Shown: positions 1-64,000 of the stretch, piece by piece
How the letters are laid out: each line of letters begins with the position of its first letter
Position numbering within the stretch: position 1 is the stretch's first letter
Assembly (NCBI GenBank): GCA_965368335.1
Contig: CBDUMN010000003.1
Location: 1,586 to 65,585, forward strand
DNA: 64,000 bases
Origin: an uncultured Rhodospirillales bacterium
GTDB lineage: Bacteria > Pseudomonadota > Alphaproteobacteria > Rhodospirillales > JAPHRK01
Reading direction: 5' to 3'
Made by a program: the position numbers and the translations under genes
The notes under the pieces: model-generated
The model's input: the letters and a program-made list of their open reading frames with translations, nothing else
What the model was told of the DNA's origin: nothing
The model's database searches: none

Positions 1-1
1 T

Positions 2-1426
2 TCGTTCTCCATGTACCCGGGCCTCTCCCACGGCGCTTACAACGCGCTGGAAGCCCACGGTACCGACGAATTGAAGAACCGCTTCCTGCCCAAGCTGACC
101 GAGGGCATCTGGTCGGGCACCATGTGTCTGACCGAGCCGCAGTGCGGCACCGACCTCGGCCTGGTGCGAAGCAAAGCGATCCCTCAGGACGACGGGTCTT
201 ACAAGCTCACCGGCACCAAAATCTTCATCTCGGCTGGCGATCACGACCTGACGGAAAACATTCTCCATCTGGTGCTCGCTCGCTTGCCGGACGCGCCGGA
301 AGGGATCAAGGGGATCAGCCTATTCCTGGTGCCCAAGTACATGCCCAATGACGATGACACGGTCGGCCCGGCAAACGGCGTCACCTGCGGCTCCATCGAG
401 CACAAGATGGGCATCCACGGCAACGCCACCTGCGTCATCAACTTCGACGACGCCACCGGCTGGCTGGTTGGCGAACCCCATAAAGGCATGCGCGCCATGT
501 TCACCTTTATGAACACGGCCCGTCTTGGCGTCGGCCTGCAAGGTCTGGCCCAAGGCGAAGCGGCCTATCAGGGCGCGCTGGAATACGCCCGCGAGCGCAT
601 CCAGGGCCGGTCGCTCACTGGGACCAAAGAGCCGGAGAAAAAGGCCGACAGCATCCTCGTCCACCCGGATGTGCGGCGTATGCTGCTGACCATCAAGGCC
701 TATACCGAAGGGGCGCGCGCCATGACTGCCTGGATCGCCCAGGAGATCGACTACGCGCACAAGAGCCCCGACCCCGAGCGGGCCCAGCAAGCCGACGATC
801 TGGCCAGCCTGATGACCCCGATCATCAAGGCTATCCAGACCGATAATGGCTATGAAGCGGCCAACCTGGGCGTCCAAGTCTTCGGCGGCCACGGCTACAT
901 CCGCGAACACGGCATGGAGCAGATGATCCGCGATGGCCGCATTGCCCAGATCTACGAAGGCACCAACGGCATCCAGGCGCTCGACCTGGTCGGCCGTAAA
1001 CTGCCCACGGGCATGGGCCGTCTGCTGCGGCGGTTCTTCCATCCGGTTCAGGACTTCATCACCGCCGAGATGGAAAACGAAGAGATGGAAGAGTTCGTCA
1101 TGCCGCTGGCTAAAAACTTCGGACGCTTGCAGCAAGTGACCGCATGGCTGGCCGAACAGGGCATGAAGAACCCGGACGAAGCAGGCGCGGCAAGCGTCGA
1201 GTACCTGCGCATGTTCGGTCTCGTCGCCATGGGCTACATGTGGGCCCGGATGGCCAAGATCGGTCTTGCCAAACAAGACGGCGACGAAGCCGTTTTCTAC
1301 AAGTCGAAAGTCAAAACGGCGCGGTTCTACATGGCCCGCCTGCTGCCCCAGTGCGGCGGCCTGATGTCCTCGATCATGGCGGGCTCCAGCTCGATCATGG
1401 ATTTCGAAGACGAACTGTTCGGCTAA
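2..1426 (+). CDS. acyl-CoA dehydrogenase, 5'-truncated by the window edge (C-terminal ~475 aa)
   Basis: Frame is open to the first base. Translation carries acyl-CoA dehydrogenase signatures (CLTEPQCGTDLG; GGHGYIREHGMEQMIRDGRIAQIYEGTNGIQALDL) and the long helical C-terminal extension of the ~600-aa FadE-like class. Confidence 0.85.
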   Translation, partial: SFSMYPGLSHGAYNALEAHGTDELKNRFLPKLTEGIWSGTMCLTEPQCGTDLGLVRSKAIPQDDGSYKLTGTKIFISAGDHDLTENILHLVLARLPDAPEGIKGISLFLVPKYMPNDDDTVGPANGVTCGSIEHKMGIHGNATCVINFDDATGWLVGEPHKGMRAMFTFMNTARLGVGLQGLAQGEAAYQGALEYARERIQGRSLTGTKEPEKKADSILVHPDVRRMLLTIKAYTEGARAMTAWIAQEIDYAHKSPDPERAQQADDLASLMTPIIKAIQTDNGYEAANLGVQVFGGHGYIREHGMEQMIRDGRIAQIYEGTNGIQALDLVGRKLPTGMGRLLRRFFHPVQDFITAEMENEEMEEFVMPLAKNFGRLQQVTAWLAEQGMKNPDEAGAASVEYLRMFGLVAMGYMWARMAKIGLAKQDGDEAVFYKSKVKTARFYMARLLPQCGGLMSSIMAGSSSIMDFEDELFG

Positions 1427-1436
1427 TAGGAAAACT

Positions 1437-1482
1437 GGAGGGGGCGCCCTTTTGCCCCCTCCAACTCCCCCTAAAAGGGGGA
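1437..1482 (+). terminator. tandem GC-rich hairpins after the acyl-CoA dehydrogenase stop
   Basis: GGAGGGGGC-N8-GCCCCCTCC (1437-1462) is followed by TCCCCC-TAAAA-GGGGGA (1466-1482). There is no clean U-tract, so the intrinsic-terminator call is tentative. Confidence 0.45.
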
Positions 1483-1530
1483 AAGCTATTTCATCCCTCC
1501 CCTACTGGGGAAGGCTAGGTGGGGTATCCC

Positions 1531-2076
1531 ATGCACCTGATCTTTCGGATGGCGAAAACGGTTCTGAAGGCGCACTACGGTCGTAAACTGACACCCGCCG
1601 ATGAATCTGTCCTTCAAGTCCGTTGCTGGCCTAACGACCTGGACGCCAATCTGCATATGACCAATGGGCGTTATCTGACGGTCATGGACTTGGGCAAGTT
1701 CGACCTTTGGGTGCGCGCCGGACTGTTTAAGGAACTAATGGTCAAGCGCAAGTGGCGGCCGATCCTCGGAGCGGCCAATATCCATTTCAAAGCACCGGTC
1801 CATCTCTTCGAAGCCTGTACGCTGCGCACCCGCATCGCCGGATGGGACGACAAGTGGTTTTTTCTCGAACATCGCCTGGAAGTGCGGGGCAAACTAGCGG
1901 CCTTGAGCGTACAAAAAGGCCTATTCCGCGAACCGGGCCGTTCAGTGCCGAGCGCCGAGTTGATCGAGGCTCTCAACCTGAATGTCGATAGCGTGGAAAC
2001 ACCGCCCTACGTCTCAGCCTGGCTAGCCGCCGAACCGGCCTTTGAAGAGGCCCTAAAGACCGTGGAAAACCCATAG
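1531..2076 (+). CDS. hotdog-fold acyl-CoA thioesterase-like protein
   Basis: ORF 1519-2076. ATG 1531 is preferred because GGTGGGG lies 6 nt upstream. Size and pattern (WPNDLDANLHMTNGRYLTVMDLG) resemble thioesterase-superfamily proteins. It sits directly downstream of an acyl-CoA dehydrogenase. Confidence 0.6.
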   Translation: MHLIFRMAKTVLKAHYGRKLTPADESVLQVRCWPNDLDANLHMTNGRYLTVMDLGKFDLWVRAGLFKELMVKRKWRPILGAANIHFKAPVHLFEACTLRTRIAGWDDKWFFLEHRLEVRGKLAALSVQKGLFREPGRSVPSAELIEALNLNVDSVETPPYVSAWLAAEPAFEEALKTVENP

Positions 2077-2105
2077 CCCGGCAATTCCATCTATGAAACA
2101 ATAGG

Positions 2106-2597
2106 ATGGAAAAGGGGAAGGCTATGGATTTCAACACCCTCATCACCAAACTGGCGACTGCGGCGGCTAAGGGAGACGGCCAGGGCGTCGCTTCCTGTTT
2201 TTGCCAAGACGGCATTTATCACGACGTTTACTACGGCGCATTCAAAGGGCGCGAAGCCATCGCCGATATGATCGAGAACTGGTTTCACCGCGACGGGGAA
2301 GACTTTGTCTGGGATATTCACGACCCGGTCAGCGACGGCCACACCGGTTACGCCCGCTACGTCTTCAGCTACAAGAGCAAACTGCCCGAGGCCAAGGGAG
2401 CAAGAGCCGGGTTTGAAGGGGTCAGTTTTGTAAAGTTGCGGGACGGCCTCATTGAGCACTATAGCGAAATAGCCAATACCGGCCCCGGGCTCATCGACCT
2501 CGGCTTCCCACCGGAACGGGTCTGCAAAATTCTTAAAAAAATCGGCGACGAAGTTTGGCGACGCCCAGAAGCGGAAAAACACCATAAGCATGAATGA
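2106..2597 (+). CDS. SnoaL-like / NTF2-fold protein
   Basis: 163-aa ORF with the N-terminal pattern typical of SnoaL-like domains (AAAKGDGQGVASCFCQDGIYHD...GREAIADM). An alternative ATG lies at 2124. Confidence 0.5.
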   Translation: MEKGKAMDFNTLITKLATAAAKGDGQGVASCFCQDGIYHDVYYGAFKGREAIADMIENWFHRDGEDFVWDIHDPVSDGHTGYARYVFSYKSKLPEAKGARAGFEGVSFVKLRDGLIEHYSEIANTGPGLIDLGFPPERVCKILKKIGDEVWRRPEAEKHHKHE

Positions 2598-2718
2598 CCG
2601 GCATAGGTTCCACTGTATGGAACATGACCAAAATCATTGATTTTTAAAGGGTTATACGATAATCTGGTTGCTAAAGCGGTATGGGCGCAACCACTGCCAC
2701 GGATGATGTGGCGGAAAG

Positions 2719-4245
2719 GTGGTGGACGTGATGTTTCTCTACCTGCCGAGACCGGAAACTACTTATAAGGCCTTGACCGCCGTCGCCTCTTTCATTCTCT
2801 CCACCGAAGCGATAGCGCAGACACTAGACGTCACGTCCAATCAGAAAGAACTACTGCTCCACCCCCAATGGGTTTGGTGGATTACAGGGGCTTCACTGAC
2901 GGTTCTTTTCTCCTTTCTTGCCTGGACGGCGACCGTCCGTCAGGAGCTGAGGCAACGTAGAAAAACAGACGAAATTCTAGCCGAGCGCACGGCTGAGTTG
3001 CAGCTCAACGAACGACGCCTCAACATGTTGCTCGCCCTTAGCAAGAGCATTCCCAAACTTACCGAAAAAGAGATACTGGAGCGCGCTCTCGATATCGCTG
3101 TGGAGGTTACCAAAAGCAAGGTCGGCTATCTCCATCTGGTTAACAATGACCAGAAAACCCTAGCACTCTCGACCTGGAATCAGACAACCCTTAAAGGCTG
3201 CACGGCAGCTCACAATGATCACTATCCTATTACGGAAGCAGGCATTTGGGCCGACTCCATCCGTCTCATGCGCCCGGTTGTACACAACGACTACCAAAAC
3301 GAACCTCTTAAAAAAGGCTATCCGAGAGGACACTTCCCCGTAATCCGCCACATGAGCACACCCGTCACCGACGGCCAAAAGGTCTCATTGGTGATTGGGG
3401 TGGGCAATAAAGAAACCGATTATACTCCGGCCGATATCATCCAACTTCAGTCTGTGGCTAACGACATTGAAAAGATGGTCATGCGGCGCAGGACTGAAAA
3501 AGCGCTCAAATCGGCCAAAGAGGAGGCCGAAGCAGCCAACGAGGCCAAATCGCGGTTCCTGGCCGAAATGAGTCATGACCTAAGAACTCCGCTCAACGCT
3601 ATCATGGGGTTTAGCGACATGATGCGCAGCCAATCGTTCGGTCCTCTGGGAAGCCCAAAATACGAGGAATACGCCAATGATATCTATGATAGCGGAACGT
3701 TACTGGTCAGCCTGATTAACGACGTTCTCGATGTGGCGAAAATCGAAGCAGGCAAGTACGCGCTGGTCGAGGAAGACCTAAGCATCGCCTCAACCGTTAA
3801 GACAAGCATTCGGCAACTAAAAAAAATGGCTGAAACCTCAGGGCAAACACTTAGCGCCAAGATAGAGCCGGAACACCTCTCTATGCGAGGCGATGGGCGA
3901 GCCTTGATTCAGGTTTTCAACAATCTCCTCTCCAACGCCATAAAATTCTCACCGGCAAACAGCACCATCAATCTGGAGGCCGGATTGAATGGAGACAAGG
4001 AGGTGGTCATCAAGATAGTCGATCAAGGCATCGGGATGTCCGAAGAAGGCATTAAAAAAGCACTCCAACCTTTCGAGCAGGCCGATGGGCTACACTCAAG
4101 GCGTCACGAAGGCACTGGCCTTGGGCTTCATCTTTGCGCAAATTTCATGAAGCTTTTCGGCGGTACGCTGGATATCGAGAGTTGCATCGGAGAGGGGACC
4201 ATCATAAAGCTCACCTTCCCTTCCGAAAGAACCCTTGCCGTTTAA
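2719..4245 (+). CDS. membrane-associated GAF-domain sensor histidine kinase
   Basis: Hydrophobic N-terminal segments and a GAF-like region are present. H-box is EMSHDLRTPLNAIMGF. N/G boxes are NLLSNAIKFSP, DQGIGM and GTGLGLHLC. The GTG start is uncertain. Confidence 0.85.
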   Translation: MVDVMFLYLPRPETTYKALTAVASFILSTEAIAQTLDVTSNQKELLLHPQWVWWITGASLTVLFSFLAWTATVRQELRQRRKTDEILAERTAELQLNERRLNMLLALSKSIPKLTEKEILERALDIAVEVTKSKVGYLHLVNNDQKTLALSTWNQTTLKGCTAAHNDHYPITEAGIWADSIRLMRPVVHNDYQNEPLKKGYPRGHFPVIRHMSTPVTDGQKVSLVIGVGNKETDYTPADIIQLQSVANDIEKMVMRRRTEKALKSAKEEAEAANEAKSRFLAEMSHDLRTPLNAIMGFSDMMRSQSFGPLGSPKYEEYANDIYDSGTLLVSLINDVLDVAKIEAGKYALVEEDLSIASTVKTSIRQLKKMAETSGQTLSAKIEPEHLSMRGDGRALIQVFNNLLSNAIKFSPANSTINLEAGLNGDKEVVIKIVDQGIGMSEEGIKKALQPFEQADGLHSRRHEGTGLGLHLCANFMKLFGGTLDIESCIGEGTIIKLTFPSERTLAV

Positions 4246-4317
4246 GCTGGCTCTGATTCCAATCAAACGACAGAAATACTCTCCATGCTATGCTATCTTA
4301 AATAGACATGACGGCGC

Positions 4318-5121
4318 ATGCAGAAAGGTTCGGAGAGTTTCGCCTTGCCCATTTTGGCACTTATCGTCATCACCGTTTTAACCACCTTTTCCCCTGCCGT
4401 GGCGGAGCCTCTTCAGGTGCCCTTCCACGATACGACAAAAGCTCCGTTGGTGATCAATAACGACGGCAAGCTCAGCGGTATTTACCCGGATATTTTTAGG
4501 GCCGTGATGAAGCAAGCCGGAATTGAAGTCAAGTTGACGCCAACGCCCAAGCTCCGGGTCCGCCGCTATTTCGAAACCGGCCAGGCGGTTCTTTCCTGTT
4601 GTGACAACCCGGCATGGCGACAACGCCCTTTAGAGCATAGTGTTCAGCTTTTCAGCAGGCCCTTCTACATAACGCGAGATATCTTTGTTTTTCGTCCCCA
4701 CAACGCCCGCCCGATTGAGGACTTAAAAGACTTAGCCAACCTGACCGTCGCGGTAATCAGGGGCTACGGGTATCAAGGTGAAGAATGGTTCGGAGAAAGA
4801 ACCGATTTCATCGATGAAACGGCCGTCATGCAGGCCGTCGCTTTCGGGCGCACCGACGTCGGAATCGTCAATCAGGACGTTGCTTTGCACTGGATGGGCC
4901 AAAACCCCGGAAAAATTGAAACCGGCAACCTACACGACAGCGCCTCGCTTCACATTCGGATACACAGAAGCCGGGCGGACCTATTGAAACCGATCAATAA
5001 AGCGATCCTGGATATTATTGAAGACGGCACGCGGGATCGAATTATCGAACGATACATTAAAAACCATCGTGACCGGATAAACAAAAAACGCGAAAACCTA
5101 AGTTTCCGCGCTTTTCTATAA
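4318..5121 (+). CDS. periplasmic solute-binding (family 3 / PBPb-like) protein
   Basis: 267 aa with a signal-like N-terminus (ALPILALIVITVLTTFSPAVA). Length and pattern fit type-2 periplasmic binding proteins. Ligand unknown. Confidence 0.55.
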   Translation: MQKGSESFALPILALIVITVLTTFSPAVAEPLQVPFHDTTKAPLVINNDGKLSGIYPDIFRAVMKQAGIEVKLTPTPKLRVRRYFETGQAVLSCCDNPAWRQRPLEHSVQLFSRPFYITRDIFVFRPHNARPIEDLKDLANLTVAVIRGYGYQGEEWFGERTDFIDETAVMQAVAFGRTDVGIVNQDVALHWMGQNPGKIETGNLHDSASLHIRIHRSRADLLKPINKAILDIIEDGTRDRIIERYIKNHRDRINKKRENLSFRAFL

Positions 5122-5142
5122 ACTCTTCATCAGGCGACCGCT

Positions 5143-5577
5143 TTAGTCCCGATGAGTTTTCTCCATCCGCTCGTGGCGCTCCTGGGCCTCAATAGAAAGG
5201 GTCGCCACGGGGCGAGCTTCCAAGCGACGAATGCTGATCGGTTCAGAGGTTTCCTCACAATAGCCATAGGAACCGTCATCAATCCGCTCGAGCGCTTCGT
5301 CGATCTTATTGATCAGCTTTCGCGCACGGTCACGAGTTCTGAGTTCCAAAGACCGGTCCGTTTCGGTCGAAGCGCGGTCAGCCAAATCGGGTTCAGCGAC
5401 ACTACCTTCCTGAAGGCTTTGCAAGGTTTCGTTCGACTCGTCGAGTAGTTCGGTACGCCAGTGAAGGAGCTTTTGACGAAAGTACTCCTTCATGACGGGA
5501 TTCATAAACGGTTCGTCTTCTGTCGGACGATAGTCGGGAGACAATGTAACCGTCATTCCGCAATTAACCTCTTCCAT
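5143..5577 (-). CDS. dksA: RNA polymerase-binding transcription factor DksA (single-Cys variant)
   Basis: DksA coiled-coil and tip region (DLADRASTETDRSLELRTRDRARKLINKIDEALERIDDGSYGYCEETSEPISIRRLEARPVATLSIEAQE). Only one of the four canonical zinc-finger Cys residues is present. Alternative start at 5556 (MTVTL). Confidence 0.85.
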   Translation of the reverse strand: MEEVNCGMTVTLSPDYRPTEDEPFMNPVMKEYFRQKLLHWRTELLDESNETLQSLQEGSVAEPDLADRASTETDRSLELRTRDRARKLINKIDEALERIDDGSYGYCEETSEPISIRRLEARPVATLSIEAQERHERMEKTHRD

Positions 5578-5758
5578 ATGCCGGGCGGGTTTAACCCAAT
5601 CTCCAGCGGGTCTTCTCGAAAAATATGGCGCGGAATATACGTATGTATACCCTTAGTCGCAATACGGAAATTAACAAAAAATCGGAAAGCCTAATGAATG
5701 GCCGAGAATCCGACATTTTCTCTTTGTTGAGATAATCCGAAAAATAATGGCTCGAAGA

Positions 5759-6190
5759 TCAGAAGCCTCTGGAAAACTTGGCAATTTCAACTTCGGCGCG
5801 CAATTCGATATCTTCGATAATGGCCTTAAGCGCCGGATCGTCTATCCGGCCTTTTCTGGCCCTCAACGTCTGCGCAAGAACGACAAGGCGCTCTTTGGGA
5901 ATACGGCCAAGCAGAATATCGCGGCGAATCTCGTCCAGTTTGTCGAGAATATCCTCACCCCAATCGACCATCGCCCGACGATGGGAATCCTCCGTAGCGT
6001 TGGGCACCTCCTGAACGCTAAGGATGGCATCGACCGAGGAAACGGGGGCAGAATCGGAAACGTTACTGCCTTCGGCAGCCGCTTCCGCTTCTTTCAGATG
6101 AACCGAAAAATCGGACCCCGCAGCACTTTTCTTCTTGGCCTTTTTGGCCGAAGACGGGCCGCGCGTCCCACCGATATCGGAAACCTTCAT
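5759..6190 (-). CDS. fliX: flagellar assembly regulator FliX
   Basis: 143 aa. The N-terminus MKVS..GG..G, a low-complexity Ala/Ser/Lys stretch and the C-terminal half (RRAMVDWGEDILDKLDEIRRDILLGRIP...DPALKAIIEDIELRAEVEIAK) follow the FliX pattern known from Caulobacter. The gene is divergent from flagellar structural genes. Confidence 0.75.
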   Translation of the reverse strand: MKVSDIGGTRGPSSAKKAKKKSAAGSDFSVHLKEAEAAAEGSNVSDSAPVSSVDAILSVQEVPNATEDSHRRAMVDWGEDILDKLDEIRRDILLGRIPKERLVVLAQTLRARKGRIDDPALKAIIEDIELRAEVEIAKFSRGF

Positions 6191-6245
6191 ATCCGGCCTT
6201 TCGATGGATACAAACCTTCGCAGAGCGTACCCTGCACCATTCCCT

Positions 6246-6260
6246 TTAAGAAGCCGTTAA
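6246..6260. promoter_or_regulatory. CtrA-type box TTAA-N7-TTAA in the fliX/flgE divergent region
   Basis: TTAAGAAGCCGTTAA read directly. On the fliX strand it reads TTAACGGCTTCTTAA. It lies 56-70 bp upstream of the fliX ATG. fliX is a CtrA-dependent class II gene in Caulobacter. Confidence 0.35.
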
Positions 6261-6388
6261 ATAACGCAGGAATCAATAGGCAAAATATGCCACCCAGCAC
6301 TGCTTACCGCATCATTTCTGCCGCAACACTATCTTGACATCGATACTTCCAGGAAGCAAACCCATTAAAAAACAAATAGATAGCCGTT

Positions 6389-6404
6389 TGGCATCCATCT
6401 TGCT
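6389..6404 (+). promoter_or_regulatory. sigma54 (RpoN) -24/-12 promoter of flgE
   Basis: TGGCAT-CCATC-TTGCT has correct GG/GC spacing (consensus TGGCAC-N5-TTGCW). It lies 63 bp upstream of ATG 6467. Confidence 0.6.
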
Positions 6405-6466
6405 GAGCAGAACCCAGGTTTAAGGCAGCATTGCGTCTGCCGCAAAAAGACAATTGGAGAACTGCG

Positions 6467-7708
6467 ATGGCGTTACAAACATTCTCCGCCAGTGTGTTGG
6501 GCATGATGTCCCAATCGGCGGCGATGGATAACATATCCAAGAACATCGCCAACATGAACACCGGCGGCTACAAGAAAATCGACACCGATTTCAGGACCGT
6601 CGCCAGCAAAATGTGGGACCACAGCCAGTCTGATATCGGCGGGGTGCTCCCAAAGGCCAGTTGGCGCGTCGATCAGTCGGGCTTCATCCAGTCCAGTTCT
6701 TCCTACATGGACCTTGCGATCAACGGCAGGGGTATGTTTGTGCTGAACAACCAATCAGATGGCAATGGAGACACATACTACGGACGAGACGGCAAATTAC
6801 AATTCGGCGGTGGCGGCGCAACCGGCGGATCGCCCGACTCCAGCGAGGCCTACTTAACCGATAAGAACGGTTACTACCTGATGGGCTGGCCCGTCGATTC
6901 GAACGGCGCCACGACCTCGACCACCCTTTCCGGCATGCGCATCGATCCCGAGGCTTTTACCGGTGAGGGAACGGCAACGAGCGCGGGCACGTTCAGCGCC
7001 AATCTCTCCGCCGGCCTTGACGCAGGGTCCGCCCATTCTTCTTCCATCTCGGCATATGACAGCGCCGGCACGAAACAGACGTTCAACCTCATTTGGACCA
7101 AACAACCAGCCGTCAACACCTGGGAATTGACCGTTCAATCGAACAGCGGCGGTGTCGTCACAGCTCCTGCCGCTGCCGTATCGCTCACCTTTAATGGCGA
7201 CGGCTCCCTCGCTACTCCAGCCAGCGGCGAAGTCGCAATCGCAGGCACCTTTGGAACCGATACCGCATCCTTCACCTTGGATATATCCGAAATGACCCAG
7301 TTCGCCGGGGCCTACCATCAGGTCGGCTACGAATACGATGGGCAATCGACAGCTAGCCTCGAATCTTTTGAATTTACACGCGATGGCTATGTCGTCGGCC
7401 GTTTCACCGACGCCACCACGCGCCCGCTCTACCGGATGCCGCTGGCCACCTTTCCCAACATGAACGGCCTATCCCCCGTCAACGGCAACGTCTGGGAAGA
7501 TTCCGCCAATGCAGGGACGGCAACGATTGAGGCCGCAGGATCAGGCAGTGTCGCTGAATTCGTTCCATTCGCTTACGAACTTTCCAATGTGCGGGTAGAT
7601 GAAGAGTTCACAAAGATGATCATGACCCAGCACGCTTATTCAGCAGCAGCCACCACATTCAAGACGGCTGATGAAATGCTCTCCGTGGCGAAAGATCTAA
7701 AACGATAA
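6467..7708 (+). CDS. flgE: flagellar hook protein FlgE (hook/rod family)
   Basis: The N-terminal rod/hook motif (MMSQSAAMDNISKNIANMNTGGYKK) and the C-terminal flg_bbr_C-like motif (ELSNVRVDEEFTKMIMTQHAYSAAATTFKTADEML) are both present. At 413 aa it is too long for a rod protein. ATG 6467 is preferred over the upstream in-frame TTG at 6431. Confidence 0.7.
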   Translation: MALQTFSASVLGMMSQSAAMDNISKNIANMNTGGYKKIDTDFRTVASKMWDHSQSDIGGVLPKASWRVDQSGFIQSSSSYMDLAINGRGMFVLNNQSDGNGDTYYGRDGKLQFGGGGATGGSPDSSEAYLTDKNGYYLMGWPVDSNGATTSTTLSGMRIDPEAFTGEGTATSAGTFSANLSAGLDAGSAHSSSISAYDSAGTKQTFNLIWTKQPAVNTWELTVQSNSGGVVTAPAAAVSLTFNGDGSLATPASGEVAIAGTFGTDTASFTLDISEMTQFAGAYHQVGYEYDGQSTASLESFEFTRDGYVVGRFTDATTRPLYRMPLATFPNMNGLSPVNGNVWEDSANAGTATIEAAGSGSVAEFVPFAYELSNVRVDEEFTKMIMTQHAYSAAATTFKTADEMLSVAKDLKR

Positions 7709-7733
7709 GATAAAATAACCTCTGACAGGCGAG

Positions 7734-7764
7734 AAGGCGCGCTCCCACCGGTTCGCGCCTTTTG
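7734..7764 (+). terminator. Rho-independent terminator after flgE
   Basis: AAGGCGCG-N12-CGCGCCTT followed by a T-run, embedded in a CCTTTTGA x3 run. Confidence 0.6.
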
Positions 7765-7788
7765 ACCTTTTGACCTTTTGAGAACACC

Positions 7789-7817
7789 GGGAAAAATTGA
7801 ATCGGCAAGTTTTTCCC
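7789..7817. promoter_or_regulatory. candidate enhancer (UAS) for the flgI sigma54 promoter
   Basis: Perfect 8-bp inverted repeat GGGAAAAA-N13-TTTTTCCC lies ~100 bp upstream of the -24 element. That is the usual distance for a bacterial enhancer-binding protein (FlbD/FleQ-type). Confidence 0.3.
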
Positions 7818-7860
7818 TCCCCCTTTCGCCAAAGGACATCAGCTCCACAGAATCAATCGT

Positions 7861-7873
7861 CAAGCCATTGATT
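7861..7873 (-). promoter_or_regulatory. IHF-like site between UAS and the sigma54 promoter
   Basis: The reverse complement reads AATCAATGGCTTG, matching WATCAANNNNTTR. It is part of a 7-bp inverted repeat AATCAAT-N9-ATTGATT (7851-7873). Confidence 0.3.
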
Positions 7874-7891
7874 TACAAAGAAACTGAAAAC

Positions 7892-7907
7892 TGGCACCGG
7901 ACTTGCA
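7892..7907 (+). promoter_or_regulatory. sigma54 (RpoN) -24/-12 promoter of the flgI operon
   Basis: TGGCAC-CGGAC-TTGCA is a perfect match to consensus. It lies 64 bp upstream of the flgI ATG. Confidence 0.7.
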
Positions 7908-7970
7908 AAACTAATTAGGCATAAAACTGTGCGAGCCGCTTAAGGCTCATGCAAGAACGGGAACGAAACA

Positions 7971-9113
7971 ATGAAACGCGCAACGGCACATATTTTTTTA
8001 GCAAAAACGGTCAAGCTACTGACGGCAGTTGCACTGCTGGTCACCTTGATCGCTGCTCCGGCCCAGGCCGCGTCGCGGATCAAAGACATCGCCGATTTTG
8101 AAGGCATCCGCGACAACATGCTGGTTGGATACGGCATCGTCGTCGGCCTCAATGGCACAGGGGATTCCCTTTCCGACGGACATTTTACCAAGCAAAGCCT
8201 GCTCGCCATGCTGGAACGCCTCGGCGTCAAGCCCACTGAAGACGGCCTGTCGTCGGACAACACCGCCGCCGTCATGGTGACGGCCACCCTTCCGGCCTTC
8301 GCCCGCCAGGGAACTCGCCTGGATGTCACCATCAGCGCGCTTGGCGATGCATCAAGCCTACTCGGTGGAACCCTTCTGGTTACGCCGCTTGTCGGCGCTG
8401 ACGGCGAAGTTTATGCGGTCGCTCAGGGCCAGGTGGCAGTTGGCGGTTTCTCGGCCCAAGGCAACGCCGAAACGGTTATCAAAGGCGTACCGACAAGCGG
8501 CCGTATCGCCAACGGCGGCATCGTTGAGCGGGAAATCGACTTTGCATTGACCAACATGGAATCGGTCAAGGTCAGCCTCCGCAACCCAGACCTAACCACA
8601 GCACGCCGCATGGCCCAGGCGATCAACGCCTTCCTCGGTTCTACCGATGCCCGTTCCACTGACCCCGCTACGGTCGTTATCCGGGTTCCCGGTTCTTATG
8701 AAGACAACGTGGTCGGCCTGTTGACCGATATCGAACAACTGCGCATCGCCCCCGACCAGATGGCCCGCGTCGTGATCGACGAACAATCCGGTATCATCGT
8801 TATGGGCGAAAACGTCCGCATCAGCACGGTCGCCATAGCACAAGGCAACCTGACCATCCGGATTACCGAAACGGCACAAGTCTCCCAGCCCGGCCCCTTC
8901 GCCGAAGCGGGCGAGACCACCGTGGTAGACCGCACCGACATCGAAGTTGATGAACAGGCAGAAAACCGCCTGACCATCGTTGATGGCGGCGTGAGTCTGC
9001 AAGAGTTGGTTAACGGCCTCAATGCGCTTGGCATCGGCCCAAGAGATATGATCACCATCCTTCAGGCGATCAAAGCATCCGGCGCTCTGCAAGCGGAAAT
9101 CGAGGTAATGTGA
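7971..9113 (+). CDS. flgI: flagellar P-ring protein FlgI
   Basis: A signal peptide ends AAPAQA. Hallmark motifs RIKDIADFEGIRDNMLVGYGIVVGLNGTGD and C-terminal ILQAIKASGALQAEIEVM are present. Confidence 0.95.
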   Translation: MKRATAHIFLAKTVKLLTAVALLVTLIAAPAQAASRIKDIADFEGIRDNMLVGYGIVVGLNGTGDSLSDGHFTKQSLLAMLERLGVKPTEDGLSSDNTAAVMVTATLPAFARQGTRLDVTISALGDASSLLGGTLLVTPLVGADGEVYAVAQGQVAVGGFSAQGNAETVIKGVPTSGRIANGGIVEREIDFALTNMESVKVSLRNPDLTTARRMAQAINAFLGSTDARSTDPATVVIRVPGSYEDNVVGLLTDIEQLRIAPDQMARVVIDEQSGIIVMGENVRISTVAIAQGNLTIRITETAQVSQPGPFAEAGETTVVDRTDIEVDEQAENRLTIVDGGVSLQELVNGLNALGIGPRDMITILQAIKASGALQAEIEVM

Positions 9114-9445
9114 TGCCTGACACCAGCATGACAGCCCAAACCATGTTATCATTGGGACAGGCCCAGGCGACAAAAGCGGCAGGTAACCCGCTTGCTAAGC
9201 GCCCGGCCACGGAAGCCCAGATGGATAAAACGGCCCAGGATTTTGAGGCCATGGTGCTTTCGCAGATGCTGCAACCCATGTTCGAGGGCACAGAAACCGA
9301 AGCGCCGTTTGGCGGCGGACACGCCGAGAAAATGTGGCGTTCGGTCATGATTGACGAAATGGCTAAGGAAATCTCGCGCGGCGGCGGCATCGGCATCGCC
9401 GACACCGTGAAGCGGGAAATGCTCAAAATGCAGGAGATTCGCTAA
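9110..9445 (+). CDS. flgJ: rod-binding protein (single-domain FlgJ/CheL-like, no muramidase domain)
   Basis: Rod_binding pattern FEAMVLSQMLQPMFEG...FGGGHAEKMWRSVMIDEMAKEI. The start overlaps the flgI stop (TGATG; ATG at 9113). Confidence 0.75.
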   Translation: MMPDTSMTAQTMLSLGQAQATKAAGNPLAKRPATEAQMDKTAQDFEAMVLSQMLQPMFEGTETEAPFGGGHAEKMWRSVMIDEMAKEISRGGGIGIADTVKREMLKMQEIR

Positions 9446-9885
9446 TGGATATCAACGACCGGATCACCGACGCCCTGGCGCTTGCCGAGCGACTGATCAA
9501 GCTGATCGACGAAGAAAACGCCCTACTTCGCGACAACGAAACCCACCGGTTAGCCGAAGTCGTGGAAGACAAGGCCAATCTCTCGATGGCCTTCGAAAAG
9601 GCTTACAAAGCCATCAAGAGCGACGAAGAAAACATGAAAAACGCCGATCAGGCACTGCGCGAAGATATGCGAGATGTCACCGAGCGGCTGGATGAAGCGA
9701 TGAAGGAAAATGGACGTCTGCTTGAAGCCGCTATCAAAGCACGGCAGACCTTCCTCAATCTGGTCCGCGAAGCCGCCCAGGAAAACGCACCGAAAACCGG
9801 AGCCTATTCCGCTACAGGCATCGTGGATACGGGCCGTACGGACAAGAAAACGAGAGCTTCGGTCGCCTACGACCAGTCTCTTTAA
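9445..9885 (+). CDS. FlgN-like flagellar chaperone (tentative)
   Basis: 146-aa helical protein (LIKLIDEENALLRDNETHRLAEVVEDKANL) that is translationally coupled (TAATG) and lies immediately upstream of flgK. This is the usual position of the FlgK/FlgL chaperone. Confidence 0.35.
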   Translation: MDINDRITDALALAERLIKLIDEENALLRDNETHRLAEVVEDKANLSMAFEKAYKAIKSDEENMKNADQALREDMRDVTERLDEAMKENGRLLEAAIKARQTFLNLVREAAQENAPKTGAYSATGIVDTGRTDKKTRASVAYDQSL

Positions 9886-9944
9886 ATACCTGACGAATGC
9901 GAACCGCAGAATGCAGAACGCAATGATGAATTGGAGACGTTAAT

Positions 9945-12200
9945 ATGGCTGGAAACCTTACACTTGCGCTCAGAACCGCCCAAAGCGGTCTGCTTGCCAG
10001 TCAGGGCGCGCTCGAGGCGCTGACCAACAACATCGCCAACGTCAACACGCCGGGCTATTCCAAAAAAGTCGTCAACCTGGAGCAGCGGGTGGTGGCCGGC
10101 ACGGGGGCGGGCGTCCAACTCTCCAATATCACCCGACAGGTAGACGAAGGCCTGCTCAAGACCCTGCGACGCGAAACAGCGACGCTGGAACGTCTAGACA
10201 CCATGCAGAGCTACTACGAGCGGGTCCAGGATCTTTTCGGCTCACCGGGGGACAACTCCTCCATCGCCCATATTATGTCGGAATTCACGGCCGCCGTGGA
10301 AAGCCTTGCGCTTTCGCCGGACCGAACGATTGAACAATCGGAGGTGACCCGTTGGGGCGAAGAGATCGGCGCCGAACTCGACGAAATGAGCGACATGGTC
10401 CAGGATTTGCGCCTTCAAGCCGACCGCGCCATTGGAGACTTGGTTGAACGGGTCAATGAACTGGGCAGCCAGATCGAAGACCTCAACAACAAGATCATTC
10501 GCAACGAAACAATCAGTGGCGACGTCACCGATCTCAAGGACAAGCGCGATATGGCGCTCGACGAACTGTCGGGTTACCTCGATATCGTCTATTTCGAGCG
10601 CAACCAGGGCGACGTGGTGGTCTTCACCGGTGGCGGCACCGTGCTCGTCGATAACACGGCACAGACCGTTTATCACACAGCAAGCACCCAAATGACCGCC
10701 TTGAATACCTTTGAAGAAGGGCATTTTAACGGCATCACTGTTGGTTCGACCAGCGCCAATGATATCACCAACGACCTGCAGAATGGCGCTATCAAAGGCC
10801 TGATAGACCTACGCGACAATATTCTGACCGGTATTCAGGCTCAACTGGATGAATTTTCGACAGAGCTACGCGACCAGTTCAACTTAGTTCATAACCGCGG
10901 CACCCCCTTCCCAGGCCTCCAATCGGCCTCCGGGACCAGAACGTTCATCGATTCCGGCGGCGTCGCCGCTCCTGACGGCGCAACCGACCAGACGATCACC
11001 CTCTCAGGCGGCGACGTCACCCTTGCGGTTTTCAATTCAACCGGCGATCAACAGGCGGTGACGACGCTGGGCACCATCATGGACAGCGCCACCTTCGGCT
11101 ATGACGCGGCCAACACTACCGGCCCCTGGACCATGGCCGCGGTCGCCCAAACCATCGAAGACTGGCTACAGGATAGCGCCAACGGAGGCCCCGGCCTGAC
11201 AGGCGCCTCCGTCTCCATCGATTCGGCTGGAAATTTCGCTGTTGAACTCAATGATTCAACGGCCTATCTCGCCTTCCGCGACGAAACGGCGTCGGCCAAC
11301 GGCAGCACGGCTTCCGACGTCACGATCCAATACGACGCCAATGGCGACGGCACGGTAGACGAACATATTGCGGGGTTCTCCAACTTCCTCGGCCTCAACG
11401 ACTTCTTCGTCGATGGCCTGGAAAAAACCACCTACGATTCGGAGACTAAATCCAGCGGTTACACCTTCACCCCGACCGCGAATATCACACTGACCTTCCG
11501 CGATGCCGGAAACACCGAAACGGTGACGCTCAACAGCGGCACCGCATATTCCCTCTCCGACCTGGCCAATGAAATCAACAACAACACGACTTTCATAACA
11601 GCCACGGTCATTCAGGACGGTTCAGGCTATCGCCTTCGCTTGGCAAACGACAATAATGACGCTTTGGTTGTTACCGATAACCAAGGCGTCGGCACAGCCA
11701 ATTCCTTCATGGAAGGTATGGCTTTGGAAGGCTCGCGCGCACGATCATCCAACTTCCTGAACGTACGTTCCGATATCCGCAGCAATTCCGCCCTCATGTC
11801 CCGCGGCCTCCCTCAATGGGATGCCGACAAAAACGCTTCTGGCGAATATTACGCCGCATCGGGTGATGCCAGCATCGCCCAGGCGCTTGCCGAAATTCTT
11901 ACATCCAACACCTCATTTGAAGCCTCTGGCGGGCTACCGGACCAGACCAAGAATTTCCACGAATACGCCAGCGCCATCATTGCCCAGGCGGCTAGCGATT
12001 CAGCCAACAACAGCGGCGACCTGGATACCCAATTGGCATTGAAGAATTCTCTGGAATTGAAATCGAACAACTTCCGGGGCGTCAACCTTGACGAAGAAAT
12101 GTCAGACCTTATCCTGTATCAAGAAGCTTTTTCGGCCGCTGCACGCATCATTGCCGTTGTGCAAGAAATGTTCGACGCGCTTGAACGAGCCGTCGGCTAA
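9945..12200 (+). CDS. flgK: flagellar hook-associated protein 1 FlgK
   Basis: N-terminus LRTAQSGLLASQGALEALTNNIANVNTPGYS and C-terminus DEEMSDLILYQEAFSAAARIIAVVQEMFDAL. 751 aa with a large variable middle. Confidence 0.9.
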   Translation: MAGNLTLALRTAQSGLLASQGALEALTNNIANVNTPGYSKKVVNLEQRVVAGTGAGVQLSNITRQVDEGLLKTLRRETATLERLDTMQSYYERVQDLFGSPGDNSSIAHIMSEFTAAVESLALSPDRTIEQSEVTRWGEEIGAELDEMSDMVQDLRLQADRAIGDLVERVNELGSQIEDLNNKIIRNETISGDVTDLKDKRDMALDELSGYLDIVYFERNQGDVVVFTGGGTVLVDNTAQTVYHTASTQMTALNTFEEGHFNGITVGSTSANDITNDLQNGAIKGLIDLRDNILTGIQAQLDEFSTELRDQFNLVHNRGTPFPGLQSASGTRTFIDSGGVAAPDGATDQTITLSGGDVTLAVFNSTGDQQAVTTLGTIMDSATFGYDAANTTGPWTMAAVAQTIEDWLQDSANGGPGLTGASVSIDSAGNFAVELNDSTAYLAFRDETASANGSTASDVTIQYDANGDGTVDEHIAGFSNFLGLNDFFVDGLEKTTYDSETKSSGYTFTPTANITLTFRDAGNTETVTLNSGTAYSLSDLANEINNNTTFITATVIQDGSGYRLRLANDNNDALVVTDNQGVGTANSFMEGMALEGSRARSSNFLNVRSDIRSNSALMSRGLPQWDADKNASGEYYAASGDASIAQALAEILTSNTSFEASGGLPDQTKNFHEYASAIIAQAASDSANNSGDLDTQLALKNSLELKSNNFRGVNLDEEMSDLILYQEAFSAAARIIAVVQEMFDALERAVG

Positions 12201-12213
12201 GGAGAAACAAGTC

Positions 12214-13752
12214 ATGCCACGCATCGCTGATCTCTCAAGTACGACCTCACTGGTCAACATTCTGCAAAAGACCCAGAACCGGATCTACGACTACCAAATG
12301 CAGGTTTCGACCGAACAGAAGTCGCAGGATTACGCAGGGATCGCCCTTGAAGCCCAACGCCTGATAGGCCTGGAGCACTCCAAGGCATTGGCCGAACGCT
12401 ACATCCGCAATAACGGGGTTCAGGAAACCCGCCTGGAGTATGCCCAATCTGCCCTGACGGCGATGGAAAAAACCATCGATTCCTTCAAGTCCGCATTGGA
12501 CAACTACGCCCAGAACATCAATAAGGACGAAAACGCCGTCAAAGTCGTCCAGACGGCCGCCTACAATGCCTTGAAAAGCCTTGAAGCCGACCTCAACCAG
12601 AAGACGGACGGGCAGTATCTTTTTTCCGGCTCACGCACCAATGTCACTCCTGTCGATTTTGGTCTCAGTTCAATAGACGATTTCCAGGCTACCTGGGATG
12701 GCGAAACCGTCACCTACCCGACAACTCGGGATGCACATCTACAGAATTTCTCGGCCTCGGCAAATACAAGCGGCGACGCCACTTGGCTCTATTTCGACGG
12801 CACCAATGGCCGCATCTACGCCAACGACGGCAGTTTCGACAACCTGACTGCCGGCGCGACTATTACCGTTTCAGGCACAGGTTCCAATGACGGCACCTAC
12901 ACCATCAGTTCCGTCGATGCCGCCAACGACTACATCGAGGTGAATACCGTATCGGTGGCGACTGATCTTGGTGATGCTGGCGTGTCTCTGACATTGCCAG
13001 ACGGTACGAGCCTTAATGCAGCCGATTTCACCAGCATCAACTTTACCGCACCTGATTCCTTGGTTGCTACCGGCGGGGTTTCCCCATTAAGCGGACTTTC
13101 GGTAGGAGATACTTTTACCATTTCAGGGGCTAATACAGCCAGCAACAACGGCACCTACACGGTTGAGTCTAACGATGGAACCAACCTAACCATTCGGTCC
13201 TTAACTCTCTCCGACGAAGGCACCGGGATTGGCACTGAGGATGCGGCAGGCACCATCACCACCAATCCATACTACGCAGGCGATGAGGTCACGCGGACCC
13301 ATCGCATCGACGAAGACCGCACCTTTGAGATGGAACTCACTGCGGCCTATCCGGGCTTTGAAAAGGCCATCCGCGCCATGTTCATTATCTTACAGGGCGA
13401 CTACGGAACGGCAGGCGGCCTCGATAACAATCCATCCCGCGTCGATGACGCCAACTGGCTCCTGGCTGCAGCCAAGTCAGGCCCTACTGACGGCTCTCCA
13501 CCCTACGGAACGGAAGAAATCGGCAACTTCATCAATGCCGGCATGGACGTGGCGCACAACATCGGCTTGATCAAAGCCGCAAACGAACGCTTTCAATCCT
13601 CTATCGGGTTTATCGACAAACACATTATCGGTATCGAAAATATAGATAAAACCATGGCGGTAACGTTGCTGCTGGATGAAGCCCGGGCGCTTGAGACTTC
13701 TTATCAGGCTTTCGCCAAGGTCCGCCAACTCAGCTTGACGAACTTCCTGTAG
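12214..13752 (+). CDS. flgL: flagellar hook-associated protein 3 FlgL (long form, 512 aa)
   Basis: ATG 12214 has GGAG 9 nt upstream, just after the flgK stop. The upstream part of the 12088 ORF merely overlaps flgK. A flagellin-N-like N-terminus (RIADLSSTTSLVNILQKTQNRIYDYQMQVSTEQKSQDYAG) and a flagellin-C-like end are present. Confidence 0.85.
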   Translation: MPRIADLSSTTSLVNILQKTQNRIYDYQMQVSTEQKSQDYAGIALEAQRLIGLEHSKALAERYIRNNGVQETRLEYAQSALTAMEKTIDSFKSALDNYAQNINKDENAVKVVQTAAYNALKSLEADLNQKTDGQYLFSGSRTNVTPVDFGLSSIDDFQATWDGETVTYPTTRDAHLQNFSASANTSGDATWLYFDGTNGRIYANDGSFDNLTAGATITVSGTGSNDGTYTISSVDAANDYIEVNTVSVATDLGDAGVSLTLPDGTSLNAADFTSINFTAPDSLVATGGVSPLSGLSVGDTFTISGANTASNNGTYTVESNDGTNLTIRSLTLSDEGTGIGTEDAAGTITTNPYYAGDEVTRTHRIDEDRTFEMELTAAYPGFEKAIRAMFIILQGDYGTAGGLDNNPSRVDDANWLLAAAKSGPTDGSPPYGTEEIGNFINAGMDVAHNIGLIKAANERFQSSIGFIDKHIIGIENIDKTMAVTLLLDEARALETSYQAFAKVRQLSLTNFL

Positions 13753-15826
13753 TAGGTGAAATCCGCTCCAGCTCCTGCATCGCCGTTCTGCTTTCAAGCA
13801 TCTTAAGCGTAGCGGCAATGGCTTTTTCATGGCCGCGAACGTATGGTGCGATACTCACGTCATCATGGATAATGTGATTGAACAGCCAACTGCAGAGCAT
13901 TCTGCGCATATCGGAAAGAACGGTTTGCGACGGCTCTGTATTCCAGGCCTTGACGAGCTGTAGCAATTCCTCACGCAATGCGTTATGGGTTTGTTTATGC
14001 TGTTCGATATCGGGAAACTCACAGGCTTCCATAATCGCTTCTTCCCGATCGAAATGATAGCCAGCGTAGGCTATTAGTTTTTCAATAATTTTATCGACGC
14101 CCTTATCGTCGGCCGTCATCTGACTAAACCGGTTGACCAGAGCGGCTAAGTGTTTGTGGTCGGCATCAATTTCCGGCACATCAATCAGCAACGAGTCGGT
14201 CCAGATCAGTGTCTCGAGGTTATCCACCGTTGGTATTTCGACCCAGAATGTGCTGCCGTCGCCAACCTCGCTATCGAAGCCAATTCGGCCCGCCATACGC
14301 TCAACCAGCATTTTGGAAACGGTCAATCCGATCCCCGTCCCCTTACGGGTCAACATGGGGTCGGCGCCCAGGCGATGGAACATATTGAAAACCGTATGCC
14401 TGTCTTTTTCAGCAATGCCGATCCCCGTATCGCAGACCGATATTCTGACAAACCCCTTGCGCCCCGATTCGACACGCACCTCAATGCTTCCATTATCTTT
14501 GTTATAGTTGACGGCATTGGATAGTAAATTGAGAAGAATTTGCTTAAGCCGCACCCGGTCAGTTCGCAGATAGGCGAGGTTATTTTTCGGTCTGTGCCGA
14601 ACGATTTTCAGGTTCCGTTCCTTAACAATCGGCGTAACCAACGCCACACAATCGGCGACCAGATGTTCGACCTCAACCTCATCGAGCGATAGAATAATCT
14701 TGTCCGCCTCGATTTTGGAAAGGTCCAAGACTTCGTTAACCAGGGACAGCAAGAGCTTGCCGCCTTCCATAATGTGATCAACGCTTTCCGCCTGCGATGG
14801 CGTCAAAGCCGTCTTCGGATCGTAAAGCAGCATTTCGGCAAATCCGAGAACGGCATTCAGTGGGGTCCGCAATTCATGACTCATGGAAGCAAGAAACTCA
14901 GACTTCGCCTGATTGGCCTGTTCGGCATCAATCAAAGCTCTCCGAAGATCTTCCTCCATATTTTTCATCGTTGTAACGTCAAGATGAATGCCGTTCATAA
15001 GAGCGGGCTTGCCATTACTATCCCGCTTAATCACCTTGCCACGCGCATTGACCCAAACCCAGCCTCCCGCCGCATGCGACTGTCGGTAGATGGCGTCGTA
15101 ATAATCCTTTTTTCCCTTAAAGTACTGCTTAACCTGGTTTTCAACATTAGGCAGGTCGTCGGGATGAATGAGATTTCGCCAGGTTTCAATGGTCGTCGGC
15201 TCCAACTCGGCTCGTGTTTTCCCGACAATCTCCGCCCAACGCTCATTAACCGCCAATACACCAGTCTGGATATTCCATTCCCAATAACCCGCGTTGGTTC
15301 CTTCTAGAATTTCCTTAGCCTTAGTCGCCAAATGAAGGTTGTCGATTTCCGCCTGCACCCTCGGAGCGAAACCCAGGAGAGTGTTCAGCACCTCGTCCAC
15401 ATCACCGATAACATCGTCATGAAGGACAACAAACGCACCAAGCGAGACGCCCCCTTCACCAAACAGAGGAACGGCGACATAGCCCTCCGCTTCCTGTTCT
15501 TCCAACAAATCGTTGGATGGAAAGCTTTTCTGGATATCCGTCGCCTGAGAAAACGGTTTCTGGCCAAAAACTTGCGCACAGGGGGACTGTGCGACGTTGT
15601 AGCTATAATTTTCGAGAAAATCAGTCCCAGACCAGAAAAAAAGAACCCTAACCCGGCTCGAGTCAGCGGGATCGATTTCGCTGATCAATACGCTTTTGAC
15701 ATTGAGTGCCTGGGCAAGCAATCGGCAAATTTCACGCAAAAAATCACGGCCGACCAGCACAGCGGCTTCGGCTGCGATCATCTTGATCTTGCCCTCCCCG
15801 TCGCTAGATAGCGACCCCTCAAACAT
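13730..15826 (-). CDS. cytoplasmic GAF-PAS sensor histidine kinase with C-terminal hemerythrin domain
   Basis: No TM segment. The PAS region is NAGYWEWNIQTGVLAVNERWAEIVG...IHPDD. H-box is SMSHELRTPLNAVLGF. ATPase boxes are NLLSNAVNYN, DTGIGI and GTGIGLTV. The C-terminal ~125 aa carry the hemerythrin His/Glu/Asp ligand pattern (DADHKHL...YHFDREE...HKQTHNAL...WLFNHIIHDD), spanning about nt 13835-14203. Confidence 0.85.
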   Translation of the reverse strand: MFEGSLSSDGEGKIKMIAAEAAVLVGRDFLREICRLLAQALNVKSVLISEIDPADSSRVRVLFFWSGTDFLENYSYNVAQSPCAQVFGQKPFSQATDIQKSFPSNDLLEEQEAEGYVAVPLFGEGGVSLGAFVVLHDDVIGDVDEVLNTLLGFAPRVQAEIDNLHLATKAKEILEGTNAGYWEWNIQTGVLAVNERWAEIVGKTRAELEPTTIETWRNLIHPDDLPNVENQVKQYFKGKKDYYDAIYRQSHAAGGWVWVNARGKVIKRDSNGKPALMNGIHLDVTTMKNMEEDLRRALIDAEQANQAKSEFLASMSHELRTPLNAVLGFAEMLLYDPKTALTPSQAESVDHIMEGGKLLLSLVNEVLDLSKIEADKIILSLDEVEVEHLVADCVALVTPIVKERNLKIVRHRPKNNLAYLRTDRVRLKQILLNLLSNAVNYNKDNGSIEVRVESGRKGFVRISVCDTGIGIAEKDRHTVFNMFHRLGADPMLTRKGTGIGLTVSKMLVERMAGRIGFDSEVGDGSTFWVEIPTVDNLETLIWTDSLLIDVPEIDADHKHLAALVNRFSQMTADDKGVDKIIEKLIAYAGYHFDREEAIMEACEFPDIEQHKQTHNALREELLQLVKAWNTEPSQTVLSDMRRMLCSWLFNHIIHDDVSIAPYVRGHEKAIAATLKMLESRTAMQELERISPTTGSSSS

Positions 15827-15898
15827 TTTTTACACCACCGTCAGAATTAGGTTGGGCACCATACTCAGGCGTCCAAATAAAATACATGACTTCGGTCA

Positions 15899-15956
15899 GG
15901 CTCGCGAGCCCAAAAGTAACGGCAGCTTTATTTCATAAGGACTCTCTTAAGGACTC
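15899..15956. promoter_or_regulatory. candidate operator elements upstream of the glycan operon
   Basis: A perfect 12-bp palindrome GGCTCGCGAGCC (15899-15910) and the direct repeat TAAGGACTC-TCT-TAAGGACTC (15936-15956) lie 58-115 bp upstream of the GTG at 16014. Confidence 0.2.
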
Positions 15957-16013
15957 GGGATCAATACTGTGCGTTGAAATTGGACCGGTTTATTTGCAGG
16001 GATTTGTTCAACC

Positions 16014-17024
16014 GTGAGCGCGCCTAAAAAAGTCATCGTCACCGGAGGGGCTGGGTTTATCGGCAGCCATCTCACCGAACGCCTAATCAATGACGGGCAC
16101 GCGGTTTCGGTGATCGATAATTTTTATATTGGCCGCGAGGAAAACATCGCACATCTGATGGAAACCGGCCGCCTCAACATTCACAAGGCCGATATCGCCG
16201 ATCTGGCAACCATTAAGCCGCTTTTTGAAGGTGTTGATTGGGTTTTTCACCTTGCCGCTATGGCCGATATCGTGCCCTCGATCCAAATGCCCCTGCCATA
16301 CCATAGGGCTAACGTCGATGGCACCATTGCCATTCTCGAAGCAGCCCGAACGGGGGGCGCTAAGCGCTTCGTCTACGCGGCCTCATCTTCCTGCTACGGC
16401 ATTCCAGATGAGTACCCGACCAAGGAAACGGCCGATATACGCCCCATGTACCCCTACGCATTGACCAAATACGTCGGTGAGGAATACGTGCGCCATTGGA
16501 ATCAAACCTATGGCCTGCCGACAGTTTGCCTAAGGCTGTTCAATGTTTATGGGCCACGCGCTCGGACCACAGGCACTTACGGGGCGGTTTTCGGCGTTTT
16601 TCTCGCTCAGAAACTAGCTGGCGAGCCTTTTACCGTCGTCGGAGACGGCAAGCAGACCCGTGACTTCACCTTTGTTACCGATGTTGCAGACGCCTTTGTC
16701 GCTGCCGCCCGGTCCAACCTCGACGGCGAGGTGATGAACGTCGGATCGGACAACACCTATTCGGTCAATCGCTTGGTTGAGCTGCTTGGCGGCGAAGTGA
16801 CCTATATCCCTAAACGCCCCGGCGAACCTGATTGCACCTACGCCGACACCTCACGGATCAAGGAAATGCTCGGCTGGAAGCCTCGGGTAACCTTCGAACA
16901 AGGGGTTTCCGTTATGCTAGAAAACATCGACCATTGGCGCACCGCGCCAGTTTGGACCGTCGATCAGATCGAAGAAGCAACAGCCGACTGGTTCAAATAC
17001 CTAAGCGATGGCGAGTCGTCCTAG
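16014..17024 (+). CDS. NAD-dependent sugar-nucleotide epimerase/dehydratase (extended SDR)
   Basis: GGAGFIGSH Rossmann motif and YALTK catalytic YxxxK. Length and pattern resemble UDP-hexose 4-epimerase or decarboxylase-type SDRs. Confidence 0.85.
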
Positions 17025-17059
17025 AAAAGGGCGAAACAAATGAGGAGAAGCCTCGCATT

Positions 17060-18616
17060 ATGACTGATAAGGACAATTCTGGCGGCAACCCACTGCTAAA
17101 CAAGCTCAAAACTCTCGAAGAGTTAGGCGTCATTTCCGATAAGGCGCGCAAAGACGGCAAGACCGTGGTGCTCGCACATGGCACATTTGACCTCTTGCAT
17201 ATCGGACATCTTCGGCATTTGCGGCTCGCCAAACGCGAAGGCGATATCCTGATCGTTACCATCACTGCCGACGCTCATGTCAATAAAGGGCCCGGTCGGC
17301 CGGTTTTCGCCGAGCAGATGCGCGCCGAAATGCTAGCCGCCATCGAATGCATCGATTATGTCGGCATCAACGACGGCCCCAAGGCGCTAGAAGTTATTCA
17401 GGCGGTGAAACCCAGCAAATACGTCAAGGGCTCCGACTACAAGAATGCCCAAGACGATGTGACGGGCGGCATCGTCGAAGAACGAGCCGCCGTTGAAGAA
17501 CATGGCGGTGAGTTGGTGTTTACCGACGAAATAACCTTCAGTTCCTCTTCTCTGATCAACCGCCACCTGGCAGTCTTCGATCCGACTCTGGACGAGTATC
17601 TGGAAGCCCAACGTTCAAAAGGTATTCTCGATCAACTCACCGAACTGATCGATAAGGTCAAGAACTACCGTATCCTGATGATTGGCGACGCCATCATTGA
17701 CGATTACGTTTATGTTTCCGCTCTCGGCAAGTCGCCGAAAGAACATATGATCGCCACTCTATTCGAAGACCGGGAGGTTTTTGCAGGCGGCGTTTTCGCA
17801 GCGGCAAACCATGTGGCCGATTTTTGCAAAGAGGTGGAAATCGTCACCACCTTGGGCGAAGGCTGCGAATACGAAAAAATGATCCGAGGCGCGCTACGGC
17901 CCAACGTGACCTTAAATGCTTTTTACCGGGAAAATGCGCCAACCACCCGCAAGACCCGCTTCATCGACCGCTCATATCTGCGCAAGATGTTCGAGGTCTA
18001 CGATATGGATGACACCCCGACAGACGTAACGCTTGAACGTGTCATCGACCGGATGATTTTACAGCGCGCCAGCGATTTCGACATGGTGATCGTTACCGAC
18101 TTCGGCCACGGTCTGATGACGCCCACCATGATCGCTTCACTGGAGCGCACCGCCAAATTCTTAGCCGTCAATACCCAGTCCAACAGCGCCAACCTGGGCT
18201 TCAACCTGATCACCAAGTATCCGCGAACCGACTATATCTGCATTGACGCACCCGAAGCCCGACTGGCTACCGGAGATCGACGCAGCGACATCGAAGACAT
18301 CGCCTCAAGAGCCCTGCCGGAACGTATCAGTTGCCCGAAACTGATCGTTACCCACGGCAAGAACGGCTGCATCGGCTACGAACACAAGTCTCAGGTGGCC
18401 CATGTTCCGGCCTTCACCAAAACAGTGGTCGATACGGTGGGCGCGGGCGACGCCTTTTTCGCCGTCACAGCCCCTCTGGCGGCAGCGGGCGGCAAGGTGG
18501 ATCAATTGGCCTTTATCGGTAATGCCGCCGGAGCAATCAAGGTGGGTATCGTCGGACACCGGAATTCGGTCGAAAAGATATCCGTGCTAAAGTTCCTCAC
18601 CACCCTGCTCAAGTAG
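17060..18616 (+). CDS. bifunctional nucleotidyltransferase (N-terminal) / PfkB-family sugar kinase (C-terminal), a domain-inverted HldE-like enzyme
   Basis: The N-terminal cytidylyltransferase-like HxGH motif (GTFDLLHIGHLRHL) resembles HldE domain II. The C-terminal PfkB/ribokinase signature is DTVGAGDAFFA. ATG 17060 is used because the 16832 ORF start lies inside the previous gene. Confidence 0.8.
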   Translation: MTDKDNSGGNPLLNKLKTLEELGVISDKARKDGKTVVLAHGTFDLLHIGHLRHLRLAKREGDILIVTITADAHVNKGPGRPVFAEQMRAEMLAAIECIDYVGINDGPKALEVIQAVKPSKYVKGSDYKNAQDDVTGGIVEERAAVEEHGGELVFTDEITFSSSSLINRHLAVFDPTLDEYLEAQRSKGILDQLTELIDKVKNYRILMIGDAIIDDYVYVSALGKSPKEHMIATLFEDREVFAGGVFAAANHVADFCKEVEIVTTLGEGCEYEKMIRGALRPNVTLNAFYRENAPTTRKTRFIDRSYLRKMFEVYDMDDTPTDVTLERVIDRMILQRASDFDMVIVTDFGHGLMTPTMIASLERTAKFLAVNTQSNSANLGFNLITKYPRTDYICIDAPEARLATGDRRSDIEDIASRALPERISCPKLIVTHGKNGCIGYEHKSQVAHVPAFTKTVVDTVGAGDAFFAVTAPLAAAGGKVDQLAFIGNAAGAIKVGIVGHRNSVEKISVLKFLTTLLK

Positions 18617-18626
18617 GAGGGGCTGA

Positions 18627-19232
18627 ATGACCAACCAAATCTTCAATCAATATCTCAAAACCCTGGCAGCCTGCCTAAGGGATTCCGAAGCCAGTACGCA
18701 AGATGGCGCACCCATGGAGATGGGAGACGCCATGGATTGGATCACCAACACAGCTAAAGCCGCCCATGAGCGGGGAAACAAGATGATGTTCGTCGGCAAC
18801 GGCGGGTCGTCGTCCATTTCCAGCCATCTTTCAGTGGATTTCGCCAAGAACGGCGGCATGCGGGCGATGACCGTTACCGATGCACCGATGCTCACTTGCC
18901 TGGGAAACGACCTGGGCTACGAGAATGTCTACGCCAAACCGGTCGAAATGTACGGCACGGCGGGCGACATGCTGGTCGCTATTTCCAGTTCCGGCGGCTC
19001 AGCCAATATTTTGAACGCCGTCGCCAAGGCGCGCGATATCGGCGCAAGCGTTCTGACTTTAAGCGGGTTCAAACCGGACAACCCCCTGCGCAGGTCCGGC
19101 GATGTGAACCTTTATGTCCCCTCTTACGAATACGGCTTCGTTGAAACAGCCCATACGGCCCTGCTCCACGCAGCGCTCGATCTAAGCATGGGCTGGACCG
19201 AGGAAGACGGCCTTTGGGAAAGAAAACAATGA
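18627..19232 (+). CDS. gmhA: SIS-domain phosphoheptose isomerase (GmhA-like)
   Basis: FVGNGGSSSISSHLSVDF and LVAISSSGGSANILNAV motifs. The ~200-aa size is typical of sedoheptulose-7-phosphate isomerase. Confidence 0.8.
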   Translation: MTNQIFNQYLKTLAACLRDSEASTQDGAPMEMGDAMDWITNTAKAAHERGNKMMFVGNGGSSSISSHLSVDFAKNGGMRAMTVTDAPMLTCLGNDLGYENVYAKPVEMYGTAGDMLVAISSSGGSANILNAVAKARDIGASVLTLSGFKPDNPLRRSGDVNLYVPSYEYGFVETAHTALLHAALDLSMGWTEEDGLWERKQ

Positions 19233-20233
19233 GCAATAAAAAAATCTGGAACGTCATGGTAACCGGCGGCGCCGGTTATGTTGGCTCCTCCCTGGTCCCC
19301 AAGCTTTTGGAAGAAGGTCACGGGGTCACGGTCCTCGATCTCTATCTCTATGGCGACGATATCTTTGAGGATCACCGCGACAACCCAAGACTACGTGAGG
19401 TTAAGGGCGACCTACGTGACATCGCAACCGTACGCAACGCCTTGAAGGGCTGCGATGCTGTCATTCATCTGGCCTGTATCTCAAACGATCCCTCCTACGA
19501 CCTCAATCCAGACCTTGGCAAATCGATCAACTACGACGCTTTTAGGCCGCTGGTTCGCGCCTCCAAAGAAGCAGGCGTTAAACGTTTTATCTATGCCTCA
19601 TCCTCATCGGTTTATGGCATCAAGGACGAAGCCCAGGTTACCGAAGACCTGCCGCTGGAGCCTTTGACCGACTACTCCAAGTTCAAAGCTCTCTGCGAAG
19701 AAGAGCTGGAGGAAGAACGCGAACCGGGTTTCGCCACGCTGGTTATCCGTCCTTCGACCGTCTGCGGCTACGCTCCCCGCCTGAGGCTCGACCTGACGGT
19801 CAATATCCTGACCAACCACGCCATCAACAAAGGCAAAATCACCGTATTCGGAGGCGCCCAGAAACGCCCCAACATTCATATCGACGATATGGTCGGCCTT
19901 TATCTTTTCGTGTTGCAGCAAGACGACGAGAAGATTGACGGCAAAATCTTCAATGCGGGATATGAAAACTTCACCGTCATGGAAATCGCCGAGATGGTGC
20001 GTGACGCCCTTGGGGGCGACATCGGCATTGATGTGACGCCCACCGACGACAACCGCTCCTATCATGTTTCATCCGACAAGATGAAAAAGGAACTGGGGTT
20101 CATGCCGCAGCATACGATTCTCGATGCGGTCAAGGAGCTGAAAGCAGCCTTTGAGGCAGGCAAGGTGCCGAACTCCATGGATGACCCTATCTATTTCAAC
20201 ATCAAGCTCATGCAGGACGTTGACCTGAAGTAA
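19229..20233 (+). CDS. NAD-dependent epimerase/dehydratase (extended SDR)
   Basis: TGGAGYVGS Rossmann motif and YSKFK YxxxK. ATG 19229 overlaps the gmhA-like stop (ATGA). The TTG at 19214 is less likely. Confidence 0.85.
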   Translation: MSNKKIWNVMVTGGAGYVGSSLVPKLLEEGHGVTVLDLYLYGDDIFEDHRDNPRLREVKGDLRDIATVRNALKGCDAVIHLACISNDPSYDLNPDLGKSINYDAFRPLVRASKEAGVKRFIYASSSSVYGIKDEAQVTEDLPLEPLTDYSKFKALCEEELEEEREPGFATLVIRPSTVCGYAPRLRLDLTVNILTNHAINKGKITVFGGAQKRPNIHIDDMVGLYLFVLQQDDEKIDGKIFNAGYENFTVMEIAEMVRDALGGDIGIDVTPTDDNRSYHVSSDKMKKELGFMPQHTILDAVKELKAAFEAGKVPNSMDDPIYFNIKLMQDVDLK

Positions 20234-20234
20234 C

Positions 20235-20852
20235 ATGCGGATTGGCATCGACTTCGACAACACCATCGCAAGCTACGACGCAGCTTTCCTCGCCGCGGCC
20301 CGAAACCAGGGCTTGATCGAAGAAAGCTTCACCGGAGGAAAGGCCGCGGTGCGCGACGCGATGCGAAGCCTCCAAGACGGTGAACGGAAATGGCAGACCC
20401 TTCAGGGCCGCGTCTATGGCGCTTTCATGGAACAGGCGGCCCTGATCCCCGGCGTGGCCGAGTTTCTGACAAAATGCAATAGGGCCCTGCTGGATGTTTT
20501 TATCGTCAGCCATAAGACCGAGTTCGGTCATTTCGACCCGGAGAAAGTCAACCTGCGCGACGCAGCCATGGCCTGGATGCACAAGCAGGGTTTCTTCGAC
20601 CCAGACAGGTTCAATCTTTCACCGCTCAATATTTACTTCGAGAGCACCCGCGCCGAGAAGTTGGCCCGCATCGGGGCGCTGGAACTCGATCTGTTTATCG
20701 ACGATCTACCGGAAGTGCTATCCGATCCAGACTTCCCAGACGGTCCTCAAAAGGTGCTCTACGATCCCGATGACATTGGCGCTGAACTACCATACGACAG
20801 GATCGCCCATTGGAACGTCTTAACCCAGGGAGTGTTCGATGGCGCCGCGTGA
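20235..20852 (+). CDS. HAD-superfamily hydrolase (putative sugar phosphatase, GmhB-analogous role inferred)
   Basis: N-terminal HAD motif I (IGIDFDNTIA) and a late acidic motif (LFIDDL). The role is inferred only from pathway context. Confidence 0.5.
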   Translation: MRIGIDFDNTIASYDAAFLAAARNQGLIEESFTGGKAAVRDAMRSLQDGERKWQTLQGRVYGAFMEQAALIPGVAEFLTKCNRALLDVFIVSHKTEFGHFDPEKVNLRDAAMAWMHKQGFFDPDRFNLSPLNIYFESTRAEKLARIGALELDLFIDDLPEVLSDPDFPDGPQKVLYDPDDIGAELPYDRIAHWNVLTQGVFDGAA

Positions 20853-21858
20853 GTATTCCCATCATACGGTTCGCGAGATCGGCGAAACATTAAGCGGCGA
20901 AGTCCTGCTCGATGTGGTTCACACGCGTCCCGGCGGCAACAACCGGATTTTTCAGCTCATCGGTGACAATCAGTCGTTTGCCTTAAAATTCTATCCAGCC
21001 CAGGACGAAGACCCTCGCGACCGACTGGGCAACGAATATGTCTTCCTCGATTTCCTTAAAAACTGCGGCATCCAACATGTGCCGGAGCCAATCATCCGCG
21101 ACGACACCAATTCCTGCGCCCTGTATAGCTGGGTTGAAGGCGAGGCTGTCGGCGAAGCGACGGATAAAGACGTTGAAGCGCTGGCTTGGTTTCTCATCGG
21201 TCTACAGCCTTTGAAACGTAAGCCGGAGGCCACACGGATTAACCCAGCATCCGCCGCCTGCCCGGCTCCCGATGACGCCTTCAAGCAACTGCACCAACGG
21301 CTTGAGTGCTTGAAAGAGGCTGGAAGCGAGCACCCTAGTCTCCATGAATTCCTCGAAAATGATTTCAAGCCCAAGGCTGAAGAGGTGACCGAACAAGCCC
21401 GGACGGCACTACAAGCCAGTGGAATCAACCCGGAGCGGTCGATGGCAGCAGAAAAACTCGCCATCAGCCCGTCCGATTTCGGCTTTCATAACGCTCTTCG
21501 CAATGAAAACGGCGGTTTGAGTTTTGTCGACTTCGAGTATGCCGGGTGGGATGATCCGGTAAAAGCCGTTGCGGACGCCATGCTGCATCCCGGCAGTGGA
21601 ATGAGCGAGGCACAGGCCGAACATTTCCGGGCTAAGATGTTTCCGGTTTTTGCAATCGATCCCAAGTTTGAAGAACGATTTAACGCACTCTACCCGGTCT
21701 ATGCCCTGATCTGGTGCCTCATCATTCTCAATGAATTTTTACCCGAACGCTGGACCCGTCGCCGCCTCGCCGGACAAGAGGCCGATCTGGCAACGATCCA
21801 GGACAGACAACTTGAGAAGGCCGCAACTTTGCTGACAAGGATTGCCCATGCCGCTTAA
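20839..21858 (+). CDS. APH/choline-kinase-family phosphotransferase
   Basis: Brenner/APH motif region SPSDFGFHNALRNENGGLSFVDFEYAGWDDPVKAVAD. It overlaps the HAD gene by 14 nt. Confidence 0.65.
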   Translation: MAPREYSHHTVREIGETLSGEVLLDVVHTRPGGNNRIFQLIGDNQSFALKFYPAQDEDPRDRLGNEYVFLDFLKNCGIQHVPEPIIRDDTNSCALYSWVEGEAVGEATDKDVEALAWFLIGLQPLKRKPEATRINPASAACPAPDDAFKQLHQRLECLKEAGSEHPSLHEFLENDFKPKAEEVTEQARTALQASGINPERSMAAEKLAISPSDFGFHNALRNENGGLSFVDFEYAGWDDPVKAVADAMLHPGSGMSEAQAEHFRAKMFPVFAIDPKFEERFNALYPVYALIWCLIILNEFLPERWTRRRLAGQEADLATIQDRQLEKAATLLTRIAHAA

Positions 21859-22693
21859 CCCGCCTTCGGGGGCCGAGCCCTTAGCCATGCCGCTCGACGA
21901 ACGATCCAAACATCTTCGCCGCTTAGCGCTTGGCTCCATGCTCTCGGCTGGACGCGGCCACTTGGGTCCAGCCATGAGTCTGATCGAAATTCTGCGCGTC
22001 CTCTATGACGACATCCTCCGCTATAAACCAGACAATCCTAAATGGGCCGGGCGAGACCGCTGCATTCTTTCCAAAGGCCATGGCTGCTTGGCGCTCTATG
22101 CCATTCTGGCCGACAAAGGTTTCTTCCCGGAAAGCGAATTGGCCAAGTTTTGCGCTTTCGATGGGTTGCTGGGCGGCCATCCGGAAGTGCTCGCCCCCGG
22201 TGTCGAGGCCAGCACAGGCGCACTAGGACACGGACTTTCCATCGGCGTCGGCATGGCGTTGGCCAATCGGATGAAAAAGCGTGACGGCAAGGTGGTCGTC
22301 GTGATGGGCGATGGCGAAATCAACGAAGGGTCCTGCTGGGAAGCAGCCATGGCGGCAGCCAAGCACGGGCTCGGCAATCTGACCGCCATCATCGACCATA
22401 ACAAAATCCAGTCCTACGGTCCGGTCAATGGGGTCCAGCCTCTCGAACCCCTGGCCGATAAATGGAGGGCCTTCGGCTTCGCCGTCGAGGAAGTGAATGG
22501 TCACGATGTGGCGGCCCTGCAAGAAACTTTAAAACGGCTACCCTTCACTTCGGACCGTCCCAGTGCGCTGATTTGTCATACGGTCAAAGGCAAGGGCATT
22601 CCACCCGCCGAAAACAATCCCACCTGGCACCACAAAAACAAGCTAAAGGATGAGGAACTCGCCCCCATCCGCGAAGCGCTTGGAGAGGGCTGA
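21842..22693 (+). CDS. transketolase, N-terminal (ThDP-binding) subunit
   Basis: GHLGPAMSLIEILRVLY, KGHGCLALYAILA and MGDGEINEGSCWEAAMAAAKHGLGNL motifs of split transketolases. A possible later start lies at 21887. Confidence 0.9.
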   Translation: MPMPLNPPSGAEPLAMPLDERSKHLRRLALGSMLSAGRGHLGPAMSLIEILRVLYDDILRYKPDNPKWAGRDRCILSKGHGCLALYAILADKGFFPESELAKFCAFDGLLGGHPEVLAPGVEASTGALGHGLSIGVGMALANRMKKRDGKVVVVMGDGEINEGSCWEAAMAAAKHGLGNLTAIIDHNKIQSYGPVNGVQPLEPLADKWRAFGFAVEEVNGHDVAALQETLKRLPFTSDRPSALICHTVKGKGIPPAENNPTWHHKNKLKDEELAPIREALGEG

Positions 22694-22697
22694 GACA

Positions 22698-23624
22698 ATG
22701 CGGAAAACAGCGCTCAACATGGTTCACGAACTGGCCCGCCAGGACGAGCGGGTGGTCTATATCGGCTCGGACCCCGGCCCCGGAACGCTTGACGAAATGC
22801 GCGAGGAATTCCCCGACCGTTTCTTCATCGAAGGAATTGCCGAAGCCAACGTGATCGGCATGGCTGCCGGGCTGGCCATGGAAGGTTATGTTCCCTACGT
22901 CAATACCATCGCCACCTTCCTGACCCGGCGTTGTTACGAACAACTGGCTATCGACCTTTGCCTGCATAAGCTGCCCGTCCGGCTGATCGGCAACGGCGGT
23001 GGGCTGGTCTATGCTCCCTTGGGCCCGACCCATCAGGCCATTGAAGACATAGCGATCACCCGCGCTCTGCCGAACATGACAGTCATCGCCCCGGCCGATG
23101 CCGACGAAATGCGCCGCATGGTTCCCCAGACTCTCGATGTGGAAGGGCCGGTTTATATCCGCCTCGCCAAAGGACATGACGAGATCGTCACCCAGGAAGA
23201 CCATGGCAACACCCTGGGCAAGGCGATTATGCACAGAGAACCGGGCGACGCGCTGCTCGTTACCACGGGTATTATGCTCCAGCGGGGCTTGAAAGCGGCC
23301 GAACTGCTGGCCGAAGATAGTATCGAGTGTGGCCTGCTCCATTGCCACACCATCAAACCCTTGGATGTCGAAACCCTGGCCCATGCCGCCCGTCGCGCCA
23401 AGGTCGTCATCACGGCCGAGGAACATCTAGTCTCCGGCGGCCTGGGCGGCGCGGTTCTTGAGGCTCTTTCCGACGCCATGCCGGGCGCCATGCCACCGAT
23501 TATCCGCAAGGGCATTCCCGATAAATTCACCCATCACTATGGCTCCCAGGATCTCCTGCTGGAACACTACGGCCTGCAAGCCCCCGGATTGGCCCAAACC
23601 GTCAAAGACGCGCTGTCGAAATAG
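22698..23624 (+). CDS. transketolase, C-terminal (pyrimidine-binding) subunit
   Basis: FIEGIAEANVIGMAAGLAMEGYVPYVNTIATFL and GPTHQAIEDIAITRALPNMTVIAPAD. ATG 22698 lies 2 nt after the upstream stop. Confidence 0.9.
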   Translation: MRKTALNMVHELARQDERVVYIGSDPGPGTLDEMREEFPDRFFIEGIAEANVIGMAAGLAMEGYVPYVNTIATFLTRRCYEQLAIDLCLHKLPVRLIGNGGGLVYAPLGPTHQAIEDIAITRALPNMTVIAPADADEMRRMVPQTLDVEGPVYIRLAKGHDEIVTQEDHGNTLGKAIMHREPGDALLVTTGIMLQRGLKAAELLAEDSIECGLLHCHTIKPLDVETLAHAARRAKVVITAEEHLVSGGLGGAVLEALSDAMPGAMPPIIRKGIPDKFTHHYGSQDLLLEHYGLQAPGLAQTVKDALSK

Positions 23625-23635
23625 GAACCTGCCCA

Positions 23636-24745
23636 ATGGTCGATAACGTTCGATATTCATACCTGCCCCAACAGTTCGCCGAAATCGACGACCTGTGGGA
23701 AGAGTTGAAAGCCTTCGTCCCCACCGGAGATTTCACCTTGGGCAAGCCGCTCACCGAATTCGAACAGCGTTTCGCCAAGCTGATCGGCTCTAAACATGCC
23801 ATTGGGGTCAATTCAGGCACCGACGCCATCAAGTTGGGGCTGAAAGCGCTCGGCGTCGGCTTCGGCGACGAAGTGATCACCACCGCAAATACCTTCATCG
23901 CCACCGTCGGCGCTATCGCCGAAATCGGCGCAACGCCGGTATTCGTCGATTGCGACGACACCTTTTGCATGAATGTCGGTCAGGTGGAAAGCACCGTCAC
24001 CGAGAAAACCAAGGCCATCGTGCCGGTCCATTTCACCGGCTATATGACCGACATGCGCAAACTCATGCCCATTGCCGAAAAGCACGGCCTTCCCATCGTC
24101 GAAGACGCCTGTCAGGGCATCCTCGCCGCCATCGAGGGGAAAAACGCCGGCACCTGGGGCCATACCGGAGCCTTTTCCCTCCATCCGTTGAAGAACCTCA
24201 ACGTCTGGTCTGACGGCGGCATTATCATCACCGACGACGACGAGCTGGACCGCAAACTACGGCTATTGCGCAATCACGGCATGAGAAACCGGGATGAAAT
24301 CGAACTCCTGGGCTATAACTCCAGGCTCGATACCATCCAGGCGGTGGTCGGCAACTGGCTGATCCCCCAAACCGAAGACATCGCCGCCAAGCGTATCGCC
24401 AATGCGGCCTATTATGACGATGCCTTCGGCGCGCTTTCGCAAATCCGTATCCCGCCGCGTCCCACCGATATGCGGCTGGTCTATCACCTCTATATCGTTT
24501 TCGCCGAAGACCGGGACGGCCTGTTGGAGCATTGCCTCAAAAAAGATATCGAAGCCAAAATCCACTATCCCATTCCACTCTATCAGCAGGATGGTCTGAA
24601 GCATCTGGGCTACACCCCGGGAGACTTCCCGGTCACTGATCGCCACACTCAGGAAATCATCACCTTCCCGGTCGATCAGCATATTTCGAAAGAAGAGATG
24701 GACTACGTGATCGCCACGGTTAAAGAGTACTATGGAGGCTCGTGA
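23636..24745 (+). CDS. DegT/DnrJ/EryC1/StrS-family sugar aminotransferase
   Basis: The family pattern GVNSGTDAIKLGLKALGVGFGDEVITTANTFIATVGAI, the SLHPLKNL lysine region, and LRNHG are present. Confidence 0.9.
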   Translation: MVDNVRYSYLPQQFAEIDDLWEELKAFVPTGDFTLGKPLTEFEQRFAKLIGSKHAIGVNSGTDAIKLGLKALGVGFGDEVITTANTFIATVGAIAEIGATPVFVDCDDTFCMNVGQVESTVTEKTKAIVPVHFTGYMTDMRKLMPIAEKHGLPIVEDACQGILAAIEGKNAGTWGHTGAFSLHPLKNLNVWSDGGIIITDDDELDRKLRLLRNHGMRNRDEIELLGYNSRLDTIQAVVGNWLIPQTEDIAAKRIANAAYYDDAFGALSQIRIPPRPTDMRLVYHLYIVFAEDRDGLLEHCLKKDIEAKIHYPIPLYQQDGLKHLGYTPGDFPVTDRHTQEIITFPVDQHISKEEMDYVIATVKEYYGGS

Positions 24746-25853
24746 GGTGAGCAGCTTGAAAATCCCCTACGTCAATTTCAAGGCTCAGTATGAAGCCGAG
24801 AAAGACGATCTCGCCCGGATAACCGACGAGGTTTTCGCTTCCGGCTGGCTGATCGGCGGCGAGCAGGTAGAAAGGCTGGAGGCTGAGCTTGCCACCTATT
24901 GCGGGGTCGAGCATACCGTGGCGCTCAACTCCGGCACCGACGCATTGATCCTCGGCATGAAGGCCCTGGAAATTGGTCCCGGCGACGAGGTCATTACGCC
25001 GCCCAACTCTTTCGTCGCCTCGACCGCCGCCATCATCGCCGTCGGCGCAACGCCGGTTTTTGCCGATGTAGGCGACGGCATCAACATCGACCCAACCAAA
25101 ATTGAAGACGCCATGACGGCCAAAACCAAGGCGATCATGCCGGTCCACCTTTCGGGCCGCATCGCGGACATGGACGCCATCAACGCCATCGCTAAGCAGC
25201 ATGGCCTTTACATCATCGAAGACGCCGCCCAGTCGGTGGGATCAACCTACAAAGGCAAAAAAAGCGGCAGTCTCGGGACCCTCGGATGTTTTTCCGCCCA
25301 TCCCTTAAAAAACCTCAATGCGGCAGGCGACGCCGGTTTCCTGACCACCAACAACGCAGGCATCGCGGAACGTATCAAGCTCCTGCGCAACCATGGCCTT
25401 AAAGACCGCAATACGGTGGTCGAATGGGGCACGGTTTCGCGGCTCGACAGCCTCCAGGCGGCCATCCTGCGCTATCGGCTTGGCAACATTGAGGCCACAA
25501 TTCGAGCCCGCCGAAACAATGCCCAACGCTACCGTGAGAAATTAGGCGGCAAGGGTTTTGAGTTGCCGCTCGGCAAGGAGCATGAGTTCAATACCTTCCA
25601 TACCTTTATCATCCATGCCGAACGGCGCGATGAACTGCAGGCCTACCTGCTGGAGCAAGGCATTGAAACGGCGATCCACTACCCGATCCCCATTCACCTG
25701 CAACCGGCGGCCCGAAGCCTCCGCTATAAAGAGGGCGATTTCCCAGTCTGTGAAGCCCAGGCGAAACGTATCCTCTCCTTGCCCATCCACCAGTATCTCA
25801 GCTACCAAGAAATCGATTTGGTGGCTGAATTAGTAAACCGTTTTTACAAATAG
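24732..25853 (+). CDS. DegT/DnrJ/EryC1/StrS-family sugar aminotransferase (second copy)
   Basis: LNSGTDALILGMKALEIGPGDEVITPPNSFVASTAAI, SAHPLKNL and LRNHG. It overlaps the previous gene by 14 nt. Confidence 0.9.
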   Translation: MEAREVSSLKIPYVNFKAQYEAEKDDLARITDEVFASGWLIGGEQVERLEAELATYCGVEHTVALNSGTDALILGMKALEIGPGDEVITPPNSFVASTAAIIAVGATPVFADVGDGINIDPTKIEDAMTAKTKAIMPVHLSGRIADMDAINAIAKQHGLYIIEDAAQSVGSTYKGKKSGSLGTLGCFSAHPLKNLNAAGDAGFLTTNNAGIAERIKLLRNHGLKDRNTVVEWGTVSRLDSLQAAILRYRLGNIEATIRARRNNAQRYREKLGGKGFELPLGKEHEFNTFHTFIIHAERRDELQAYLLEQGIETAIHYPIPIHLQPAARSLRYKEGDFPVCEAQAKRILSLPIHQYLSYQEIDLVAELVNRFYK

Positions 25854-25861
25854 GCGAAACC

Positions 25862-26704
25862 ATGGCGAAAAGAGTTCTTTTGTTTGGCTACACCGGCAAA
25901 TTGGGCCGAGCGCTGCATAAAGCCCTGGCAGACGACTTCGAGGTTACCGGCAAAAACACTTCAGATTTCGACGCCATGGATTTTGCCAGCGCGGATAAGC
26001 TGATCGACGAGATTCAGCCGGAAATTATCATCAATCCAGTCGCTTATCTGGGTATCGACGCCTGTGAGCAAAACCCATACCCTGCCTCTGTCATCAATAC
26101 GCTGTTTCCGCAACATTTGGCGCGGCGTTGCTTGGAAACGGAAGCATCTCTCGTACAATTCTCCACCGAGTCGGTTTTTTCGGGAAAGTTGAAACGGCCA
26201 ATTAGCGAAGAGGATACGCCCGACCCTGCCAATAACTATGGTTTCACCAAGTACATGTCGGAAGTGACCGTCCGGGACACCCTGGAAACCCATTATATTT
26301 TCCGCCTGCCCGTTCTGTTTGGCGAAAACCCACGTCGCAATCAGTTTGTCGAAAAGATGCTCGACATGGGCAAAGAGCGTGGAAGCTTGCGCATTGCCGA
26401 CGATATTATTACCGCACCCACCTATGCCAAGGATGTTGCCGAACGCATCGCGATCATGCTCAAGGGAAAGCCCCCCTTCGGACTCTACCACCTCGCCAAC
26501 GCAGGTCAGGCCACACTTTACGAGATGATAAACGAAACCGTCGCCAATCTGGGCCTCGACATTGAGATCAAGCGGGCGTCGCTCAATGACTTCCCGAGCA
26601 TTGGCAACAAAAACACCATTACGCCCTTAAAAACCATCAAGACCACCCCTCTGCGTCCTTGGCGGGAAGCCTTGGCTGAGTATTGTGCAGAACACGAAAA
26701 ATGA
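25862..26704 (+). CDS. RmlD-like (dTDP-4-dehydrorhamnose reductase family) sugar-nucleotide reductase
   Basis: 280 aa with FGYTGKLG nucleotide-binding start and YGFTK YxxxK, giving an RmlD substrate-binding-domain-like layout. Confidence 0.7.
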   Translation: MAKRVLLFGYTGKLGRALHKALADDFEVTGKNTSDFDAMDFASADKLIDEIQPEIIINPVAYLGIDACEQNPYPASVINTLFPQHLARRCLETEASLVQFSTESVFSGKLKRPISEEDTPDPANNYGFTKYMSEVTVRDTLETHYIFRLPVLFGENPRRNQFVEKMLDMGKERGSLRIADDIITAPTYAKDVAERIAIMLKGKPPFGLYHLANAGQATLYEMINETVANLGLDIEIKRASLNDFPSIGNKNTITPLKTIKTTPLRPWREALAEYCAEHEK

Positions 26705-26862
26705 ATATGAGAATCATTCACAAAACAATCGCTTTTTAAGCTTTTCTTGAGGGTTTTTGTGCCCATATAGAAGGCTGCGGTTTTTATCGGCACAAGCACA
26801 GCGCCGACAAGGAATAGGGCCTGGACAGAATATCCCGGCCATACGTGACCAGGAGTAACAGA

Positions 26863-28230
26863 ATGTCTCACATCACGACGGAACAGGTCCGCGACGCTCT
26901 CAAATCAATCACCGATCCGGATAGCGGGGCCGATATCGTCAGCCGCGGTATGATTTCGGAAATCGCCATTCACGGTCGCAAAGTCAGCTTTGCAATTATG
27001 GTCAATGGTGAGGGCGGCGAACGGATGGAACCAATCCGCAAGGCTGCCGAAGACATTGTTTCAAAAATTTCAGGTGTCGCTCAGGCCCATGTGGCCCTGA
27101 CCGCCGAACGCGCACCAACCATGCCCAACGCGGACGCGCGTAAACTCGACAAATACAAAATGGACGGCAACAAGATGCTCTGGCATATGGAGCGCGTCCA
27201 AGCCTGGAAAAACGGTGAGCGCATTGCTCCGCTACACATCGACGTCGGACTTTCAAAGGGTTGCAACATCCGCTGCCAATACTGTTATGGCGTGACCCAG
27301 GGCAATTTTTTCCGCAAAGGCTCAGAGCGCGTTTTCCCACGCGACGCACTGCTCCAGTACATGCAGGATTGCGGCGACCTCGGCGTGCGCTCTATCGCAT
27401 TGATCGGCGAAGCGGAACCCACGCTAAACCCGGCCGTTTACGAGGCCATCGCCACCGGCAAGAAAGCTGGGGTCGACATGTCGATGGGCACCAACGGCGT
27501 TTTGTTCGACACAACCAAGGTCGGTGAAGAAGCCCTGGAACATCTTACTTGGCTGCGCTTTAATATTTCCGCCGGGTCCGACTACGCCTACCGGCGCGTC
27601 CATGCTTCCAAAGAATTCAATACGGTGGTCGAAAAAATCCGCTTCACCGTCGAGACCAAGCGGAAACTCAACCTCGACACCACCGTCGGCCTACAGATGG
27701 TCCTCACCCCTCAAAATGTCGATCAGGCCGTTCCACTCGCCCAACTCGGCGCCGAGTTGGAAGTGGACTATCTGGTCATCAAGCAGTGCTCGGACACTCA
27801 GGAAGGTGACATCGGGGTCTATGACCAACTCGAGGTTTATCACGACTTCAGCGAAACCCTGCACCAAGCCGAAACCTTTTCCAATGACCACTACAACGTG
27901 ATCGTCAAATGGGACAAGATCACCAACGAAGGGCATCGAGAATACGACAACTGTCTCGGCACGCCTTTCCTGCTCTATTCCTCCGGCGACGGCAAGCTCT
28001 ACCCCTGCGGTCAGTGGTTTGGTTACCGCGAAGAAGAATTCCGCTTGGCCGACTTAACCCAGACGACCTTTAAGGAAGCCATCGAAAGCGATGCCTACTG
28101 GGACATCATCAAAAAGCAGGCCTGTCATGTGGACGTGCATAAAGAGTGCTACTCCAACTGCCGCACCCACTCGATCAACGATTTCCTGTGGAACTTCAGC
28201 CACCCACCGGCACATGTGAATTTCGTTTAA
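26863..28230 (+). CDS. DUF59/MIP18-like domain fused to a radical SAM enzyme
   Basis: AGGAG lies 7 nt upstream of ATG 26863. The N-terminal ~85 aa resemble the Mrp/ApbC N-terminal DUF59 (VRDALKSITDPDSGADIVSRGMISEIAIHGRKVSFAI). The radical SAM CxxxCxxC motif is GCNIRCQYCYG (Cys codons at 27262, 27274 and 27283). Confidence 0.75.
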   Translation: MSHITTEQVRDALKSITDPDSGADIVSRGMISEIAIHGRKVSFAIMVNGEGGERMEPIRKAAEDIVSKISGVAQAHVALTAERAPTMPNADARKLDKYKMDGNKMLWHMERVQAWKNGERIAPLHIDVGLSKGCNIRCQYCYGVTQGNFFRKGSERVFPRDALLQYMQDCGDLGVRSIALIGEAEPTLNPAVYEAIATGKKAGVDMSMGTNGVLFDTTKVGEEALEHLTWLRFNISAGSDYAYRRVHASKEFNTVVEKIRFTVETKRKLNLDTTVGLQMVLTPQNVDQAVPLAQLGAELEVDYLVIKQCSDTQEGDIGVYDQLEVYHDFSETLHQAETFSNDHYNVIVKWDKITNEGHREYDNCLGTPFLLYSSGDGKLYPCGQWFGYREEEFRLADLTQTTFKEAIESDAYWDIIKKQACHVDVHKECYSNCRTHSINDFLWNFSHPPAHVNFV

Positions 28231-28258
28231 GACGGCAATTTGCAGATCCATTAGAGAA

Positions 28259-30040
28259 ATGGAAATTCAACAAAAACTCCAGAACGGCCTGATGCTCCAC
28301 CGTAGCGGCGACAAGAAAGCTGCTGAAACGGCGTACCTCGATGTGATTTCTCAAGACCCTCTTCAGGTCGATGCGCTCCATCTACTTGCAGTATTGCGTC
28401 TTGAAGAAGGGCGGCAAGAAGATGCCCTAGAAAATATCGACAAGGCCCTACAAGTGGACCCGGAGTATCCTGCCGCACGGCTCAATCGGGCGAACATTCT
28501 CATGGCGCTTCATCGTCCTCACGAGGCCATAAGAGAGCTGCAGGAACTGAGCATCGCCAAACCGGATTTATTGGAAGTTTATATTAATCTGGGGAATGCC
28601 TTACTTTCCGTCAAAAAGTTTAACGCCGCCCTTATTGAGTTTGACAAGGCGCTCAAGGTTAACCCCAATCATCCAAATGCACGTATGGGATATGGGCTCG
28701 CCCAAGAAGGGCTGGAACACTATGCCGAAGCCGCCGAGGCGTTTAGGGGTGTCCTCAAACAAATACCCAATGAACCAACCGTGTTGGCGCGATTGGCAAG
28801 CGTCAACGGAGAAATGAGCAACCTAAACGAGGCCTTGCAGTATGCTCTTTCAGCCCTGGCCTTTAACACTAAATCGGCAGAAAATTATTATAACGTCGTT
28901 ATCTATGCTGGTGCGTTGGCCGAAAAAGGCGACCCAGCCGGACATCAAGCCCTTCAAAGCCTAGAGAACATCACCAAACCCGAAAGCCCCTTAACCAAGG
29001 CGGCTGAAAAACTCATGGTTTTCTATCAAGGACGGAAATCCCCTCAGGTAAAAATAATCAAGGCGTTAGGCGAAACATTTTCTGAGGAACAGCCAACCAC
29101 GCTTACGATTGAACAAGCCGAAGTGGTGAATGATCAATGGTACGTTATTAAGGATGATGTTCTTTACATAGACCCCCACGCTCATATCCGAGAAACGGAG
29201 CAGCAACCAACCGTGACCCTGCATCCTGGGGGAAAAGCGGTTTTATCCGAAGCCCCCCCTAAGCGCAGAAGCATTGATGAGCCGGTATTCCTCATGGGGG
29301 GATGTGGGAATTACTATCACTGGATTATCGATCATCTGCCAAATCTTATGGCGCTCGAGCAAGCGAATTTATCCAAACAACCACTTATTCTTCTTCATCA
29401 CGACCCATCACCAAATCAGCTGGAAGCTCTTACTTTGTTGGGTATCGACAAAGAAAGACTATGCTTCTTCTCCGACGCGGAAATTTTAGAATGCAGCCAA
29501 CTGTTGCTGCCTTATCTACCCGACAGGCGTCCCAACAAATGGGATGAAAAAAACTGGTGGTGGCAAACGACCGCAACACCCAAGGTTAGCGCATGGCTCA
29601 AAGAACGTTTTGCGCCAACACCAAAGACGGATGCCGCTGAAAAAATTTTTATAAGCCGGAGTACGGCAAAAACACGCCGTGTCGTTAACGAAGCGGAAAT
29701 AGCCAACTTAGCAAAAGCCGCGGGCTACAGGATTGTTGAGCCCGGCATGATGAGCTTTAAAGAACAAGTCTCCATTTTTTCCGCCGCTAAGAAAATTGTA
29801 GCCCCGCATGGTGCAGGATTAACAAACATGGTCTTTGCCCCCGATGGCGTTGAAGTAGTTGAGTTCGTCGGTGAGATTGCTCCTCCTGAATTCTTTGAGG
29901 CGTTGGCAAAAACAAAGAATGCCGCTTATCAGAGAGTAACCTGCAGGCTCAGCGATGGCTTTTCGTCATATCGAAAGCGAGACAACCGGTTCAATGACTT
30001 CATCATTGATCCTGAGGAAGCAAGAAGCGTTTTCACGTAG
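28259..30040 (+). CDS. TPR-repeat protein fused to a GT61/DUF563-type glycosyltransferase
   Basis: The N-terminal ~230 aa are TPR-like (AETAYLDVISQDPLQVDALHLLAVL...). The C-terminal half has GT61/DUF563 hallmarks GNYYHWIIDHLPNL and FISRSTAKTRRVVNEAEI...QVSIFSAAKKIVAPHGAGLTNMVF. Confidence 0.7.
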   Translation: MEIQQKLQNGLMLHRSGDKKAAETAYLDVISQDPLQVDALHLLAVLRLEEGRQEDALENIDKALQVDPEYPAARLNRANILMALHRPHEAIRELQELSIAKPDLLEVYINLGNALLSVKKFNAALIEFDKALKVNPNHPNARMGYGLAQEGLEHYAEAAEAFRGVLKQIPNEPTVLARLASVNGEMSNLNEALQYALSALAFNTKSAENYYNVVIYAGALAEKGDPAGHQALQSLENITKPESPLTKAAEKLMVFYQGRKSPQVKIIKALGETFSEEQPTTLTIEQAEVVNDQWYVIKDDVLYIDPHAHIRETEQQPTVTLHPGGKAVLSEAPPKRRSIDEPVFLMGGCGNYYHWIIDHLPNLMALEQANLSKQPLILLHHDPSPNQLEALTLLGIDKERLCFFSDAEILECSQLLLPYLPDRRPNKWDEKNWWWQTTATPKVSAWLKERFAPTPKTDAAEKIFISRSTAKTRRVVNEAEIANLAKAAGYRIVEPGMMSFKEQVSIFSAAKKIVAPHGAGLTNMVFAPDGVEVVEFVGEIAPPEFFEALAKTKNAAYQRVTCRLSDGFSSYRKRDNRFNDFIIDPEEARSVFT

Positions 30041-30087
30041 TCATGCTGGTTGCCCGGCAAGACACTTTATTAAGTAAGGAGAGCTCT

Positions 30088-31467
30088 ATGCCTCATTTGC
30101 TATCGGCCCCAACAACGGTGAATTTAGAACTCACGGAAATCTGCAATGTCAAATGCGATCATTGCTACAACTATTGGCGCGACGAAAGCATGGGCGAAAT
30201 CTCGCTTGATGGCGAAAGACTAGAGCGTGTCATTGACAACTTGGCGAAGGCTGGGGTTTTCCATGTCATCCTGAGCGGCGGGGAGCCAATGGCGAAATTC
30301 CCCTTGTTGCTGCAAGCCGTTGAGCGGTTGAATAGCCACGGGATGTCATTAAGCGTCAATAGCAATGTCATGCTGCTCACGCCGGAAAGAGCTTCCCAGC
30401 TTGTTGAAAGGGGCGTTGACCATATCCTGACCAGTTTGCCGTCACTCGATCCGGCGACCAATGATCGAATTATGAATAAAGTTGGAGCTTTCGAGAAAAT
30501 CGTAACAGGCATTACAAATGCGGTAGACGCAGGCATCCGCATCAGCGTCAACATGGTCATTACGAAGAAGAACTATCAAGACGTCTACAAAACCGCGAAA
30601 TTCGTAGCCAATCTAGGCGCACAACGTATTTTCATCACCCGTTCAGTGCCCCCGATATATACGGAAACAGTGTCCGACGACGAATACGACATGACGCCAG
30701 AGGAAGTTCGCTCGGCGCTCGACAGCGCCATCCAGGCGCGTGACGAGTTCGGCATCATGATCGGAACCCTGGTCAGCTACCCGCTTTGTTTCCTGAGCGA
30801 TTTAGAAAAATACAAAGACTTTGTCGGACGCGGTTGCCCGGCACAGCGCGGCGATCGGATGAGCATTAACGCCAATGGTGCGGTTCACGCCTGCGTCCAT
30901 GAAGAAGATGGTTACGGCAATATTCTGGAAAATGATATACGCGACATTTACCAAAACAGCATGCGCAAATGGCACGGAGGAAACCTCCACTACGATGGCT
31001 GCGAAGGGTGCGAATATATCGATGTTTGCGAATCTGGTTGTCGCATGAATGCACTGGGCCGCGAAGGCGCAATGAATCTTAAAGACCCACTGTATCAAGG
31101 ACCTACTCACTTCAAGCGCCATTTCAAGTTCGACCAAAACGACGACTCCATTACGCTGATCGAAGAGAATCAGGCATTCACGGTCCCTTCCCGGCTCAGA
31201 TTCCGGAAAGAAAACGATTTTTACTTGGTGAATATTCGATGGGGCAATTCGATCACCCTTGATAATGAAACGACCGAATTCCTGATAGCCCATCAGGAAA
31301 GCGGTGAAGCATTTACGCTAAATGACCTCGGAGAAACCAAAGCTAAGATTTTGCGCAATCTGTATTTCAAGGATGTCATTGAAACCAAGGACAGCCAGCC
31401 AACAGATAGCAACAAGGCGTTTCTCGGCCTCAGCCTTAATCCAGATGCACTAAAAACAGGGACCTAG
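30088..31467 (+). CDS. radical SAM / SPASM-domain enzyme
   Basis: AAGGAGAG RBS before ATG 30088. The CxxxCxxC motif is ICNVKCDHCYN. The C-terminal Cys-rich SPASM-like region is GCPAQRGDRMSINANGAVHACVHE...CEGCEYIDVCESGCRMN. Confidence 0.8.
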   Translation: MPHLLSAPTTVNLELTEICNVKCDHCYNYWRDESMGEISLDGERLERVIDNLAKAGVFHVILSGGEPMAKFPLLLQAVERLNSHGMSLSVNSNVMLLTPERASQLVERGVDHILTSLPSLDPATNDRIMNKVGAFEKIVTGITNAVDAGIRISVNMVITKKNYQDVYKTAKFVANLGAQRIFITRSVPPIYTETVSDDEYDMTPEEVRSALDSAIQARDEFGIMIGTLVSYPLCFLSDLEKYKDFVGRGCPAQRGDRMSINANGAVHACVHEEDGYGNILENDIRDIYQNSMRKWHGGNLHYDGCEGCEYIDVCESGCRMNALGREGAMNLKDPLYQGPTHFKRHFKFDQNDDSITLIEENQAFTVPSRLRFRKENDFYLVNIRWGNSITLDNETTEFLIAHQESGEAFTLNDLGETKAKILRNLYFKDVIETKDSQPTDSNKAFLGLSLNPDALKTGT

Positions 31468-31480
31468 CCCTATTAAAAAG

Positions 31481-31498
31481 CTAGGGTCAGAACCCTAG
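31481..31498. terminator. short hairpin between convergent operons
   Basis: CTAGGGT-CAGA-ACCCTAG lies between the radical SAM stop (31467) and the galE-like stop, which it overlaps. No obvious U-tract. Confidence 0.35.
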
Positions 31499-32472
31499 GA
31501 ACGGTTACCTTTTTCCAACCAGTCTGAGGCTGTTCGGATAATCGCTTCAAGGTCTGAGTTCGGGTGTCTAAAATTCAGCACGCGTTTGACCTTGTCTGGC
31601 TCGGCAATGAGACAAGCGGGGTCGCCAGGGCGGCGGGGCTTCACAACCGTTCTGACATTTTTACCCGTCACCTTTTCGACCGCGGCAATGACTTCCTTCA
31701 CGGAATGGCCAATGCCGGTGCCTAGATTGTAAGGAGAAAATTCCGGTGTATCTCGAAAACTTTCTAAAGCCGTGACATGGACGGTCGCCAGATCGCTTAC
31801 ATGCACATAATCGCGCACACAACTACCATCAGGCGTCGGATAATCATCACCATAAATTTCCACAACCGTGCCATTGATGGCCGCTTCGAGGATACGGGGG
31901 ATCAGGTGCGGCTCGGGATCATGAGCCTCCCCGACGTCTAAATCCGGGTCGGCCCCAGCAGCATTGAAATAGCGAAGCACAGCGGCTGAAATTCCCTCCG
32001 CCTTGACCATATCCTCAATGATCCGCTCACATGTCACCTTACTCATGCCATAAGGTGAAATTGGGTTGAGCGGCAGGCCCTCATCAATTGAGGTTGCGTT
32101 TTGGTCGCCAAAAATAGTGCAACTACTGGAAAAAACGATCTTCCGAACCCCAGTTTGCTGCATGGCTCGGGCCAATGAGATCATCCCCCCCACATTATTG
32201 TTATAGTAGAGCAAAGGCTGCTCGTTGGACTCTCCTACATAGGCAAATGAGGCGAAATGCATGACGCCTTCGACGCCATATTCGGTCATCACAGCCGCCA
32301 AACGCCCCTCATCGAGGATATCGCCTTCCTCTAACGGCCCCCAACGAACCGCCCAAGCATTTCCTCGGCACAGATTGTCATAGGTCACGGGCACATAACC
32401 GGCCGATGCAAGCGCTTTACAAGCATGGCTACCTATGTAGCCCGCGCCCCCGGTTACCAGGACCGACTTCAT
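31495..32472 (-). CDS. galE: UDP-glucose/UDP-hexose 4-epimerase (GalE family)
   Basis: VLVTGGAGYIGSHACKAL start, YGMSK YxxxK, and GalE-like motifs throughout (DYPTPDGSCVRDYVHVSDLA). Confidence 0.9.
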   Translation of the reverse strand: MKSVLVTGGAGYIGSHACKALASAGYVPVTYDNLCRGNAWAVRWGPLEEGDILDEGRLAAVMTEYGVEGVMHFASFAYVGESNEQPLLYYNNNVGGMISLARAMQQTGVRKIVFSSSCTIFGDQNATSIDEGLPLNPISPYGMSKVTCERIIEDMVKAEGISAAVLRYFNAAGADPDLDVGEAHDPEPHLIPRILEAAINGTVVEIYGDDYPTPDGSCVRDYVHVSDLATVHVTALESFRDTPEFSPYNLGTGIGHSVKEVIAAVEKVTGKNVRTVVKPRRPGDPACLIAEPDKVKRVLNFRHPNSDLEAIIRTASDWLEKGNRS

Positions 32473-33692
32473 TTTTCCGCCTTCCTTTTATCTGCAATAT
32501 CTTCAATAGCCTTCAAAATCGCCGCCTTTGCATCGCCCGGTCGAATAAAATAGTTTAATGGCTTGCCCCATCGATTCGCCTTGAAAACCCCCGTGTCCCG
32601 ATAGGTGGAGATCACCTCTTCCAATTCATCAAGCTCATCGACAACCCGCAATAAAGGGGATTTGATTTTTGGAAAACGATCAAAAAGCTTCGGCATCCGA
32701 TAAGTTACCACCGGCTTGCCATTGGCTAGAGCATTGAGAAACGTTGATGATGTCAACGTCACCACCATATCGACATTCTGATAGGTCTCATCAGTGATCA
32801 ACCGGGAGGAATCCAGGCGCATATATGCGCCAAAGTGATATTCCACATGGTTCCGTATTTCTTCGCTCTCTGACGGATGAAACTTATAGATGGGCGTGAA
32901 AGACGCCAAAGTCAGGATGAATGGCGGGTAGTGCTTTTGCCAATCCTGCATCCTCATTTTTCTTTGCCTGACAAAATTTTGGTCGGGATAAAAAACACTA
33001 AAGATTTCAGGATTTTCTCTTCTCTTAATTTTTGACGAAAACACCCGCTTATCAATCAGCAAAGAGCCGACGATATGGATGTTCTTCTTCGGCACACCGT
33101 AGAGCAAACGCATGGTTTCCTCCGCCGACTTGCCAAAGAGAAAAACGTAGTCGGGATGTGTTTTGCCAAAAGGCTGGGAGCGGTGAATTTGGTTTGCGAC
33201 AAAAAACTTCAAAGAATCGGGAAAATAGCCGAATAGAAGACAAAACCGACGGACAAGAGGATACCACCAGGGGGAAAACTCGGGCTGCGGCTCAAATCCA
33301 TGGAAACCATCCTGAACGGTCATGGTCTTCAGCCCTAACTCTCGCGCTATTCGTCCTAACGGAGCTGCTTTGAGGGTGCCATCATTAAAAGTCAGGAATA
33401 AATCACCATCCGCCATCAGCAAACGGGCTTTTTCACAAGCTAGGTCGATGCAGGCATCCAGATAGCTTTTTCGTATTCCTTTCGCTTTGAGAGCGGCGAC
33501 TGTTTCATCCAGCTTTTCATCCAACTCGACAAAAGTTACGCCAATCTCCCTCGCTTTATCGATCACCCCGCCAACATCGATCTTGGGGGTGATAAAAAGG
33601 ACAAGCTCATACCCTTTGGCCTGAAACTCAGGAAGCAAAACGCCCAGGTGGGCAACCTGGTTACTTGCCTCGCAGTATGAATATATCTTCAT
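32469..33692 (-). CDS. hypothetical protein, possibly a GT-B-fold glycosyl- or glycerophospho-transferase-like enzyme
   Basis: 407-aa ORF coupled by ATGA to galE. Only weak resemblance was seen by eye (two Rossmann-like halves; KFHPSESEE; LTSSTFLNALANGKPVV). No firm motif. Confidence 0.3.
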   Translation of the reverse strand: MKIYSYCEASNQVAHLGVLLPEFQAKGYELVLFITPKIDVGGVIDKAREIGVTFVELDEKLDETVAALKAKGIRKSYLDACIDLACEKARLLMADGDLFLTFNDGTLKAAPLGRIARELGLKTMTVQDGFHGFEPQPEFSPWWYPLVRRFCLLFGYFPDSLKFFVANQIHRSQPFGKTHPDYVFLFGKSAEETMRLLYGVPKKNIHIVGSLLIDKRVFSSKIKRRENPEIFSVFYPDQNFVRQRKMRMQDWQKHYPPFILTLASFTPIYKFHPSESEEIRNHVEYHFGAYMRLDSSRLITDETYQNVDMVVTLTSSTFLNALANGKPVVTYRMPKLFDRFPKIKSPLLRVVDELDELEEVISTYRDTGVFKANRWGKPLNYFIRPGDAKAAILKAIEDIADKRKAEK

Positions 33693-33710
33693 CGCCCGAA
33701 AAACTTCTTT

Positions 33711-34367
33711 CTATGGTTTGACTAAGTAGGAAATGGCATTGGAATAGGGGAGCTTCTCGACAATGATTTTCGTTTTTTCGAGAAATTCCTCAATCGCCTT
33801 GTTTGCTCCAGGAAAAGCGCCATAGTCATCCAAAATAACGATGCCCCCCCGAACCACATGATCAAATAAATTTTCCAGGCAAGCCTTGGTCGGCTCATAC
33901 AGATCCACATCAATATGCAGGAGAGAAATGCGAAGGGCTGGATTCTCCTCTAAAAAAGCCGGAAGCGTTTCGCGCAAATCTCCCGCAATAAGGTCAATGT
34001 TCGTATTGAGCCCCACCTTATCCAAACAGTTGCGCATATCTTCAATTGAGATACTCAGATCCCCCGCCTCAGAAACAAACCGTTGGCGCACCTCAACATC
34101 GGCCTCAAATTCAGCATCGGGAAATTTCCCAAAAGTATCAAACCCAATGATACGGCGACTTTTCGGATTCTCAAAAAGAGCTCGGAATTTAACCAGGCGA
34201 GAAAACGACGCCCCTTTAAAAACGCCACACTCAACGACTTCGCCCGGCAAATGACTGATCCGACGGTAAAGGTCCATATGGGTAGCAAACTTGCTAAAGC
34301 GTTCGACCGGGGCGGTTAAATAATATCCATTCTCGTAATCAAACTGTTTTTCAAAATCATAATCCAT
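33711..34367 (-). CDS. TylF/MycF-family (macrocin-type) sugar O-methyltransferase
   Basis: GEVVECGVFKGASFSRL SAM-binding motif and GGIVILDDYGAFPGANKAIEEF. The 218-aa size is typical. Confidence 0.75.
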   Translation of the reverse strand: MDYDFEKQFDYENGYYLTAPVERFSKFATHMDLYRRISHLPGEVVECGVFKGASFSRLVKFRALFENPKSRRIIGFDTFGKFPDAEFEADVEVRQRFVSEAGDLSISIEDMRNCLDKVGLNTNIDLIAGDLRETLPAFLEENPALRISLLHIDVDLYEPTKACLENLFDHVVRGGIVILDDYGAFPGANKAIEEFLEKTKIIVEKLPYSNAISYLVKP

Positions 34368-34421
34368 TTTCTGCCACCCGTTGCTTTATCACTTAAAAAC
34401 CAATCTTAACCCCATTCCATT

Positions 34422-35639
34422 TCATGAAGATTTACTTTGATATTTCTCCATGACTGATCGATAGAGCGATGGCGTCAAACTAAGGGGGCGTTTCCCATCT
34501 AACTCCGCCTGAGCAATGTAAACAGCTAGTGAGGCTTCATGGCGCGCATAATACTCTTCATTGTCAGCCTGAACCAACCCGCCATGAGATCTTCCAATTG
34601 TGTCGTGCTCGGCCGCTCTATGCGAAGCCCACATGGCGCTTGCCCCCTTTTCACGGCCATCTAAACCGGCTAGCAGCAACATCCGCCCCAGACTACAGGC
34701 GACAGGGAATGCCACCGATGTTGTGACATTCCAAGCATCGACACAAACAAACTCTCGGGTGAGGTCTAGGTTAACGCGGGCGGGAGGGAACCCCTCAAAC
34801 CGAGTCGGCACCCCAACCATTTTTTGATGTAAATTTTTTGGCGTATCTTGAAGGAAGTACCGCAGGTACTGAATTTGCGTCACAAAAAGGCGATTTTCAC
34901 GACTTAAGAAATCAGCCAAAACTCTTCGATAATTGCCGCCGTATCGGGAAACTCCGCAGAAGTAAGGATCACCGATCACCGCAACAACCGGCCCCACATG
35001 GTTCAAAATATGCTCTTGTCCAATCAGCGTATTGGGCACCACCAAGGTGGTGTTGTGAAATTTACTTAAATCGATTGTTTCGCAGCTATGCCCTGGAGCG
35101 AGAAGTAAGCTGGCCTCAATCCCCTGTTCTTGAAGCTTTTTAATGAAATGGGAAAAATAAACACGCGACACCCCCTCTTCACGCTTTGCCGGAAAGACCT
35201 TGGCAAAAGTTTCGGGCAATTCCGCAGCCTCAAATACATTGGCTTCGGTATCAATAATGACTTTATGGACTTCCTTGCGCTTCACTGCGAGTTCCAACGC
35301 AGGATAACGTTTTAGGACCAATTCGGCGGCACTGTGATCAACACAAATGATCACTGCCGCTTCCTCTAACCGACCATCTTGATCGGCGACAAAATCAAAG
35401 ATTTCCCAATTGGCGTTCAGGGTATCTATGCAACAGGGATGGAAAGGTTCGGGACAATTCGCCAGAACCTTTTCTTTCAATCTCGGGGCCTCCAAGAGAC
35501 TTTGCGTTACCGGCACGGAAACTTTAAGCCCGGCGCCTGAAAACGGCGCGCAATACCAGGCCAAGCGGTGAAGCACTTCGGCCAATTTCTCTAAACTATC
35601 TAGCGCGGGAAGCACGGAAAGACGGATGGCTTTGCTCAT
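34422..35639 (-). CDS. hypothetical protein (405 aa) inside the nonulosonate operon
   Basis: Long ORF in an operon with short intergenic gaps. No recognisable catalytic motif by eye. The stretch LLLAPGHSCETIDLSKFHNTTLVVPN vaguely recalls the GxGPS region of MptE/Maf-like proteins. Confidence 0.5.
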   Translation of the reverse strand: MSKAIRLSVLPALDSLEKLAEVLHRLAWYCAPFSGAGLKVSVPVTQSLLEAPRLKEKVLANCPEPFHPCCIDTLNANWEIFDFVADQDGRLEEAAVIICVDHSAAELVLKRYPALELAVKRKEVHKVIIDTEANVFEAAELPETFAKVFPAKREEGVSRVYFSHFIKKLQEQGIEASLLLAPGHSCETIDLSKFHNTTLVVPNTLIGQEHILNHVGPVVAVIGDPYFCGVSRYGGNYRRVLADFLSRENRLFVTQIQYLRYFLQDTPKNLHQKMVGVPTRFEGFPPARVNLDLTREFVCVDAWNVTTSVAFPVACSLGRMLLLAGLDGREKGASAMWASHRAAEHDTIGRSHGGLVQADNEEYYARHEASLAVYIAQAELDGKRPLSLTPSLYRSVMEKYQSKSS

Positions 35640-35661
35640 TGGACCGCTCTACACCATCATC

Positions 35662-37905
35662 TTAGAACCACTTTTCGAGCCGATTAAGCGCTATGGCGAA
35701 CCCTTCGCCACCGTTTTTATGTCCCTGCCAAATTTCGGGAATAAACGAAGCCGAGGAACAACACTTCTTCACCTGCTTTGCCAAGTGCTCAAAATCAATA
35801 TCTCCATCCCCGATCTGTAGTCCTTCATCATCGACCCCGCGAGCATCGACAAGATGCAAATGTTTTGAGTAAGGCCCTACGGTTTCAATAAATGAAGCAA
35901 ACGACCAGCCAAACTTTGTACAGGCCAATTTAGAATGAGAGGTATCCAAACAAATATTCGTTTCATATGTTTTGCAGAACCACTCGATTTCATCTGGGTC
36001 CATGAATAAGTTGTGGTAACGCTGCCCCCCCATTAACCAAGGAAACGGTGGCATGGTCTGAGGTAAAAGCTCGACCCCTTCGCTATCAACTCGCAAAAAC
36101 CCTTCTGCGACGCGCTCGTACATCTTGCGCCTGTCTGATTCAGGGATAAAACTCTTCTCTGAAAAGCCCCCAACATTGACAATAATGAACGGACGGTCGG
36201 CACGTTTAAAATAGGGCTTCAACGTCCGGGCCACATCGACAACATTTTGCAATTCACGAATGCCTCGCTCCCAAATTGCATTGTCGTCAGAGGCTAGATC
36301 GAGCAAATAATCACGAGCGAAAACCTCCGGGGAATGAACTACTAAATCCATATCCAGAGGCCCGTCCATATAACTTTCGACGGATATATCCATATCCTTG
36401 AAGCTCAGATGGAACTCCAACAAATCTGGTGCGATTTTCTCGAGAAACTGTTTGTAGTCATGGCATCGGACAGGCACGCCCCATGGATGCCTGAACTTAT
36501 AATCATGAAAAACGTTTTGTTCGCCAATGACATCTGCTTCAAAAAAGAAATCTCCAGCCTTGATATCCCGCGTCGCCAAGCTGCCGACCAACTCACTTCG
36601 CCGGTTGGGCTGGATACCGCGCCCCGGGTTCTTGATATCAATAATATCATCGGTGATGACATCACCCTTCGAAACATCACGAGTAGCAACGAGGCTTTTG
36701 GCGAGGATTTCGCGGTTCATCATTTCGCCCTGGCTTAAAACGCGGACAGGCTCACCAATGGAATCTTCAGTCTGCCGAATGGCCTCAACCATCTCCCGAA
36801 ACTCATCAGGCAATAAACTAATTCGATGGTCGTTGCCTTCTAGGGACCGGTCGACCGTAAAATGCTTCTCAACAATTTTTGCCCCTAGCGCAACCGCCGA
36901 AACAGCCACATGAATACCGCGTTCGTGTCCTGAATATCCCACCGGGCATTCACCGATTTCTTTCAAACGTTTTAGGTATGAAAGGTTGATGTCCTTGAAT
37001 GGTGGCGGGTATGCGGAATTGCAATGAAGCAAGGCAAACTGAGCCCCCTGCCTTTGCAGAAGTTTCACGGCATCCTTGATTTCCTGCTCATTCGACATGC
37101 CGGTCGAGACGATCATTGGTTTTTTAGTAGCGGCGACCGCCGCCAAGAGCTCATGGTTTGTCAGATCTGCGGATGCAATTTTATATGCTTGAACCCCCAT
37201 GCCCTCTAAAGCTTGCAAACTTTCCAAATCCCAGGGCGTACAAAGCGGGATAGCCCCACAACGACGGACATAATTCAGCGCCTCAGCCATTTCCTCGTTG
37301 GAAAGCTGGAACCGTGACAACAGGTCAAGCACATATTGCGACCCCAAATCTTCACTTGGGTCATTCGCAGCATCGGCATTGCGATAGAGGCTATCCATAT
37401 GGCGGAGCTGAAATTTAACGCAATCAGCTCCCGCATCGACGGCAAGGTCGATCAGTTCCTTCGCACGTTTCAAGCTGCCATTATGGTTGTTGCCGATTTC
37501 AGCAATAATAAATGCCTTGGAATCATCGGAAATCTCACGCCCTTCAATATTCATGAAGGATGCTTCATCAAAAGCAATCGCGACGAAATGCCCCATTTCA
37601 TTGACCAGGGGGACAAAGTGGATTTTGCTATCTAGTAGATTTCTAATGACCTCGGGGTCCTCATCAACCCCAGCCACAGTGATTTCCTTGGTCATTAAAT
37701 CTGCGACAGAGCGGTTGATATCAACCTGGTCTTCATTCACCACCCAACGCCTAAAATCGCCGTCGGTAAAAACCCCTTCGATGGTCCCTCTCTCCGTTAC
37801 GGCGCAAACAAAACCCTTCTTGTTCTGGCTCATCTTGATGAGAGCTTCCAAAACCGTTGCATGAGCAAGCAACACGAAAGATTCGACATTTGATTGGATA
37901 ATCAT
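35662..37905 (-). CDS. four-module fusion: CBS pair, NeuB-type nonulosonate synthase, SAF domain and xylose-isomerase-like TIM barrel
   Basis: Residues 1-~115 are CBS-like (GFVCAVTERGTIEGVFTDGDFRRWV). From ~130 comes the NeuB signature AFIIAEIGNNHNGSLKRAKELIDLAVDAGADCVKFQ. The SAF domain is LVATRDVSKGDVITDDIIDIKNPGRGI. The last ~280 aa are sugar-phosphate isomerase/epimerase (AP-endonuclease-2 TIM)-like (HLHLVDARGVDDEGLQIGDGDIDFEHLA). Confidence 0.85.
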   Translation of the reverse strand: MIIQSNVESFVLLAHATVLEALIKMSQNKKGFVCAVTERGTIEGVFTDGDFRRWVVNEDQVDINRSVADLMTKEITVAGVDEDPEVIRNLLDSKIHFVPLVNEMGHFVAIAFDEASFMNIEGREISDDSKAFIIAEIGNNHNGSLKRAKELIDLAVDAGADCVKFQLRHMDSLYRNADAANDPSEDLGSQYVLDLLSRFQLSNEEMAEALNYVRRCGAIPLCTPWDLESLQALEGMGVQAYKIASADLTNHELLAAVAATKKPMIVSTGMSNEQEIKDAVKLLQRQGAQFALLHCNSAYPPPFKDINLSYLKRLKEIGECPVGYSGHERGIHVAVSAVALGAKIVEKHFTVDRSLEGNDHRISLLPDEFREMVEAIRQTEDSIGEPVRVLSQGEMMNREILAKSLVATRDVSKGDVITDDIIDIKNPGRGIQPNRRSELVGSLATRDIKAGDFFFEADVIGEQNVFHDYKFRHPWGVPVRCHDYKQFLEKIAPDLLEFHLSFKDMDISVESYMDGPLDMDLVVHSPEVFARDYLLDLASDDNAIWERGIRELQNVVDVARTLKPYFKRADRPFIIVNVGGFSEKSFIPESDRRKMYERVAEGFLRVDSEGVELLPQTMPPFPWLMGGQRYHNLFMDPDEIEWFCKTYETNICLDTSHSKLACTKFGWSFASFIETVGPYSKHLHLVDARGVDDEGLQIGDGDIDFEHLAKQVKKCCSSASFIPEIWQGHKNGGEGFAIALNRLEKWF

Positions 37906-37946
37906 CTGAAATTTCCATTCTAGAGTTCAGAGAAACCGTTCTGATT

Positions 37947-38675
37947 TCATGATCCGCCCAAATTGGCGTTTTTCTGCCAATCAGGCTTACTGCCGAGGAT
38001 CATTTCGGCCATGGCAAAATCTTCTGGCTCGTCGATATCGATTGATTCCAACTTGTCCAACTCGAACAGGACAATCTTACCACCAAGACGACAACCTGTT
38101 TTTCTCAACAGTTCCGTTTTGAAAATGAAGATCGAGCCATTCTCCTGAAATAATTTGAGCGCCTCAGGTAAATTCTGGCGCATTGGACGATCTAAATAGT
38201 CAAACTCAGCCTGTGCGTCATCAGGGCTCCGCCAAAGGAATGGCGGATCCAATGGGGAAACCGAGACCAACGAATCCGCGCCCGTTTTCTCAAAGCGGCT
38301 TAGCGCTTGAACCAGCCGCTCCGGATGGCGGCAGGGAGATGTTGGCTGCAGCAAAACAACGACATCAGGTAGATACCCCTCGTTCGACTCGTACCAGTCA
38401 AGAGCATGTAAGAGGGCGAGCTCTGTCGGAGCATTATCGGTCGCCAACTCAGTTGGGCGAAGAAATGGCGCCTCGGCCCCCATAGCCAAAGCAATGGACT
38501 GAATATCAGGGCTATCCGTCGTCACCACGACCCTGCCGGGCAAATGACTATTGAGAGCAATCCCTATAGACCAAGCAATCAGAGGCTTCCCCAGAAGCAA
38601 CTTGGTATTTTTACCGGGTATGCCCTTTGAGCCTCCTCGCGCAGGAATAATACAGATGCATTCAGTCACAGCCAC
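37947..38675 (-). CDS. acylneuraminate cytidylyltransferase family (CMP-nonulosonate synthetase, NeuA/LegF-like)
   Basis: CIIPARGGSKGIPGKNTKLLLGKPLIAWSI and LLQPTSPCR motifs. Confidence 0.9.
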   Translation of the reverse strand: MAVTECICIIPARGGSKGIPGKNTKLLLGKPLIAWSIGIALNSHLPGRVVVTTDSPDIQSIALAMGAEAPFLRPTELATDNAPTELALLHALDWYESNEGYLPDVVVLLQPTSPCRHPERLVQALSRFEKTGADSLVSVSPLDPPFLWRSPDDAQAEFDYLDRPMRQNLPEALKLFQENGSIFIFKTELLRKTGCRLGGKIVLFELDKLESIDIDEPEDFAMAEMILGSKPDWQKNANLGGS

Positions 38676-38832
38676 AAGCTTCCCGATTTAGACACAAGCT
38701 CTCTATTTTGGCGGTATTTGGTTAATATTTTCGTAGCCTTGATCTCTCCCCCCAAAACCAGACAATCGGGTTGTTCACAGTCCTGATTCTGCGCTAGAAT
38801 CTCTTAGTTTTTTTGATCAGGGATAAGTTGGA

Positions 38833-40116
38833 ATGACCGTCAAGGAACAAGCTCCGCCCTCTTCAAGCGATGTTCAACGGCTGGAAGAGCGCATTGCCGA
38901 GCTTGAGGGAAAACTTGAGAATGTAACCCAATCCGCCCATAACGACATTACTCACTTTAAGCAGCAAGTTATGGCTGGCCACTCCGCCTACGCAAAAAAA
39001 ACTGAAAGCCATACCAAATTTATTGAAGGCTTATCGGGAGCAATAGACTCCCACTTAAAGCAAGATCATCGAGCGCTTCAGCATATTTTCAATTATATCG
39101 GCGACCGTTTCGACTATATGCGAATGGACCCCTTTGACATTTTGATTGTTGGAGAAGGGTTTGAGCATGTCACTGGAGGCTTGGTCTCCATTCGAAACTA
39201 TTACCGCCAATCACTTGAAGAAAAAAATATCAAGGTGCATTTACTGCCCACCAAAGAAATCAATAAGTGGGACGCCTGGATTTTATCACGCAAGGCTAAA
39301 TACCTAATCGTCAACAGCCTTGGCACGCTATATCAACGCAGCACCTTTTCTCTATTAGACAGTTTCAAGGAAACTTGGATTTACCTGCATGAGACCGACT
39401 GGACAATCCGGGCCTTCGAAGAAGTCGACAATATTAAGTACGAGCGGTTTAGAAAGATTGCCCCCAAACACGGTTTTCTCTGTGTTTCGAAGAAACAAGA
39501 GCAATATCTCAAAGATCGCTTTGGCATCACCAAAACTCATGTGATTGGAGAGTGCAGCGCGCCTTTCCGCATTCCCCCTCGGGAAGAGCTAATTAAGAAA
39601 CAGAAAGCCAATCAGCCGGCCAATATCTTGATGATTGGCTCAATCCAGCGACGAAAAGGCGCCTCCTTTTACTCTCTGACTGCAGAAATGGCTTTCAAAC
39701 AACAAAAATCATGGATTTTCTCTTGGATTGGCCCCGGCCCCGTCGATAACGTTTATATGTCACAAGGGGTCAAATGGCTGGGCGTTCAAAAAGACGAACA
39801 GCTCAACCGCTCCCTACGGGAAGCCGATGTGTTTTTTCTATCGTCAATCGATGACCCATTCCCCCTTTGCGTTCTTGAAGCCATTAGAGAGGGAAAGCGG
39901 ATCGTCGTTTATCGGGATGTGGGAAGCACCGAAATCATTGAAGGGCTTCCCGGCTGCGCCATCTACGACGAACACACGCCGGAAGCGGCCCTCGCCGCCA
40001 TCGACAAAGTACTCTCCGAAGAAGTTGACCTCGATGCTTACGAAGAAATCTGCCAAAAATACGTCGACACCAAAGTCTTTTACCACAGGATCAATGAAGT
40101 CCTCGGCCTGGAATAG
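38833..40116 (+). CDS. GT4/GT1-family glycosyltransferase with N-terminal coiled coil
   Basis: N-terminal heptad-like VQRLEERIAELEGKLENV. The C-terminal retaining-GT motif region is ADVFFLSSIDDPFPLCVLEAIREGKRIVV. Confidence 0.7.
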   Translation: MTVKEQAPPSSSDVQRLEERIAELEGKLENVTQSAHNDITHFKQQVMAGHSAYAKKTESHTKFIEGLSGAIDSHLKQDHRALQHIFNYIGDRFDYMRMDPFDILIVGEGFEHVTGGLVSIRNYYRQSLEEKNIKVHLLPTKEINKWDAWILSRKAKYLIVNSLGTLYQRSTFSLLDSFKETWIYLHETDWTIRAFEEVDNIKYERFRKIAPKHGFLCVSKKQEQYLKDRFGITKTHVIGECSAPFRIPPREELIKKQKANQPANILMIGSIQRRKGASFYSLTAEMAFKQQKSWIFSWIGPGPVDNVYMSQGVKWLGVQKDEQLNRSLREADVFFLSSIDDPFPLCVLEAIREGKRIVVYRDVGSTEIIEGLPGCAIYDEHTPEAALAAIDKVLSEEVDLDAYEEICQKYVDTKVFYHRINEVLGLE

Positions 40117-40129
40117 GCCCGCCGAAGGG

Positions 40130-41368
40130 TTAGGCTGGTTGTAAGGACGTTTTTTCTTCTTCTGTTTGAAGGATATGGCTAGCAAAGCTGGTGAAAACGT
40201 AATCTAGTTGGGCATCGAGCATGAGATGCCGATAGACAGGCTCGAAAATATCATCGGCCAAAATAACGAAATTTGGTTTTCTTTCGCGGAGGCAGCGGTC
40301 AATCTCACTCCGACTGAACCCGCCGTCACTCCCACGTTCACGGATAATCGCCATTCCCTCGACAGAGACGTCGTTTCTCTTCAATAGGCGCATAATAGGG
40401 TGGGCCCATTCAGGACTCGAAATAACCAGAGCCCGATCCTTTTCGGTCTTGCCGTTGCGTAAAAAATTTAGATCATTCTCCACGGCTTTCTCAATCTGGT
40501 TTTTCCGGTCCACCTCAAGGTTTGCCAAAATTTGCTTCCGATCCGCCTCACAAGCCTCCTTATACTCGGGCGCAAAACCGCCAATTTCTTCCCGAGTGAA
40601 CAGGAATTTAGCTCTAAGAGTTTGTTTGTTTACATTTATGGAGTGGGCATGGATGAACCCATGGTAGGCCATAATCTCACGCCAACCATCCAGCTGCAGC
40701 CATATTGAATGATCGGCGCCCATGCCTGAGCGCGGATGCCGATATTTCTTATTATCATCGATTTCTTCGATTTTAGCTGGCTCGCGATACCAAAAGGTTT
40801 TTAGATTATGACCGTTGAATGTCACATCCTGTCTCGGCACAACAACGCTGGCGAAATTCGATGAGGCAAGCTCATCTTCGGTGTCAGGAGCAAAGTGGGA
40901 ATCTATATAGATCGCCGTAGAGGTATTCCGTCCAAGCGCATCAAGAAAACCAATCGGGTCTGTAAGGTGATAGAGAATTCCAGCGGCAAAGGCGCCGTCC
41001 GCTTTTGGGATTGCACTAAAATCGAGAATATTTGCGGTCTGAATACTGACCCGATCCATCCCCAGAATTTCAGCAAGAAAGCGGCCTCTACGGGCCGAAT
41101 GATCCCGCCCTTCAAGTCCAATGACTCTATCGCCATCACGTCCCAAATTAAGGCACGTCACACCCTCATTGCAGCCCAGATCCATAAAGGTTATAGCGGC
41201 ATCCGGCCCCATCAATTTTCGAGTGTAGAAACGCAAAATGGTTTCCCGCCGATTGCTATTGAAGTCTTTCTCCAATGCCATATCGGGATAGATTGACCCA
41301 TCCGGCAATTGGATCGCCTCAACTGAGTTTGAGGGACCAAGCCTGTATTTTTCGTCATATTCTACCAA
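40130..41368 (-). CDS. class I SAM-dependent methyltransferase with an uncharacterised C-terminal domain
   Basis: Motif I is FMDLGCNEGVTCLNLG, followed by GILYHLTDPIGFL. A ~180-aa C-terminal extension has unknown function. Confidence 0.65.
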   Translation of the reverse strand: MVEYDEKYRLGPSNSVEAIQLPDGSIYPDMALEKDFNSNRRETILRFYTRKLMGPDAAITFMDLGCNEGVTCLNLGRDGDRVIGLEGRDHSARRGRFLAEILGMDRVSIQTANILDFSAIPKADGAFAAGILYHLTDPIGFLDALGRNTSTAIYIDSHFAPDTEDELASSNFASVVVPRQDVTFNGHNLKTFWYREPAKIEEIDDNKKYRHPRSGMGADHSIWLQLDGWREIMAYHGFIHAHSINVNKQTLRAKFLFTREEIGGFAPEYKEACEADRKQILANLEVDRKNQIEKAVENDLNFLRNGKTEKDRALVISSPEWAHPIMRLLKRNDVSVEGMAIIRERGSDGGFSRSEIDRCLRERKPNFVILADDIFEPVYRHLMLDAQLDYVFTSFASHILQTEEEKTSLQPA

Positions 41369-41438
41369 GACGCCCTACCTCTATAAGCTGGAAAGGAAAA
41401 ACTATTGTAATATCAGGGCATCATCTAGCCTAAATGAT

Positions 41439-42956
41439 TTAGGCGGTTTCTTGATATTTTTCAGCATACTCTTCCTTAAGCTCACCCCAGATTCTGTCCC
41501 CTTCCGGGGTCAGGGCTTCCGCCCGCTCGATATCTTTCCAGCGCTCTTCCGGAAACTTTAGGTAGAGGTTGAAAGTTCGGGCCTTGCCGTGAATTTGCTC
41601 TCGTGTGAACTGAGGCATTTCAAGGATCGAGTCGTCTAAGTTGGGCGGAGCGAGAACATTCGGATCTTTCAGGAAACCGTGCATGATCGAAAGCTTACGC
41701 AGCGGTGTGCCAAAGAAGGGGGTGAAAATCGAGCAACTTGAGGTATGCGCCCCGAGCGCTCTATTCAGGCGCACCGTATCCATATGCAGTTCCGGCGTCT
41801 CTAGCGGAAAGCCAACGATATTGTTGCAGCCGTATTGGACGCCATATTTCTTGAGCATCTGAACGTTATCGATAGCCTTTTGATTGGAATATTTGCGGTT
41901 AATCACCTCGGCACGGAACTGTTCATTGCCGTGCTCCACTCCCATACCCAATCGGTCCAGCCCGACCGAAACCAGCTTCTGAAGCTTATATTCGTTTAGG
42001 GTTGTCGGATAAGACTGGGCAAAGAAGGGGGTGCGGAATTCAGCGTATGCCTCGCAAAACTCATCAATCTCGGCCTTCGAATAAGCAAGGAAATTGTCCG
42101 CCCAGAAAAACAGGTATTCCGCTTTCATCTCCTTAACAAAATACTCCACATCCTCCATGACGCGGGGAATGGATTTTTTACGGAAATAGCGCGCGCCAGT
42201 TTCAGCCTTATAGGTCTCATCCTGCAATGGCGAATTACAGAAGGTGCATTTCAAAGGACAACCGCGATGGGTCTCCACCGGAAACATCCGATAAACCTTG
42301 CCCGCCATGGCTCGATAAAAGCGAGTATCGTCGAAAACAGAGGCATCGAACCGCGGCAGATCATCCATTTCGACGGCGGCCTGGAGCTTACCCCGAATAA
42401 TGTTGCCATCTTTGTCCTTAACCCACATACCCGACAAATCGGATATATCTCTCCCCTGAACCAACCGCTCAACCAAGGGAACGATAACCGGCTCCCCCTC
42501 ACCGACGCATATAGCGTCAACCTCTGGGAAGTTAATGGCGACCTCCGGCGCATAAGTTGGGAACACTCCCCCCAAAATGTGGGGTTTGCCCAAATCACGA
42601 ACGGCGGCTAGAAGATCGCGTGTTAGCTGGGCGGTGCTCTCCAAAGCTGAAGCCAAGATCACGTCTGGGTTATAATCTCGAACCTCCTTGCGGAAAGCCT
42701 CATAGACGTTTCCGTAGGTGGCGAAAGTGATGCCGCGTCTCTTGAGTTCCTTCTCATAAGGCGAGACGATAAGATTTTCCTGCATTTTCCGGTCAAAATT
42801 CGAGAAGTCTTCCGACATATCAAAAAATGTCGTATCGAAAAACCGCATCTCGACGCCATGTTGCTTGAAAATCGAGCTGAACAACGCAACCACTGGCTGG
42901 ACCAGAGACATTTGGCGCGGATTGGGATTGATGAACATCACTTTGATATTGGCCAT
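41439..42956 (-). CDS. B12-binding-domain radical SAM enzyme (class B, methyltransferase-type)
   Basis: ATG 42956 with GAGGAG RBS. The N-terminal Rossmann-like cobalamin-binding region is IKVMFINPNP...DVILASAL. The radical SAM motif is HRGCPLKCTFCNS. Confidence 0.85.
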   Translation of the reverse strand: MANIKVMFINPNPRQMSLVQPVVALFSSIFKQHGVEMRFFDTTFFDMSEDFSNFDRKMQENLIVSPYEKELKRRGITFATYGNVYEAFRKEVRDYNPDVILASALESTAQLTRDLLAAVRDLGKPHILGGVFPTYAPEVAINFPEVDAICVGEGEPVIVPLVERLVQGRDISDLSGMWVKDKDGNIIRGKLQAAVEMDDLPRFDASVFDDTRFYRAMAGKVYRMFPVETHRGCPLKCTFCNSPLQDETYKAETGARYFRKKSIPRVMEDVEYFVKEMKAEYLFFWADNFLAYSKAEIDEFCEAYAEFRTPFFAQSYPTTLNEYKLQKLVSVGLDRLGMGVEHGNEQFRAEVINRKYSNQKAIDNVQMLKKYGVQYGCNNIVGFPLETPELHMDTVRLNRALGAHTSSCSIFTPFFGTPLRKLSIMHGFLKDPNVLAPPNLDDSILEMPQFTREQIHGKARTFNLYLKFPEERWKDIERAEALTPEGDRIWGELKEEYAEKYQETA

Positions 42957-43181
42957 AGGATTCTCCTCATTAGCCAGTTTCAAGGCTATCGACCGACCGT
43001 CAGTCATCCTTCTGGATATGAACCAGCCTTGAATCTTATGTTCCGGTATATGGTAAACCTAAAAATAGATATCAAGGCGGCGACAACGGAGTTGGCCGAT
43101 AGCTAGCGCCTGGCGGCCACCGCCGATCCAGACAAGCACAGAGTAGCTTAGCGACTCATTCTTGAGAGAATCTTAAAAGGC

Positions 43182-44072
43182 CTACTTACCGTTTTTTAGC
43201 CCATCGATCATGTAGACTAAAATATACCTTTCATGCCCCTGTTCCTGATACCACCCCCGGTGGGCTCCGGCCTGATCGGAGAGTATTAAGGCACCCTTTT
43301 TGGCCAACGCATGAACCCTTCTTGCACGGTTAAAAAACTCATAGAAGGCATAGATACAGCCCGTACGATCGCCAATTTTCTTATTGATGGCACGCAGCTT
43401 TTCTTCCTTGTGAGTCCCTAGAGCATAGGAGTAGGGGCCATCGTCGACGGTCTCCACGTCGGTTAGGTAGACGAAGGCTTTTAACCCTCCATAGGCCCGG
43501 TCGTAATGCCACCCGGCGCAATCGCCCATCGAGCGACGCAAATAAAGATTGGGATTATCAAAACACCACTCCCGATCATCATAACCACTAATGATCGCCG
43601 GAATGAAAGAGCCGGGGCCATGCTCTTCTACAATTTCCTTACTTTCTTCGGACAACAACCGATGGACATTAAAAATATCGATAAATCCAACATCAGGCAC
43701 AGCCCGTACGTTAATGCCGGCAACACCTTCCTTGTCCCGCATTTCGGCATACCCCGGCGCAATGTTTTTTGGCGAGATAAACACACGTTCATCGGAAAAT
43801 TCTTTATCGCCGTTAATGGGCTCGTCGTACTCCGCAAGCGCCGTATCGACTTCCTCCCTGAGTTTGGCGACCTTATCCTCTGTCATAAAATTTTCTACGA
43901 CGACAAAGCCATGGTCCAAAAAAGCCTGTTTGATGCCCATGAAGAACCCATTTTCAGCACGCCTCTCCCAATCGTAAACATAAGGCGTATCCTTTAACGG
44001 CTCACAACCCGCCATCTCCTCAAAGGCGATATCCATCACTTCAAAAAGATCGTCGGTTGAAAGGGTTCTCAT
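43182..44072 (-). CDS. Fe(II)/2-oxoglutarate-dependent oxygenase, phytanoyl-CoA dioxygenase (PhyH)-like
   Basis: FLDHGFVVVENF start pattern, HxD in GWHYDRA, and a distal His in GAHRGW. ATGA overlap with the upstream methyltransferase gene. Confidence 0.5.
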   Translation of the reverse strand: MRTLSTDDLFEVMDIAFEEMAGCEPLKDTPYVYDWERRAENGFFMGIKQAFLDHGFVVVENFMTEDKVAKLREEVDTALAEYDEPINGDKEFSDERVFISPKNIAPGYAEMRDKEGVAGINVRAVPDVGFIDIFNVHRLLSEESKEIVEEHGPGSFIPAIISGYDDREWCFDNPNLYLRRSMGDCAGWHYDRAYGGLKAFVYLTDVETVDDGPYSYALGTHKEEKLRAINKKIGDRTGCIYAFYEFFNRARRVHALAKKGALILSDQAGAHRGWYQEQGHERYILVYMIDGLKNGK

Positions 44073-45841
44073 TCCTCTTTCCCTCTTGCTTGATTATTTT
44101 TAACAAGGATTTGGTCACGCCGTTGTTTGAATTTCTCAATATCACCGCCCGTCGGCTTTGGAATCTCGGGAACCGTACCGGGGACCGGAGCCGTTTGCCG
44201 CTTTTTCGAAACCAAAAGGCTGGTAATTCCAACCCCCCCAATACTTTCGCCAGGGATGTTTTTTTGCTGGATAAAATTATGGCGGCGGAAGCCATGGGTA
44301 GTTGCCGCCTCTTCAATAAGCCAGGAAACGAAACCGTCTTCGCCCCCTTTAATCAAAACAATCGAAGCTTCTTCAATGGGGCCTTCCATTAGGTTACGCA
44401 CGATGGCTTCATCCGTGCCTCCCTCACCAAAAACCAGAACACTTGGCTGCTCGACAAGTCGAACTCCAGCCAAGTCCTGCTCCAGACACTCGATTTCAGA
44501 TCTACTTAAGAAATTGGAGAAGTGGCTCCAATAGCCATTTTTACTGGATTTTTTAAGGCCATACTCACCAGCCGGGGCAAGAAAAAGCCTGACCTTCTTG
44601 AGCAAATCCGGCCGCTCCGAAAGATACATCAGCAGCCAAGTGGCAATTTCGGGATTGGAGAGCACCGAATAGCAAAAACCGACATGCTGCGCCCACCAGA
44701 GAGTTTCTCTCCCATCCCCGTAAACCAATAAAGTATCGGTTGGCAAGAGATGCCGCCCTAACCAGTCAAGGGCGGGTAGCGCATGTTCCGGCACATCAAA
44801 GGCAACCCGATGGCGCTCTGAAGCAGAGAACCGATCAACAAGTGATTCCACCGGCTGGTTCAACTCACCCGGCTTGAATTTGCTCTTACCGCCAGTGGCG
44901 GCGTCTTTTTCTATTTTCTCAGCTTCATTGAGCCTCGCGTGAAGTTCAAAAACTTGGCGGCTCAACTTCTCAATCAATGGCTCGGCCATTTCCGGCAGGA
45001 ACGACATTGGCTCAACCAAAGGCACTCCCGGTTTGCGCTGGAAAAGCGAACGGATGTAAACCCCTTTACCAGTCGGGTCGTCAATGGCGGCAAAATCAAG
45101 CGCCACCCCTTTGCCTATCACGTCAGTAGCCGGGTTGCCATCCACCCGCAGCGCTTTCTCTTCCAGCCAATCGAAGTTACCGCAAAGGCTCGAAAGGGTT
45201 TTCGGTGAAAAGAAATTGATATGGCCGTGTCCATAGCGTCGTCCGCCAGGCTTCCGCCCAACCATTTCAACGACCTCTTCCTCATTAGGCACCTCGATAT
45301 AGAGATGCCCCCCCTCTTTAAGCAAAGGAGAAAGACGGGCAATCCAATATGAAGGAGGATAAACATGCTCTAACACATGCGATAACGTTACGAGATCGAA
45401 CGCACCATCCAGATCGCCCGAAAACAGGGTCTCACTTTCCAAACGACTGACACCGTTGATCCCATCAATCATCTTTTGGAGCTTCTTGTCCTCTTCGACA
45501 GCCGTGACTTCAGCCCCCACTTCTTTCAAAAAGAGAGAGAGAGTTCCATATCCGGCGCCGAAATCGAGCACCTTCAAGCCCGTGAGAGGGGCTCCATTCT
45601 TTTGAATGAAATCAGCCTGCTGCCTAGCCCGAAGGAGCATAAACTGCAGGCGTTGCGCCGTTCCTAGCTCATTTTGGGAAGAGCGATAATCGTCACTATA
45701 ATACCGGTTCAGAACAGCCCCGGAGACAAAAGATATTTGGATGAACCCACAATTATTACACTTGAGAAGGTCTGCACCAAAATCAGGATGTGGCCAAAGT
45801 GTCTGATGATTTGTTTCTCCACAAACTTCACATTGGCTCAT
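44069..45841 (-). CDS. zinc-ribbon / class I SAM methyltransferase with a large uncharacterised C-terminal half
   Basis: N-terminal CEVCG...CNNCGF Cys4 ribbon. Motif I is VLDFGAGYGTLSLFL, followed by LVTLSHVLEHV. The ~300-aa C-terminal region has unknown function. Confidence 0.7.
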   Translation of the reverse strand: MSQCEVCGETNHQTLWPHPDFGADLLKCNNCGFIQISFVSGAVLNRYYSDDYRSSQNELGTAQRLQFMLLRARQQADFIQKNGAPLTGLKVLDFGAGYGTLSLFLKEVGAEVTAVEEDKKLQKMIDGINGVSRLESETLFSGDLDGAFDLVTLSHVLEHVYPPSYWIARLSPLLKEGGHLYIEVPNEEEVVEMVGRKPGGRRYGHGHINFFSPKTLSSLCGNFDWLEEKALRVDGNPATDVIGKGVALDFAAIDDPTGKGVYIRSLFQRKPGVPLVEPMSFLPEMAEPLIEKLSRQVFELHARLNEAEKIEKDAATGGKSKFKPGELNQPVESLVDRFSASERHRVAFDVPEHALPALDWLGRHLLPTDTLLVYGDGRETLWWAQHVGFCYSVLSNPEIATWLLMYLSERPDLLKKVRLFLAPAGEYGLKKSSKNGYWSHFSNFLSRSEIECLEQDLAGVRLVEQPSVLVFGEGGTDEAIVRNLMEGPIEEASIVLIKGGEDGFVSWLIEEAATTHGFRRHNFIQQKNIPGESIGGVGITSLLVSKKRQTAPVPGTVPEIPKPTGGDIEKFKQRRDQILVKNNQARGKEE

Positions 45842-46013
45842 CTGATCTTTGCTCCCTGTTGATAGCTCTTTCTACCCTTTAACAGCTTACGATAAGGTTG
45901 AAAGCGACCAAAAAAATTATCCGTAGTAGAAAAATATCTCAGATTTTGGGCAGAGCTATTTCTTACTCCATTCTCAAGAACCCTACCCCCACAAGCCCCG
46001 TTTAGCCCATCAA

Positions 46014-46694
46014 TTATAGATGACGCTGCTTCGCAGGGTTTCCATAAACAACGGCGCCCGACGGCACATCCTCAACCACCACAGCGCCACACCCAACGAC
46101 GGCACGGTCACCAAGCGCCAAACCCTGGCGGATAATTGCCCCAGCACCGACAAAGGCTAAACGGCCGACCGTTACACCACCAAGCAAGCAGGCCCGCGGC
46201 GCAATGTGCACATGGTCCCCAACCCGGCAATCATGTTCAACGACAGCCGCCGTATTGACGATGACGTTATCGCCGAGACAACTGTTGGCATTGATGACCG
46301 CACGCGGAAGCACCACCGTCCCCTCGCCTAACTTTGCAGATGGCGAAACGACCGCGGAATCATGAATGACCGTCAGAGGCGAAAGCCCCGCAGAGATCGC
46401 TTGGGCAAAAAGCTTTTCACGTTGTTGATTATCAATTCCGCCCCCGAGCCCCAACACAAACCAATGAAATCCATTGGCCACAGCGTCGCTTAGCACCTCG
46501 TCACCGCCAATGACAGGCAACCCATGGGCGGCGCCTTGAGCCTGGAGTTTTTTCTTTGAATCGAGAATGGCGGCTGTGCTCAGAAATTCCTTATGGGCAG
46601 AGCTTTGAAAAGCGTCCAGCACCACGCCTGCATGCCCACCACCACCAATGATGACCAGCCGCCCCTTGGAGACCTTGCCGCCGATATCGCCCAT
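46014..46694 (-). CDS. NeuD/PglD-family hexapeptide-repeat sugar N/O-acetyltransferase
   Basis: N-terminal Rossmann-like LVIIGGGGHAGVVLDAF. The C-terminal left-handed beta-helix repeats are VVSPSAKLGEGTVVLPRAVINANSCLGDNVIVNTAAVVEHDCRVGDHVHI. Confidence 0.85.
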   Translation of the reverse strand: MGDIGGKVSKGRLVIIGGGGHAGVVLDAFQSSAHKEFLSTAAILDSKKKLQAQGAAHGLPVIGGDEVLSDAVANGFHWFVLGLGGGIDNQQREKLFAQAISAGLSPLTVIHDSAVVSPSAKLGEGTVVLPRAVINANSCLGDNVIVNTAAVVEHDCRVGDHVHIAPRACLLGGVTVGRLAFVGAGAIIRQGLALGDRAVVGCGAVVVEDVPSGAVVYGNPAKQRHL

Positions 46695-46756
46695 AATTTT
46701 CCTGGGATCGCCAGCCGTTATAATCCACTTAAATAACGGCTGGAAACCGTTCTAAC

Positions 46757-47101
46757 CTAGCTTCCTTCGAGGAAACCTTCGGAAATTTGGAGATTGATAT
46801 TGATGAGGGTGTCCAAGGACTCGGAGGGTAATTCGACACCATGTTTCATAACGGTTTCTGCAACGAATTGGCTCAAACGAACCAAGTTCCCTGTTGTTTC
46901 TTCGGAAAGCCCATTGTCTGCCCGTTGCGCCAAAAGCCGAATGGCAATCCAGGTTTCCATGTTCTTTTCAAGCGCCGCCGCGAGCAGTCCTTGATCTTCC
47001 CGGGCATTATCCATCAGAACCGCGGCTTCAGATAACTGGTAAGCACTTTCTTTCGGTGCGTTTTCTTCCATTCCCGCGAAGGCCATTGATTCGTCTGCCA
47101 T
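46757..47101 (-). CDS. divergent FlaF-family protein (second copy)
   Basis: Aligns by eye with the FlaF at 59498-59938. LLAAALEKNMETWIAIRLL matches VLAAVRINWQLWTILQ, and LDTLININLQISEGF matches LDVLININRELAAGL. ATG 47101 is preferred (GGAAGGGG RBS). Confidence 0.55.
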   Translation of the reverse strand: MADESMAFAGMEENAPKESAYQLSEAAVLMDNAREDQGLLAAALEKNMETWIAIRLLAQRADNGLSEETTGNLVRLSQFVAETVMKHGVELPSESLDTLININLQISEGFLEGS

Positions 47102-47180
47102 ACTGACACCCCTTCCTATTAATGCCGTGTCCGGCCCACCTGTTTCACTGGCCGTCACGATACGCCGCACGATGCGGGAT

Positions 47181-47207
47181 CAATCGACCATTACACGAGG
47201 TAGTTTA
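47181..47207 (-). promoter_or_regulatory. weak sigma28-like promoter upstream of the FlaF paralogue
   Basis: The minus strand reads TAAA-N15-GTCGATTG (consensus TAAA-N15-GCCGATAA), ~70 nt upstream of ATG 47101. Only a 5/8 match in the -10 element. Confidence 0.2.
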
Positions 47208-47248
47208 CCTGATTCCTATGGCAAATCAACGCTCTCGCAAACTATCGA

Positions 47249-48766
47249 CTATTTCAGCAGCTCCGGATAGCGGCGCAGCATCCCAGTTGAAATGCGGGAG
47301 AGCAAGCCGACATGGTAGGGATCGGCAACTTGTCGATATTCAGCCTGCATATCATCTTCTTCCCGACTAGGCTCAACGCCATCTAAACGATCCATCATTT
47401 CAACAACTGCTTCACGCAATTCTTCCGACGTATTATCAACCACCTCAACCCCGTAACGCTCCAAGAACAATGGCTCGGTAGCCCCGAAAAGCGGGGCCTT
47501 GAGGCTCTCTGTCGTGCTCATAAGTTCACCCGTATCCTTTTTCTTTAGGAGTTTGGGCACGAACATATCTCCACTACAGAAAGGCCACCAGCCAAGCGGG
47601 AACCAGTTGGTCCCAAGACTCGGGACGCCAAAATTCGGCGGCAAGGCGCTCGGTCCAGAGGCCATACCTAAGAAAAACCGGCTTTCACCGATGAAAAATA
47701 CATCCATCCACTTTTCCCGGACATCGCCGCAGGCATGATCGATCACCCTATCCATTTTAGGTAAAGGCTCCATGGAAGGATCGCCAATACGGACAACCCA
47801 GCCGCCACGGCGAGTGATTTCCTCGATTGCAGGCAAGTAGCTCTCAACCTTGGCATTGCGGAAAACGTTGTTATTCCAGGGAACGTCTTCATCGAAGAAA
47901 CCGGCTTCACGCACATGCATGCTGACAAACCAAGCATCATCGGGCATGCCGCAATTTTTAAGAAAAGCGTAGCCCTTTTCCTTATGTTCTTCCTTGACCT
48001 TCAGAAGCGGCGGGCGTTTCTGCTTTTCCCATATTTCCTGAACCGCCCGGTGCGCCAGCATCCGATTCATCGTACGCCCGTCGGGCAATTCATAATAATC
48101 GGTATAGACCCAGTTATCGCGATATCTCGCAGATGCCTCGGCAATCTCCTCCTCACTAAAACAGACATCGATATGCTCTTGCCAATATTCAGCGAAGTCC
48201 TTGTTGACCAAGACATCGTTAGGCGCGAGCAAAACCGCCTTTTCCCCATCGATCAGACCAAGCTCCCGGCTTTTCAGATAAAGGTCCATGCGGTGCCCCA
48301 TTTCACCAAAAAAACGGCATATCAGCTTGTGGGGTTCAAGCAAATGGGTCACAGGCTCTTGCGCCTGATCCGACACCTGTCGCGCTTGCTGGTAAATCGC
48401 CGCATTGCCCCGGCGATAGAGGTCATAGGCATCCTCTTCCTGACCAATACGAAAGAGTTCATCGCCCAAATGGTAGATGAAATGTACTGATCCGGGCAAA
48501 GTCCTGATGGCGATCCGATAGATATCCGCAGCCATTTCCGGATATCCCTTAACCGTGCATATGCCTCCCAAACGCTCAAGGATGCTGCGCGTATATTCAT
48601 CCTTCTTGCCAAACGACAAAGCTTTTAAGAGATACGGCTCACCATGAATGAAGGTTTTGCGAATTGCCGAAAGATACAGCCCCATCCTGGCATTGCTCTC
48701 ATAGCCATCTGGGTCTTTTTCATAGAGCTCGAAAAGCTCGGTTGGATTTTCATTAATGAGGGACAT
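47249..48766 (-). CDS. helical-repeat N-terminus plus putative glycosyltransferase-like C-terminal domain (uncharacterised family)
   Basis: 505 aa with a TPR-like helical N-terminal ~130 aa. The C-terminal pattern (WFVSMHVREAGFF...FRNAKVESYLPAIEEITRRGGWVVRIGDP...FFLGMASGP) recalls, from memory, an uncharacterised 'putative glycosyltransferase' family. Not verifiable here. Confidence 0.4.
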   Translation of the reverse strand: MSLINENPTELFELYEKDPDGYESNARMGLYLSAIRKTFIHGEPYLLKALSFGKKDEYTRSILERLGGICTVKGYPEMAADIYRIAIRTLPGSVHFIYHLGDELFRIGQEEDAYDLYRRGNAAIYQQARQVSDQAQEPVTHLLEPHKLICRFFGEMGHRMDLYLKSRELGLIDGEKAVLLAPNDVLVNKDFAEYWQEHIDVCFSEEEIAEASARYRDNWVYTDYYELPDGRTMNRMLAHRAVQEIWEKQKRPPLLKVKEEHKEKGYAFLKNCGMPDDAWFVSMHVREAGFFDEDVPWNNNVFRNAKVESYLPAIEEITRRGGWVVRIGDPSMEPLPKMDRVIDHACGDVREKWMDVFFIGESRFFLGMASGPSALPPNFGVPSLGTNWFPLGWWPFCSGDMFVPKLLKKKDTGELMSTTESLKAPLFGATEPLFLERYGVEVVDNTSEELREAVVEMMDRLDGVEPSREEDDMQAEYRQVADPYHVGLLSRISTGMLRRYPELLK

Positions 48767-49085
48767 AATAATTCAGGTCAAATGAGCCTCTATCTTTTTA
48801 TATCCTGCCGCTTTCCAAAATATTAAAGCTATCTTCCCAGGGGCAAGGCTCATAAACGGAGACCTCATTGTGCAGGCATTTTCCTAAGGTCAGGCCCCAT
48901 TAATTTGATCCATTCCGCGCCCTGTCTCCTTGCCCTCGGCTAAATCGAATGAACAGAATTGCATCAGATTAATTGAGTCCTGACCCTAATATTAAATTTC
49001 CATCTGCAATACTCCGCCTAAGAGTTCGTTAAGAACAAACGGGCAAACTCGACATAATGGTAACTATGGCATTACGCGTCGCCGC

Positions 49086-50276
49086 ATGATCTCTCTTGAC
49101 CCTCTCCATCAAGCTTTGCGCAACAATCCTTCCGACCAATCCAATTGGATAAAACTTGGATTGGCCTTACTGCAGCTTGGTTGGCGTCAAGAGCTATTCA
49201 AACTCTGTCAAGTCCGCCAGGACCAATTCGGCGACGGTCCCCTTCTGTTGTTTACGATGCTCAACCATGCATCGACCCCTCAACTGAAACGCCGGATAGT
49301 CCAAATGGCCAATGATTCTCCGGCAGGGACACCGCTCACCATTATTTTTGATTTTTTCGCCGGTTGCCTCACACTGCTTGAAGGTAATCCTCGCAGTGGA
49401 TTTAGCTTTTTAGATAAAGCCGCCAGGAGTGCGGTCAATTTTGGAAGCCTGTTTCGGGATCACGAAAAGCTATCGAACATTATCATCCAACATTTTTTGA
49501 TCAGGCCGCCTGCTGATGTAGCCGAAACGGACCTTTCGTGGCCCCATACCGAACTCCCCCCTCTTGAGTGGGGAACGTCGGCACAGCAGCATCAAAAAAT
49601 CGAAAAAAATCTGGTCATCATGGCCTGCTGCAACGATACCTACCATCGTCGCTTTGGCGAGGAATTCATCAAAACTCTTTCGCCTTATGGCCACATCCAT
49701 ATCCACGTCGCCAACGCATCTGTAGAGATGCGGGAAGAATTGGAAAAGGATGCGGAAAATAAAGCCTTAAGCTACTCTTATGAAGACTCCGGTTCCCATG
49801 GAATCGGCCATTACTACGCCGTCATGCGGTTCCTCAACGCACGGGCGATTATGGAGTTCTTTAACCAGGATCTCCTTATTTTAGATATCGACTGCGAGAA
49901 AGTGTCGAACTTACCTGAACTCATCGAGGCCTCACAAAAGCACGATGTGAGCTATTTCAGAACCGGCAACTACATGCCCTGGCTCGACCACCACGCAGCT
50001 TATATGTATCTAGCGCAAACGGCCGGAGGACAAGCCTACGCTTCGCGCCTAAGGTCCTATATTGCCTCGAAACTAAACAAAGCCTGTTGGATGCTCGACC
50101 AATCATCCATGTGCTCTCTTTATAATTTTTATCTAAGCACCGATTTTCATGACGGGAAAACACCGGTCGATCTGCATACTTTCAAGCAGTCTGACGGATA
50201 CGATTTCTGGTCCTATTTTCAGCCAAGCGGAACTGCTGAAGAAAAATGGGAATATCGCCTACAAAAAAACGATTGA
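49086..50276 (+). CDS. hypothetical protein, possible GT-A-like nucleotide-sugar transferase
   Basis: 396 aa. The only hints are a central LVIMACCNDTY...LLILDIDCE (DxD-like) arrangement. The N-terminal ~60 aa look TPR-like. Confidence 0.3.
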   Translation: MISLDPLHQALRNNPSDQSNWIKLGLALLQLGWRQELFKLCQVRQDQFGDGPLLLFTMLNHASTPQLKRRIVQMANDSPAGTPLTIIFDFFAGCLTLLEGNPRSGFSFLDKAARSAVNFGSLFRDHEKLSNIIIQHFLIRPPADVAETDLSWPHTELPPLEWGTSAQQHQKIEKNLVIMACCNDTYHRRFGEEFIKTLSPYGHIHIHVANASVEMREELEKDAENKALSYSYEDSGSHGIGHYYAVMRFLNARAIMEFFNQDLLILDIDCEKVSNLPELIEASQKHDVSYFRTGNYMPWLDHHAAYMYLAQTAGGQAYASRLRSYIASKLNKACWMLDQSSMCSLYNFYLSTDFHDGKTPVDLHTFKQSDGYDFWSYFQPSGTAEEKWEYRLQKND

Positions 50277-50357
50277 TCGGAGGAAGAGGATTTCCCATTT
50301 CCGACAGACTCGGTCGCAGCCCATGGAATATATTGCTCGCACAAGCAAGAAACCCGC

Positions 50358-52280
50358 TCATGAGCCCCCCTTGCCAATTGGGCCAGGTCTCAGCCCCTCT
50401 CCATAATGTTTCCACATGGTTAAATACAGGGTTTCGAGGTTCCTGACCTTTGCAGTTGTATCGAACAAGGGGTGGGTTTTTCTGTTTTCAACAACACGAT
50501 ATTTTAGTTTCCGCAGCCGACCGATATCTTCAACGATTTCCAGAACAAGATTTTCATACGCCTCAAGATCAGACGCGATAAGTTCTTCCAAACCATGCGA
50601 ACAAAGAAGGCTCTCGGAAACTCTGGAAGCAAAATGGCTCCCAGCAATGGCGACGACCGGGATACCGGCCCATAAGGCGTCCGTTGTCGTGGTGTGCCCC
50701 GTATAGATCCGCGTATCGAGTGCCAAATCGGCCAAAGCAATACGCGCCAGATGCTCAGGCTTTGAAAGCTTATCGGCGAAAATCAAGCGATTGTCTTCTA
50801 TCCCTGCGGCCCGCGCCTGGGCCTTTAAGTTTTTTTCAGCTTCTCGGTTATGGCCGAACAGCCAAAGTACGCTTCCTTGAATTTGATGGAGCAAAGACAT
50901 CCAGACGGAAAACATCTGCCTGTCGATTTTATATGTCTGACAGAAGCAGCAAAATACCAATGCATTTTCCGGCAAACCCTGTGAAGCTCGACTTAGCAAT
51001 TGAGGGCCCACAGCCTGTTCATTATCGGTTGGCCAGTAGGTCCCCTCAAGATAAGCGGGGGCTTCCGTGAAGAATGGGACATCGCTGGCCGGGCAAACGA
51101 TGTCATCAACAAGTACGTAGTCGAGGAAATCCCCCCCACAGGTACCGGGATAGCTAAGATACCCTACCTGCAACGGGGCTGGCCGTAATGCACAAATTTC
51201 GAGTCGCGAGCCGTCCGTATGCCCCGTCAAGGCGATGAGGATATCAATACCGTCTCGATTGATCCGTTCCGCCGCTTCTCCATCGTTCAAACCAGCAACA
51301 TCGACAAAGCGGTCGCACGATGCGGTTATCGCTTGGCGGTGAGGACTTCCGTCATCGGGACCGAAAGAATAGGCAAACACCTCAAAAACATCCCGGTTAT
51401 GCTTGCCATAAAGGCCTGCCGTATTATGGGCGGTGGGGTGATCGTAAAAATTTCCACTCAAATAGCCGATCCGAAGTTTCCCTCCATGGAAGCCACTCTG
51501 GTTAAAGGAAACCCGCTGGCGAATGGGCGCCAATTTATCGACCATCTCCGTCGACCAAGCTTTGGCGACTTCCAAATTTCGCTCTGGATGTGCACTCCTG
51601 GCGATACTCATAAACGGCGTTTCTCCAGGGCGTTCGCCATCGGCCAGGGCCTTAACAGTTTGCTCTTCCATACGCGCCTCAACCTGTTCCATCTCCTCCC
51701 AGGAGCAGGTTTTCTGCAGAATATGGAAAAGTTGCGCAACGGCATCACGATCATCAGGCACACAGGAGACAACCTGATTCAGCATTTGCTTTGCTTCCCC
51801 AAAACGCCCGAGAAGCTCCAGGGCGCAGCCCCGATTGTAAAGGGCGGCGCAATTATCAGGAGCAAACTCAAGGGCTTTGTCAAACCGGCCAAGCGCCTTT
51901 TCTAGTTCCCCCATTTTGAGATAAACGCCACCCAGATTAAGATTTAATACAGGGTTCTCGGGGGCAAGACTCAAGGCCTCTTTAATAACGGACTCGGCAC
52001 ACGTAAGATCGCCACGGGCAATCAGGGTCAAACCGAGATTAACCGACGCTTCACTGAATGATGGATTAATCTCGAGCGCCCTACGATAATGTGCTTCTGC
52101 TTCGGCATACCTCCCCAAATCTGACAAGGCATTACCTAGATTGCTAGGCACAGCTGCCGATTGCGGCGCAAGCTCCATAATACGCTTTAACAGATGTATG
52201 GCCGCCTCCGCCTCCCCTGCGGCCCTAAGCGCGCTGGCCTTCTCAAAAAGAACCGCAAGATTGTCTTTCGGCATGTCCAT
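50358..52280 (-). CDS. TPR-repeat / GT41 (O-GlcNAc-transferase, SPINDLY-like) glycosyltransferase
   Basis: Roughly five to six TPR units in the N-terminal ~200 aa. The C-terminal GT41 hallmarks are LRIGYLSGNFYDHPTAHN, DGIDILIALTGHTDGSRLEICALRPAPLQVGYLSYPGTCGGDFLDYVLVD, and ALVFCCFCQTYKI. Confidence 0.8.
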   Translation of the reverse strand: MDMPKDNLAVLFEKASALRAAGEAEAAIHLLKRIMELAPQSAAVPSNLGNALSDLGRYAEAEAHYRRALEINPSFSEASVNLGLTLIARGDLTCAESVIKEALSLAPENPVLNLNLGGVYLKMGELEKALGRFDKALEFAPDNCAALYNRGCALELLGRFGEAKQMLNQVVSCVPDDRDAVAQLFHILQKTCSWEEMEQVEARMEEQTVKALADGERPGETPFMSIARSAHPERNLEVAKAWSTEMVDKLAPIRQRVSFNQSGFHGGKLRIGYLSGNFYDHPTAHNTAGLYGKHNRDVFEVFAYSFGPDDGSPHRQAITASCDRFVDVAGLNDGEAAERINRDGIDILIALTGHTDGSRLEICALRPAPLQVGYLSYPGTCGGDFLDYVLVDDIVCPASDVPFFTEAPAYLEGTYWPTDNEQAVGPQLLSRASQGLPENALVFCCFCQTYKIDRQMFSVWMSLLHQIQGSVLWLFGHNREAEKNLKAQARAAGIEDNRLIFADKLSKPEHLARIALADLALDTRIYTGHTTTTDALWAGIPVVAIAGSHFASRVSESLLCSHGLEELIASDLEAYENLVLEIVEDIGRLRKLKYRVVENRKTHPLFDTTAKVRNLETLYLTMWKHYGEGLRPGPIGKGGS

Positions 52281-52478
52281 TTATTGCTGCAGCCATTTTT
52301 CATTGTGTGATGAACAGCACAGCCCCATATTTGGCAAAATCCTATGATAATTAACGCAAAAGCAACCAAGCGCCTGTTAAGAATAAGTGTAATATCTTTA
52401 CCAGTTGCCCTGAAAGAGCTAAAATATCTTTTGGCTCAACGAGTTAATTGAAGGCTGGAAGATAGAGACGGAACCGCC

Positions 52479-53552
52479 ATGGACGTATTGACCGCCAGCA
52501 CCAAACAGACCAGTTTTGCACTTGCCCGCCTATTAACCCAGATGAGCGAGAGCCAAGAGGCGCGCATTAAAACCGAAATGCGCCCCATTGAAGCGAAGCA
52601 TGATAAACGGGTCCATAATGCAGAATTGCAGATGGATCGCTGGAAAAAGGTCAGCAAAGATATTGGCGAAGCTACGTCAACACTCGCAGGGAATATCAGC
52701 AACTTAAAATCAATCCGATCAAAACTCGACGGACTGCTCTCAGCCGTCAACAAAGCCGACCAGCGGGCCTCAGACCCCAGCTTTAACCCTGATGGGTATG
52801 CAGCCTCATTCGACGCTCTTATGAAAAGCATTTCCTCCAGTACGGAAGACTCCGGGCGCGACGTCAATCTGATCGGAAAACGCAAAGTCTCACTTGAATA
52901 TCCAACCGATATTTATGGCCGTAAAGAAGAGGTTGGGAGCGTTTCTCTGGATAGCGACTATTACATCATCGATAACGATGGCGGGCGCTGGGTTCTTGAT
53001 CGGCAAGCCGGAAATCTTAAACGTTATACCGATTATCCAAATGGCGCGACGAGTTCTGTCGGCAGCTTTCCAACGGGCATTCAGTTAGACAGCATCGATT
53101 CAGACGACAACCTCACTTTTACCATTGCTCCAAATACGGCATCCCCAGAAACTTTTTCCGGGACGCTCTATCGTAGCGGACTTAACATTATGGATTCATG
53201 GTACTATGAGGGGCTTTCAACGGCGGATGCGCGAAATGCCGCAATTAGTGACATTCATTCTGCACGCAAAGCTATAAAGCTCGAAATTGCGCGATACGAA
53301 AGCCAGTTCTCTCTGGCTCAGTTCTATGAAGAACGCGCCAACGGCGAGGTCGGAGGCCTACGGGAAGATAAGAACGAAGCCTTGTTAGCCAAAGCAAAAG
53401 AGGTGGGAAAAGCCAAAGAAAAACTCATCCGGGAATTTCAAGCAGCGCAAGACGCCATCCAGATGTCGACGATACTTAAAAGAGAATATGCATCTTTTCT
53501 CAAACCAACGGCCAACACGCTGGGTCGGCAACTGATCAGCATCTTAAGTTAA
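52479..53552 (+). CDS. hypothetical protein with degenerate flagellin-like termini
   Basis: 357 aa. The helical N-terminal ~110 aa, a Ser/Thr/Asp/Gly-rich middle and a helical C-terminus parallel the flagellin at 60394-61311. YAASFDALMKSISSSTEDSGRDVNLIG matches EYSDQLKELAVQIEKLVSDATYQGLNLLN. FSLAQFYEERANGEVGGLREDKNEALLA matches LQVRADFTEEYIGTLETGAGKLTVADLNEEGANLLA. Confidence 0.4.
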   Translation: MDVLTASTKQTSFALARLLTQMSESQEARIKTEMRPIEAKHDKRVHNAELQMDRWKKVSKDIGEATSTLAGNISNLKSIRSKLDGLLSAVNKADQRASDPSFNPDGYAASFDALMKSISSSTEDSGRDVNLIGKRKVSLEYPTDIYGRKEEVGSVSLDSDYYIIDNDGGRWVLDRQAGNLKRYTDYPNGATSSVGSFPTGIQLDSIDSDDNLTFTIAPNTASPETFSGTLYRSGLNIMDSWYYEGLSTADARNAAISDIHSARKAIKLEIARYESQFSLAQFYEERANGEVGGLREDKNEALLAKAKEVGKAKEKLIREFQAAQDAIQMSTILKREYASFLKPTANTLGRQLISILS

Positions 53553-53563
53553 TCATCCAACAA

Positions 53564-55546
53564 TCAAACGTCTGAGCGGGAAGCGGTTTTTTTTATCTGC
53601 CTTAAAAAAGCCTGTGCCTCTTTAAATATTTCTCCCGCCAACACATCGAACCGCCCCAGAAAAAAACAGAAATAAGCTGTTCGATCTTTGTCGCTGGCTA
53701 TTCGGGAACCGCGATAGGTGCCTAAACGTGCCAAAGACAACAGCGACCCATGCACTAATCTCACTACGCCCCGGAATTTATCTCCTCCTTCCCCTAAAAC
53801 AGCCTCAACCTGCCGCTGCAAGGCAATATATTCTTGGGGAGGATTAGTTGAGATGGAATTGTGAAGGGCATCATAAAGCGCATCACATGCCTCAATATGA
53901 CCATCAAAATCGGTATCACGCAAAAATTCAGCTGGCGTAAAATATCTCAAACTCATTTCCAGTTCTGAAATAAGTGTCTTTTGCGATATATCGCATATCT
54001 GAAAATCCAGGGTATTTGAGGCTAATGACTTGGCGCCATCAACCCGCGCCCCCCAACTACAGTTCGTCACATCAAGATTTTTTGTTCTGATAAGTTCCGT
54101 GATGGTCCGTCGGGAGAGATCATAATAAGCAGACGTAGCAATCTCACCGCCAAAATTGCCGGGCACAAGGCGGGTAAATTCGCCTTCAAGATATTCATGC
54201 CCCTCGCCTTCAATAAAATTGTCATAGCCCTTTTCATAATAGACTGCGTCTTTGGAATGATGCAGTCCTCCTTGCACCCGACCACAATCGACGCCAAACA
54301 TGACAAACCTCTTAAATCCAAGGCTCGACATCGCCGCCAATGCCGCATTGGCAACCAGAGGACCGGCGTAGGCAACAGGCTCCCACTTTGATGCAAGAAC
54401 GTGGGCGGGACTGAGCGTTGAACGGAAGTAATACCAAACCCGCTCAAACATTTCACTGGCCTCCCGGTTAACGGTAGCCGAGGCGATAAGAGTGATCCCT
54501 TCAAAGCCGAATTCATCTTGGAAGGTCTTCAAGTTTTGAACGAGAGGATAAGAATTTTCGTTCTCTATATGGAAATCTGGTCTGATCCCATTTTTGAGCA
54601 AAACGCCTAAACTACTGCCACAACTAACAACCAGCGCCCCTTTGCGGAGCTTAGCGATATCCTTAAGATCATTATCCAGAGAAGGCCCCGAACCGACGAT
54701 GAAAACCGTCTCATCCCTAGTTGCAGAATTGCTCCCTTCTAAAAGACGGACGCTTCCGGTCGCCAGATTATCGACCGCATTCTCCATCATCATTTTTTCG
54801 TCGCCAAAATGACCGGGGCGGATTAGGAAATTCCCAATTCTTTCATTCAGTATTTTCCGGCATTCAATCACTTGCCAGGACGGATAATGAATAAAGGCAA
54901 AGGTCCCATCGATAAAACGCGCAGCTCCCGAATGTATAATGAGCGCCTCAGCTTCAAGCATAAACCGCTCCGGCGTCAGTCCAATTTTAAAGTGAAGAGC
55001 CGTTCCCTGGTCTTCTGCCTGTTTAAACACCTTTTCCCAGTCAAGGGCGTACATTGAATGCTTAACGAACTCCGGCACCGGCTCGACCACAACCATCTGT
55101 TCAGCCCTGCATTGCTCGAGAAGCATCGGAATGTGGTAGCCGAGTCCCAGACCAAAAACGAAAGCAATACCGACATCGCTCACAGGAAAGTCTTCGGAAA
55201 TCCCAATCCCATTTTCTTGAGCAAACCGGTCTAACTCTTCAGCGAGCCTAAATGTCAAGGAGGGCTGGCTATCATCCAGCGGGTCGGGGATTTTCAAACG
55301 ATCCGGGCTGGAAAGGTAAGCCGCAACCTGTTTGGTTACATAGGATTTCGCCGCCTCCGGATACAGCTCTACACCGGCAACTTTTAAATTTACCGCCTCA
55401 CCGCCTTGATAAACAACTTGTCCACCTTGGCCACCGTTTCCCGATAAAGATCGCAAAACATGTGGATGTGCCCTGGCAAACGCCTGGAGATTTCTCGAGT
55501 AGAGCGAGGCTGCCTTTATGTCATTCGGGCCCGACACCGGCAACAC
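53564..55546 (-). CDS. maf: motility accessory factor Maf (DUF115/MptE-like putative flagellin glycosyltransferase), copy 1
   Basis: The central Maf signature is VFIVGSGPSLDNDLKDIAKLRKGALVVSCGSSLGVLLKNGIRPDFHIENEN, followed by MFGVDCG. The annotated GTG 55546 may be replaced by GTG 55537 (GAGGG 7 nt upstream). Confidence 0.85.
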   Translation of the reverse strand: MLPVSGPNDIKAASLYSRNLQAFARAHPHVLRSLSGNGGQGGQVVYQGGEAVNLKVAGVELYPEAAKSYVTKQVAAYLSSPDRLKIPDPLDDSQPSLTFRLAEELDRFAQENGIGISEDFPVSDVGIAFVFGLGLGYHIPMLLEQCRAEQMVVVEPVPEFVKHSMYALDWEKVFKQAEDQGTALHFKIGLTPERFMLEAEALIIHSGAARFIDGTFAFIHYPSWQVIECRKILNERIGNFLIRPGHFGDEKMMMENAVDNLATGSVRLLEGSNSATRDETVFIVGSGPSLDNDLKDIAKLRKGALVVSCGSSLGVLLKNGIRPDFHIENENSYPLVQNLKTFQDEFGFEGITLIASATVNREASEMFERVWYYFRSTLSPAHVLASKWEPVAYAGPLVANAALAAMSSLGFKRFVMFGVDCGRVQGGLHHSKDAVYYEKGYDNFIEGEGHEYLEGEFTRLVPGNFGGEIATSAYYDLSRRTITELIRTKNLDVTNCSWGARVDGAKSLASNTLDFQICDISQKTLISELEMSLRYFTPAEFLRDTDFDGHIEACDALYDALHNSISTNPPQEYIALQRQVEAVLGEGGDKFRGVVRLVHGSLLSLARLGTYRGSRIASDKDRTAYFCFFLGRFDVLAGEIFKEAQAFLRQIKKTASRSDV

Positions 55547-57515
55547 CCTCTATCTTATCACGCCCTTCCGCCATTTGCCCGAGTACGTTACGGGTATCAT
55601 CGACCATCAGCTCAACTTTTTCCTTATAGGCCCCCATAAAAAAGCGGAGGAAAGCCAAACGGTCGTCTTGGTTAGCGATCCGCGTTCCGGCAAAAGCCCC
55701 AACCCGGATCATTGATACCAAGCTTGATCTGATAATAGAGAGAATACCCCGGCAGGGGGCTTCCAGGCGATCACGGAGGGTGATAATCCGGTGATGAAAA
55801 TCCCAAAAACTTTCATCCTCCCCGAAAGCCTCATCCATCGCCTTGAGAAATTCGTCCTCAAAAAGATCACATTTGGCGACAAGGTCATCGAGATCAAGAC
55901 CCGACAAATATTCTCCAGCAGGAAATGAGGGTAACGTCTGTGCAATACGGTTGATTAGCTGGGCCTGATACCCTTCAGGTCCATGAAAGGTCAGAGCCGA
56001 CGCGGCTTTAGGGGCAGCTCCATCTATCTTTGCACCATCACTGCAATTGACAACTTTGACATCGGATCGCTGGCATAAAGGGCCAAAACTAGCCCGCGAC
56101 ATGTCCAAATACCATGTCGTTAAGGCCTCACCACCAAAGTTGGCGGGGACAACACGGTCAAACTCATTCTCTAATAGCTCAAAACTTTCGCCTTCAAGAT
56201 AATTGTCATAATCGTCTTCATAATAAATCGCTTCACCTGCATGGTGGCCATGCTCGGTCCGTCGCCCGCAGTCCACTCCAAAGAAATAGAAATTACGGAA
56301 CCCAACGCTCAGCATAGCGGCCATCGCCGAATTGGCGACAAGGGGGTCGGCCCCTAAAAGAGGCGCAAGCCCTCGATTGAGAGAGGCTGTACAGCTCAAC
56401 CCCGTACGATAATAAAACCATCTTTTGTCAAAAAGTTTTCCAGCTTCAGGGTTTACCGATGTTGAGGCCACATAGGTAATGGGTGAAAGATCGTACTTTT
56501 TCGAAAAATTCCTGAGGTTCTCGACCAAAGGCCATGAATTTTCATTTTCTCCATGAAAATCCGGAACAATTCCGTTTTTCAAAAGAATCCCTAGACTGCT
56601 TGTCCCACAAGAAAAAACGATGGCCTTATTGCGCCATTTTTTGACAACGTCCAAATCCTTATCCAACGACGGTCCAGAACCCACAATGAAGACGGGTTGC
56701 TCTCTCTGAACGACCGGTTTTCGCTGGAGAAAGGAAAGCGGAAAACGATGCAGATTGCCGTAGGAGTTTGTCATCATCAGCAATTCATCTTCATAAAAGC
56801 CAGAAGAGATATAACTGACTGCAATCCTTTCATTGAGCAATCTGCGGGCTTCAAGAAGCTCCCAAGAGGGGTAGTGTATATAGGCGTAAGATCCCTCGAT
56901 AAAAGTTTTCCCGTCATCCCAAATATACCGTTCAATACTACGCACGATAACGGCAGGCGGCGCCCCTACGATAAAGCGCACCTCCACTGACTGCGCGTCT
57001 GCCGCTTCAAAAAAATCCGCCCAGTCGAAGACCTCAAATGAAGCACGAAGCAAAGCCGGTTGCGGCTCAATAAGAACCATGACCTTCGCTTTGTTATTTT
57101 CAAGCAGCAGCTTTAGGTGATGCCCAAGGCCAATACCAAAGACAAAGCAAAAACCGATATCAACAAGAGGATGGGAACTGACTTCTTCCCCATAATCGTT
57201 GGCGATGTAATCCCTGACCTTCGAAAGTAGATCTTTTGATATGGGTGATAAATTGCAATAGGCGGGGCTGGCGAAACCAATGCGATCCGGATCGTCAAAA
57301 TAGTTTTCAACCTGTTTCTGACTGCAGCCGACAGCAGGTTCCTGATAAAGCAGAGTACCGCCGATACTTACATCGACGGCCTCCCCTTCTTCATAAACAA
57401 TCGATACATCCGGTGAGCGCCGTTCTTCCCCAAGACGCCAGAGGTCAGGAGATCGCGTTTGAAAAATTTGTCTGTTTTTTTCAAATAAAGTTAGGTCGCC
57501 AGCTTGATTGTTCAT
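55521..57515 (-). CDS. maf: motility accessory factor Maf, copy 2 (tandem paralogue)
   Basis: VFIVGSGPSLDKDLDVVKKWRNKAIVFSCGTSSLGILLKNGIVPDFHGENEN and FFGVDCG. It is collinear with copy 1 along the whole length. Confidence 0.85.
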   Translation of the reverse strand: MNNQAGDLTLFEKNRQIFQTRSPDLWRLGEERRSPDVSIVYEEGEAVDVSIGGTLLYQEPAVGCSQKQVENYFDDPDRIGFASPAYCNLSPISKDLLSKVRDYIANDYGEEVSSHPLVDIGFCFVFGIGLGHHLKLLLENNKAKVMVLIEPQPALLRASFEVFDWADFFEAADAQSVEVRFIVGAPPAVIVRSIERYIWDDGKTFIEGSYAYIHYPSWELLEARRLLNERIAVSYISSGFYEDELLMMTNSYGNLHRFPLSFLQRKPVVQREQPVFIVGSGPSLDKDLDVVKKWRNKAIVFSCGTSSLGILLKNGIVPDFHGENENSWPLVENLRNFSKKYDLSPITYVASTSVNPEAGKLFDKRWFYYRTGLSCTASLNRGLAPLLGADPLVANSAMAAMLSVGFRNFYFFGVDCGRRTEHGHHAGEAIYYEDDYDNYLEGESFELLENEFDRVVPANFGGEALTTWYLDMSRASFGPLCQRSDVKVVNCSDGAKIDGAAPKAASALTFHGPEGYQAQLINRIAQTLPSFPAGEYLSGLDLDDLVAKCDLFEDEFLKAMDEAFGEDESFWDFHHRIITLRDRLEAPCRGILSIIRSSLVSMIRVGAFAGTRIANQDDRLAFLRFFMGAYKEKVELMVDDTRNVLGQMAEGRDKIEGVAGVGPE

Positions 57516-57555
57516 CTCTCAAACTAGCCGTAAACCGGCTTTGCCATTAAGCAGA

Positions 57556-59490
57556 TCAGCAAACGTCTTTCCACAATCGCTCAAGAACCGTCTCCATATC
57601 AATGCAACGGGCCTTGAAATCAAACAACGGTGCTTTAGAGATTTTTTCAGCAGCATCCTGCTTGAAAGCTGCGCGCCCAGCCTCATCTTTAATCCATCGC
57701 TCAACTAAGGCTAAGTAATCTTTCCGGCTGGTCGCCACGCAACTTTCCGACATCCCCATTTGCGTCAGAACTTCCGCACTTACCTTATCCGCCGTGCGGC
57801 TACCTTTCATACAGATAGGAGGAACGCCAAAACCTGCACTTGTCACCACACTGAGATTTTGGTGACCGCTTGTAGGTACTAGCAGCAAGTCAATCTGAGA
57901 ATAAAACTCTGACTGCGTCGCGCTTTGAATAATGTCGATCCGGTGTGAAACACCAAAATTTCCAAATAAATCTAGGACTTTGCCCGCATTCTTCGCATTT
58001 TGGAAATCGTAATCCTGCATCAGCAAGGTTGCGCTAGGGTATTTTCTGAGAAGCTCCGCCCACAGTCCAACAGAATCTGGCGTCAACTCACACAGCTCGG
58101 CATCGACGCCAAACGTCAGAAGGTCACTCGTCCGCTCAAGAACAGAACGATCGTCGGGCTTAGGCACTTCCACCAGCATGTTTCCATGCTCAAGCAACAC
58201 GATCTTTTCTGCTAAAATACTCTTGTTTTCAGGAACCATCTCGCCCCCCAACATGAGAGCATCCATGTTCTTGAGCCCCGTTCCATAAGGCGTTCCATGG
58301 AGTGAAACTTGGAGAGGCGCCATACGGGCGCCGAATGCCCGCAACAACTGAGGATCATTAAACCCAACGGTATTGATAAAAATATCGACCCCTTCCGCCA
58401 AGCAAATGGCCGCCAAAGTCACCGGGTCCATTTCTCGAACATCGTGCCAGATATCAAATGCTTTTTGGTAATGGACATTTGATGCGTCACTTAAAGCCCC
58501 AAAACCGAAGCCAACCGTCCGGAAACGGGCGGCATTTCGGTGAGCGAGAATATTTGCAAGCGCTTTCCCCTCACTGCGACGGGATAGAGAGCCCAGCAGA
58601 TAGCCAGCGGTCAAAATCGGTTTGTCGGTTGCCTGCCCCTCATCAAAGCCTTGGTCTTCTTCGCCGAACCGAGCACCCCATTGAGCAGCCAGCTCACAAA
58701 GGGCTTCTTCCGTTGATTCTGGCGATAAGGCTAAATCTGAAATTGCTTTTGCAAAGTATTCAGAATTCTCGCTATCAAGATGCATCGCCCATTTGTGGAC
58801 GGACTGGCTTTGGCCATACTCACCAATGAGCGCGAGAAGAGATCCTAACATACTGGCGATATCAGGGTCTTCGGCTAGACGGTGCATTGCACCACGTAAA
58901 ATATCGACAGCTTCTTGGTAACGCCCCAATACCGTCAGGCAATTCACTAACCCAAGATAGGATTTCTTATCATCCTGCTTAAAATGAATACATTGCAAAA
59001 ACCAATGTATCGCCATCCCCCAGTCTTTAGACGAAACGGCCGCGACGGCACGAGTGAATAGTGGATTATCCTCAATATCGATAAAGGCGCTCGATAAGCT
59101 TGGAATCGATTGTGGCAAGATTTCCTTTAAGGCCGGAACGGAAGGAACCGAACTTGCTAATTTGGCATAAAACAGTGACTTGGTCAGTTCCCCTGCAAGG
59201 GCGTAAAGCACCGCCAAAAAATCGGCATATTCACTGACATTCGAATCCGCATTTAGCGCGGCTTCGCCAAGCGCCACGGCTTCAGCCCAGTCATCCTCAA
59301 GAAAGCGTCCAATTGCCAAAACATAGTACGCTTCAGCATAGATGGACGTTTCTTTTAAATCGGCTTGTTGCTCAAGAAAAGCAGCGCAGGCATTGCTAAT
59401 ATCAGACCAATTACCGTCCGCAACACCTTCGCCAACAATCGAAAGGAAACCCTCCCGCGTCGTAGCGGCATCAATAACCAAATTACTCAT
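57556..59490 (-). CDS. TPR-repeat / GT41-like glycosyltransferase (FlmG-like architecture)
   Basis: The N-terminal ~280 aa are TPR-like. The C-terminal half follows the GT41 layout (GVDIFINTVGFNDPQLLRAFGARMAPLQVSLHGTPYGTGLKNMDALMLG ... LLTFGVDAELCELT). It lies 7 bp downstream of flaF. Confidence 0.7.
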   Translation of the reverse strand: MSNLVIDAATTREGFLSIVGEGVADGNWSDISNACAAFLEQQADLKETSIYAEAYYVLAIGRFLEDDWAEAVALGEAALNADSNVSEYADFLAVLYALAGELTKSLFYAKLASSVPSVPALKEILPQSIPSLSSAFIDIEDNPLFTRAVAAVSSKDWGMAIHWFLQCIHFKQDDKKSYLGLVNCLTVLGRYQEAVDILRGAMHRLAEDPDIASMLGSLLALIGEYGQSQSVHKWAMHLDSENSEYFAKAISDLALSPESTEEALCELAAQWGARFGEEDQGFDEGQATDKPILTAGYLLGSLSRRSEGKALANILAHRNAARFRTVGFGFGALSDASNVHYQKAFDIWHDVREMDPVTLAAICLAEGVDIFINTVGFNDPQLLRAFGARMAPLQVSLHGTPYGTGLKNMDALMLGGEMVPENKSILAEKIVLLEHGNMLVEVPKPDDRSVLERTSDLLTFGVDAELCELTPDSVGLWAELLRKYPSATLLMQDYDFQNAKNAGKVLDLFGNFGVSHRIDIIQSATQSEFYSQIDLLLVPTSGHQNLSVVTSAGFGVPPICMKGSRTADKVSAEVLTQMGMSESCVATSRKDYLALVERWIKDEAGRAAFKQDAAEKISKAPLFDFKARCIDMETVLERLWKDVC

Positions 59491-59497
59491 CGAAACC

Positions 59498-59938
59498 TCA
59501 CGCGGTTATTTCACCATTGCCTAGCCCCTGGGGGACCTCCGCCTCTTCCTCTTTTTCTTTCTCTTTGGAAGAGCCGGGCAGCGGCGTCCTCAACCCAGCG
59601 GCCAACTCCCGGTTGATATTGATCAACACATCAAGCTTCTTATGATCCGGGTTCGCAATGAGATCCATGGAATATTTATCGATAAAATTCGCAAGAGAAA
59701 TGCCATTATTCCGGATATCATCCGGCAAGGGGCACTCTGGGCTGAGCAATTCCGCTTGCAGAATAGTCCAAAGCTGCCAATTAATGCGAACTGCAGCCAG
59801 AACAACCTCTGTCTCACCGCTTTCTTTCGCCGCTTTAAGCCGCAAGGCTGCTTGGGTTAATCCCCAGGCCTCAACCTCCCTCGGGTTCCCCGGAGCCGGG
59901 GGCGTCTCGTAGTTTTTCAGCAAGTTGTTCGTTGACAT
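59498..59938 (-). CDS. flaF: flagellar biosynthesis regulator FlaF
   Basis: LKNYETPPAPGNPREVEAWGLTQAALRL...NWQLWTILQAELLSPECPLPDDIRNNGISLANFI...LININRELAAGL matches the FlaF family pattern. Confidence 0.85.
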   Translation of the reverse strand: MSTNNLLKNYETPPAPGNPREVEAWGLTQAALRLKAAKESGETEVVLAAVRINWQLWTILQAELLSPECPLPDDIRNNGISLANFIDKYSMDLIANPDHKKLDVLININRELAAGLRTPLPGSSKEKEKEEEAEVPQGLGNGEITA

Positions 59939-60320
59939 GCATAAAAACCTTACTTTCGTGGGAAATAAGTCTCTGCGCTTTCTTCAAAGCCTTATAAAGT
60001 TCCCGTTTTTCAACCAGTCGCCATAACTCATCACCAATCGGCTGGGCGCTTGGTGCAGCCTTTAGGTAATCTGACAGGAATTCATTAAAGCGCCGTAAAT
60101 TGTCGGTGAATTCTGATGGGAAAAGGTAGAGACACTGCAAGGCGTAATAGGCCCGTGCGGCCGGGGTGACGGCGTCTTCCGGCGAAAGAACATCATTATC
60201 ACGCAATAGCGAGGCATCGTTCTTCAGAAGCAAGGATACATTACTGCTTCCGGTATTTTCGATAACCGCCCCGTTGATGATAATCTGCTGACCTTTTTTC
60301 AAATGAATTTTAAGCGGCAT
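59871..60320 (-). CDS. flbT: flagellin translational repressor FlbT
   Basis: MPLKIHLKKGQQIIINGAVIENTGSSNVSLLLKNDASLLRDNDVL...ARAYYALQCLYL is the conserved FlbT N-terminal pattern. Confidence 0.9.
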   Translation of the reverse strand: MPLKIHLKKGQQIIINGAVIENTGSSNVSLLLKNDASLLRDNDVLSPEDAVTPAARAYYALQCLYLFPSEFTDNLRRFNEFLSDYLKAAPSAQPIGDELWRLVEKRELYKALKKAQRLISHESKVFMHVNEQLAEKLRDAPGSGEPEGG

Positions 60321-60331
60321 GAACGACTTCC

Positions 60332-60371
60332 CCTAAAAAAATAACAGCCAGGGTAAAAAATACCCTGGCTG
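60332..60371 (-). terminator. strong Rho-independent terminator after the flagellin gene
   Basis: The minus strand reads CAGCCAGGGTA-TTTTT-TACCCTGGCTG (perfect 11-bp stem) followed by TTATTTTTTTAGG. Confidence 0.8.
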
Positions 60372-60393
60372 CCACTTTAAGAAAAGGAATGTC

Positions 60394-61311
60394 TTACCTG
60401 AACAGACCCAGGATCGACTGCTCGGCCTGACCTGCGAAGGACAGAGCCTGGATACCCAGCTGCTGCCTGGTCTGCAAAGCAAGAAGGTTCGCACCTTCTT
60501 CGTTAAGGTCGGCCACCGTCAGCTTGCCAGCACCGGTTTCGAGAGTGCCAATGTACTCTTCGGTAAAGTCGGCGCGGACCTGAAGAATGGCCACGTTGTT
60601 CGCCATCGTTGCCGCTTCAGCCTGAATGTTACTGATCGTTTCATCAAGACGAGTAACCGCCGTATCGGCCATAACGTTAAACGAAGCGAGAACTTCGGCG
60701 TCATCGAAATCAAATGTCGAAAGCAACGCCCCAAAACCGAGCGTACTCTGAACGATATCCTCCGTAACAGATGCGTTCGGTGCATTGAGCGCCGAACCGG
60801 CGGAATCCAAGAAGAAGGTCGAAGCATTGAAATCAACGCCATCCACATCCAGCTTAGAATCAGCCTTGTCGGAGAAGCGAACCGAAAGCTTCGAAGACGT
60901 GGAGTTCAAGAGGTTCAGACCCTGGTAAGTCGCATCGCTGACCAGCTTTTCGATCTGAACAGCCAGCTCTTTTAGCTGATCCGAGTACTCGGCGCGCTGA
61001 GCCGTGTCACCACTACGGGCACTGTCGATAATACCCTTCATCTGCTTGGCGAGATCTTCCAGCGCATCGGCCGCCTTCAAAGCGGTGTCGAGAGCGCTGA
61101 TACCTTGGTCGATCGCCGACTTACGGTCGGAAAGATCGGCCGCGCGGTCATTCAACGACTTAGCCTGGAAAAACTTCACCGCGTCATCAGACGGCGATGC
61201 AATTTCCAAGCCCGTCGACAGACGACCCTGCGTCCGGTCAATAAGACTTGTCGTATTTTGCAGAGAAAGTAGGTTTGAGCGTACTGCTGAGGATAGAGAT
61301 ACATCAGCCAT
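60394..61311 (-). CDS. flagellin (305 aa, alphaproteobacterial short type)
   Basis: N-terminus LSSAVRSNLLSLQNTTSLIDRTQGRLSTGLEIASPSDDAVKFFQAKSLNDRAADL and C-terminus NLLALQTRQQLGIQALSFAGQAEQSILGLFR. AAGGGAG RBS. Confidence 0.95.
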   Translation of the reverse strand: MADVSLSSAVRSNLLSLQNTTSLIDRTQGRLSTGLEIASPSDDAVKFFQAKSLNDRAADLSDRKSAIDQGISALDTALKAADALEDLAKQMKGIIDSARSGDTAQRAEYSDQLKELAVQIEKLVSDATYQGLNLLNSTSSKLSVRFSDKADSKLDVDGVDFNASTFFLDSAGSALNAPNASVTEDIVQSTLGFGALLSTFDFDDAEVLASFNVMADTAVTRLDETISNIQAEAATMANNVAILQVRADFTEEYIGTLETGAGKLTVADLNEEGANLLALQTRQQLGIQALSFAGQAEQSILGLFR

Positions 61312-61382
61312 TAGGAATTCTCCCTTTCTAGGTGAGACTGTACAGTTTGCGCTTTTCTAGCGCTTGCACACTGTATCATGCT

Positions 61383-61431
61383 GAAAATGAAAAATCCATT
61401 AACCTTATGGGCGTGGGGATATTTTCATTTC
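61383..61431. promoter_or_regulatory. imperfect inverted repeat upstream of flagellin
   Basis: GAAAATGAAAAATCC (61383-61397) and GGATATTTTCATTTC (61417-61431) form a ~15-bp imperfect inverted repeat with a 19-bp spacer, 72-120 bp upstream of the flagellin ATG. Confidence 0.25.
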
Positions 61432-61451
61432 CCGACTACGTTCCAGCGCCT

Positions 61452-62606
61452 CTAATCCAATGATAATATCTTGATAATCTTAGATATTTCACTCGACAAA
61501 AGAGTTGAAGACGAGGGCAGGCAAAGAGCTGATTTCTGAATTTTTTCAGCATTGTCTCCACCTAAAACAACCGAATCTTGATGCGCCGGACTTCTGTGAA
61601 GCGGTTGCCATAGGGGTCTTGTCTCAATCCCCTCTTGCCGCAGTTTTTCTGCAATTTCTATTCGAGAATTATTTTTGATGAGAACCGCAGAAAGCCAGTT
61701 GACGGCCTCTACATTTTTGGGAATCGGCATAAAGTTTAGAAAATCAACGGTTTTGCAGAATTCCGCATACTGCGCGGCAATGTCACGGCGGGCGGCAATA
61801 AATTGATCTATCCGCTCCATCTGGGCACAGCCCACCGCCGCCTGAATATTGGTCAGACGGTAATTGAACCCAATATCATCATGGATAGATTCAATGGGAT
61901 CGGCTTTCGCCTGGGTGGATAGGTGCGCAGCTTTTTCGAACCATTGGGTGTCGGGCGTAACGACCATCCCACCACCACCACTCGTCACGAGCTTATTACC
62001 GTTGAAACTGAAACAACCGATATCACCCAGCGTTCCCAGGAATCGACCTTCATATCGCGCTCCCAAACCTTCCGTCGCGTCCTCGATCAACGGAACGCCC
62101 AAGCTGCGCGTTACATCCAAAAGCGGCGGCAGGTTGACGGCGCTGCCAAGGATATGAACGGGGAGGACGGCGCCAATGCGTCGCCCCGTCTGTTTATTGA
62201 ACACGCCATCGGCACGCTTTTCACACCCGTTTTTTAGAAAATCGACAGCAAGCCCAACGTCCATCTGCCAATCATTCGGGTCGGCATCGACAAAAACCGG
62301 ATAGGCCCCAACATAGCGAATGGCATTGGCGGGCGCGATGAATGAAAGAGTGGAGACCAAAACCTCGTCACCGGGCCTAACGCCGGCCACGATCAATGCC
62401 AAATGCAGAGCCGCCGTGCCGGTCGCCGTAGCGACCGAGTGAGGCGCACCGACAAAATCAGCCACTATTTTTTCAAACCGACCGACAAAAGGTCCGGCGC
62501 TCGAAACCCAATTTGTGGAAATGCACTCAGCCAGATACGCCGCTTCATTACCCGATAGGTCTGGAGCGCTCAGCGGTATGAATGACTCTTTCGCGTCAGA
62601 TGGCAT
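61452..62606 (-). CDS. DegT-family aminotransferase, LegC-like
   Basis: IPLSAPDLSGNEAAYLAECISTNWVSSAGPFVGRFE and TGTAALHLALIVAGVRPGDEVLVSTLSFIAPANAI. Start ATG 62606 overlaps the upstream stop by 11 nt. The ORF also extends to an upstream ATG at 62651. Confidence 0.8.
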   Translation of the reverse strand: MPSDAKESFIPLSAPDLSGNEAAYLAECISTNWVSSAGPFVGRFEKIVADFVGAPHSVATATGTAALHLALIVAGVRPGDEVLVSTLSFIAPANAIRYVGAYPVFVDADPNDWQMDVGLAVDFLKNGCEKRADGVFNKQTGRRIGAVLPVHILGSAVNLPPLLDVTRSLGVPLIEDATEGLGARYEGRFLGTLGDIGCFSFNGNKLVTSGGGGMVVTPDTQWFEKAAHLSTQAKADPIESIHDDIGFNYRLTNIQAAVGCAQMERIDQFIAARRDIAAQYAEFCKTVDFLNFMPIPKNVEAVNWLSAVLIKNNSRIEIAEKLRQEGIETRPLWQPLHRSPAHQDSVVLGGDNAEKIQKSALCLPSSSTLLSSEISKIIKILSLD

Positions 62607-63579
62607 AGGTGTCCCGCCGGAAACGATCCCGGTTGGCCTCAATCCAGGCAATTGTTTTTTTCAACCCCTCCTCCAGAGCAACCTCCGGCTCCCAGCCGAT
62701 CACCTCTTTTGCCAAACGGTTATCAGAGAGCAGACGCTCAACCTCGCTAGCCGACGGGCGAACACGTTGCCGGTCTGTTTCGCTTGTCAGCTCCACCCCC
62801 ATCAACCTGCCAATCAAATCCCGAAGATCGCCAATACTGATCTCACGCCCCGTCCCGAGGTTGACCGTTCGGCCTTCGCACCCAACCGCTTCCCCTGCTT
62901 TTAAAAAGCCTCTGACCGTATCATCGACCAGCGTCAAATCACGGGTCGGTGAAAGACTTCCAAGCTTAACCACATTGCCATCCAGCGCCTGGGATATAAT
63001 CGTCGGAATGACAGCTCGAGCCGACTGGCGGGGGCCGTAGGTATTGAACGGTCGCACCGTAACCACAGGCGTTTCAAAGGCGCAATGGTAGGACTCGGCG
63101 ACCTTATCGGCTGCAATCTTGCTAGCCGAGTAAGGCGATTGCCCCTGTAAAGGATGATCCTCGTCAATCGGCACTCTTTTAGCCGTCCCATAAACTTCGC
63201 TGGTCGAAGTATGAACCACGCGCCGCGTCCCAAAATCACGCGCCGCCTGCAACAGGTTCATCGTTCCTTCTACATTGGTTCGGAGGTAAGAGCGCGGTGC
63301 ATGATAGGAATAAGGGATGGTAATGAGCGCCGCCAAATGGAACGCCGTATCAATCCCCTCCATGGCGCGCCGGACAGATTCCGGGTCGGCAATATCGCCG
63401 GGATAGATCTCCATCTCCTTGGCCAGCTTGCTGTCATCAAGCCAACCCCAGGTTCCTGCGCCATTGTAATGGACCATGGCCCGCACATCCGCGCCTTCTT
63501 CGGTCAACTTCTCGGCCAAATGGCTTCCAATGAATCCCCCCGCCCCGGTCACCAGAACTTTTTTGCCTTGCCATGTCAT
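62596..63579 (-). CDS. NAD-dependent sugar-nucleotide 4,6-dehydratase, LegB-like
   Basis: KKVLVTGAGGFIGSHLAEKL...VHYNGAGTWGWLDD...FHLAALITIPYSYHAPRSYLRTNVEGTMNLL follows the LegB-type pattern rather than PseB-type TGGTGSFG. ATG 63579 overlaps the upstream stop (ATGA). Confidence 0.8.
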   Translation of the reverse strand: MTWQGKKVLVTGAGGFIGSHLAEKLTEEGADVRAMVHYNGAGTWGWLDDSKLAKEMEIYPGDIADPESVRRAMEGIDTAFHLAALITIPYSYHAPRSYLRTNVEGTMNLLQAARDFGTRRVVHTSTSEVYGTAKRVPIDEDHPLQGQSPYSASKIAADKVAESYHCAFETPVVTVRPFNTYGPRQSARAVIPTIISQALDGNVVKLGSLSPTRDLTLVDDTVRGFLKAGEAVGCEGRTVNLGTGREISIGDLRDLIGRLMGVELTSETDRQRVRPSASEVERLLSDNRLAKEVIGWEPEVALEEGLKKTIAWIEANRDRFRRDTYAI

Positions 63580-64000
63580 TTTTTCAACTTCCCCTGCCCC
63601 GCATCGGCCTGAGCCTGAGCGTAATCGCCCAACTGCCCGATATCCATCCAATACTCATGAATGGGAAAGCTGCTCACCATCAAACCGTCAGTCATGATTT
63701 CATCGATGAGATCGGTCATATCGAGCCGCTGCCCTTTAGGTATCCGCTTCAAAACCTCCGGCTCCAGCAAATAGATCCCAGCATTGATAAAGAAAGAAAG
63801 GGACGGTTTTTCCGAAAGCTTTGAGACCCTGACACCATCAGCTTCAACCACCCCAAAGGGCACGGAGATATCATACTGACGAACCCCGACGGTCAGGTGA
63901 GAGGCATGCTCCCGATGAAAATCAAGCATCGCTCCAAAATCGACCGACGTCAGAATATCGCCATTGATAACCAGAACGGGTTCGTCGCGTGGCGGCAAAT
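63576..64000 (-). CDS. sugar-phosphate nucleotidyltransferase, C-terminal part (PtmE-like context), N-terminus beyond the window
   Basis: NTP_transferase pattern VLVINGDILTSVDFGAMLDFHREH...PFGVV...INAGIYLLEPEVL...EYWMDIGQLGDY. The frame is open to the window end. Confidence 0.8.
   Translation of the reverse strand, partial: LPPRDEPVLVINGDILTSVDFGAMLDFHREHASHLTVGVRQYDISVPFGVVEADGVRVSKLSEKPSLSFFINAGIYLLEPEVLKRIPKGQRLDMTDLIDEIMTDGLMVSSFPIHEYWMDIGQLGDYAQAQADAGQGKLKK

Follow-up and report, generated by a model that had tools for sequence, protein, structure and literature searches.

Results

Within the 64,000-nucleotide stretch of DNA analyzed here (the window), from an uncultured Rhodospirillales bacterium, four ORFs follow one another on the minus strand between positions 40130 and 45841 in the order D-C-B-A, a succession first described in a sequence-only reading of the window and reproduced by the gene calls of the source metagenome. 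The block is set in a flagellin glycosylation island of ~47 kb. The flagellar genes flgE, flgI and flgK lie at 6-12 kb of the window, and A-D stand between flgK and the gene of the presumed acceptor, a flagellin with Flagellin_N and Flagellin_C domains (60394..61311, minus strand). Two Maf flagellin glycosyltransferases, 39% identical to each other, are encoded at 53564..57515 (minus strand; Maf_flag10_N and MptE-like domains). The first gene upstream of D specifies a PglD-like N-acetyltransferase (46014..46694, minus strand; PglD_N and Hexapep domains) and the second the flagellar regulator FlaF (46757..47170, minus strand; PF07309, 38.6 bits).

Just downstream of the block are a CMP-ulosonic-acid-type cytidylyltransferase (37947..38675, minus strand; CTP_transf_3, 74.8 bits) and a NeuB-type nonulosonic acid synthase (35662..37905, minus strand; NeuB, 282 bits) fused to CBS, SAF and xylose-isomerase-like TIM domains, which scores 334 bits against TIGR03569, under the cut-off of that family, and recurs as the same fusion at 51% identity in one of the B-family loci compared below (L005). 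Further along lie a TylF-type O-methyltransferase (33711..34367, minus strand; PF05711, 90.6 bits) and, on the plus strand, a Radical SAM-SPASM enzyme (30043..31467; assigned by its Pfam domains). The island also contains DegT aminotransferases, three radical SAM enzymes in all, and the makings of several sugar pathways (heptose-like, RmlD-like, split transketolase), its genes including HldE-like, GmhA-like, RmlD, split transketolase, GT41-TPR and GT61-TPR. Such clustering of a flagellin, Maf, a nonulosonic acid synthase and a CMP-synthetase with flagellar genes defines a Maf-type flagellin glycosylation island and bears out the flagellin-glycan setting proposed in the sequence-only reading.

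Gene B (41439..42956, minus strand) encodes 505 residues counted from Met18 of an ORF that extends to 43007 (522 aa); Met18 (42956), preceded by a GAGGAG ribosome-binding site, is most likely the start, the database copy of the protein having 505 residues and the homologues ~500. Its B12-binding domain (PF02310, ~42486-42701) reaches 35.8 bits (cut-off 32.1) and its radical SAM core (PF04055, ~41772-42275) 76.7 bits, likewise over the cut-off. The core carries the CxxxCxxC motif HRGCPLKCTFCNS (residues 247-259, window 42231-42269), of which Cys250, Cys254 and Cys257 are invariant across 22 family members. The motif and the cobalamin-type domain had been noted previously, and B had been called a class B radical SAM methylase on that basis. 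The first half of this designation stands, the N-terminal cobalamin-binding Rossmann domain and the CxxxCxxC core being the architecture of the class B (B12-binding) enzymes. The second half is less secure: B reaches none of the NCBIfam curated subfamily cut-offs (HpnJ, BchE, QCMT, TokK/ThnK, PhpK, HpnR, KedN5, TsrM), its top partial match is to HpnJ, which catalyzes a ring contraction (84 bits versus 578 required), the other subfamilies are further under their cut-offs, and the cyclase BchE (76 bits) scores at the same level as the methylases; because all these scores lie so far under the cut-offs, they do not discriminate among the chemistries. RiPP C-methyltransferases give B similar scores. 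Among solved structures, 9CCB of the MCR glutamine C-methyltransferase QCMT comes closest (E 4e-10), and those of TokK, CysS and OxsB match at E about 1e-3.

Gene A (40130..41368, minus strand; 412 aa) bears DLGCNEG at residues 63-69, within an EvdMO1-like class I methyltransferase domain (residues 1-260, ~40589-41368). As its methyltransferase match in Pfam falls just under the cut-off (25.7 versus 27 bits), the domain is assigned from family profiles and a structure model. The family profile matches the methyltransferase domain of EvdMO1 (5t38/6ec3; E 6e-22) ahead of a second match at 4e-8, and the AlphaFold model (pLDDT 87, pTM 0.86) has as its top Foldseek match 5t39, a structure of the EvdMO1 N-domain that contains SAH and D-fucose (E 2.6e-15, TM 0.73 on the target). 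Profile and model together point to A as a specific relative of the EvdMO1 sugar methyltransferase domain. The C-terminal half of A finds no match in Pfam; the model predicts there a helical hairpin followed by a small Rossmann-like domain (residues 313-408, ~40145-40432).

Gene C (43182..44072, minus strand; 296 aa) encodes a predicted Fe(II)/2-oxoglutarate oxygenase of the PhyH superfamily with the HxD...H...R signature. It contains the motifs WHYD (188-191) and AHRG (270-273), and His189, Asp191, His271 and Arg282, corresponding to the 2-His-1-carboxylate triad and the 2-oxoglutarate-binding arginine, are invariant in six family members. Against PF05721 (PhyH) C scores 21.0 bits, just under the cut-off of 22, which its homologue P0129 (25.9) and the fusion protein P0135 (33.9) pass; family profiles are what place C in PhyH. 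Every match of the C family profile in the PDB is a PhyH-fold oxygenase, the best being 4xc9/4xca/4zpi/4xcb (E 1e-5), with PrhA, DhiD, SnoK, TlxI and PHYHD1 next.

Gene D (44069..45841, minus strand; 590 aa; Methyltransf_23, 75 bits) overlaps C by an ATGA, and the two are translationally coupled. It opens with a Cys4 zinc ribbon (residues 1-35, ~45737-45841) whose cysteines 4, 7, 28 and 31 are invariant in the alignment of the zinc-ribbon methyltransferase family (A5), and continues with a class I SAM methyltransferase domain (residues 72-224, ~45170-45628; DFGAGYG at 93-99). The C-terminal half is an orphan (residues ~280-590, ~44072-45004) that has no match in Pfam. The sequence motifs of A, C and D, the Cys4 ribbon, ATGA coupling and unassigned C-terminal half of D, and the TylF-type enzyme had been picked out in the sequence-only reading and were recovered here; the structure predictions that it called for on the C-terminal regions yielded a fold for A, whereas the model of the D half stays at pLDDT <50.

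The evolutionary status of the four genes differs greatly, B being widespread and tied to CMP-sugar genes, A and C rare, and D a unique fusion. More than 1270 homologues of B were found, the best 120 sharing 45-72% identity and coming from many phyla (the named matches include an archaeon), and GTDB species genomes hold 241 relatives. By these comparisons B belongs to a large, well-conserved, apparently uncharacterized family of its own of ~500 residues, no member of which was found characterized in the literature searched. In the 40 B-family loci whose flanks are complete to 10 kb, a CTP_transf_3 cytidylyltransferase, the commonest neighbor, lies within that distance in 37, NeuB in 25, and at least one of the two in 38; one family member is a fusion with a SIS sugar-isomerase domain and has NeuB adjoining. 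A second recurrent neighbor is the Radical SAM-SPASM enzyme, whose sequence cluster is represented in 27 of 81 loci. In five SAR11 loci the B homologue is adjoined by an AdoCbl-II riboswitch that controls a TonB receptor gene, and by a gene for a DUF6580 protein, which is consistent with cobalamin use by the family. Among the hosts of the family are non-flagellated SAR11, CPR bacteria and methanogens; neither Maf nor flagellin occurs within 10 kb of the B homologue in any of 80 loci; the substrate is therefore probably a molecule of a sugar pathway and not flagellin.

The N-terminal half of D is homologous to ~315-residue proteins encoded in 23 of 81 B-family loci, and in 10 loci a zinc-ribbon methyltransferase gene lies <300 bp from the radical SAM gene, mostly upstream. 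No full-length homologue of D other than D itself was found among 5.8 billion proteins.

Homologues of A and C are absent from all 80 B-family loci inspected. The A family is rare (12 representatives at <1e-30 among 1.84 billion proteins), and only five homologues of C were found. P0135 is a natural fusion of a PhyH domain with an A-like methyltransferase, and two unrelated sugar clusters (L085/L086 and L089/L090) each combine a B12-radical SAM enzyme, a PhyH-like protein and an A-like methyltransferase amid DegT, NTP-transferase, epimerase and glycosyltransferase genes; in L089 the PhyH-like gene stands separate from that of the methyltransferase. The EvdMO1-type association with a PhyH-fold oxygenase is found in the present block as well, C lying two genes upstream of A. 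Three other A-family contexts have neither partner. Genes accompanying the relatives of A and C are of the DegT, NTP_transferase, GHMP kinase, RmlD-like and E1_dh types; their B12-radical SAM partners belong to a family other than that of B (23-26% identity to B) and score best on HpnJ and BchE. Because these clusters are of the NDP-hexose type and not of the nonulosonic acid type, A and C may act on a sugar other than that of B and D.

Discussion

With moderate confidence, we propose that A-D constitute a tailoring cassette for the flagellin glycan, modifying a nonulosonic acid or a nucleotide-sugar precursor. From the domains, catalytic motifs, gene context and associations observed, we infer which substrate is used, in what order the steps run and that B transfers methyl groups, as follows. 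The sugar would be made by the NeuB and CMP-synthetase of the island, tailored by A-D and transferred to flagellin by Maf. B, a putative cobalamin-dependent radical SAM enzyme, would target an unactivated carbon, either in the sugar itself or in one of its acyl or methyl substituents, the most probable reaction being transfer of a methyl group via methylcobalamin, and the N-terminal half of D would supply the zinc-ribbon SAM methyltransferase that is the habitual companion of the B family. With Fe(II) and 2-oxoglutarate, C may hydroxylate or oxidatively cyclize a sugar carbon, while A would O-methylate a sugar hydroxyl in the manner of the methyltransferase domain of EvdMO1, its small Rossmann-like C-domain possibly holding the nucleotide. 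Sugars as substrates, expected in the sequence-only reading, are likewise favored by the comparative data (the CMP-sugar neighbors of B, the likeness of A to EvdMO1 and the sugar clusters). A heavily methylated or hydroxylated product, also predicted there, is one possible outcome of such tailoring.

The block might instead serve two pathways, B and D acting on a CMP-nonulosonic acid and A and C on another NDP-hexose or NDP-heptose of the island that is moved by the TPR-glycosyltransferases. The absence of A and C homologues from the B-family loci, the NDP-hexose-type company of their relatives, and an island that itself encodes heptose-like and RmlD-like functions, a split transketolase and GT41-TPR and GT61-TPR proteins are consistent with such a division. 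However, the two pairs alternate in the order D-C-B-A, D and C are translationally coupled, and in other clusters the A and C relatives, too, have a class B radical SAM enzyme beside them. We regard two pathways as possible and a single cassette as the better account.

B could be other than a methylase, effecting a ring contraction or carbon-skeleton rearrangement of the sugar (as HpnJ and OxsB do) or an oxidative cyclization (as BchE does), in which case the class I methyltransferases would be the source of every methyl group. HpnJ, which itself works on a sugar moiety, gives the top partial match of B, BchE equals the methylases in score, the radical SAM partners of A and C relatives also score best on these two, and OxsB is among the solved relatives. 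We nevertheless consider a non-methylase B unlikely, since its nearest solved structure is that of the C-methyltransferase QCMT and most characterized class B enzymes are methylases (PMC12931638).

General surface-polysaccharide clusters, in which ABC transporters, GT2, GT4 and capsule-type genes occur, also harbor relatives of B, and the cassette could by extension serve another surface glycan (LPS, capsule or S-layer), its flagellar location being accidental; the position of the block, which has flgK to one side and flagellin to the other, FlaF upstream in the same orientation and a pair of Maf genes close by, makes this very improbable in our view. We give least credence to direct modification of flagellin side chains (methylation of lysine, glutamine or arginine, or hydroxylation) in place of the glycan: flagellin lysine methylation occurs in Salmonella and Shewanella, QCMT methylates a protein side chain and the RiPP C-methyltransferases score similarly, but the association of the B family with CMP-sugar genes extends to hosts without flagella, flagellin or Maf adjoins it in none of 80 loci, A matches a sugar methyltransferase crystallized with D-fucose, and the closest solved relatives of C are small-molecule oxygenases.

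Comparison with known systems

B shares the B12-binding Rossmann domain and CxxxCxxC core with the class B enzymes QCMT, TokK, CysS, OxsB, HpnJ and BchE and differs from them in falling under all curated subfamily cut-offs and in the ties of its family to CMP-sugar clusters. A resembles EvdMO1 of everninomicin (orthosomycin) biosynthesis (5T38, 5T39, 6EC3) in its methyltransferase domain and in having a PhyH-fold Fe/2-oxoglutarate oxygenase as partner, encoded by a separate gene for A and fused in both P0135 and EvdMO1; the order of domains is oxygenase then methyltransferase in P0135 and the reverse in EvdMO1. Identity between A and EvdMO1 is ~20%, A has in addition the helical hairpin and Rossmann-like C-domain, and its context is a flagellin glycan, whereas that of EvdMO1 is an antibiotic oligosaccharide; the substrate of EvdMO1 itself is, to our knowledge, unsettled. 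C has the HxD...H...R signature in common with the orthosomycin-type PhyH-fold oxygenases (4XC9, 4XCA, 4ZPI, 4XCB) and with other Fe/2-oxoglutarate oxygenases of the PhyH family (PrhA, SnoK, PHYHD1). The match to the orthosomycin-type enzymes, which spans the iron-binding strand, is local (40 residues, E 1e-5) and does not imply orthoester or methylenedioxy formation by C.

The N-terminal half of D and its family have the arrangement of the NDP-sugar 3-C-methyltransferases TcaB9, KijD1 and the D-mycarose 3-C-methyltransferase 4RV9, with a Cys4 zinc ribbon leading into a class I methyltransferase. Profile alignments of the D family to these enzymes set in at the second CxxC and extend over the methyltransferase domain (E 1e-12 to 3e-10), and generic methyltransferases score higher (3CC8 at 2e-22). 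Pfam reports neither Methyltransf_13 nor the C-terminal sugar-nucleotide domain Methyltransf_14 of TcaB9/TylC3-type enzymes in D or its 315-residue relatives, and for this reason we do not class D with that type; in place of the sugar-nucleotide domain, it has the orphan 300-residue extension.

In the literature searched, we found no Maf-type flagellin glycosylation island described with a B12-radical SAM enzyme. As a whole, the island has the flagellin, Maf, NeuB-type synthase, CMP-synthetase, aminotransferase, acetyltransferase and methyltransferases of the Maf-type islands of Campylobacter, Helicobacter, Aeromonas and Magnetospirillum (Pse/Leg biosynthesis, ptm-type tailoring), and is distinguished from them by its much larger size (~47 kb), its three radical SAM enzymes, its PhyH oxygenase and its TPR-glycosyltransferases.

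Results

The sequence-only reading had described four consecutive minus-strand genes at window positions 40130-45841, and these ORFs were confirmed in the window sequence; the same genes are called in the source metagenome (JGI 3300010430, contig Ga0118733_100001077, 102 kb). In map order they are A, an EvdMO1-like methyltransferase (40130-41368, 412 aa), B, a B12-binding radical SAM protein (41439-43007, 522 aa), C, a PhyH-like dioxygenase (43182-44072, 296 aa), and D, a zinc-ribbon methyltransferase with an orphan C-terminal half (44069-45841, 590 aa). The motifs named in that reading were likewise located: the radical SAM motif HRGCPLKCTFCNS at residues 247-259 of B, DLGCNEG at residues 63-69 of A, DFGAGYG at residues 93-99 of D, WHYD and AHRG at residues 188-191 and 270-273 of C, and the Cys4 ribbon of D at cysteines 4, 7, 28 and 31, with an ATGA overlap coupling D to C. 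Pfam scores for B exceed the respective cut-offs (Radical_SAM, 76.7 bits; B12-binding, 35.8 bits), D scores 75 bits against Methyltransf_23, and A and C fall slightly short (25.7 bits against a methyltransferase cut-off of 27, and 21.0 bits against a PhyH cut-off of 22). Translation of B most likely starts at Met18 (42956), since a GAGGAG site lies upstream, an identical protein has been recorded with 505 aa, and lengths near 500 aa are seen in all homologues. No paralogues of A, C or D were found inside the window, a promoter and terminator scan gave counts no higher than chance, and an Rfam scan of the whole window returned no family at threshold, and thus no cobalamin riboswitch there.

The block is part of a ~47-kb glycosylation island flanked by flagellar structural genes (flgE, flgI and flgK, 6.4-12.2 kb) and flagellin (60394-61311), with two Maf flagellin glycosyltransferases at 53564-57515. 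A PglD-like acetyltransferase gene (46014-46694) is directly upstream of D, followed by FlaF (46757-47170), both on the same strand as D. Downstream, a convergent GT1 gene adjoins the block before a CMP-type cytidylyltransferase (37947-38675) and a minus-strand NeuB synthase fusion of 747 aa (35662-37905) comprising CBS, NeuB, SAF and xylose-isomerase-like TIM barrel domains; beyond the fusion are an epimerase and the TylF-type O-methyltransferase (33711-34367), present as previously annotated. The island further encodes a radical SAM-SPASM enzyme (30043-31467, plus strand), a radical SAM protein fused to an FeS-assembly domain (FeS_assembly_P; 26845-28230, plus strand), three TPR-glycosyltransferases (28259-30040, 50358-52280 and 57556-59490), three DegT aminotransferases, an RmlD-like reductase, a split transketolase, and HldE-like and GmhA-like heptose genes. 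Pfam assigns no family to six sizeable ORFs within the island or next to it (32469-33692 and 34422-35639 on the minus strand; 49086-50276, 52479-53552, 12088-13752 and 20235-20852 on the plus strand), and the four of these scanned against NCBIfam gave no usable match.

Several side observations concern the same region. The NeuB fusion recurs in an Alphaproteobacteria MAG (locus L005; 51% identity over 745 aa), and a free-standing protein resembling its TIM barrel occurs in eight B-family loci. Of the six ORFs lacking a Pfam family, the one of 407 aa shows only a faint match, to a model named 'surface carbohydrate biosynthesis protein'. A histidine kinase with PAS and C-terminal hemerythrin domains is encoded at 13730-15826 (minus strand), in the interval separating the island from the flagellar hook-associated genes. 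A second sugar pathway at 16832-23624 (plus strand) comprises an HldE-like kinase/nucleotidyltransferase, a GmhA-like SIS protein, an epimerase, an APH-like kinase and the split transketolase (21842-23624). A TPP enzyme of this type could form a two-carbon branch on a keto-sugar, a reaction that has been proposed in the case of yersiniose and eurekanate (PMC10338323).

More than 1270 homologues of B were found at E up to 1e-10, of which the best 120 have lengths of about 500 aa and identities of 45-72%; across 22 diverse members the mean column identity is 59%. Scanning GTDB with a single genome for each species gave 241 relatives, and 80 loci were retrieved. Hosts include Nitrospina, Scalindua, Planctomycetota, Omnitrophota, magnetotactic Nitrospirota and Magnetococcales, Rhodospirillales and Terasakiella, as well as the non-flagellated Pelagibacteraceae, Patescibacteria, Methanoperedens, Methanosarcinales and Methanoregula. 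Clustering of the ORFs within 10 kb of the B homologue in 81 loci placed a CTP_transf_3 cytidylyltransferase in 59, an NAD-epimerase in 42, NeuB in 31, a radical SAM-SPASM protein like that of the window in 27, a 635-aa GT-B-like protein in 25, a ~315-aa zinc-ribbon methyltransferase in 23 (10 of these at most 300 bp away), an SDR in 18, a Gfo/Idh/MocA oxidoreductase, a class I/II aminotransferase and a HAD phosphatase in 17 each, and a 2-hydroxyacid dehydrogenase in 16. Among the 40 loci with full flanks, 37 have the cytidylyltransferase, 25 have NeuB and 38 have either. Maf or flagellin was found within 10 kb of the B homologue in none of 80 loci. Together with the CMP-sugar neighbours, this indicates that the B family is a general component of CMP-ulosonic-acid and surface-glycan pathways; the flagellar island is one particular setting in which it is used.

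A Candidatus Nealsonbacteria protein (P0065, 705 aa, L002/L007 10001-12118), encoded right after NeuB, is a natural fusion of SIS sugar-isomerase domains with a B-family protein. A second, paralogous B12-radical SAM gene follows this fusion, and tandem pairs of such genes are also present in L003, L004, L008, L062 and L078. In L003, which carries the closest B homologue, a 628-aa and a 313-aa gene upstream of it were considered as relatives of D and C and proved unrelated.

In five SAR11 loci an AdoCbl-II riboswitch (75-101 bits) adjoins the B homologue (L059, 11654-11735; L065, 11660-11740; L042, 12576-12656; L031, 14124-14204, minus strand; L082, 7277-7366) and is followed by genes for a TonB-dependent receptor (646 aa) and a DUF6580 protein; in L042, L059 and L065 this unit is directly downstream of the B homologue. 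The arrangement resembles a B12 uptake unit placed beside a B12 enzyme, and the adjacency lends independent but indirect support to cobalamin use by the B family. SAR11 is usually described as a lineage without a B12 requirement.

The ~315-aa partner of the B family is homologous to the N-terminal 220 residues of D, which comprise the zinc ribbon and the methyltransferase domain, and the four ribbon cysteines are invariant; D is linked to B by this recurrent adjacency of zinc-ribbon methyltransferase and radical SAM protein. The D-family profile best matches generic methyltransferases (3CC8, 2e-22). Weaker matches to NDP-sugar 3-C-methyltransferases (entry 4RV9, TcaB9 and KijD1; E 1e-12 to 3e-10) span the second CxxC through the methyltransferase domain, but Pfam detects none of the remaining defining domains of that family in D, which therefore resembles these enzymes without being filed among them. 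In a set of 5.8 billion proteins, the only homologue of full-length D is D itself. Several independent assemblies contain the same 590-aa ORF, which rules out an assembly artefact. The C-terminal half of D, ~300 aa and called unknown from the sequence, indeed matched nothing in Pfam at E up to 1 and had no homologue, and profile comparison related it neither to the A family (probability 0.7%) nor to the 415/457-aa proteins described below (0.1%).

Structure prediction, suggested in the sequence-only reading for two unknown C-terminal domains, gave a low-confidence model for D (AlphaFold with three sequences; mean pLDDT 49, below 50 over most of 321-569). For A, a model from the family alignment (pLDDT 87, pTM 0.86) has a methyltransferase domain (1-260), a helical hairpin (267-305) and, at residues 313-408, a predicted small four-stranded Rossmann-like domain. 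In a Foldseek search of the PDB it first matched the EvdMO1 N-domain with SAH and D-fucose (E 2.6e-15, TM 0.73 on the target), whereas whole-length alignment to TcaB9, MtmC and KijD1 reached a TM of only 0.33; the A-family profile likewise matched the EvdMO1 methyltransferase domain (5T38, 6EC3) at E 6e-22, the next structure following at 4e-8. The family is rare: an exhaustive HMMER search of 1.84 billion representatives gave 12 matches below 1e-30, 11 of them distinct from the query and most of 384-442 aa with about 30% identity, and a metagenome scan returned a single locus, already in the set.

Only five homologues of C were found. H189, D191, H271 and R282 are invariant in the family and match the iron triad and 2-oxoglutarate arginine carried by Fe(II)/2OG oxygenases. 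The best solved matches to the family profile (4XC9, 4XCA, 4ZPI and 4XCB, E 1e-5) are oxygenases of the orthosomycin pathway, followed by the PhyH-fold proteins PrhA, DhiD, SnoK, TlxI, PHYHD1, EasH, AusE and SptF. One homologue (P0129) exceeds the Pfam PhyH cut-off; another (P0128) is at a contig edge with uninformative context.

Radical SAM, PhyH and A-like methyltransferase genes recur together at two outside loci. At L085/L086 one protein (P0135, 766 aa) naturally combines a PhyH domain (33.9 bits) and an A-like methyltransferase with its C-domain. The gene for this fusion overlaps by 4 nt the B12-binding radical SAM gene ahead of it, and a DegT aminotransferase gene precedes both; 1.4 kb downstream of the fusion is a gene for a 2431-aa TPR-glycosyltransferase with GT1-like and GT2 domains and long TPR arrays (L085 5957-13252), reminiscent of the three in the window. 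At L089/L090 an A-like methyltransferase (P0140) and a B12-radical SAM protein accompany a 331-aa PhyH-like protein, which hhalign matched to the C family over the HxD...H core (78% probability, E 1.8e-5), amid NTP-transferase, GHMP kinase, RmlD-like, E1_dh, epimerase, DegT and GT2 genes. The radical SAM proteins of these loci are 34% identical to each other and only 23-26% to B, so the trio recurs by enzyme class, not by orthology. Three other A-family contexts, including L088, have neither a radical SAM nor a PhyH partner, and three more were too short to judge; apart from L088, these contexts are on short contigs or have mobile-element genes around. Beside it, both loci encode a conserved protein of 415-457 aa (26% identity, E 5e-33): the 457-aa gene lies on the opposite strand between the P0135 fusion and the 2431-aa gene (L085 4577-5950, minus strand), and its counterpart is at L089 6778-8025 (plus strand). 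This protein has no Pfam family and no counterpart in the window; kinship with the adjacent GT1 of the window was rejected (profile probability 1%).

Discussion

The best-supported reading is that the four genes probably form a sugar-tailoring cassette for the flagellin glycan, a reading inferred wholly from sequence and gene context. The domain identities, catalytic residues and gene associations were observed directly; from them we infer the substrate, the regiochemistry, the order of steps and methyl transfer by B. B would use cobalamin and radical chemistry to act on an unactivated carbon of an intermediate in the CMP-nonulosonic acid pathway, D would supply the SAM methyltransferase that habitually partners the B family, C would catalyze hydroxylation or oxidative cyclisation, and A would act in O-methylation.

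Compatible with this cassette, A and C may tailor a different island sugar than B and D. We regard this division as possible but less likely than not, since the two outside loci join A-like and PhyH-like proteins to a radical SAM enzyme. As to the reaction of B, its architecture inclines us slightly toward methylation. B reaches no curated NCBIfam cut-off, its partial scores, all far short, being spread over HpnJ (84 bits), MJ_1487 (77), BchE (76), MCR glutamine C-methyltransferase (75) and RiPP C-methyltransferases (74); the closest solved structure is 9CCB (E 4e-10), identified as QCMT in a 2026 review (PMC12931638). That B is not a methylase is in our judgment unlikely. A cassette serving a non-flagellar glycan would suit the B family at large, but given the flagellin and Maf genes of the island it is highly improbable here. 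Marginally less credence still is due to direct modification of flagellin side chains, to which the CMP-sugar neighbours of the B family run counter.

Flagellin glycans affect motility, filament stability and immune or phage recognition, and they owe their chemical diversity mainly to nonulosonic acids. Islands for flagellin glycosylation that combine Pse/Leg genes with methyltransferases are already familiar. Our literature search turned up no class B radical SAM enzyme reported from such islands or from nonulosonic acid biosynthesis, and the words sugar, sialic, nonulosonic and flagell- are absent from the 2026 review of B12-radical SAM enzymes (PMC12931638). The presence of the conserved B family in CMP-sugar clusters, across hosts ranging from SAR11 to methanogens, suggests an undescribed C-H functionalisation step in nonulosonic acid biosynthesis, which, if true, would tie surface-glycan structure to vitamin B12 supply. 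What is well supported at present is an annotation lead to sugar C-H chemistry with wide phylogenetic reach, rather than demonstrated new chemistry.

More speculatively, class B radical SAM enzyme, PhyH oxygenase and EvdMO1-like methyltransferase may constitute a conserved three-enzyme module for a sugar decoration new to bacterial surface glycans. We consider this a long shot. The recurrent trio offers enzymologists a defined, testable module. If it held, the B family would represent a widespread cobalamin-requiring step of nonulosonic acid diversification in Bacteria and Archaea, and B12 import in SAR11 would be explained by that step. Such a module might first hydroxylate, then O-methylate, and finally lengthen the methoxy group by radical chemistry to ethoxy or isopropoxy, the extension that CysS performs on cystobactamids; alternatively, it might form a methylenedioxy or orthoester bridge comparable to those of the orthosomycins.

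Follow-up and report, generated by a model that had tools for sequence, protein, structure and literature searches.

Regulation of flagellin mRNA is the classical genetic role of FlaF. In Caulobacter, FlaF is a secretion chaperone that binds every flagellin, and FlmG binds flagellin via its TPR domain; a possible competition between FlaF and FlmG has been raised by the authors of that work (PMC7591256). In FliS, Ile7 and Tyr10, two residues in the N-terminal helix, reach into the cleft of FlhA-C, and Tyr10 is essential (PMC5932034). A third relevant system is GlfM of Shewanella oneidensis (SO_3260), a specificity factor needed by Maf-2. GlfM is a protein of 89 residues with a predicted four-helix bundle and a remote FliS/FliT-like similarity; encoded beside maf-2, it enables a ternary complex by bridging Maf-2 to flagellin. 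In two-hybrid assays it binds Maf-2 and not flagellin, and Asp77 in its last helix is essential (bioRxiv 10.1101/2023.12.03.569772). FlaF is not mentioned in the GlfM paper (bioRxiv 10.1101/2023.12.03.569772), and no publication was found on a second FlaF lineage, on its synteny with glycosylation islands or on the absence of an N-terminal motif from it. Such a lineage bears on how cytoplasmic O-glycosyltransferases select flagellin, and on the order of glycosylation with respect to chaperone binding and export.

The window, i.e. the whole stretch of 64,000 nucleotides analysed here, encodes two proteins of the FlaF family: the canonical FlaF1 (59498-59938, minus strand, 146 aa, Pfam FlaF 87.5 bits) and a divergent one, FlaF2 (46757-47101, minus strand, 114 aa followed by the stop codon). 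In the reading we favour, with a probability of roughly 45%, FlaF2 would be a holdase or adaptor that binds flagellin in the cytoplasm and acts at the glycosylation step, while FlaF1 would pilot the glycosylated flagellin to the export gate.

The open reading frame that holds FlaF2 extends from 46757 to 47170 on the minus strand, translation probably starting from the ATG at 47101. The open reading frame given by the initial annotation stands, and its length of 115 aa is reduced to 114 aa, the stop codon having been counted in. A Shine-Dalgarno sequence, GGAAGGGG (47109-47116, minus strand), was read from the sequence 7 nt before this ATG. The MADESM start is kept in the closest orthologue, at locus L002, and the alignment of the two loci shows that the block AAGGGGTGT-CAG-ATGGCAGACGAA around the Shine-Dalgarno sequence is kept as well. 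FlaF2 and this orthologue share 81% identity at the nucleotide level and 95% at the protein level. Since the codon differences between them comprise 53 synonymous and 6 non-synonymous changes, FlaF2 is, as judged from this comparison, a real gene under strong purifying selection.

Membership of FlaF2 in the FlaF family is borne out by the Pfam profile PF07309, whose gathering score of 23.6 bits it exceeds with 39.3 bits (E = 7e-10, profile positions 23-112 of 113). In pairwise BLASTP against FlaF1 the similarity is not significant (E = 9.4), and the LD.LININ block alone is aligned. HHalign between the FlaF2 and FlaF1 clades gives a probability of 99% (E = 9e-18, 105 columns, 23% identity); because this match is significant, although the pairwise one is not, the earlier description of FlaF2 as a second, highly divergent FlaF paralogue is confirmed at the profile level. 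The W and LD.LININ....G[FL] blocks to which that description referred are real, and W51, L99, N101, L104 and G109 are invariant in the FlaF2 subfamily. In the last helix, D97 is nearly invariant and E108 invariant. The hallmark C-terminus LDTLININLQISEGLLEG is invariant across 38 sequences, with the stop codon following almost directly; the C-terminal signature LININLQISEGLLEG is distinct from canonical FlaF, and the C-terminal tail of FlaF1 is absent.

Against the NCBIfam FlaF equivalogs NF009435/NF009434, FlaF2 reaches 35.7 bits, below the cut-off of 91. This low score would favour a duplicate in decay or without function, or an open reading frame arisen by chance; however, the canonical FlaF1 misses the same cut-off (79.8 vs 91 bits). 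The strong purifying selection, the conserved start codon and Shine-Dalgarno sequence, and the invariance of the C-terminal motif also stand against decay, which is in effect refuted by this conservation.

A search of 5.8 billion proteins yielded 56 FlaF2 homologues, all with PF07309. Their hosts are of the Rhodospirillales type and include Magnetospira sp. QH-2, M. thiophila, Magnetovibrionaceae, Thalassospiraceae MAGs and Magnetospirillum. The corresponding search with canonical FlaF gave 314 homologues, with no overlap between the two sets; sequences of one set are about 50% identical, those of different sets about 25%. The FlaF2 subfamily profile retrieves 161 cluster representatives at E<=1e-10, and among the best 148 of these, 142 fit better to the profile of FlaF2 than to that of FlaF1. 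Overall, FlaF2 is present in about 50 species-level genomes of the Rhodospirillales type and in more than 140 clusters. In a neighbour-joining tree, 43 FlaF2 sequences are split from FlaF1 and the reference FlaFs in 177 of 200 bootstraps. These references, taken from Hyphomicrobiales, Sphingomonadales and Azospirillum, group with FlaF1, and those from Phyllobacterium (in a flgK-flgL-flaF-flbT arrangement), Erythrobacter and Azospirillum score higher on the FlaF1 profile. Since the reference FlaFs favour the FlaF1 profile and the tree separates the two groups, FlaF1 is, on sequence grounds, the canonical lineage and FlaF2 the derived one. A tblastn search of plasmids with FlaF2 gave no match; with FlaF1 as the query, 34 records were returned. 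One long protein with 29 matched stretches (P0258, 1605 aa) is a Diplonema kinesin and was discarded as a spurious coiled-coil match.

That FlaF2 orthologues belong to the FlaF family is not new, as PGAP already names them FlaF, "flagellar biosynthesis regulator FlaF". Automatic annotation thus places under one name two FlaF lineages that are proposed to be functionally distinct. The term "orphan", used for FlaF2 in the initial annotation, is appropriate insofar as no flbT adjoins the gene in the window; it does not suit a subfamily that is conserved, and whose synteny recurs, in about 50 genomes, and some members of which adjoin flbT or flagellin genes.

The clearest difference between the two lineages lies at the N-terminus. 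Canonical FlaF in this lineage carries a highly conserved [LIVMF]xxY...PGNPR segment, e.g. NLLKNYETPPAPGNPR; in the FlaF1 of the window the motif consists of Leu7 and Tyr10, followed by PGNPR. A Tyr in the N-terminal segment is present in all 64 usable FlaF1 sequences and in only 3 of 47 FlaF2 sequences, and the [LIVMF]xxY pattern in 40/64 and 0/47, respectively. The FlaF2 of the window contains no Tyr before helix 1, and the N-termini of FlaF2 proteins are variable and acidic. With the Tyr motif absent, FlaF2 is less likely to be an export pilot of the classical kind. By comparison with the FlhA-docking residues of FliS, FlaF1 looks like an export-gate-docking chaperone and FlaF2 does not. 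To our knowledge the FlaF-FlhA interface has never been mapped, and the Tyr-motif argument is an analogy with FliS.

The same observations bear on the possibility that FlaF2 is a second, partly redundant secretion chaperone of flagellin, i.e. a sub-functionalised duplicate serving, for example, another growth condition. FlaF2 and FlaF1 do share family and fold, and at three loci (L006, L038, L039) FlaF2 lies directly upstream of flagellin genes. Yet the N-terminal Tyr motif, found throughout canonical FlaF, is missing from FlaF2, the window encodes a single canonical flagellin (305 aa; 60394-61311, minus strand; Pfam Flagellin_N and Flagellin_C), and the identity of about 25%, together with the separate clade, argues at the sequence level for an old functional split between FlaF1 and FlaF2. 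Redundancy is accordingly considered improbable.

The AlphaFold2 model of FlaF2, based on 38 sequences, shows a four-helix bundle with a short N-terminal helix (pLDDT 87.7, pTM 0.79). The top Foldseek matches in the PDB are the FliS entries 1orj, 1ory, 5xef, 3iqc and 6lea, with TM scores of 0.6-0.67 and probabilities of about 1; their E-values of 0.08-1 are not significant, and de novo designed bundles score alike. Sequence and profile searches of the PDB with FlaF2 returned neither FlaF nor FliS, and a Pfam scan at E<=10 returned FlaF alone, with no FliS match. Any likeness to FliS would be one of fold, to which a presumed binding of flagellin may be added by analogy; in contrast to FliS, FlaF2 has no Ile7/Tyr10 helix for docking to FlhA. 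Its likeness to canonical FlaF is broader and comprises homology over the whole domain, similar size, the all-helical bundle, the W and LD.LININ blocks and a location in the late flagellar/flagellin region. FlaF2 differs from canonical FlaF in that, here, it is not paired with flbT and is embedded among genes for sugar synthesis and glycosyltransferases, and in that it coexists with a canonical FlaF as a separate clade.

The genomic surroundings place FlaF2 inside a flagellin glycosylation island, in agreement with the initial annotation. Its two neighbours are encoded on the same, minus strand. Upstream, at 147 bp, lies a TIGR04372 glycosyltransferase of 505 aa (47249-48766; 189.4 bits, cut-off 45, residues 278-480), the N-terminal half of which is helical and TPR-like, the C-terminal half being the glycosyltransferase. 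Downstream, at 62 bp, lies a sugar N-acetyltransferase of the NeuD/PglB/VioB family (46014-46694; TIGR03570 212.5 bits, cut-off 160.8; Pfam PglD_N and Hexapep). The sugar island reaches from about 16 kb to the end of the window and encodes dehydratases, aminotransferases, NeuB, a cytidylyltransferase, methyltransferases and radical-SAM enzymes. It is rich in putative protein glycosyltransferases, with two Maf, two TPR+GT41, one TIGR04372 and one GT1 enzyme, and this number is unusual. Both FlmG-like TPR+GT41 proteins, GT41a (50358-52280; Pfam Glyco_transf_41 329 bits and TPR) and GT41b (57556-59490; Pfam Glyco_transf_41 and TPR), are encoded on the minus strand, as are the two Maf flagellin glycosyltransferases (53564-55546 and 55521-57515; Pfam Maf_flag10_N and MptE-like). 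Maf of the window matches, by sequence, the Magnetospirillum magneticum Maf structure 5mu5 (E = 5.6e-54). The nearest Maf gene is 6.4 kb away from FlaF2. Between 6.4 and 13.8 kb the window contains flgE, flgI, a flgJ-like gene, flgN, flgK and a flgL-like gene.

FlaF1 is encoded in a different context, in an apparent flbT-flaF1-GT41b-mafB-mafA run. GT41b lies directly downstream of flaF1; after flaF1, the genes are separated first by 7 nt and then by 40 nt, and the last two overlap. As had been pointed out before, no flbT adjoins FlaF2: the flbT of the window (59871-60320, minus strand; Pfam FlbT 109.1 bits) is 12.8 kb off and overlaps FlaF1. The link to glycosylation is not peculiar to FlaF2, because canonical FlaF overlaps the start of GT41b by 4 bp in L001, L003, L007 and L050; as read from gene order, tight linkage or translational coupling also joins FlaF1 to an FlmG-like GT41 and two Maf genes. 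FlaF1-GT41b adjacency is observed in L001, L003, L007, L020, L029, L038 and L050.

The position of flbT is relevant to another explanation, the main idea of the initial annotation, in which FlaF2 is a translational or stability regulator that works with or against FlbT on flagellin mRNA and provides a second input to flagellin synthesis. The annotation of the family as "flagellar biosynthesis regulator" would be in line with such a role, as would the presence of flbT, divergent or convergent, as a direct neighbour of FlaF2 in L006, L020, L038 and L039. Nevertheless, the gene overlapped by flbT is FlaF1 and not FlaF2, both in the window and in Magnetospira, and the direct neighbours of most FlaF2 genes are enzymes of sugar pathways. 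In Caulobacter, moreover, repression is assigned to FlbT together with the flagellin FljJ, and secretion to FlaF (PMC7591256). On balance, a regulatory role for FlaF2 appears unlikely.

The synteny of FlaF2 was analysed over 50 distinct loci, genes within 400 bp being taken as direct neighbours. Of the 26 loci whose sequence extends for 5 kb or more to either side, 19 carry genes for the sugar (nonulosonic-acid) pathway or glycosyltransferases within 5 kb of FlaF2; in 15 of the 50 loci a canonical FlaF is no more than 10 kb away. A NeuD-like acetyltransferase is the direct neighbour in the window and in L002, L005, L007, L009, L016 and L019, with FlaF2 preceding the acetyltransferase and the two genes overlapping in L005 and L007. 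A TIGR04372 glycosyltransferase adjoins FlaF2 in the window and in L002, where it precedes FlaF2, and also in L007, where it is on the opposite strand and the homologue gives weak TPR matches. GT41a is a direct neighbour in L001, L003, L005 and L014, i.e. in Magnetospira and other genomes, and Maf in L004 and L011, in the order Maf then FlaF2 with gaps of 154-166 bp. Flagellin genes are direct neighbours in L035 and L037, in addition to the three loci in which FlaF2 precedes them. In Magnetospira the gene order is FlaF2, GT41a, flagellin, FlbT, FlaF1, GT41b and Maf, so that either FlaF paralogue has an FlmG-like paralogue of its own at its side. The FlaF2-type gene of Magnetospirillum is found outside any sugar island, adjoining mipZ, and some copies are fused to DUF2934. 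In L013, L016, L025 and L026, FlaF2 is preceded by flgK-flgL; a function as chaperone of the hook-associated proteins was considered and is unlikely, as the window already encodes FlgN (Pfam 39 bits).

A possible client of FlaF2 had been proposed in the flagellin-like protein of 357 aa encoded at 52479-53552 on the plus strand. The flagellin-like character of this protein is upheld by its predicted fold: with the AlphaFold2 model (pLDDT 79), Foldseek gives 41 PDB matches at E<=1e-3, the best at 1.8e-6, and the top listed matches are flagellins, flagellar-filament entries and one FlgL. The sequence shows no Pfam flagellin match and falls into no Pfam or NCBIfam family. If FlaF2 were the dedicated chaperone of this protein, FlaF1 would be left to serve the canonical flagellin. 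In the window the 357-aa gene lies near FlaF2, and in the closest relatives the two genes do occur together: the 357-aa gene stands beside Maf and near FlaF2 in L004, L005, L011 and L022, as a direct neighbour of FlaF2 in the last of these, and on the same contig in L002. The proposal does not hold for the FlaF2 subfamily as a whole, in which the 357-aa gene lies within 10 kb of FlaF2 in only 4 of the 50 loci. The 357-aa family comprises 12 homologues, far from the distribution of FlaF2 over genomes and clusters; in Magnetospira no 357-aa gene is found within 10 kb of FlaF2; and a secreted client would need a chaperone able to dock to the export gate. A dedicated chaperone of the 357-aa protein is thus quite unlikely.

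According to the favoured holdase/adaptor reading, FlaF2 would act in the cytoplasm and bind flagellin at the helical termini, as do Caulobacter FlaF and FliS. Lacking the [LIVMF]xxY segment, which resembles the Ile7/Tyr10 dock of FliS for FlhA, it would not pilot flagellin to the export apparatus. It might instead hold newly made flagellin, or present it, for the many glycosyltransferases of the island, i.e. Maf, the FlmG-like GT41 and the TIGR04372 enzyme, in a manner analogous to GlfM. Flagellin would then pass from FlaF2 to FlaF1 for export, and co-transcription of FlaF2 with sugar-synthesis genes would tie the level of FlaF2 to the supply of glycan. A possible coupling of flagellin translation or secretion to glycosylation status via FlaF2, as suggested in the initial annotation, would be consistent with the synteny. 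Several observations weigh against the holdase/adaptor reading. The Maf genes of the window are linked in cis to FlaF1, not to FlaF2, and the GT41 and TIGR04372 enzymes own TPR-like domains, so that an adaptor may be unnecessary; the TPR domain of FlmG suffices for flagellin binding (PMC7591256). Furthermore, FlaF2 adjoins flbT and flagellin genes in L006, L020, L038 and L039, and the Magnetospirillum gene next to mipZ has no sugar island around it.

A more specific proposal, put forward with considerable reserve and best regarded as doubtful, makes FlaF2 a counterpart of GlfM that derives from FlaF: a flagellin-binding bundle that has lost export-gate docking and acts as an acceptor-presenting adaptor or holdase for at least one flagellin glycosyltransferase. 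GlfM and FlaF2 are both small, predicted four-helix bundles with a remote resemblance to FliS, as far as can be judged from the published description of GlfM, and each has its gene within an island for flagellin glycosylation. The usual place of the GlfM gene is just downstream of Maf, as is that of FlaF2 in L004 and L011, and the last helix of both proteins contains conserved acidic residues, in FlaF2 D97 and E108. The two proteins, compared by description, differ in length (89 vs 114 residues), and in the window FlaF2 is at a distance from Maf and follows the TIGR04372 glycosyltransferase instead. If the proposal is true, there would be a checkpoint at which flagellin is handed to FlaF1 only after glycosylation, and chaperone-derived specificity factors for flagellin glycosylation would have arisen independently in Alphaproteobacteria. 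FlaF2 is a concrete and genetically tractable candidate for the glycosylation step in Alphaproteobacteria, and it is carried by cultivable organisms, Magnetospira sp. QH-2 and Magnetospirillum species.

The intergenic region upstream of FlaF2 (47102-47248, minus strand) has the length of 147 bp originally reported. The weak sigma28-like element described within it, TAAA-N15-GTCGATTG (47181-47207, minus strand), is indeed present, with 3 mismatches to the consensus TAAA-N15-GCCGATAA. As a promoter, however, this string was rejected: 3-mismatch matches occur 73 times in the whole window vs 54 +/- 7 expected from shuffled sequences, i.e. at chance level, and in the alignment with L002, the closest orthologous locus, the -10 half is not conserved. 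By eye, neither sigma54 spacing nor a CtrA box was found upstream of FlaF2 in the window. Conservation with L002 is observed for TTGATT (47229-47224) and, after 16 nt, TAAACT (47207-47202), the L002 version of the first hexamer being TTGAaa. This pair, which agrees with the consensus at 8 of 12 positions and was not reported by the promoter scan, may represent a weak sigma70-like candidate promoter; the "TAAA" of the sigma28-like string falls inside its -10 hexamer TAAACT. In L002, the gene upstream of FlaF2 is followed by a hairpin and then a T-run, an arrangement that points to FlaF2 as the first gene of a transcription unit at this locus.

The canonical FlaF gene, as judged from gene arrangement, is tightly linked or translationally coupled to the gene for an FlmG-like TPR+GT41 glycosyltransferase. 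The two reading frames overlap by 4 bp in four other genomes (loci L001, L003, L007 and L050), and in the window (57556-59938, reverse strand) they are separated by a gap of 7 nt. This pair is followed by two maf genes, giving an apparent flbT-flaF-GT41-mafB-mafA operon in the window, and in Magnetospira each FlaF paralogue is adjoined by its own GT41 paralogue.

The canonical FlaF proteins also share a conserved N-terminal [LIVMF]xxY...PGNPR motif. In the window protein (59498-59938, reverse strand) it lies within residues 1-20, where the motif residues Leu7 and Tyr10 occupy the same positions as Ile7 and Tyr10 of FliS, the residues through which FliS docks to FlhA. By analogy, the motif may be where FlaF docks to the export gate.

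The 505-aa protein (47249-48766, reverse strand) combines a TPR-like helical N-terminal half with a TIGR04372 glycosyltransferase C-terminal half, and thereby shares the modular plan of FlmG; three paralogues of it are present in L002, the closest orthologous locus of the second FlaF paralogue, FlaF2. It may constitute a third class of flagellin glycosyltransferase. The 357-aa protein (52479-53552, forward strand) has no family match in Pfam or NCBIfam, and its predicted fold resembles those of flagellins, with 41 PDB matches at E ≤ 1e-3, the best at 1.8e-6. Only 12 homologues were found, encoded in every case within Maf-containing islands, and in the window the gene is convergent with a maf gene. 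A cryptic minor flagellin is one possible identity for this protein, some other protein associated with the filament a second. Elsewhere in the window, the 747-aa protein (35662-37905, reverse strand) joins CBS, NeuB and SAF domains to a xylose-isomerase-like TIM barrel (AP_endonuc_2), an architecture that is unusual among nonulosonic-acid synthases.

Regarding regulatory elements, TTAA-N7-TTAA motifs of the CtrA-box type occur about 50-70 nt upstream of FlaF2 in loci L038 and L044, while the Magnetospira loci L001, L003, L014 and L015 have ACCATATCTTGGGTTTGCAA in common at the 5' side of FlaF2 instead; the upstream region of FlaF2 in the window carries neither of the two. The initial annotation had proposed a sigma28-like string for FlaF2; GAAA-N15-GCCCATAA (61405-61431, reverse strand), which precedes the flagellin start by about 94 nt, is closer to the sigma28 consensus, with two mismatches. 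Downstream of FlaF2, the 62 bp that precede the acetyltransferase gene contain a stem (46706-46748, reverse strand) with a perfect 11-bp core (CCAGCCGTTAT / ATAACGGCTGG) and four outer pairs, and a folding energy of -22.2 kcal/mol (z = -2.7). No T-run is found behind this stem, and it is not kept in L002.

Other FlaF architectures and locations were also observed. Two or three FlaF2-type domains in tandem make up whole proteins of 289-357 aa (P0177-P0186, P0190, P0272, P0273 and P0279; loci L051, 9625-10606, and L052, 9974-10957) from gut Alphaproteobacteria of the 'Acetobacter sp. CAG:977' cluster, with their genes sitting in flagellar neighborhoods; to our knowledge, such tandem-fused FlaF domains have not been described. 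In Magnetospirillum, FlaF2-type proteins (P0050-P0055; locus L008, 97-675) carry a fused DUF2934 domain and are encoded outside sugar islands, and in locus L036 a FlaF2-type gene adjoins mipZ and a hybrid histidine kinase gene. Finally, plasmid AZO_p3 of Azospirillum lipoferum 4B bears a solitary FlaF1-type gene (locus L059, 3983-4537; 184 aa, with a long Pro/Ala-rich tail), situated away from any flbT, with the genes for a TPR protein and for a GT9 glycosyltransferase as neighbors; Azospirillum replicons encode at least two FlaF types besides this one.

What the first reader, a model, noticed from the sequence alone, without database searches (positions are those of the whole stretch)
52479..53552. 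Orphan protein with degenerate flagellin-like N- and C-terminal helices
This 357-aa ORF is the only plus-strand gene between two transferase operons. It converges on maf with an 11-bp gap. It has no enzyme motifs, but its layout mimics an axial flagellar protein: a helical N-terminus, a Ser/Thr/Asp/Gly-rich middle and a helical C-terminus. Two segments parallel the bona fide flagellin in this window: ...FDALMKSI......G.DVNLIG and ...F.EE.....GGL..D.NE.LLA. It could be a cryptic minor flagellin, a cap or junction-like protein, a decoy substrate or chaperone-like adaptor for the glycosyltransferases, or something entirely new.
Basis: inference. Interest (0 to 1): 0.65.

Follow-up and report, generated by a model that had tools for sequence, protein, structure and literature searches.

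The report
Divergent flagellin relative beside flagellin glycosyltransferases
This gene encodes a real, conserved but unstudied protein that is a very distant relative of flagellin, the building block of the bacterial swimming filament; it sits among the enzymes that attach sugars to flagellin, so it is probably either a second sugar-coated, exported flagellar part or a helper for those enzymes.

Summary
The ORF (52479-53552, +, 357 aa) is a real gene under purifying selection. It is not an orphan: a profile search finds 181 family representatives, nearly all 340-410 aa, including cultured Terasakiella, Novispirillum and Roseospira.

No member matches Pfam Flagellin_N/C. Three other tests place the family in the flagellin superfamily:
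- The family profile hits Caulobacter flagellins in the PDB (E=2e-6, colinear over the full length).
- Profile-profile comparison with the window's flagellin family gives E=3e-8; reversed and shuffled controls give E>=0.015.
- A high-confidence AlphaFold model (pLDDT 92) has only flagellins and FlgL among its top 50 Foldseek hits.

The family differs from canonical flagellins. The Gly-containing D0-D1 "spoke" motif is missing, the two long helices are unbroken and weakly conserved, and the beta-domain and its junction are the best-conserved part.

It is not FlgL, which lies after flgK in this window. It is not FliD, GlfM or DUF1217/CP1 either. In 10 of 12 independent loci it lies in a flagellar or flagellin-glycosylation cluster. 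Maf is immediately adjacent in seven and a TPR-fused modifying enzyme lies nearby in ten.

Function is inferred only. Best guess (about 0.4): a glycosylated, flagellar-exported accessory subunit. Main rival: a cytoplasmic flagellin-mimic adaptor for Maf/FlmG-type transferases.

The parts
52479..53552 (+). CDS of the 357-aa divergent flagellin-superfamily protein (the finding)
   Evidence: ORF and translation. Family of 181 representatives. Purifying selection. Flagellin homology.
52479..52505 (+). aa 1-9: predicted disordered N-terminus with a family-conserved start, M-[STV]-x-[VI]-L-[ST]
   Evidence: pLDDT below 50 for residues 1-8. Termini listing and higher conservation than the adjacent helix.
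52506..52763 (+). aa 10-95: one uninterrupted helix equivalent to flagellin ND0 + ND1a; it lacks the R-L-S-T-G-L 'spoke' motif
   Evidence: Model. Aligned to flagellin residues about 17-100. No indels and no Gly/Pro enrichment at aa 28-46.
52788..52847 (+). aa 104-123: ND1b-like helix carrying the FDxxLKSI motif, followed by the NL.G turn (L131 nearly invariant)
52890..53180 (+). aa 138-234: beta-hairpin plus a seven-strand beta domain (about 84 residues inserted relative to Caulobacter flagellins); well conserved and 20-22% Ser/Thr
   Evidence: Model. Conservation profile. Composition. Unmatched profile positions 126-209 against FljN.
53109..53264 (+). aa 211-262: the most conserved segment, F-T-I...T-G-T-L...G-L-G...S-W-x-Y..L-T..G-R..A..D...A. 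It is homologous to the flagellin segment L-T-F...T-L-T-G-L-G-L...T-T-A..A...I-D-T-A that leads into helix CD1
   Evidence: Nearly invariant G228, G234, W241, Y243, A255, A262. Information content 2.0-2.5 bits. Residue-level alignment to FljN/FljM.
53223..53513 (+). aa 249-345: one uninterrupted helix equivalent to flagellin CD1 + CD0
53514..53549 (+). aa 346-357: Gly/Pro-rich break and a short terminal helix with the conserved ending [LF]-[LIV]-[DN]-[IL]-[LT]-[AV]; about 15 residues beyond the flagellin C-terminus
52281..52478 (.). Divergent intergenic region shared with the GT41-TPR gene, containing blocks conserved in the two closest loci; the promoter type was not identified
   Evidence: Alignment A4. 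Only weak sigma-70-like matches, no more than chance.
50358..52280 (-). TPR + GT41 glycosyltransferase (FlmG/OGT-like), transcribed divergently from the target; this pairing recurs in 6 independent loci
   Evidence: Pfam. Contexts.
53564..55546 (-). Maf flagellin nonulosonic-acid glycosyltransferase, convergent with the target (11-bp gap); no TPR detected
   Evidence: Pfam Maf_flag10_N + MptE-like. Maf is adjacent to the target in 7 of 12 loci.
55521..57515 (-). Second Maf paralogue (37% identical to the first)
57556..59490 (-). Second TPR/GT41-like (FlmG-like) glycosyltransferase
59498..61311 (-). Canonical flaF (59498-59938), flbT (59871-60320) and flagellin (60394-61311) genes
46757..47170 (-). 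Second, divergent FlaF-like gene ('FlaF2'). It is 65-66% identical to island copies in two other target-bearing lineages and 21-27% identical to canonical FlaF. In L001 it directly follows target-maf

Best explanation
**Shown.** The gene encodes a member of a conserved, uncharacterised subfamily of the flagellin superfamily found in Rhodospirillales-type alphaproteobacteria.
- It keeps the flagellin chain topology: N-terminal helices, ND1b helix, beta-hairpin, inserted beta-domain, C-terminal helices.
- It keeps flagellin-like helix lengths and short conserved termini.
- It has lost the Gly-containing D0-D1 spoke motif and the Pfam-detectable signatures.
- Its best-conserved part is the beta-domain and its junction with the C-terminal helix.

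**Inferred, the mechanism I commit to.** It arose from a flagellin duplicate inside the flagellin locus. It is still handled like flagellin.
1. The neighbouring soluble flagellin glycosyltransferases (Maf and/or the divergently transcribed TPR-GT41 enzyme) recognise it in the cytoplasm through its flagellin fold and glycosylate Ser/Thr of its beta-domain.
2. It is then exported through the flagellar type III system, using its disordered N-terminus and C-terminal helix. The island-specific FlaF2 may serve as chaperone.
3. It ends up as a low-copy, specialised extracellular part of the flagellum and not as a bulk lattice subunit. The unbroken helices and conserved head suggest a terminal or accessory position.

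Confidence that it is a flagellum-linked flagellin homologue is about 0.9. Confidence in the exported, glycosylated-subunit mechanism is about 0.4.
For: **Homology**
- Family profile against PDB sequences: FljN E=2.3e-6, FljM 3.5e-6, FljK 6e-5, in two colinear stretches covering N and C halves.
- hhalign family profile against flagellin profile: E=3e-8 local and 1.2e-11 global. Reversed and shuffled controls give E>=0.015.
- The window flagellin is the only window protein that matches the family profile: E=1e-5 against 0.044 for FlgL, with noise for FlgK and FlgE.

**Fold**
- pLDDT 92.3, pTM 0.81.
- Top-50 Foldseek hits are all flagellins or FlgL; TM normalised to target is 0.61-0.63 against Caulobacter flagellins.

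**Axial-protein-like constraints**
- Helix lengths are almost invariant: N region median 96 aa (IQR 95-99) and C region 118 aa (IQR 115-120). There are no indels in aa 11-96 or aa 251-341.
- The extreme termini are more conserved than the adjoining helices and are predicted disordered.

**Context**
- L016 reads flgK-flgL-neuB-TARGET-CMP-sugar synthetase-flagellin-flbT-flaF-GT41/TPR-maf, all on one strand.
- L010 (Novispirillum) reads flagellin-flbT-flaF-TPR-maf-TARGET.
- L001 reads TARGET-maf-flaF2.
- The window and five other loci read GT41-TPR<->TARGET-><-maf.
- A paralogue sits between flgDE with TPR-sulfotransferase genes and fliF.

**Literature**
- Maf and FlmG act on folded flagellin in the cytoplasm before export (bioRxiv 10.1101/2022.03.25.485807).
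- Maf needs the D1 helical scaffold and is cognate-specific (PMC11339370).
- The window has two Mafs and at least two TPR-GT41 enzymes but only one canonical flagellin.
Against: - There is no experimental data on export, glycosylation or localisation for any family member.
- The conservation pattern is the inverse of structural flagellins: helices 1.2-1.5 bits, beta-domain and junction 1.9-2.5 bits. That fits a protein-binding head better than an exposed filament surface.
- The spoke motif that lets D0 and D1 sit in the inner and outer tubes is absent. No Gly/Pro hinge is conserved at either expected junction, so normal lattice assembly is doubtful.
- The family is patchy. It is absent from the analogous Rhodospirillum rubrum cluster as listed in PMC12363192 Table S2C.
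- Two distant members lie in non-flagellar neighbourhoods.
- FlaF2 accompanies the gene in only 3 lineages within the 10 kb examined.
- No Maf clade tracks the gene.
Confidence: 0.4

Rival explanations
1. Cytoplasmic flagellin-mimic adaptor or specificity factor. The protein stays in the cell. It uses its conserved beta-domain and junction to bind Maf and/or the TPR of the GT41 enzyme, and its flagellin-like helices to engage flagellin or FlaF. It thereby directs or gates glycosylation. This would be a functional analogue of GlfM, the cis-encoded factor that TPR-less Maf-2 enzymes need.
For: - The gene is conserved immediately next to maf in 7 of 12 loci, in all three orientations.
- The window Mafs have no detectable TPR.
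- GlfM sets the precedent for a conserved maf-flanking accessory gene that bridges Maf-2 and flagellin (bioRxiv 10.1101/2023.12.03.569772).
- The conserved head with variable helices and the loss of the lattice-relevant spoke fit a binding protein better than a polymerising one.
- A TPR-fused modifying enzyme lies nearby in 10 of 12 loci, including a TPR-sulfotransferase beside the paralogue.
Against: - It is unrelated to GlfM in size and fold: 357 aa and flagellin-like, against 89 aa and a four-helix bundle.
- An adaptor has no obvious need to keep full-length D0-equivalent helices, constant helix lengths and flagellin-like disordered termini.
- One locus has the gene with GT41-TPR and a GT1-family enzyme but no Maf.
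- Two members have no transferase neighbours at all.
- No Maf clade co-varies with it.
Confidence: 0.25
2. Regulatory flagellin paralogue. Like Caulobacter FljJ, it would not build filament. It would act with FlbT and FlaF (or FlaF2) as a secretion-sensitive co-regulator of flagellin translation, coupling flagellin synthesis to export or to sugar supply.
For: - The system is of the FlaF/FlbT type.
- Caulobacter has one regulatory paralogue among six flagellins, and it is also glycosylated (PMC7591256 abstract).
- An extra FlaF-like gene accompanies the target in three lineages and follows target-maf directly in L001.
- The flagellin 5' UTR carries a conserved hairpin that could be the regulated element.
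Against: - FljJ is a normal, Pfam-recognisable flagellin. This family is far more diverged and has a large conserved beta-domain that such a role would not need.
- The gene tracks glycosyltransferases more than flbT/flaF.
- No experimental link exists.
Confidence: 0.12
3. Filament cap of a FliD-less alphaproteobacterial flagellum. Oligomers would sit at the growing tip, with the helical legs inserted like flagellin and the conserved beta-heads forming the plate that helps flagellin fold.
For: - No fliD or fliS is present in the 64-kb window, although it holds flgE, flgI, flgN, flgK, flgL, flaF, flbT and flagellin.
- FlaF/FlbT-type systems such as Phaeobacter lack FliD (PMC12363192).
- A conserved head with less conserved legs and a low-copy late-gene position after flgKL would suit a cap.
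Against: - No FliD structure appears among the top 50 fold hits, and there is no FliD_N/FliD_C match.
- The family is too patchy for an essential part. It is absent from the R. rubrum alpha-type cluster table and from Caulobacter and Rhizobiales as far as the searches reached.
- One genome has two diverged paralogues.
- The rest of the genome was not available, so a fliD elsewhere cannot be excluded.
Confidence: 0.1
4. A decaying relic of a duplicated flagellin gene, or a chance ORF with no function.
For: No Pfam or NCBIfam match. Loss of the flagellin signature motifs.
Against: - pN is 0.17-0.18 against saturated pS of about 0.8.
- There are 181 family representatives of constant length.
- Residues are invariant across 17-40% identity.
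- The AlphaFold model is highly confident.
- Synteny is conserved.
Confidence: 0.02

Closest known systems
Alphaproteobacterial structural flagellins (Caulobacter FljK/L/M/N, PDB 8uxj, 8uxn, 9cef; the window's own flagellin at 60394-61311)
   Same: - Best sequence-profile and fold matches.
- Colinear ND0/ND1a, ND1b, beta-hairpin, ...T-G-L-G... segment, then CD1/CD0.
- Similar helix lengths and hydrophobic C-terminal ending.
- Same gene neighbourhood with flaF, flbT, Maf and FlmG-like transferases.
   Different: - No Pfam Flagellin_N/C match.
- The R-L-S-T-G-L spoke motif is replaced by continuous helix.
- About 84 residues of conserved beta-domain are inserted.
- About 15 extra C-terminal residues.
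- Conservation is highest in the centre instead of D0/D1.
Non-filament flagellin homologues: Campylobacter FlaC (secreted, not needed for motility; PMC4863622), Caulobacter FljJ (regulatory paralogue; PMC7591256), Sphingomonas p5/p6 cell-surface flagellin (PDB 3k8v, 2zbi)
   Same: - They set the precedent that flagellin-fold proteins can be retained for roles other than bulk filament.
- Sphingomonas p5 is among the top four to seven fold hits.
   Different: - Those proteins are readily recognised as flagellins by sequence; this family is not.
- None of them is described as syntenic with Maf or TPR-glycosyltransferases.
- No functional data exist here.
GlfM, the cis-encoded specificity factor of TPR-less Maf-2 glycosyltransferases (bioRxiv 10.1101/2023.12.03.569772)
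   Same: A conserved gene of previously unknown function flanking maf inside flagellin glycosylation loci. Both are derived from a flagellum-related fold (GlfM resembles FliS/FliT).
   Different: GlfM is 89 aa and a four-helix bundle. This protein is 357 aa with a flagellin fold. No sequence or fold relationship was found, so a shared role is only a hypothesis.
FlgL (hook-filament junction protein 3)
   Same: Member of the same superfamily. Weak matches were found: PDB 3pwx E=0.015, Xanthomonas FlgL at Foldseek ranks 39 and 43 (rank 47), and window FlgL E=0.044 at the homologous position.
   Different: The window already has flgL directly after flgK (about 12214-13752). It is 36% identical to the post-flgK gene of L016 and matches a Novispirillum gene that carries a Flagellin_C hit. 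The target is closer to flagellin than to FlgL.

Membership tests
Flagellin superfamily (flagellin/FlgL-type D0-D1 axial proteins) | Match to the curated sequence models Pfam PF00669 Flagellin_N and PF00700 Flagellin_C (or NCBIfam flagellin models) | tested here: not met
   The target has no hit at E<=0.1 in Pfam or NCBIfam. None of 65 diverse family members hits either Pfam model at E<=1. The window's bona fide FlgL also has no Pfam hit at 1e-5, so the models are insensitive in this lineage.
Flagellin superfamily (flagellin/FlgL-type D0-D1 axial proteins) | Statistically supported, colinear sequence similarity to bona fide flagellins over both N- and C-terminal helical regions | tested here: met
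   hmmsearch of family profile A2 against PDB: FljN 2.3e-6, FljM 3.5e-6, FljK 6e-5, with two colinear stretches. hhalign A2 against flagellin alignment A3: Prob 95%, E=3e-8, 272 columns; global E=1.2e-11. Reversed and 24 shuffled controls score <=24.7 against 62.9.
Flagellin superfamily (flagellin/FlgL-type D0-D1 axial proteins) | Fold: long N- and C-terminal helices packing together, ND1b helix, beta-hairpin, with the variable domain inserted between hairpin and CD1 | tested here: met
   AlphaFold2 model pLDDT 92.3, pTM 0.81. Foldseek against PDB: 48 hits at E<=1e-3, the top 50 listed all flagellins or FlgL, with full-length alignments. The same result came from the shallower model.
Flagellin superfamily (flagellin/FlgL-type D0-D1 axial proteins) | Conserved ND0-ND1 'spoke' loop (R-L-S-[ST]-G-x-[RK]-[IV]) and a CD1-CD0 break that allow the inner-tube and outer-tube arrangement | tested here: not met
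   The motif is aligned to helical, Gly-free sequence. Gly/Pro frequency is 0-9% per position at aa 28-46 and is not enriched at aa 283-298. There are no indels in aa 11-96 or aa 251-341. The model shows unbroken helices.
Flagellin superfamily (flagellin/FlgL-type D0-D1 axial proteins) | Conservation concentrated in D0/D1 with a hypervariable centre (structural flagellins) | tested here: not met
   Inverse pattern: helices 1.2-1.5 bits, beta-domain 1.9 bits, junction aa 241-265 2.2 bits. In the flagellin alignment A3 the invariant columns lie in positions 5-153 and 208-303.
Flagellin superfamily (flagellin/FlgL-type D0-D1 axial proteins) | Export by the flagellar type III system and assembly into the axial structure | not testable with these tools
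   Only indirect evidence: no Sec signal is visible, the termini are predicted disordered and conserved, and the context is flagellar.
FlgL (HAP3) | Gene immediately downstream of flgK, one per flagellar system | tested here: not met
   flgK is at 9945-12200 and is followed by a 512-aa FlgL candidate at about 12214-13752. The target lies 39 kb away and is closer to flagellin than to FlgL.
FliD filament cap | FliD_N/FliD_C sequence models, or a FliD-like fold | tested here: not met
   No Pfam match. No FliD chain among the top 50 Foldseek hits; the cap-filament complex hits (9gnz chains of about 490 aa) are of flagellin length.
GlfM (Maf-2 specificity factor) | Protein of about 90 aa, four-helix bundle, FliS/FliT-like, with a conserved Asp in helix 4 | tested here: not met
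   The target is 357 aa with a flagellin-type fold. GlfM description from the paper. Only the maf-flanking position is shared.
DUF1217 / CP1 of Rhodobacterales fla1 flagella | Pfam DUF1217 domain | tested here: not met
   CP1 (PGA1_c23640) is annotated DUF1217. Neither the target nor 65 relatives have such a Pfam hit.

The most novel reading that the evidence does not exclude
A flagellin gene duplicate has been converted into a non-polymerising flagellin mimic that works inside the glycosylation machinery. One form of this reading is a specificity adaptor or gatekeeper that presents flagellin to TPR-less Maf and to TPR-GT41 enzymes, possibly together with the FlaF2 paralogue. This would be a second, unrelated solution to the problem GlfM solves. 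The other form is the long-missing filament cap of FliD-less FlaF/FlbT-type alphaproteobacterial flagella.
Probability: 0.3. Interest if true: 0.8.

Novelty: new variant of a known kind. Interest (0 to 1): 0.5.

Why it matters
- **Substrate choice by flagellin glycosyltransferases.** Flagellin glycosylation by Maf and FlmG enzymes is widespread, but how the enzymes choose their substrates is only starting to be understood; GlfM was described in 2023.
- **Missing parts in alphaproteobacterial flagella.** FlaF/FlbT-type flagella lack recognisable FliD and FliS, so parts of their late assembly pathway are unknown.
- **A candidate for both questions.** This is a conserved, unannotated flagellin-derived protein that travels with maf, TPR-glycosyltransferases and sometimes a second FlaF. 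It is a concrete, testable candidate for an unrecognised player in either process.
- **An annotation gap.** NCBI calls members "hypothetical protein" and Pfam has no model, while UniRef labels two members "Flagellin" without evidence that they build filaments.
- **If ordinary.** If it turns out to be just a minor glycosylated flagellin, the value is a better annotation and one more example of extreme flagellin divergence.

Tried and rejected
- **Direct BLASTP** of the target against the window flagellin and against the neighbouring 396-aa ORF gave no signal.
- **Shallow profile.** The single target sequence, or the 12-sequence profile, against flagellin was not significant (E=0.09-0.14). Homology appears only with the 65-sequence profile.
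- **Third database search** with the 65-sequence alignment returned only 9 known members because coiled-coil words swamped the candidates.
- **Genome-collection scan.** The first attempt, with the 65-sequence alignment, failed because it had no conserved stretch. The repeat with the 12-sequence alignment found only 3 loci.
- **Plasmid collection** held no homologue.
- **CP1 of Phaeobacter.** Its mutant secretes flagellin but makes no filament. I followed it as a possible homologue and rejected it because it is DUF1217.
- **FlgL identity** is rejected by synteny.
- **Promoters.** No sigma-54 or sigma-28 consensus is visible upstream. Sigma-70-like matches are no more than chance. The single CtrA-box match in the window lies upstream of flgE, not of the target. 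The upstream regions of target and flagellin share no clear motif.
- **Maf clade test.** Looking for a Maf clade that tracks the target gave an uninformative identity matrix.
- **Hinge test.** Gly/Pro hinges at the D0-D1 junctions exist in the closest relatives (P36; G289, G292, G293) but are not conserved family-wide.
Full report
**1. The observation**

The ORF is exactly as described: 52479-53552 on the + strand, ATG to TAA, 357 aa. It converges on a Maf glycosyltransferase gene (53564-55546, -) across 11 bp.

It is a real gene.
- The start and the N-terminus MDVLTAS are conserved.
- Non-synonymous differences to the two closest loci are 17-18% of sites, while synonymous sites are saturated at about 80%.

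It is not an orphan.
- A word-indexed search found 12 clusters.
- An exhaustive profile search found 181 representatives at E<=1e-3, 127 of them at E<=1e-10, almost all 340-410 aa.
- Members occur in cultured Novispirillum itersonii, Terasakiella brassicae and Roseospira marina. UniRef labels the last two 'Flagellin', while NCBI calls them hypothetical.

**2. Surroundings**

The window carries one alphaproteobacterial (FlaF/FlbT-type) flagellar late-gene region split by a very large glycosylation island.
- At 6.4-13.8 kb lie flgE, flgI, flgN, flgK and a 512-aa FlgL candidate.
- From 16 to 64 kb lie sugar-nucleotide, nonulosonic-acid (NeuB, LegC-type aminotransferase, NeuD), radical-SAM, methyltransferase and glycosyltransferase genes.
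- Around the target the order is: TIGR04372 glycosyltransferase and a divergent FlaF-like gene; a 396-aa unknown; TPR-GT41 (-); target (+); Maf (-); Maf (-); TPR/GT41-like (-); FlaF; FlbT; flagellin.
- No fliD or fliS is present in the window.

**3. What the protein is**

Curated models do not see it.
- There is no Pfam or NCBIfam hit for the target.
- None of 65 diverse relatives hits Flagellin_N/C even at E<=1; only coiled-coil noise appears.
- Pairwise BLAST against the window flagellin is empty.

With a deep family profile the relationship becomes clear.
- hmmsearch against all PDB sequences puts Caulobacter flagellins on top: FljN 2.3e-6, FljM 3.5e-6, FljK 6e-5 to 2e-4. Each has two colinear stretches, family positions 11-125 against flagellin 17-132 and 210-345 against 137-272. 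A Vibrio FlgL (0.015) and S. meliloti FlaA (0.07) follow.
- Profile-profile comparison with 29 flagellins related to the window's own gives Prob 95%, E=3e-8 over 272 colinear columns. In global mode it is E=1.2e-11 over 299 columns.
- The same comparison with the flagellin profile reversed, or column-shuffled 24 times, never exceeds score 24.7 (E>=0.015) against 62.9.
- Among window proteins, only flagellin matches the family profile (E=1e-5). FlgL reaches 0.044, and FlgK, FlgE, FlgN and FlaF are noise.

The structure prediction agrees.
- With the 65-sequence alignment the AlphaFold2 model reaches pLDDT 92.3 and pTM 0.81.
- It has helix 10-95, helix 104-123, a beta-hairpin and a seven-strand beta-domain (138-234), and helix 249-345.
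- Foldseek against the PDB returns flagellins, plus Xanthomonas FlgL, for all 50 listed hits. Alignments are full-length, and TM is 0.61-0.63 normalised to the 270-aa Caulobacter flagellins. The earlier, shallower model gave the same list.

**4. How it differs from a working flagellin**

- *The spoke is gone.* The Gly-containing ND0-ND1 spoke (R-L-S-T-G-L in the window flagellin) is replaced by helix-compatible sequence. Across the family there is no Gly/Pro enrichment and not a single indel in aa 11-96 or aa 251-341. The only breaks are at aa 96-106 and aa 341-350. The closest relatives have P36 and G289/G292/G293 near the expected junctions, but this is not family-wide.
- *Conservation is inverted.* The long helices carry 1.2-1.5 bits per position, the beta-domain 1.9, and the junction into the C-terminal helix 2.2-2.5. 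The nearly invariant residues are L131, G228, G234, W241, Y243, A255 and A262.
- *Part of the conserved stretch is itself flagellin-derived.* F-T-I...T-G-T-L...G-L-G...L-T..G-R..A..D...A aligns with FljN L-T-F...T-L-T-G-L-G-L...T-T-A..A...I-D-T-A. About 84 residues before it are an insertion with no counterpart in the short Caulobacter flagellins.
- *Extra C-terminal residues.* About 15 residues extend beyond the flagellin C-terminus.
- *Features kept.* Helix lengths are tightly fixed: medians 96 and 118 aa, with IQR of 4-5 residues. Both extreme termini are better conserved than the adjoining helices, are predicted disordered, and resemble flagellin ends (M-x-x-[VI]-L-[ST]... and ...[LF]-[LIV]-[DN]-[IL]-[LT]-[AV]).

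**5. Context elsewhere**

I examined twelve independent neighbourhoods.
- Five (L003, L005, L014, L015 and the window) show TPR-GT41 (-) | target (+) | Maf Maf TPR/GT41 FlaF FlbT flagellin (-).
- A Thalassospiraceae MAG has target-Maf-FlaF2 on one strand beside Leg/Pse-type genes.
- Novispirillum has flagellin-FlbT-FlaF-TPR protein-Maf-target on one strand.
- A Terasakiella-like genome has flgE-flgI-flgJ-flgN-flgK-flgL-neuB-target-CMP-sugar synthetase-flagellin-flbT-flaF-GT41/TPR-maf on one strand.
- A Hyphomicrobiales MAG has TPR-GT41 | target overlapping a GT1-family gene, with no Maf.
- A second, 29-32% identical paralogue in the Thalassospiraceae genome lies between flgD-flgE with TPR-sulfotransferase and formyltransferase genes and fliF-fliG.
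- Two distant members lie among unrelated genes.

So the family belongs to flagellar loci, is most often immediately beside maf, and almost always lies near a TPR-fused modifying enzyme.

A distinct FlaF subfamily accompanies it in three lineages, once directly after target-maf. These copies are 59-66% identical to one another across the alignment and 21-27% identical to canonical FlaF. This 'FlaF2' was not seen within 10 kb in the other loci. No Maf clade tracks the gene.

**6. What it probably does**

Nothing here is experimental.

Established knowledge:
- Maf and FlmG-type enzymes are soluble. They bind folded flagellin and glycosylate it in the cytoplasm before type III export (bioRxiv 10.1101/2022.03.25.485807).
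- The TPR domains of FlmG and Maf-1 are the flagellin-binding modules. TPR-less Maf-2 needs a small cis-encoded adaptor, GlfM (bioRxiv 10.1101/2023.12.03.569772).
- A Clostridium Maf needs the D1 scaffold of its cognate flagellin and ignores non-cognate flagellins (PMC11339370).

A flagellin-fold protein encoded among these enzymes is therefore most simply another client: recognised through its fold, glycosylated on its Ser/Thr-rich domain, and exported.
- The preserved helix lengths and flagellin-like termini favour this reading.
- The missing spoke and the conserved head argue that it is not a bulk lattice subunit. It would be a low-copy accessory or terminal part.
- I give this about 0.4.

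The rivals:
- *Cytoplasmic flagellin mimic (0.25).* The inverted conservation, the loss of the spoke and the persistent adjacency to maf fit almost as well a protein that binds the transferases and steers them, as GlfM does.
- *FljJ-like regulatory paralogue working with FlbT/FlaF or FlaF2 (0.12).*
- *Replacement for the FliD cap (0.10).* FliD is absent from the window and from FlaF/FlbT-type systems such as Phaeobacter (PMC12363192). The patchy distribution counts against it. The analogous R. rubrum cluster goes from flgL straight to two TPR proteins, flaF, flbT and fliC.
- *Non-functional relic.* Excluded by the selection data.

**7. Comparison with what is known, and novelty**

- The protein passes the homology and fold tests for the flagellin superfamily. 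It fails the curated-model, spoke-motif and conservation-pattern tests that characterise working flagellins.
- It is not FlgL, FliD, GlfM or DUF1217/CP1 (see the membership rows).
- The nearest analogies are flagellin homologues kept for other jobs: Campylobacter FlaC (PMC4863622), Caulobacter FljJ (PMC7591256) and Sphingomonas p5 (PDB 3k8v).
- I found no paper on this family. Databases either ignore it or auto-name it 'Flagellin'.
- I rate it a new variant of a known kind, of moderate interest. It would become important if it proves to be a glycosylation adaptor or the missing cap.

Noticed in passing
window 46757-47170 (-); L001 13327-13662; L003 4385-4717: A second, divergent FlaF-like gene ('FlaF2') sits inside the glycosylation island. 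The three copies are 59-66% identical to each other across the alignment and only 21-27% identical to canonical FlaF. In L001 it directly follows target-maf. It could be a dedicated chaperone or a Maf adaptor analogous to the FliS-like GlfM.
   Followed up: partly
window 12214-13752 (+) (ORF listed from 12088): The gene after flgK, a 512-aa presumed FlgL, has no Pfam hit at 1e-5. It is 36% identical to the post-flgK gene of L016 and 26% identical to a Novispirillum gene that carries a weak Flagellin_C hit. Axial proteins of this lineage generally escape the curated models.
   Followed up: partly
window 49086-50276 (+); L014 4277-5470; L015 4276-5469: A 396-aa protein with no Pfam or NCBIfam match is conserved (66-68% identity) in the same position next to the TPR-GT41 genes in the two closest loci. 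It is unrelated to the target (BLASTP E=2.2).
   Followed up: partly
window 61312-61400 (- strand; flagellin 5' region): The flagellin leader is almost invariant across three loci. It contains a perfect hairpin, GCGCTAGAAAAGCGC, followed by CTGTACAGTCTCACCTAGAAAGGGAG just before the ATG. This is a plausible FlbT-responsive 5' UTR element.
   Followed up: no
window 16000-64000: The flagellar glycosylation island is unusually large, about 48 kb. It holds at least six candidate protein or sugar transferases: two Maf, two TPR-GT41, TPR-GT61 at 28259-30040, TIGR04372 at 47249-48766, and GT1 at 38833-40116. It also holds four radical-SAM enzymes (one with a B12-binding domain), a NeuB fused to a xylose-isomerase-like TIM-barrel domain (35662-37905), a transketolase pair, and a 590-aa methyltransferase. 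This implies a heavily tailored nonulosonic-acid glycan.
   Followed up: no
window 32469-33692 (-) and 34422-35639 (-): Two ORFs of about 405 aa inside the island have no Pfam match and no counterpart in any fetched locus.
   Followed up: no
L011 10001-11074 (Thalassospiraceae MAG, same contig as L001): The same genome carries a second family paralogue (P0050, 29-32% identical). It lies between flgD-flgE with TPR-sulfotransferase, formyltransferase and pentapeptide genes, and fliF-fliG-fliN-motA-flbD-flhA. The family has therefore duplicated within flagellar loci.
   Followed up: partly
window 6246-6260 (+): This is the only full CtrA-box match (TTAA-N7-TTAA) in the window. It lies about 170 bp upstream of flgE. 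The count is no more than chance, but the position is suggestive.
   Followed up: no
L014 748-4162 and L015 73-4117: Several genes of 343-360 aa without any Pfam hit lie at the edge of the island in the two closest relatives. They have no equivalent at the corresponding place in the window, and whether they are related to one another was not checked.
   Followed up: no
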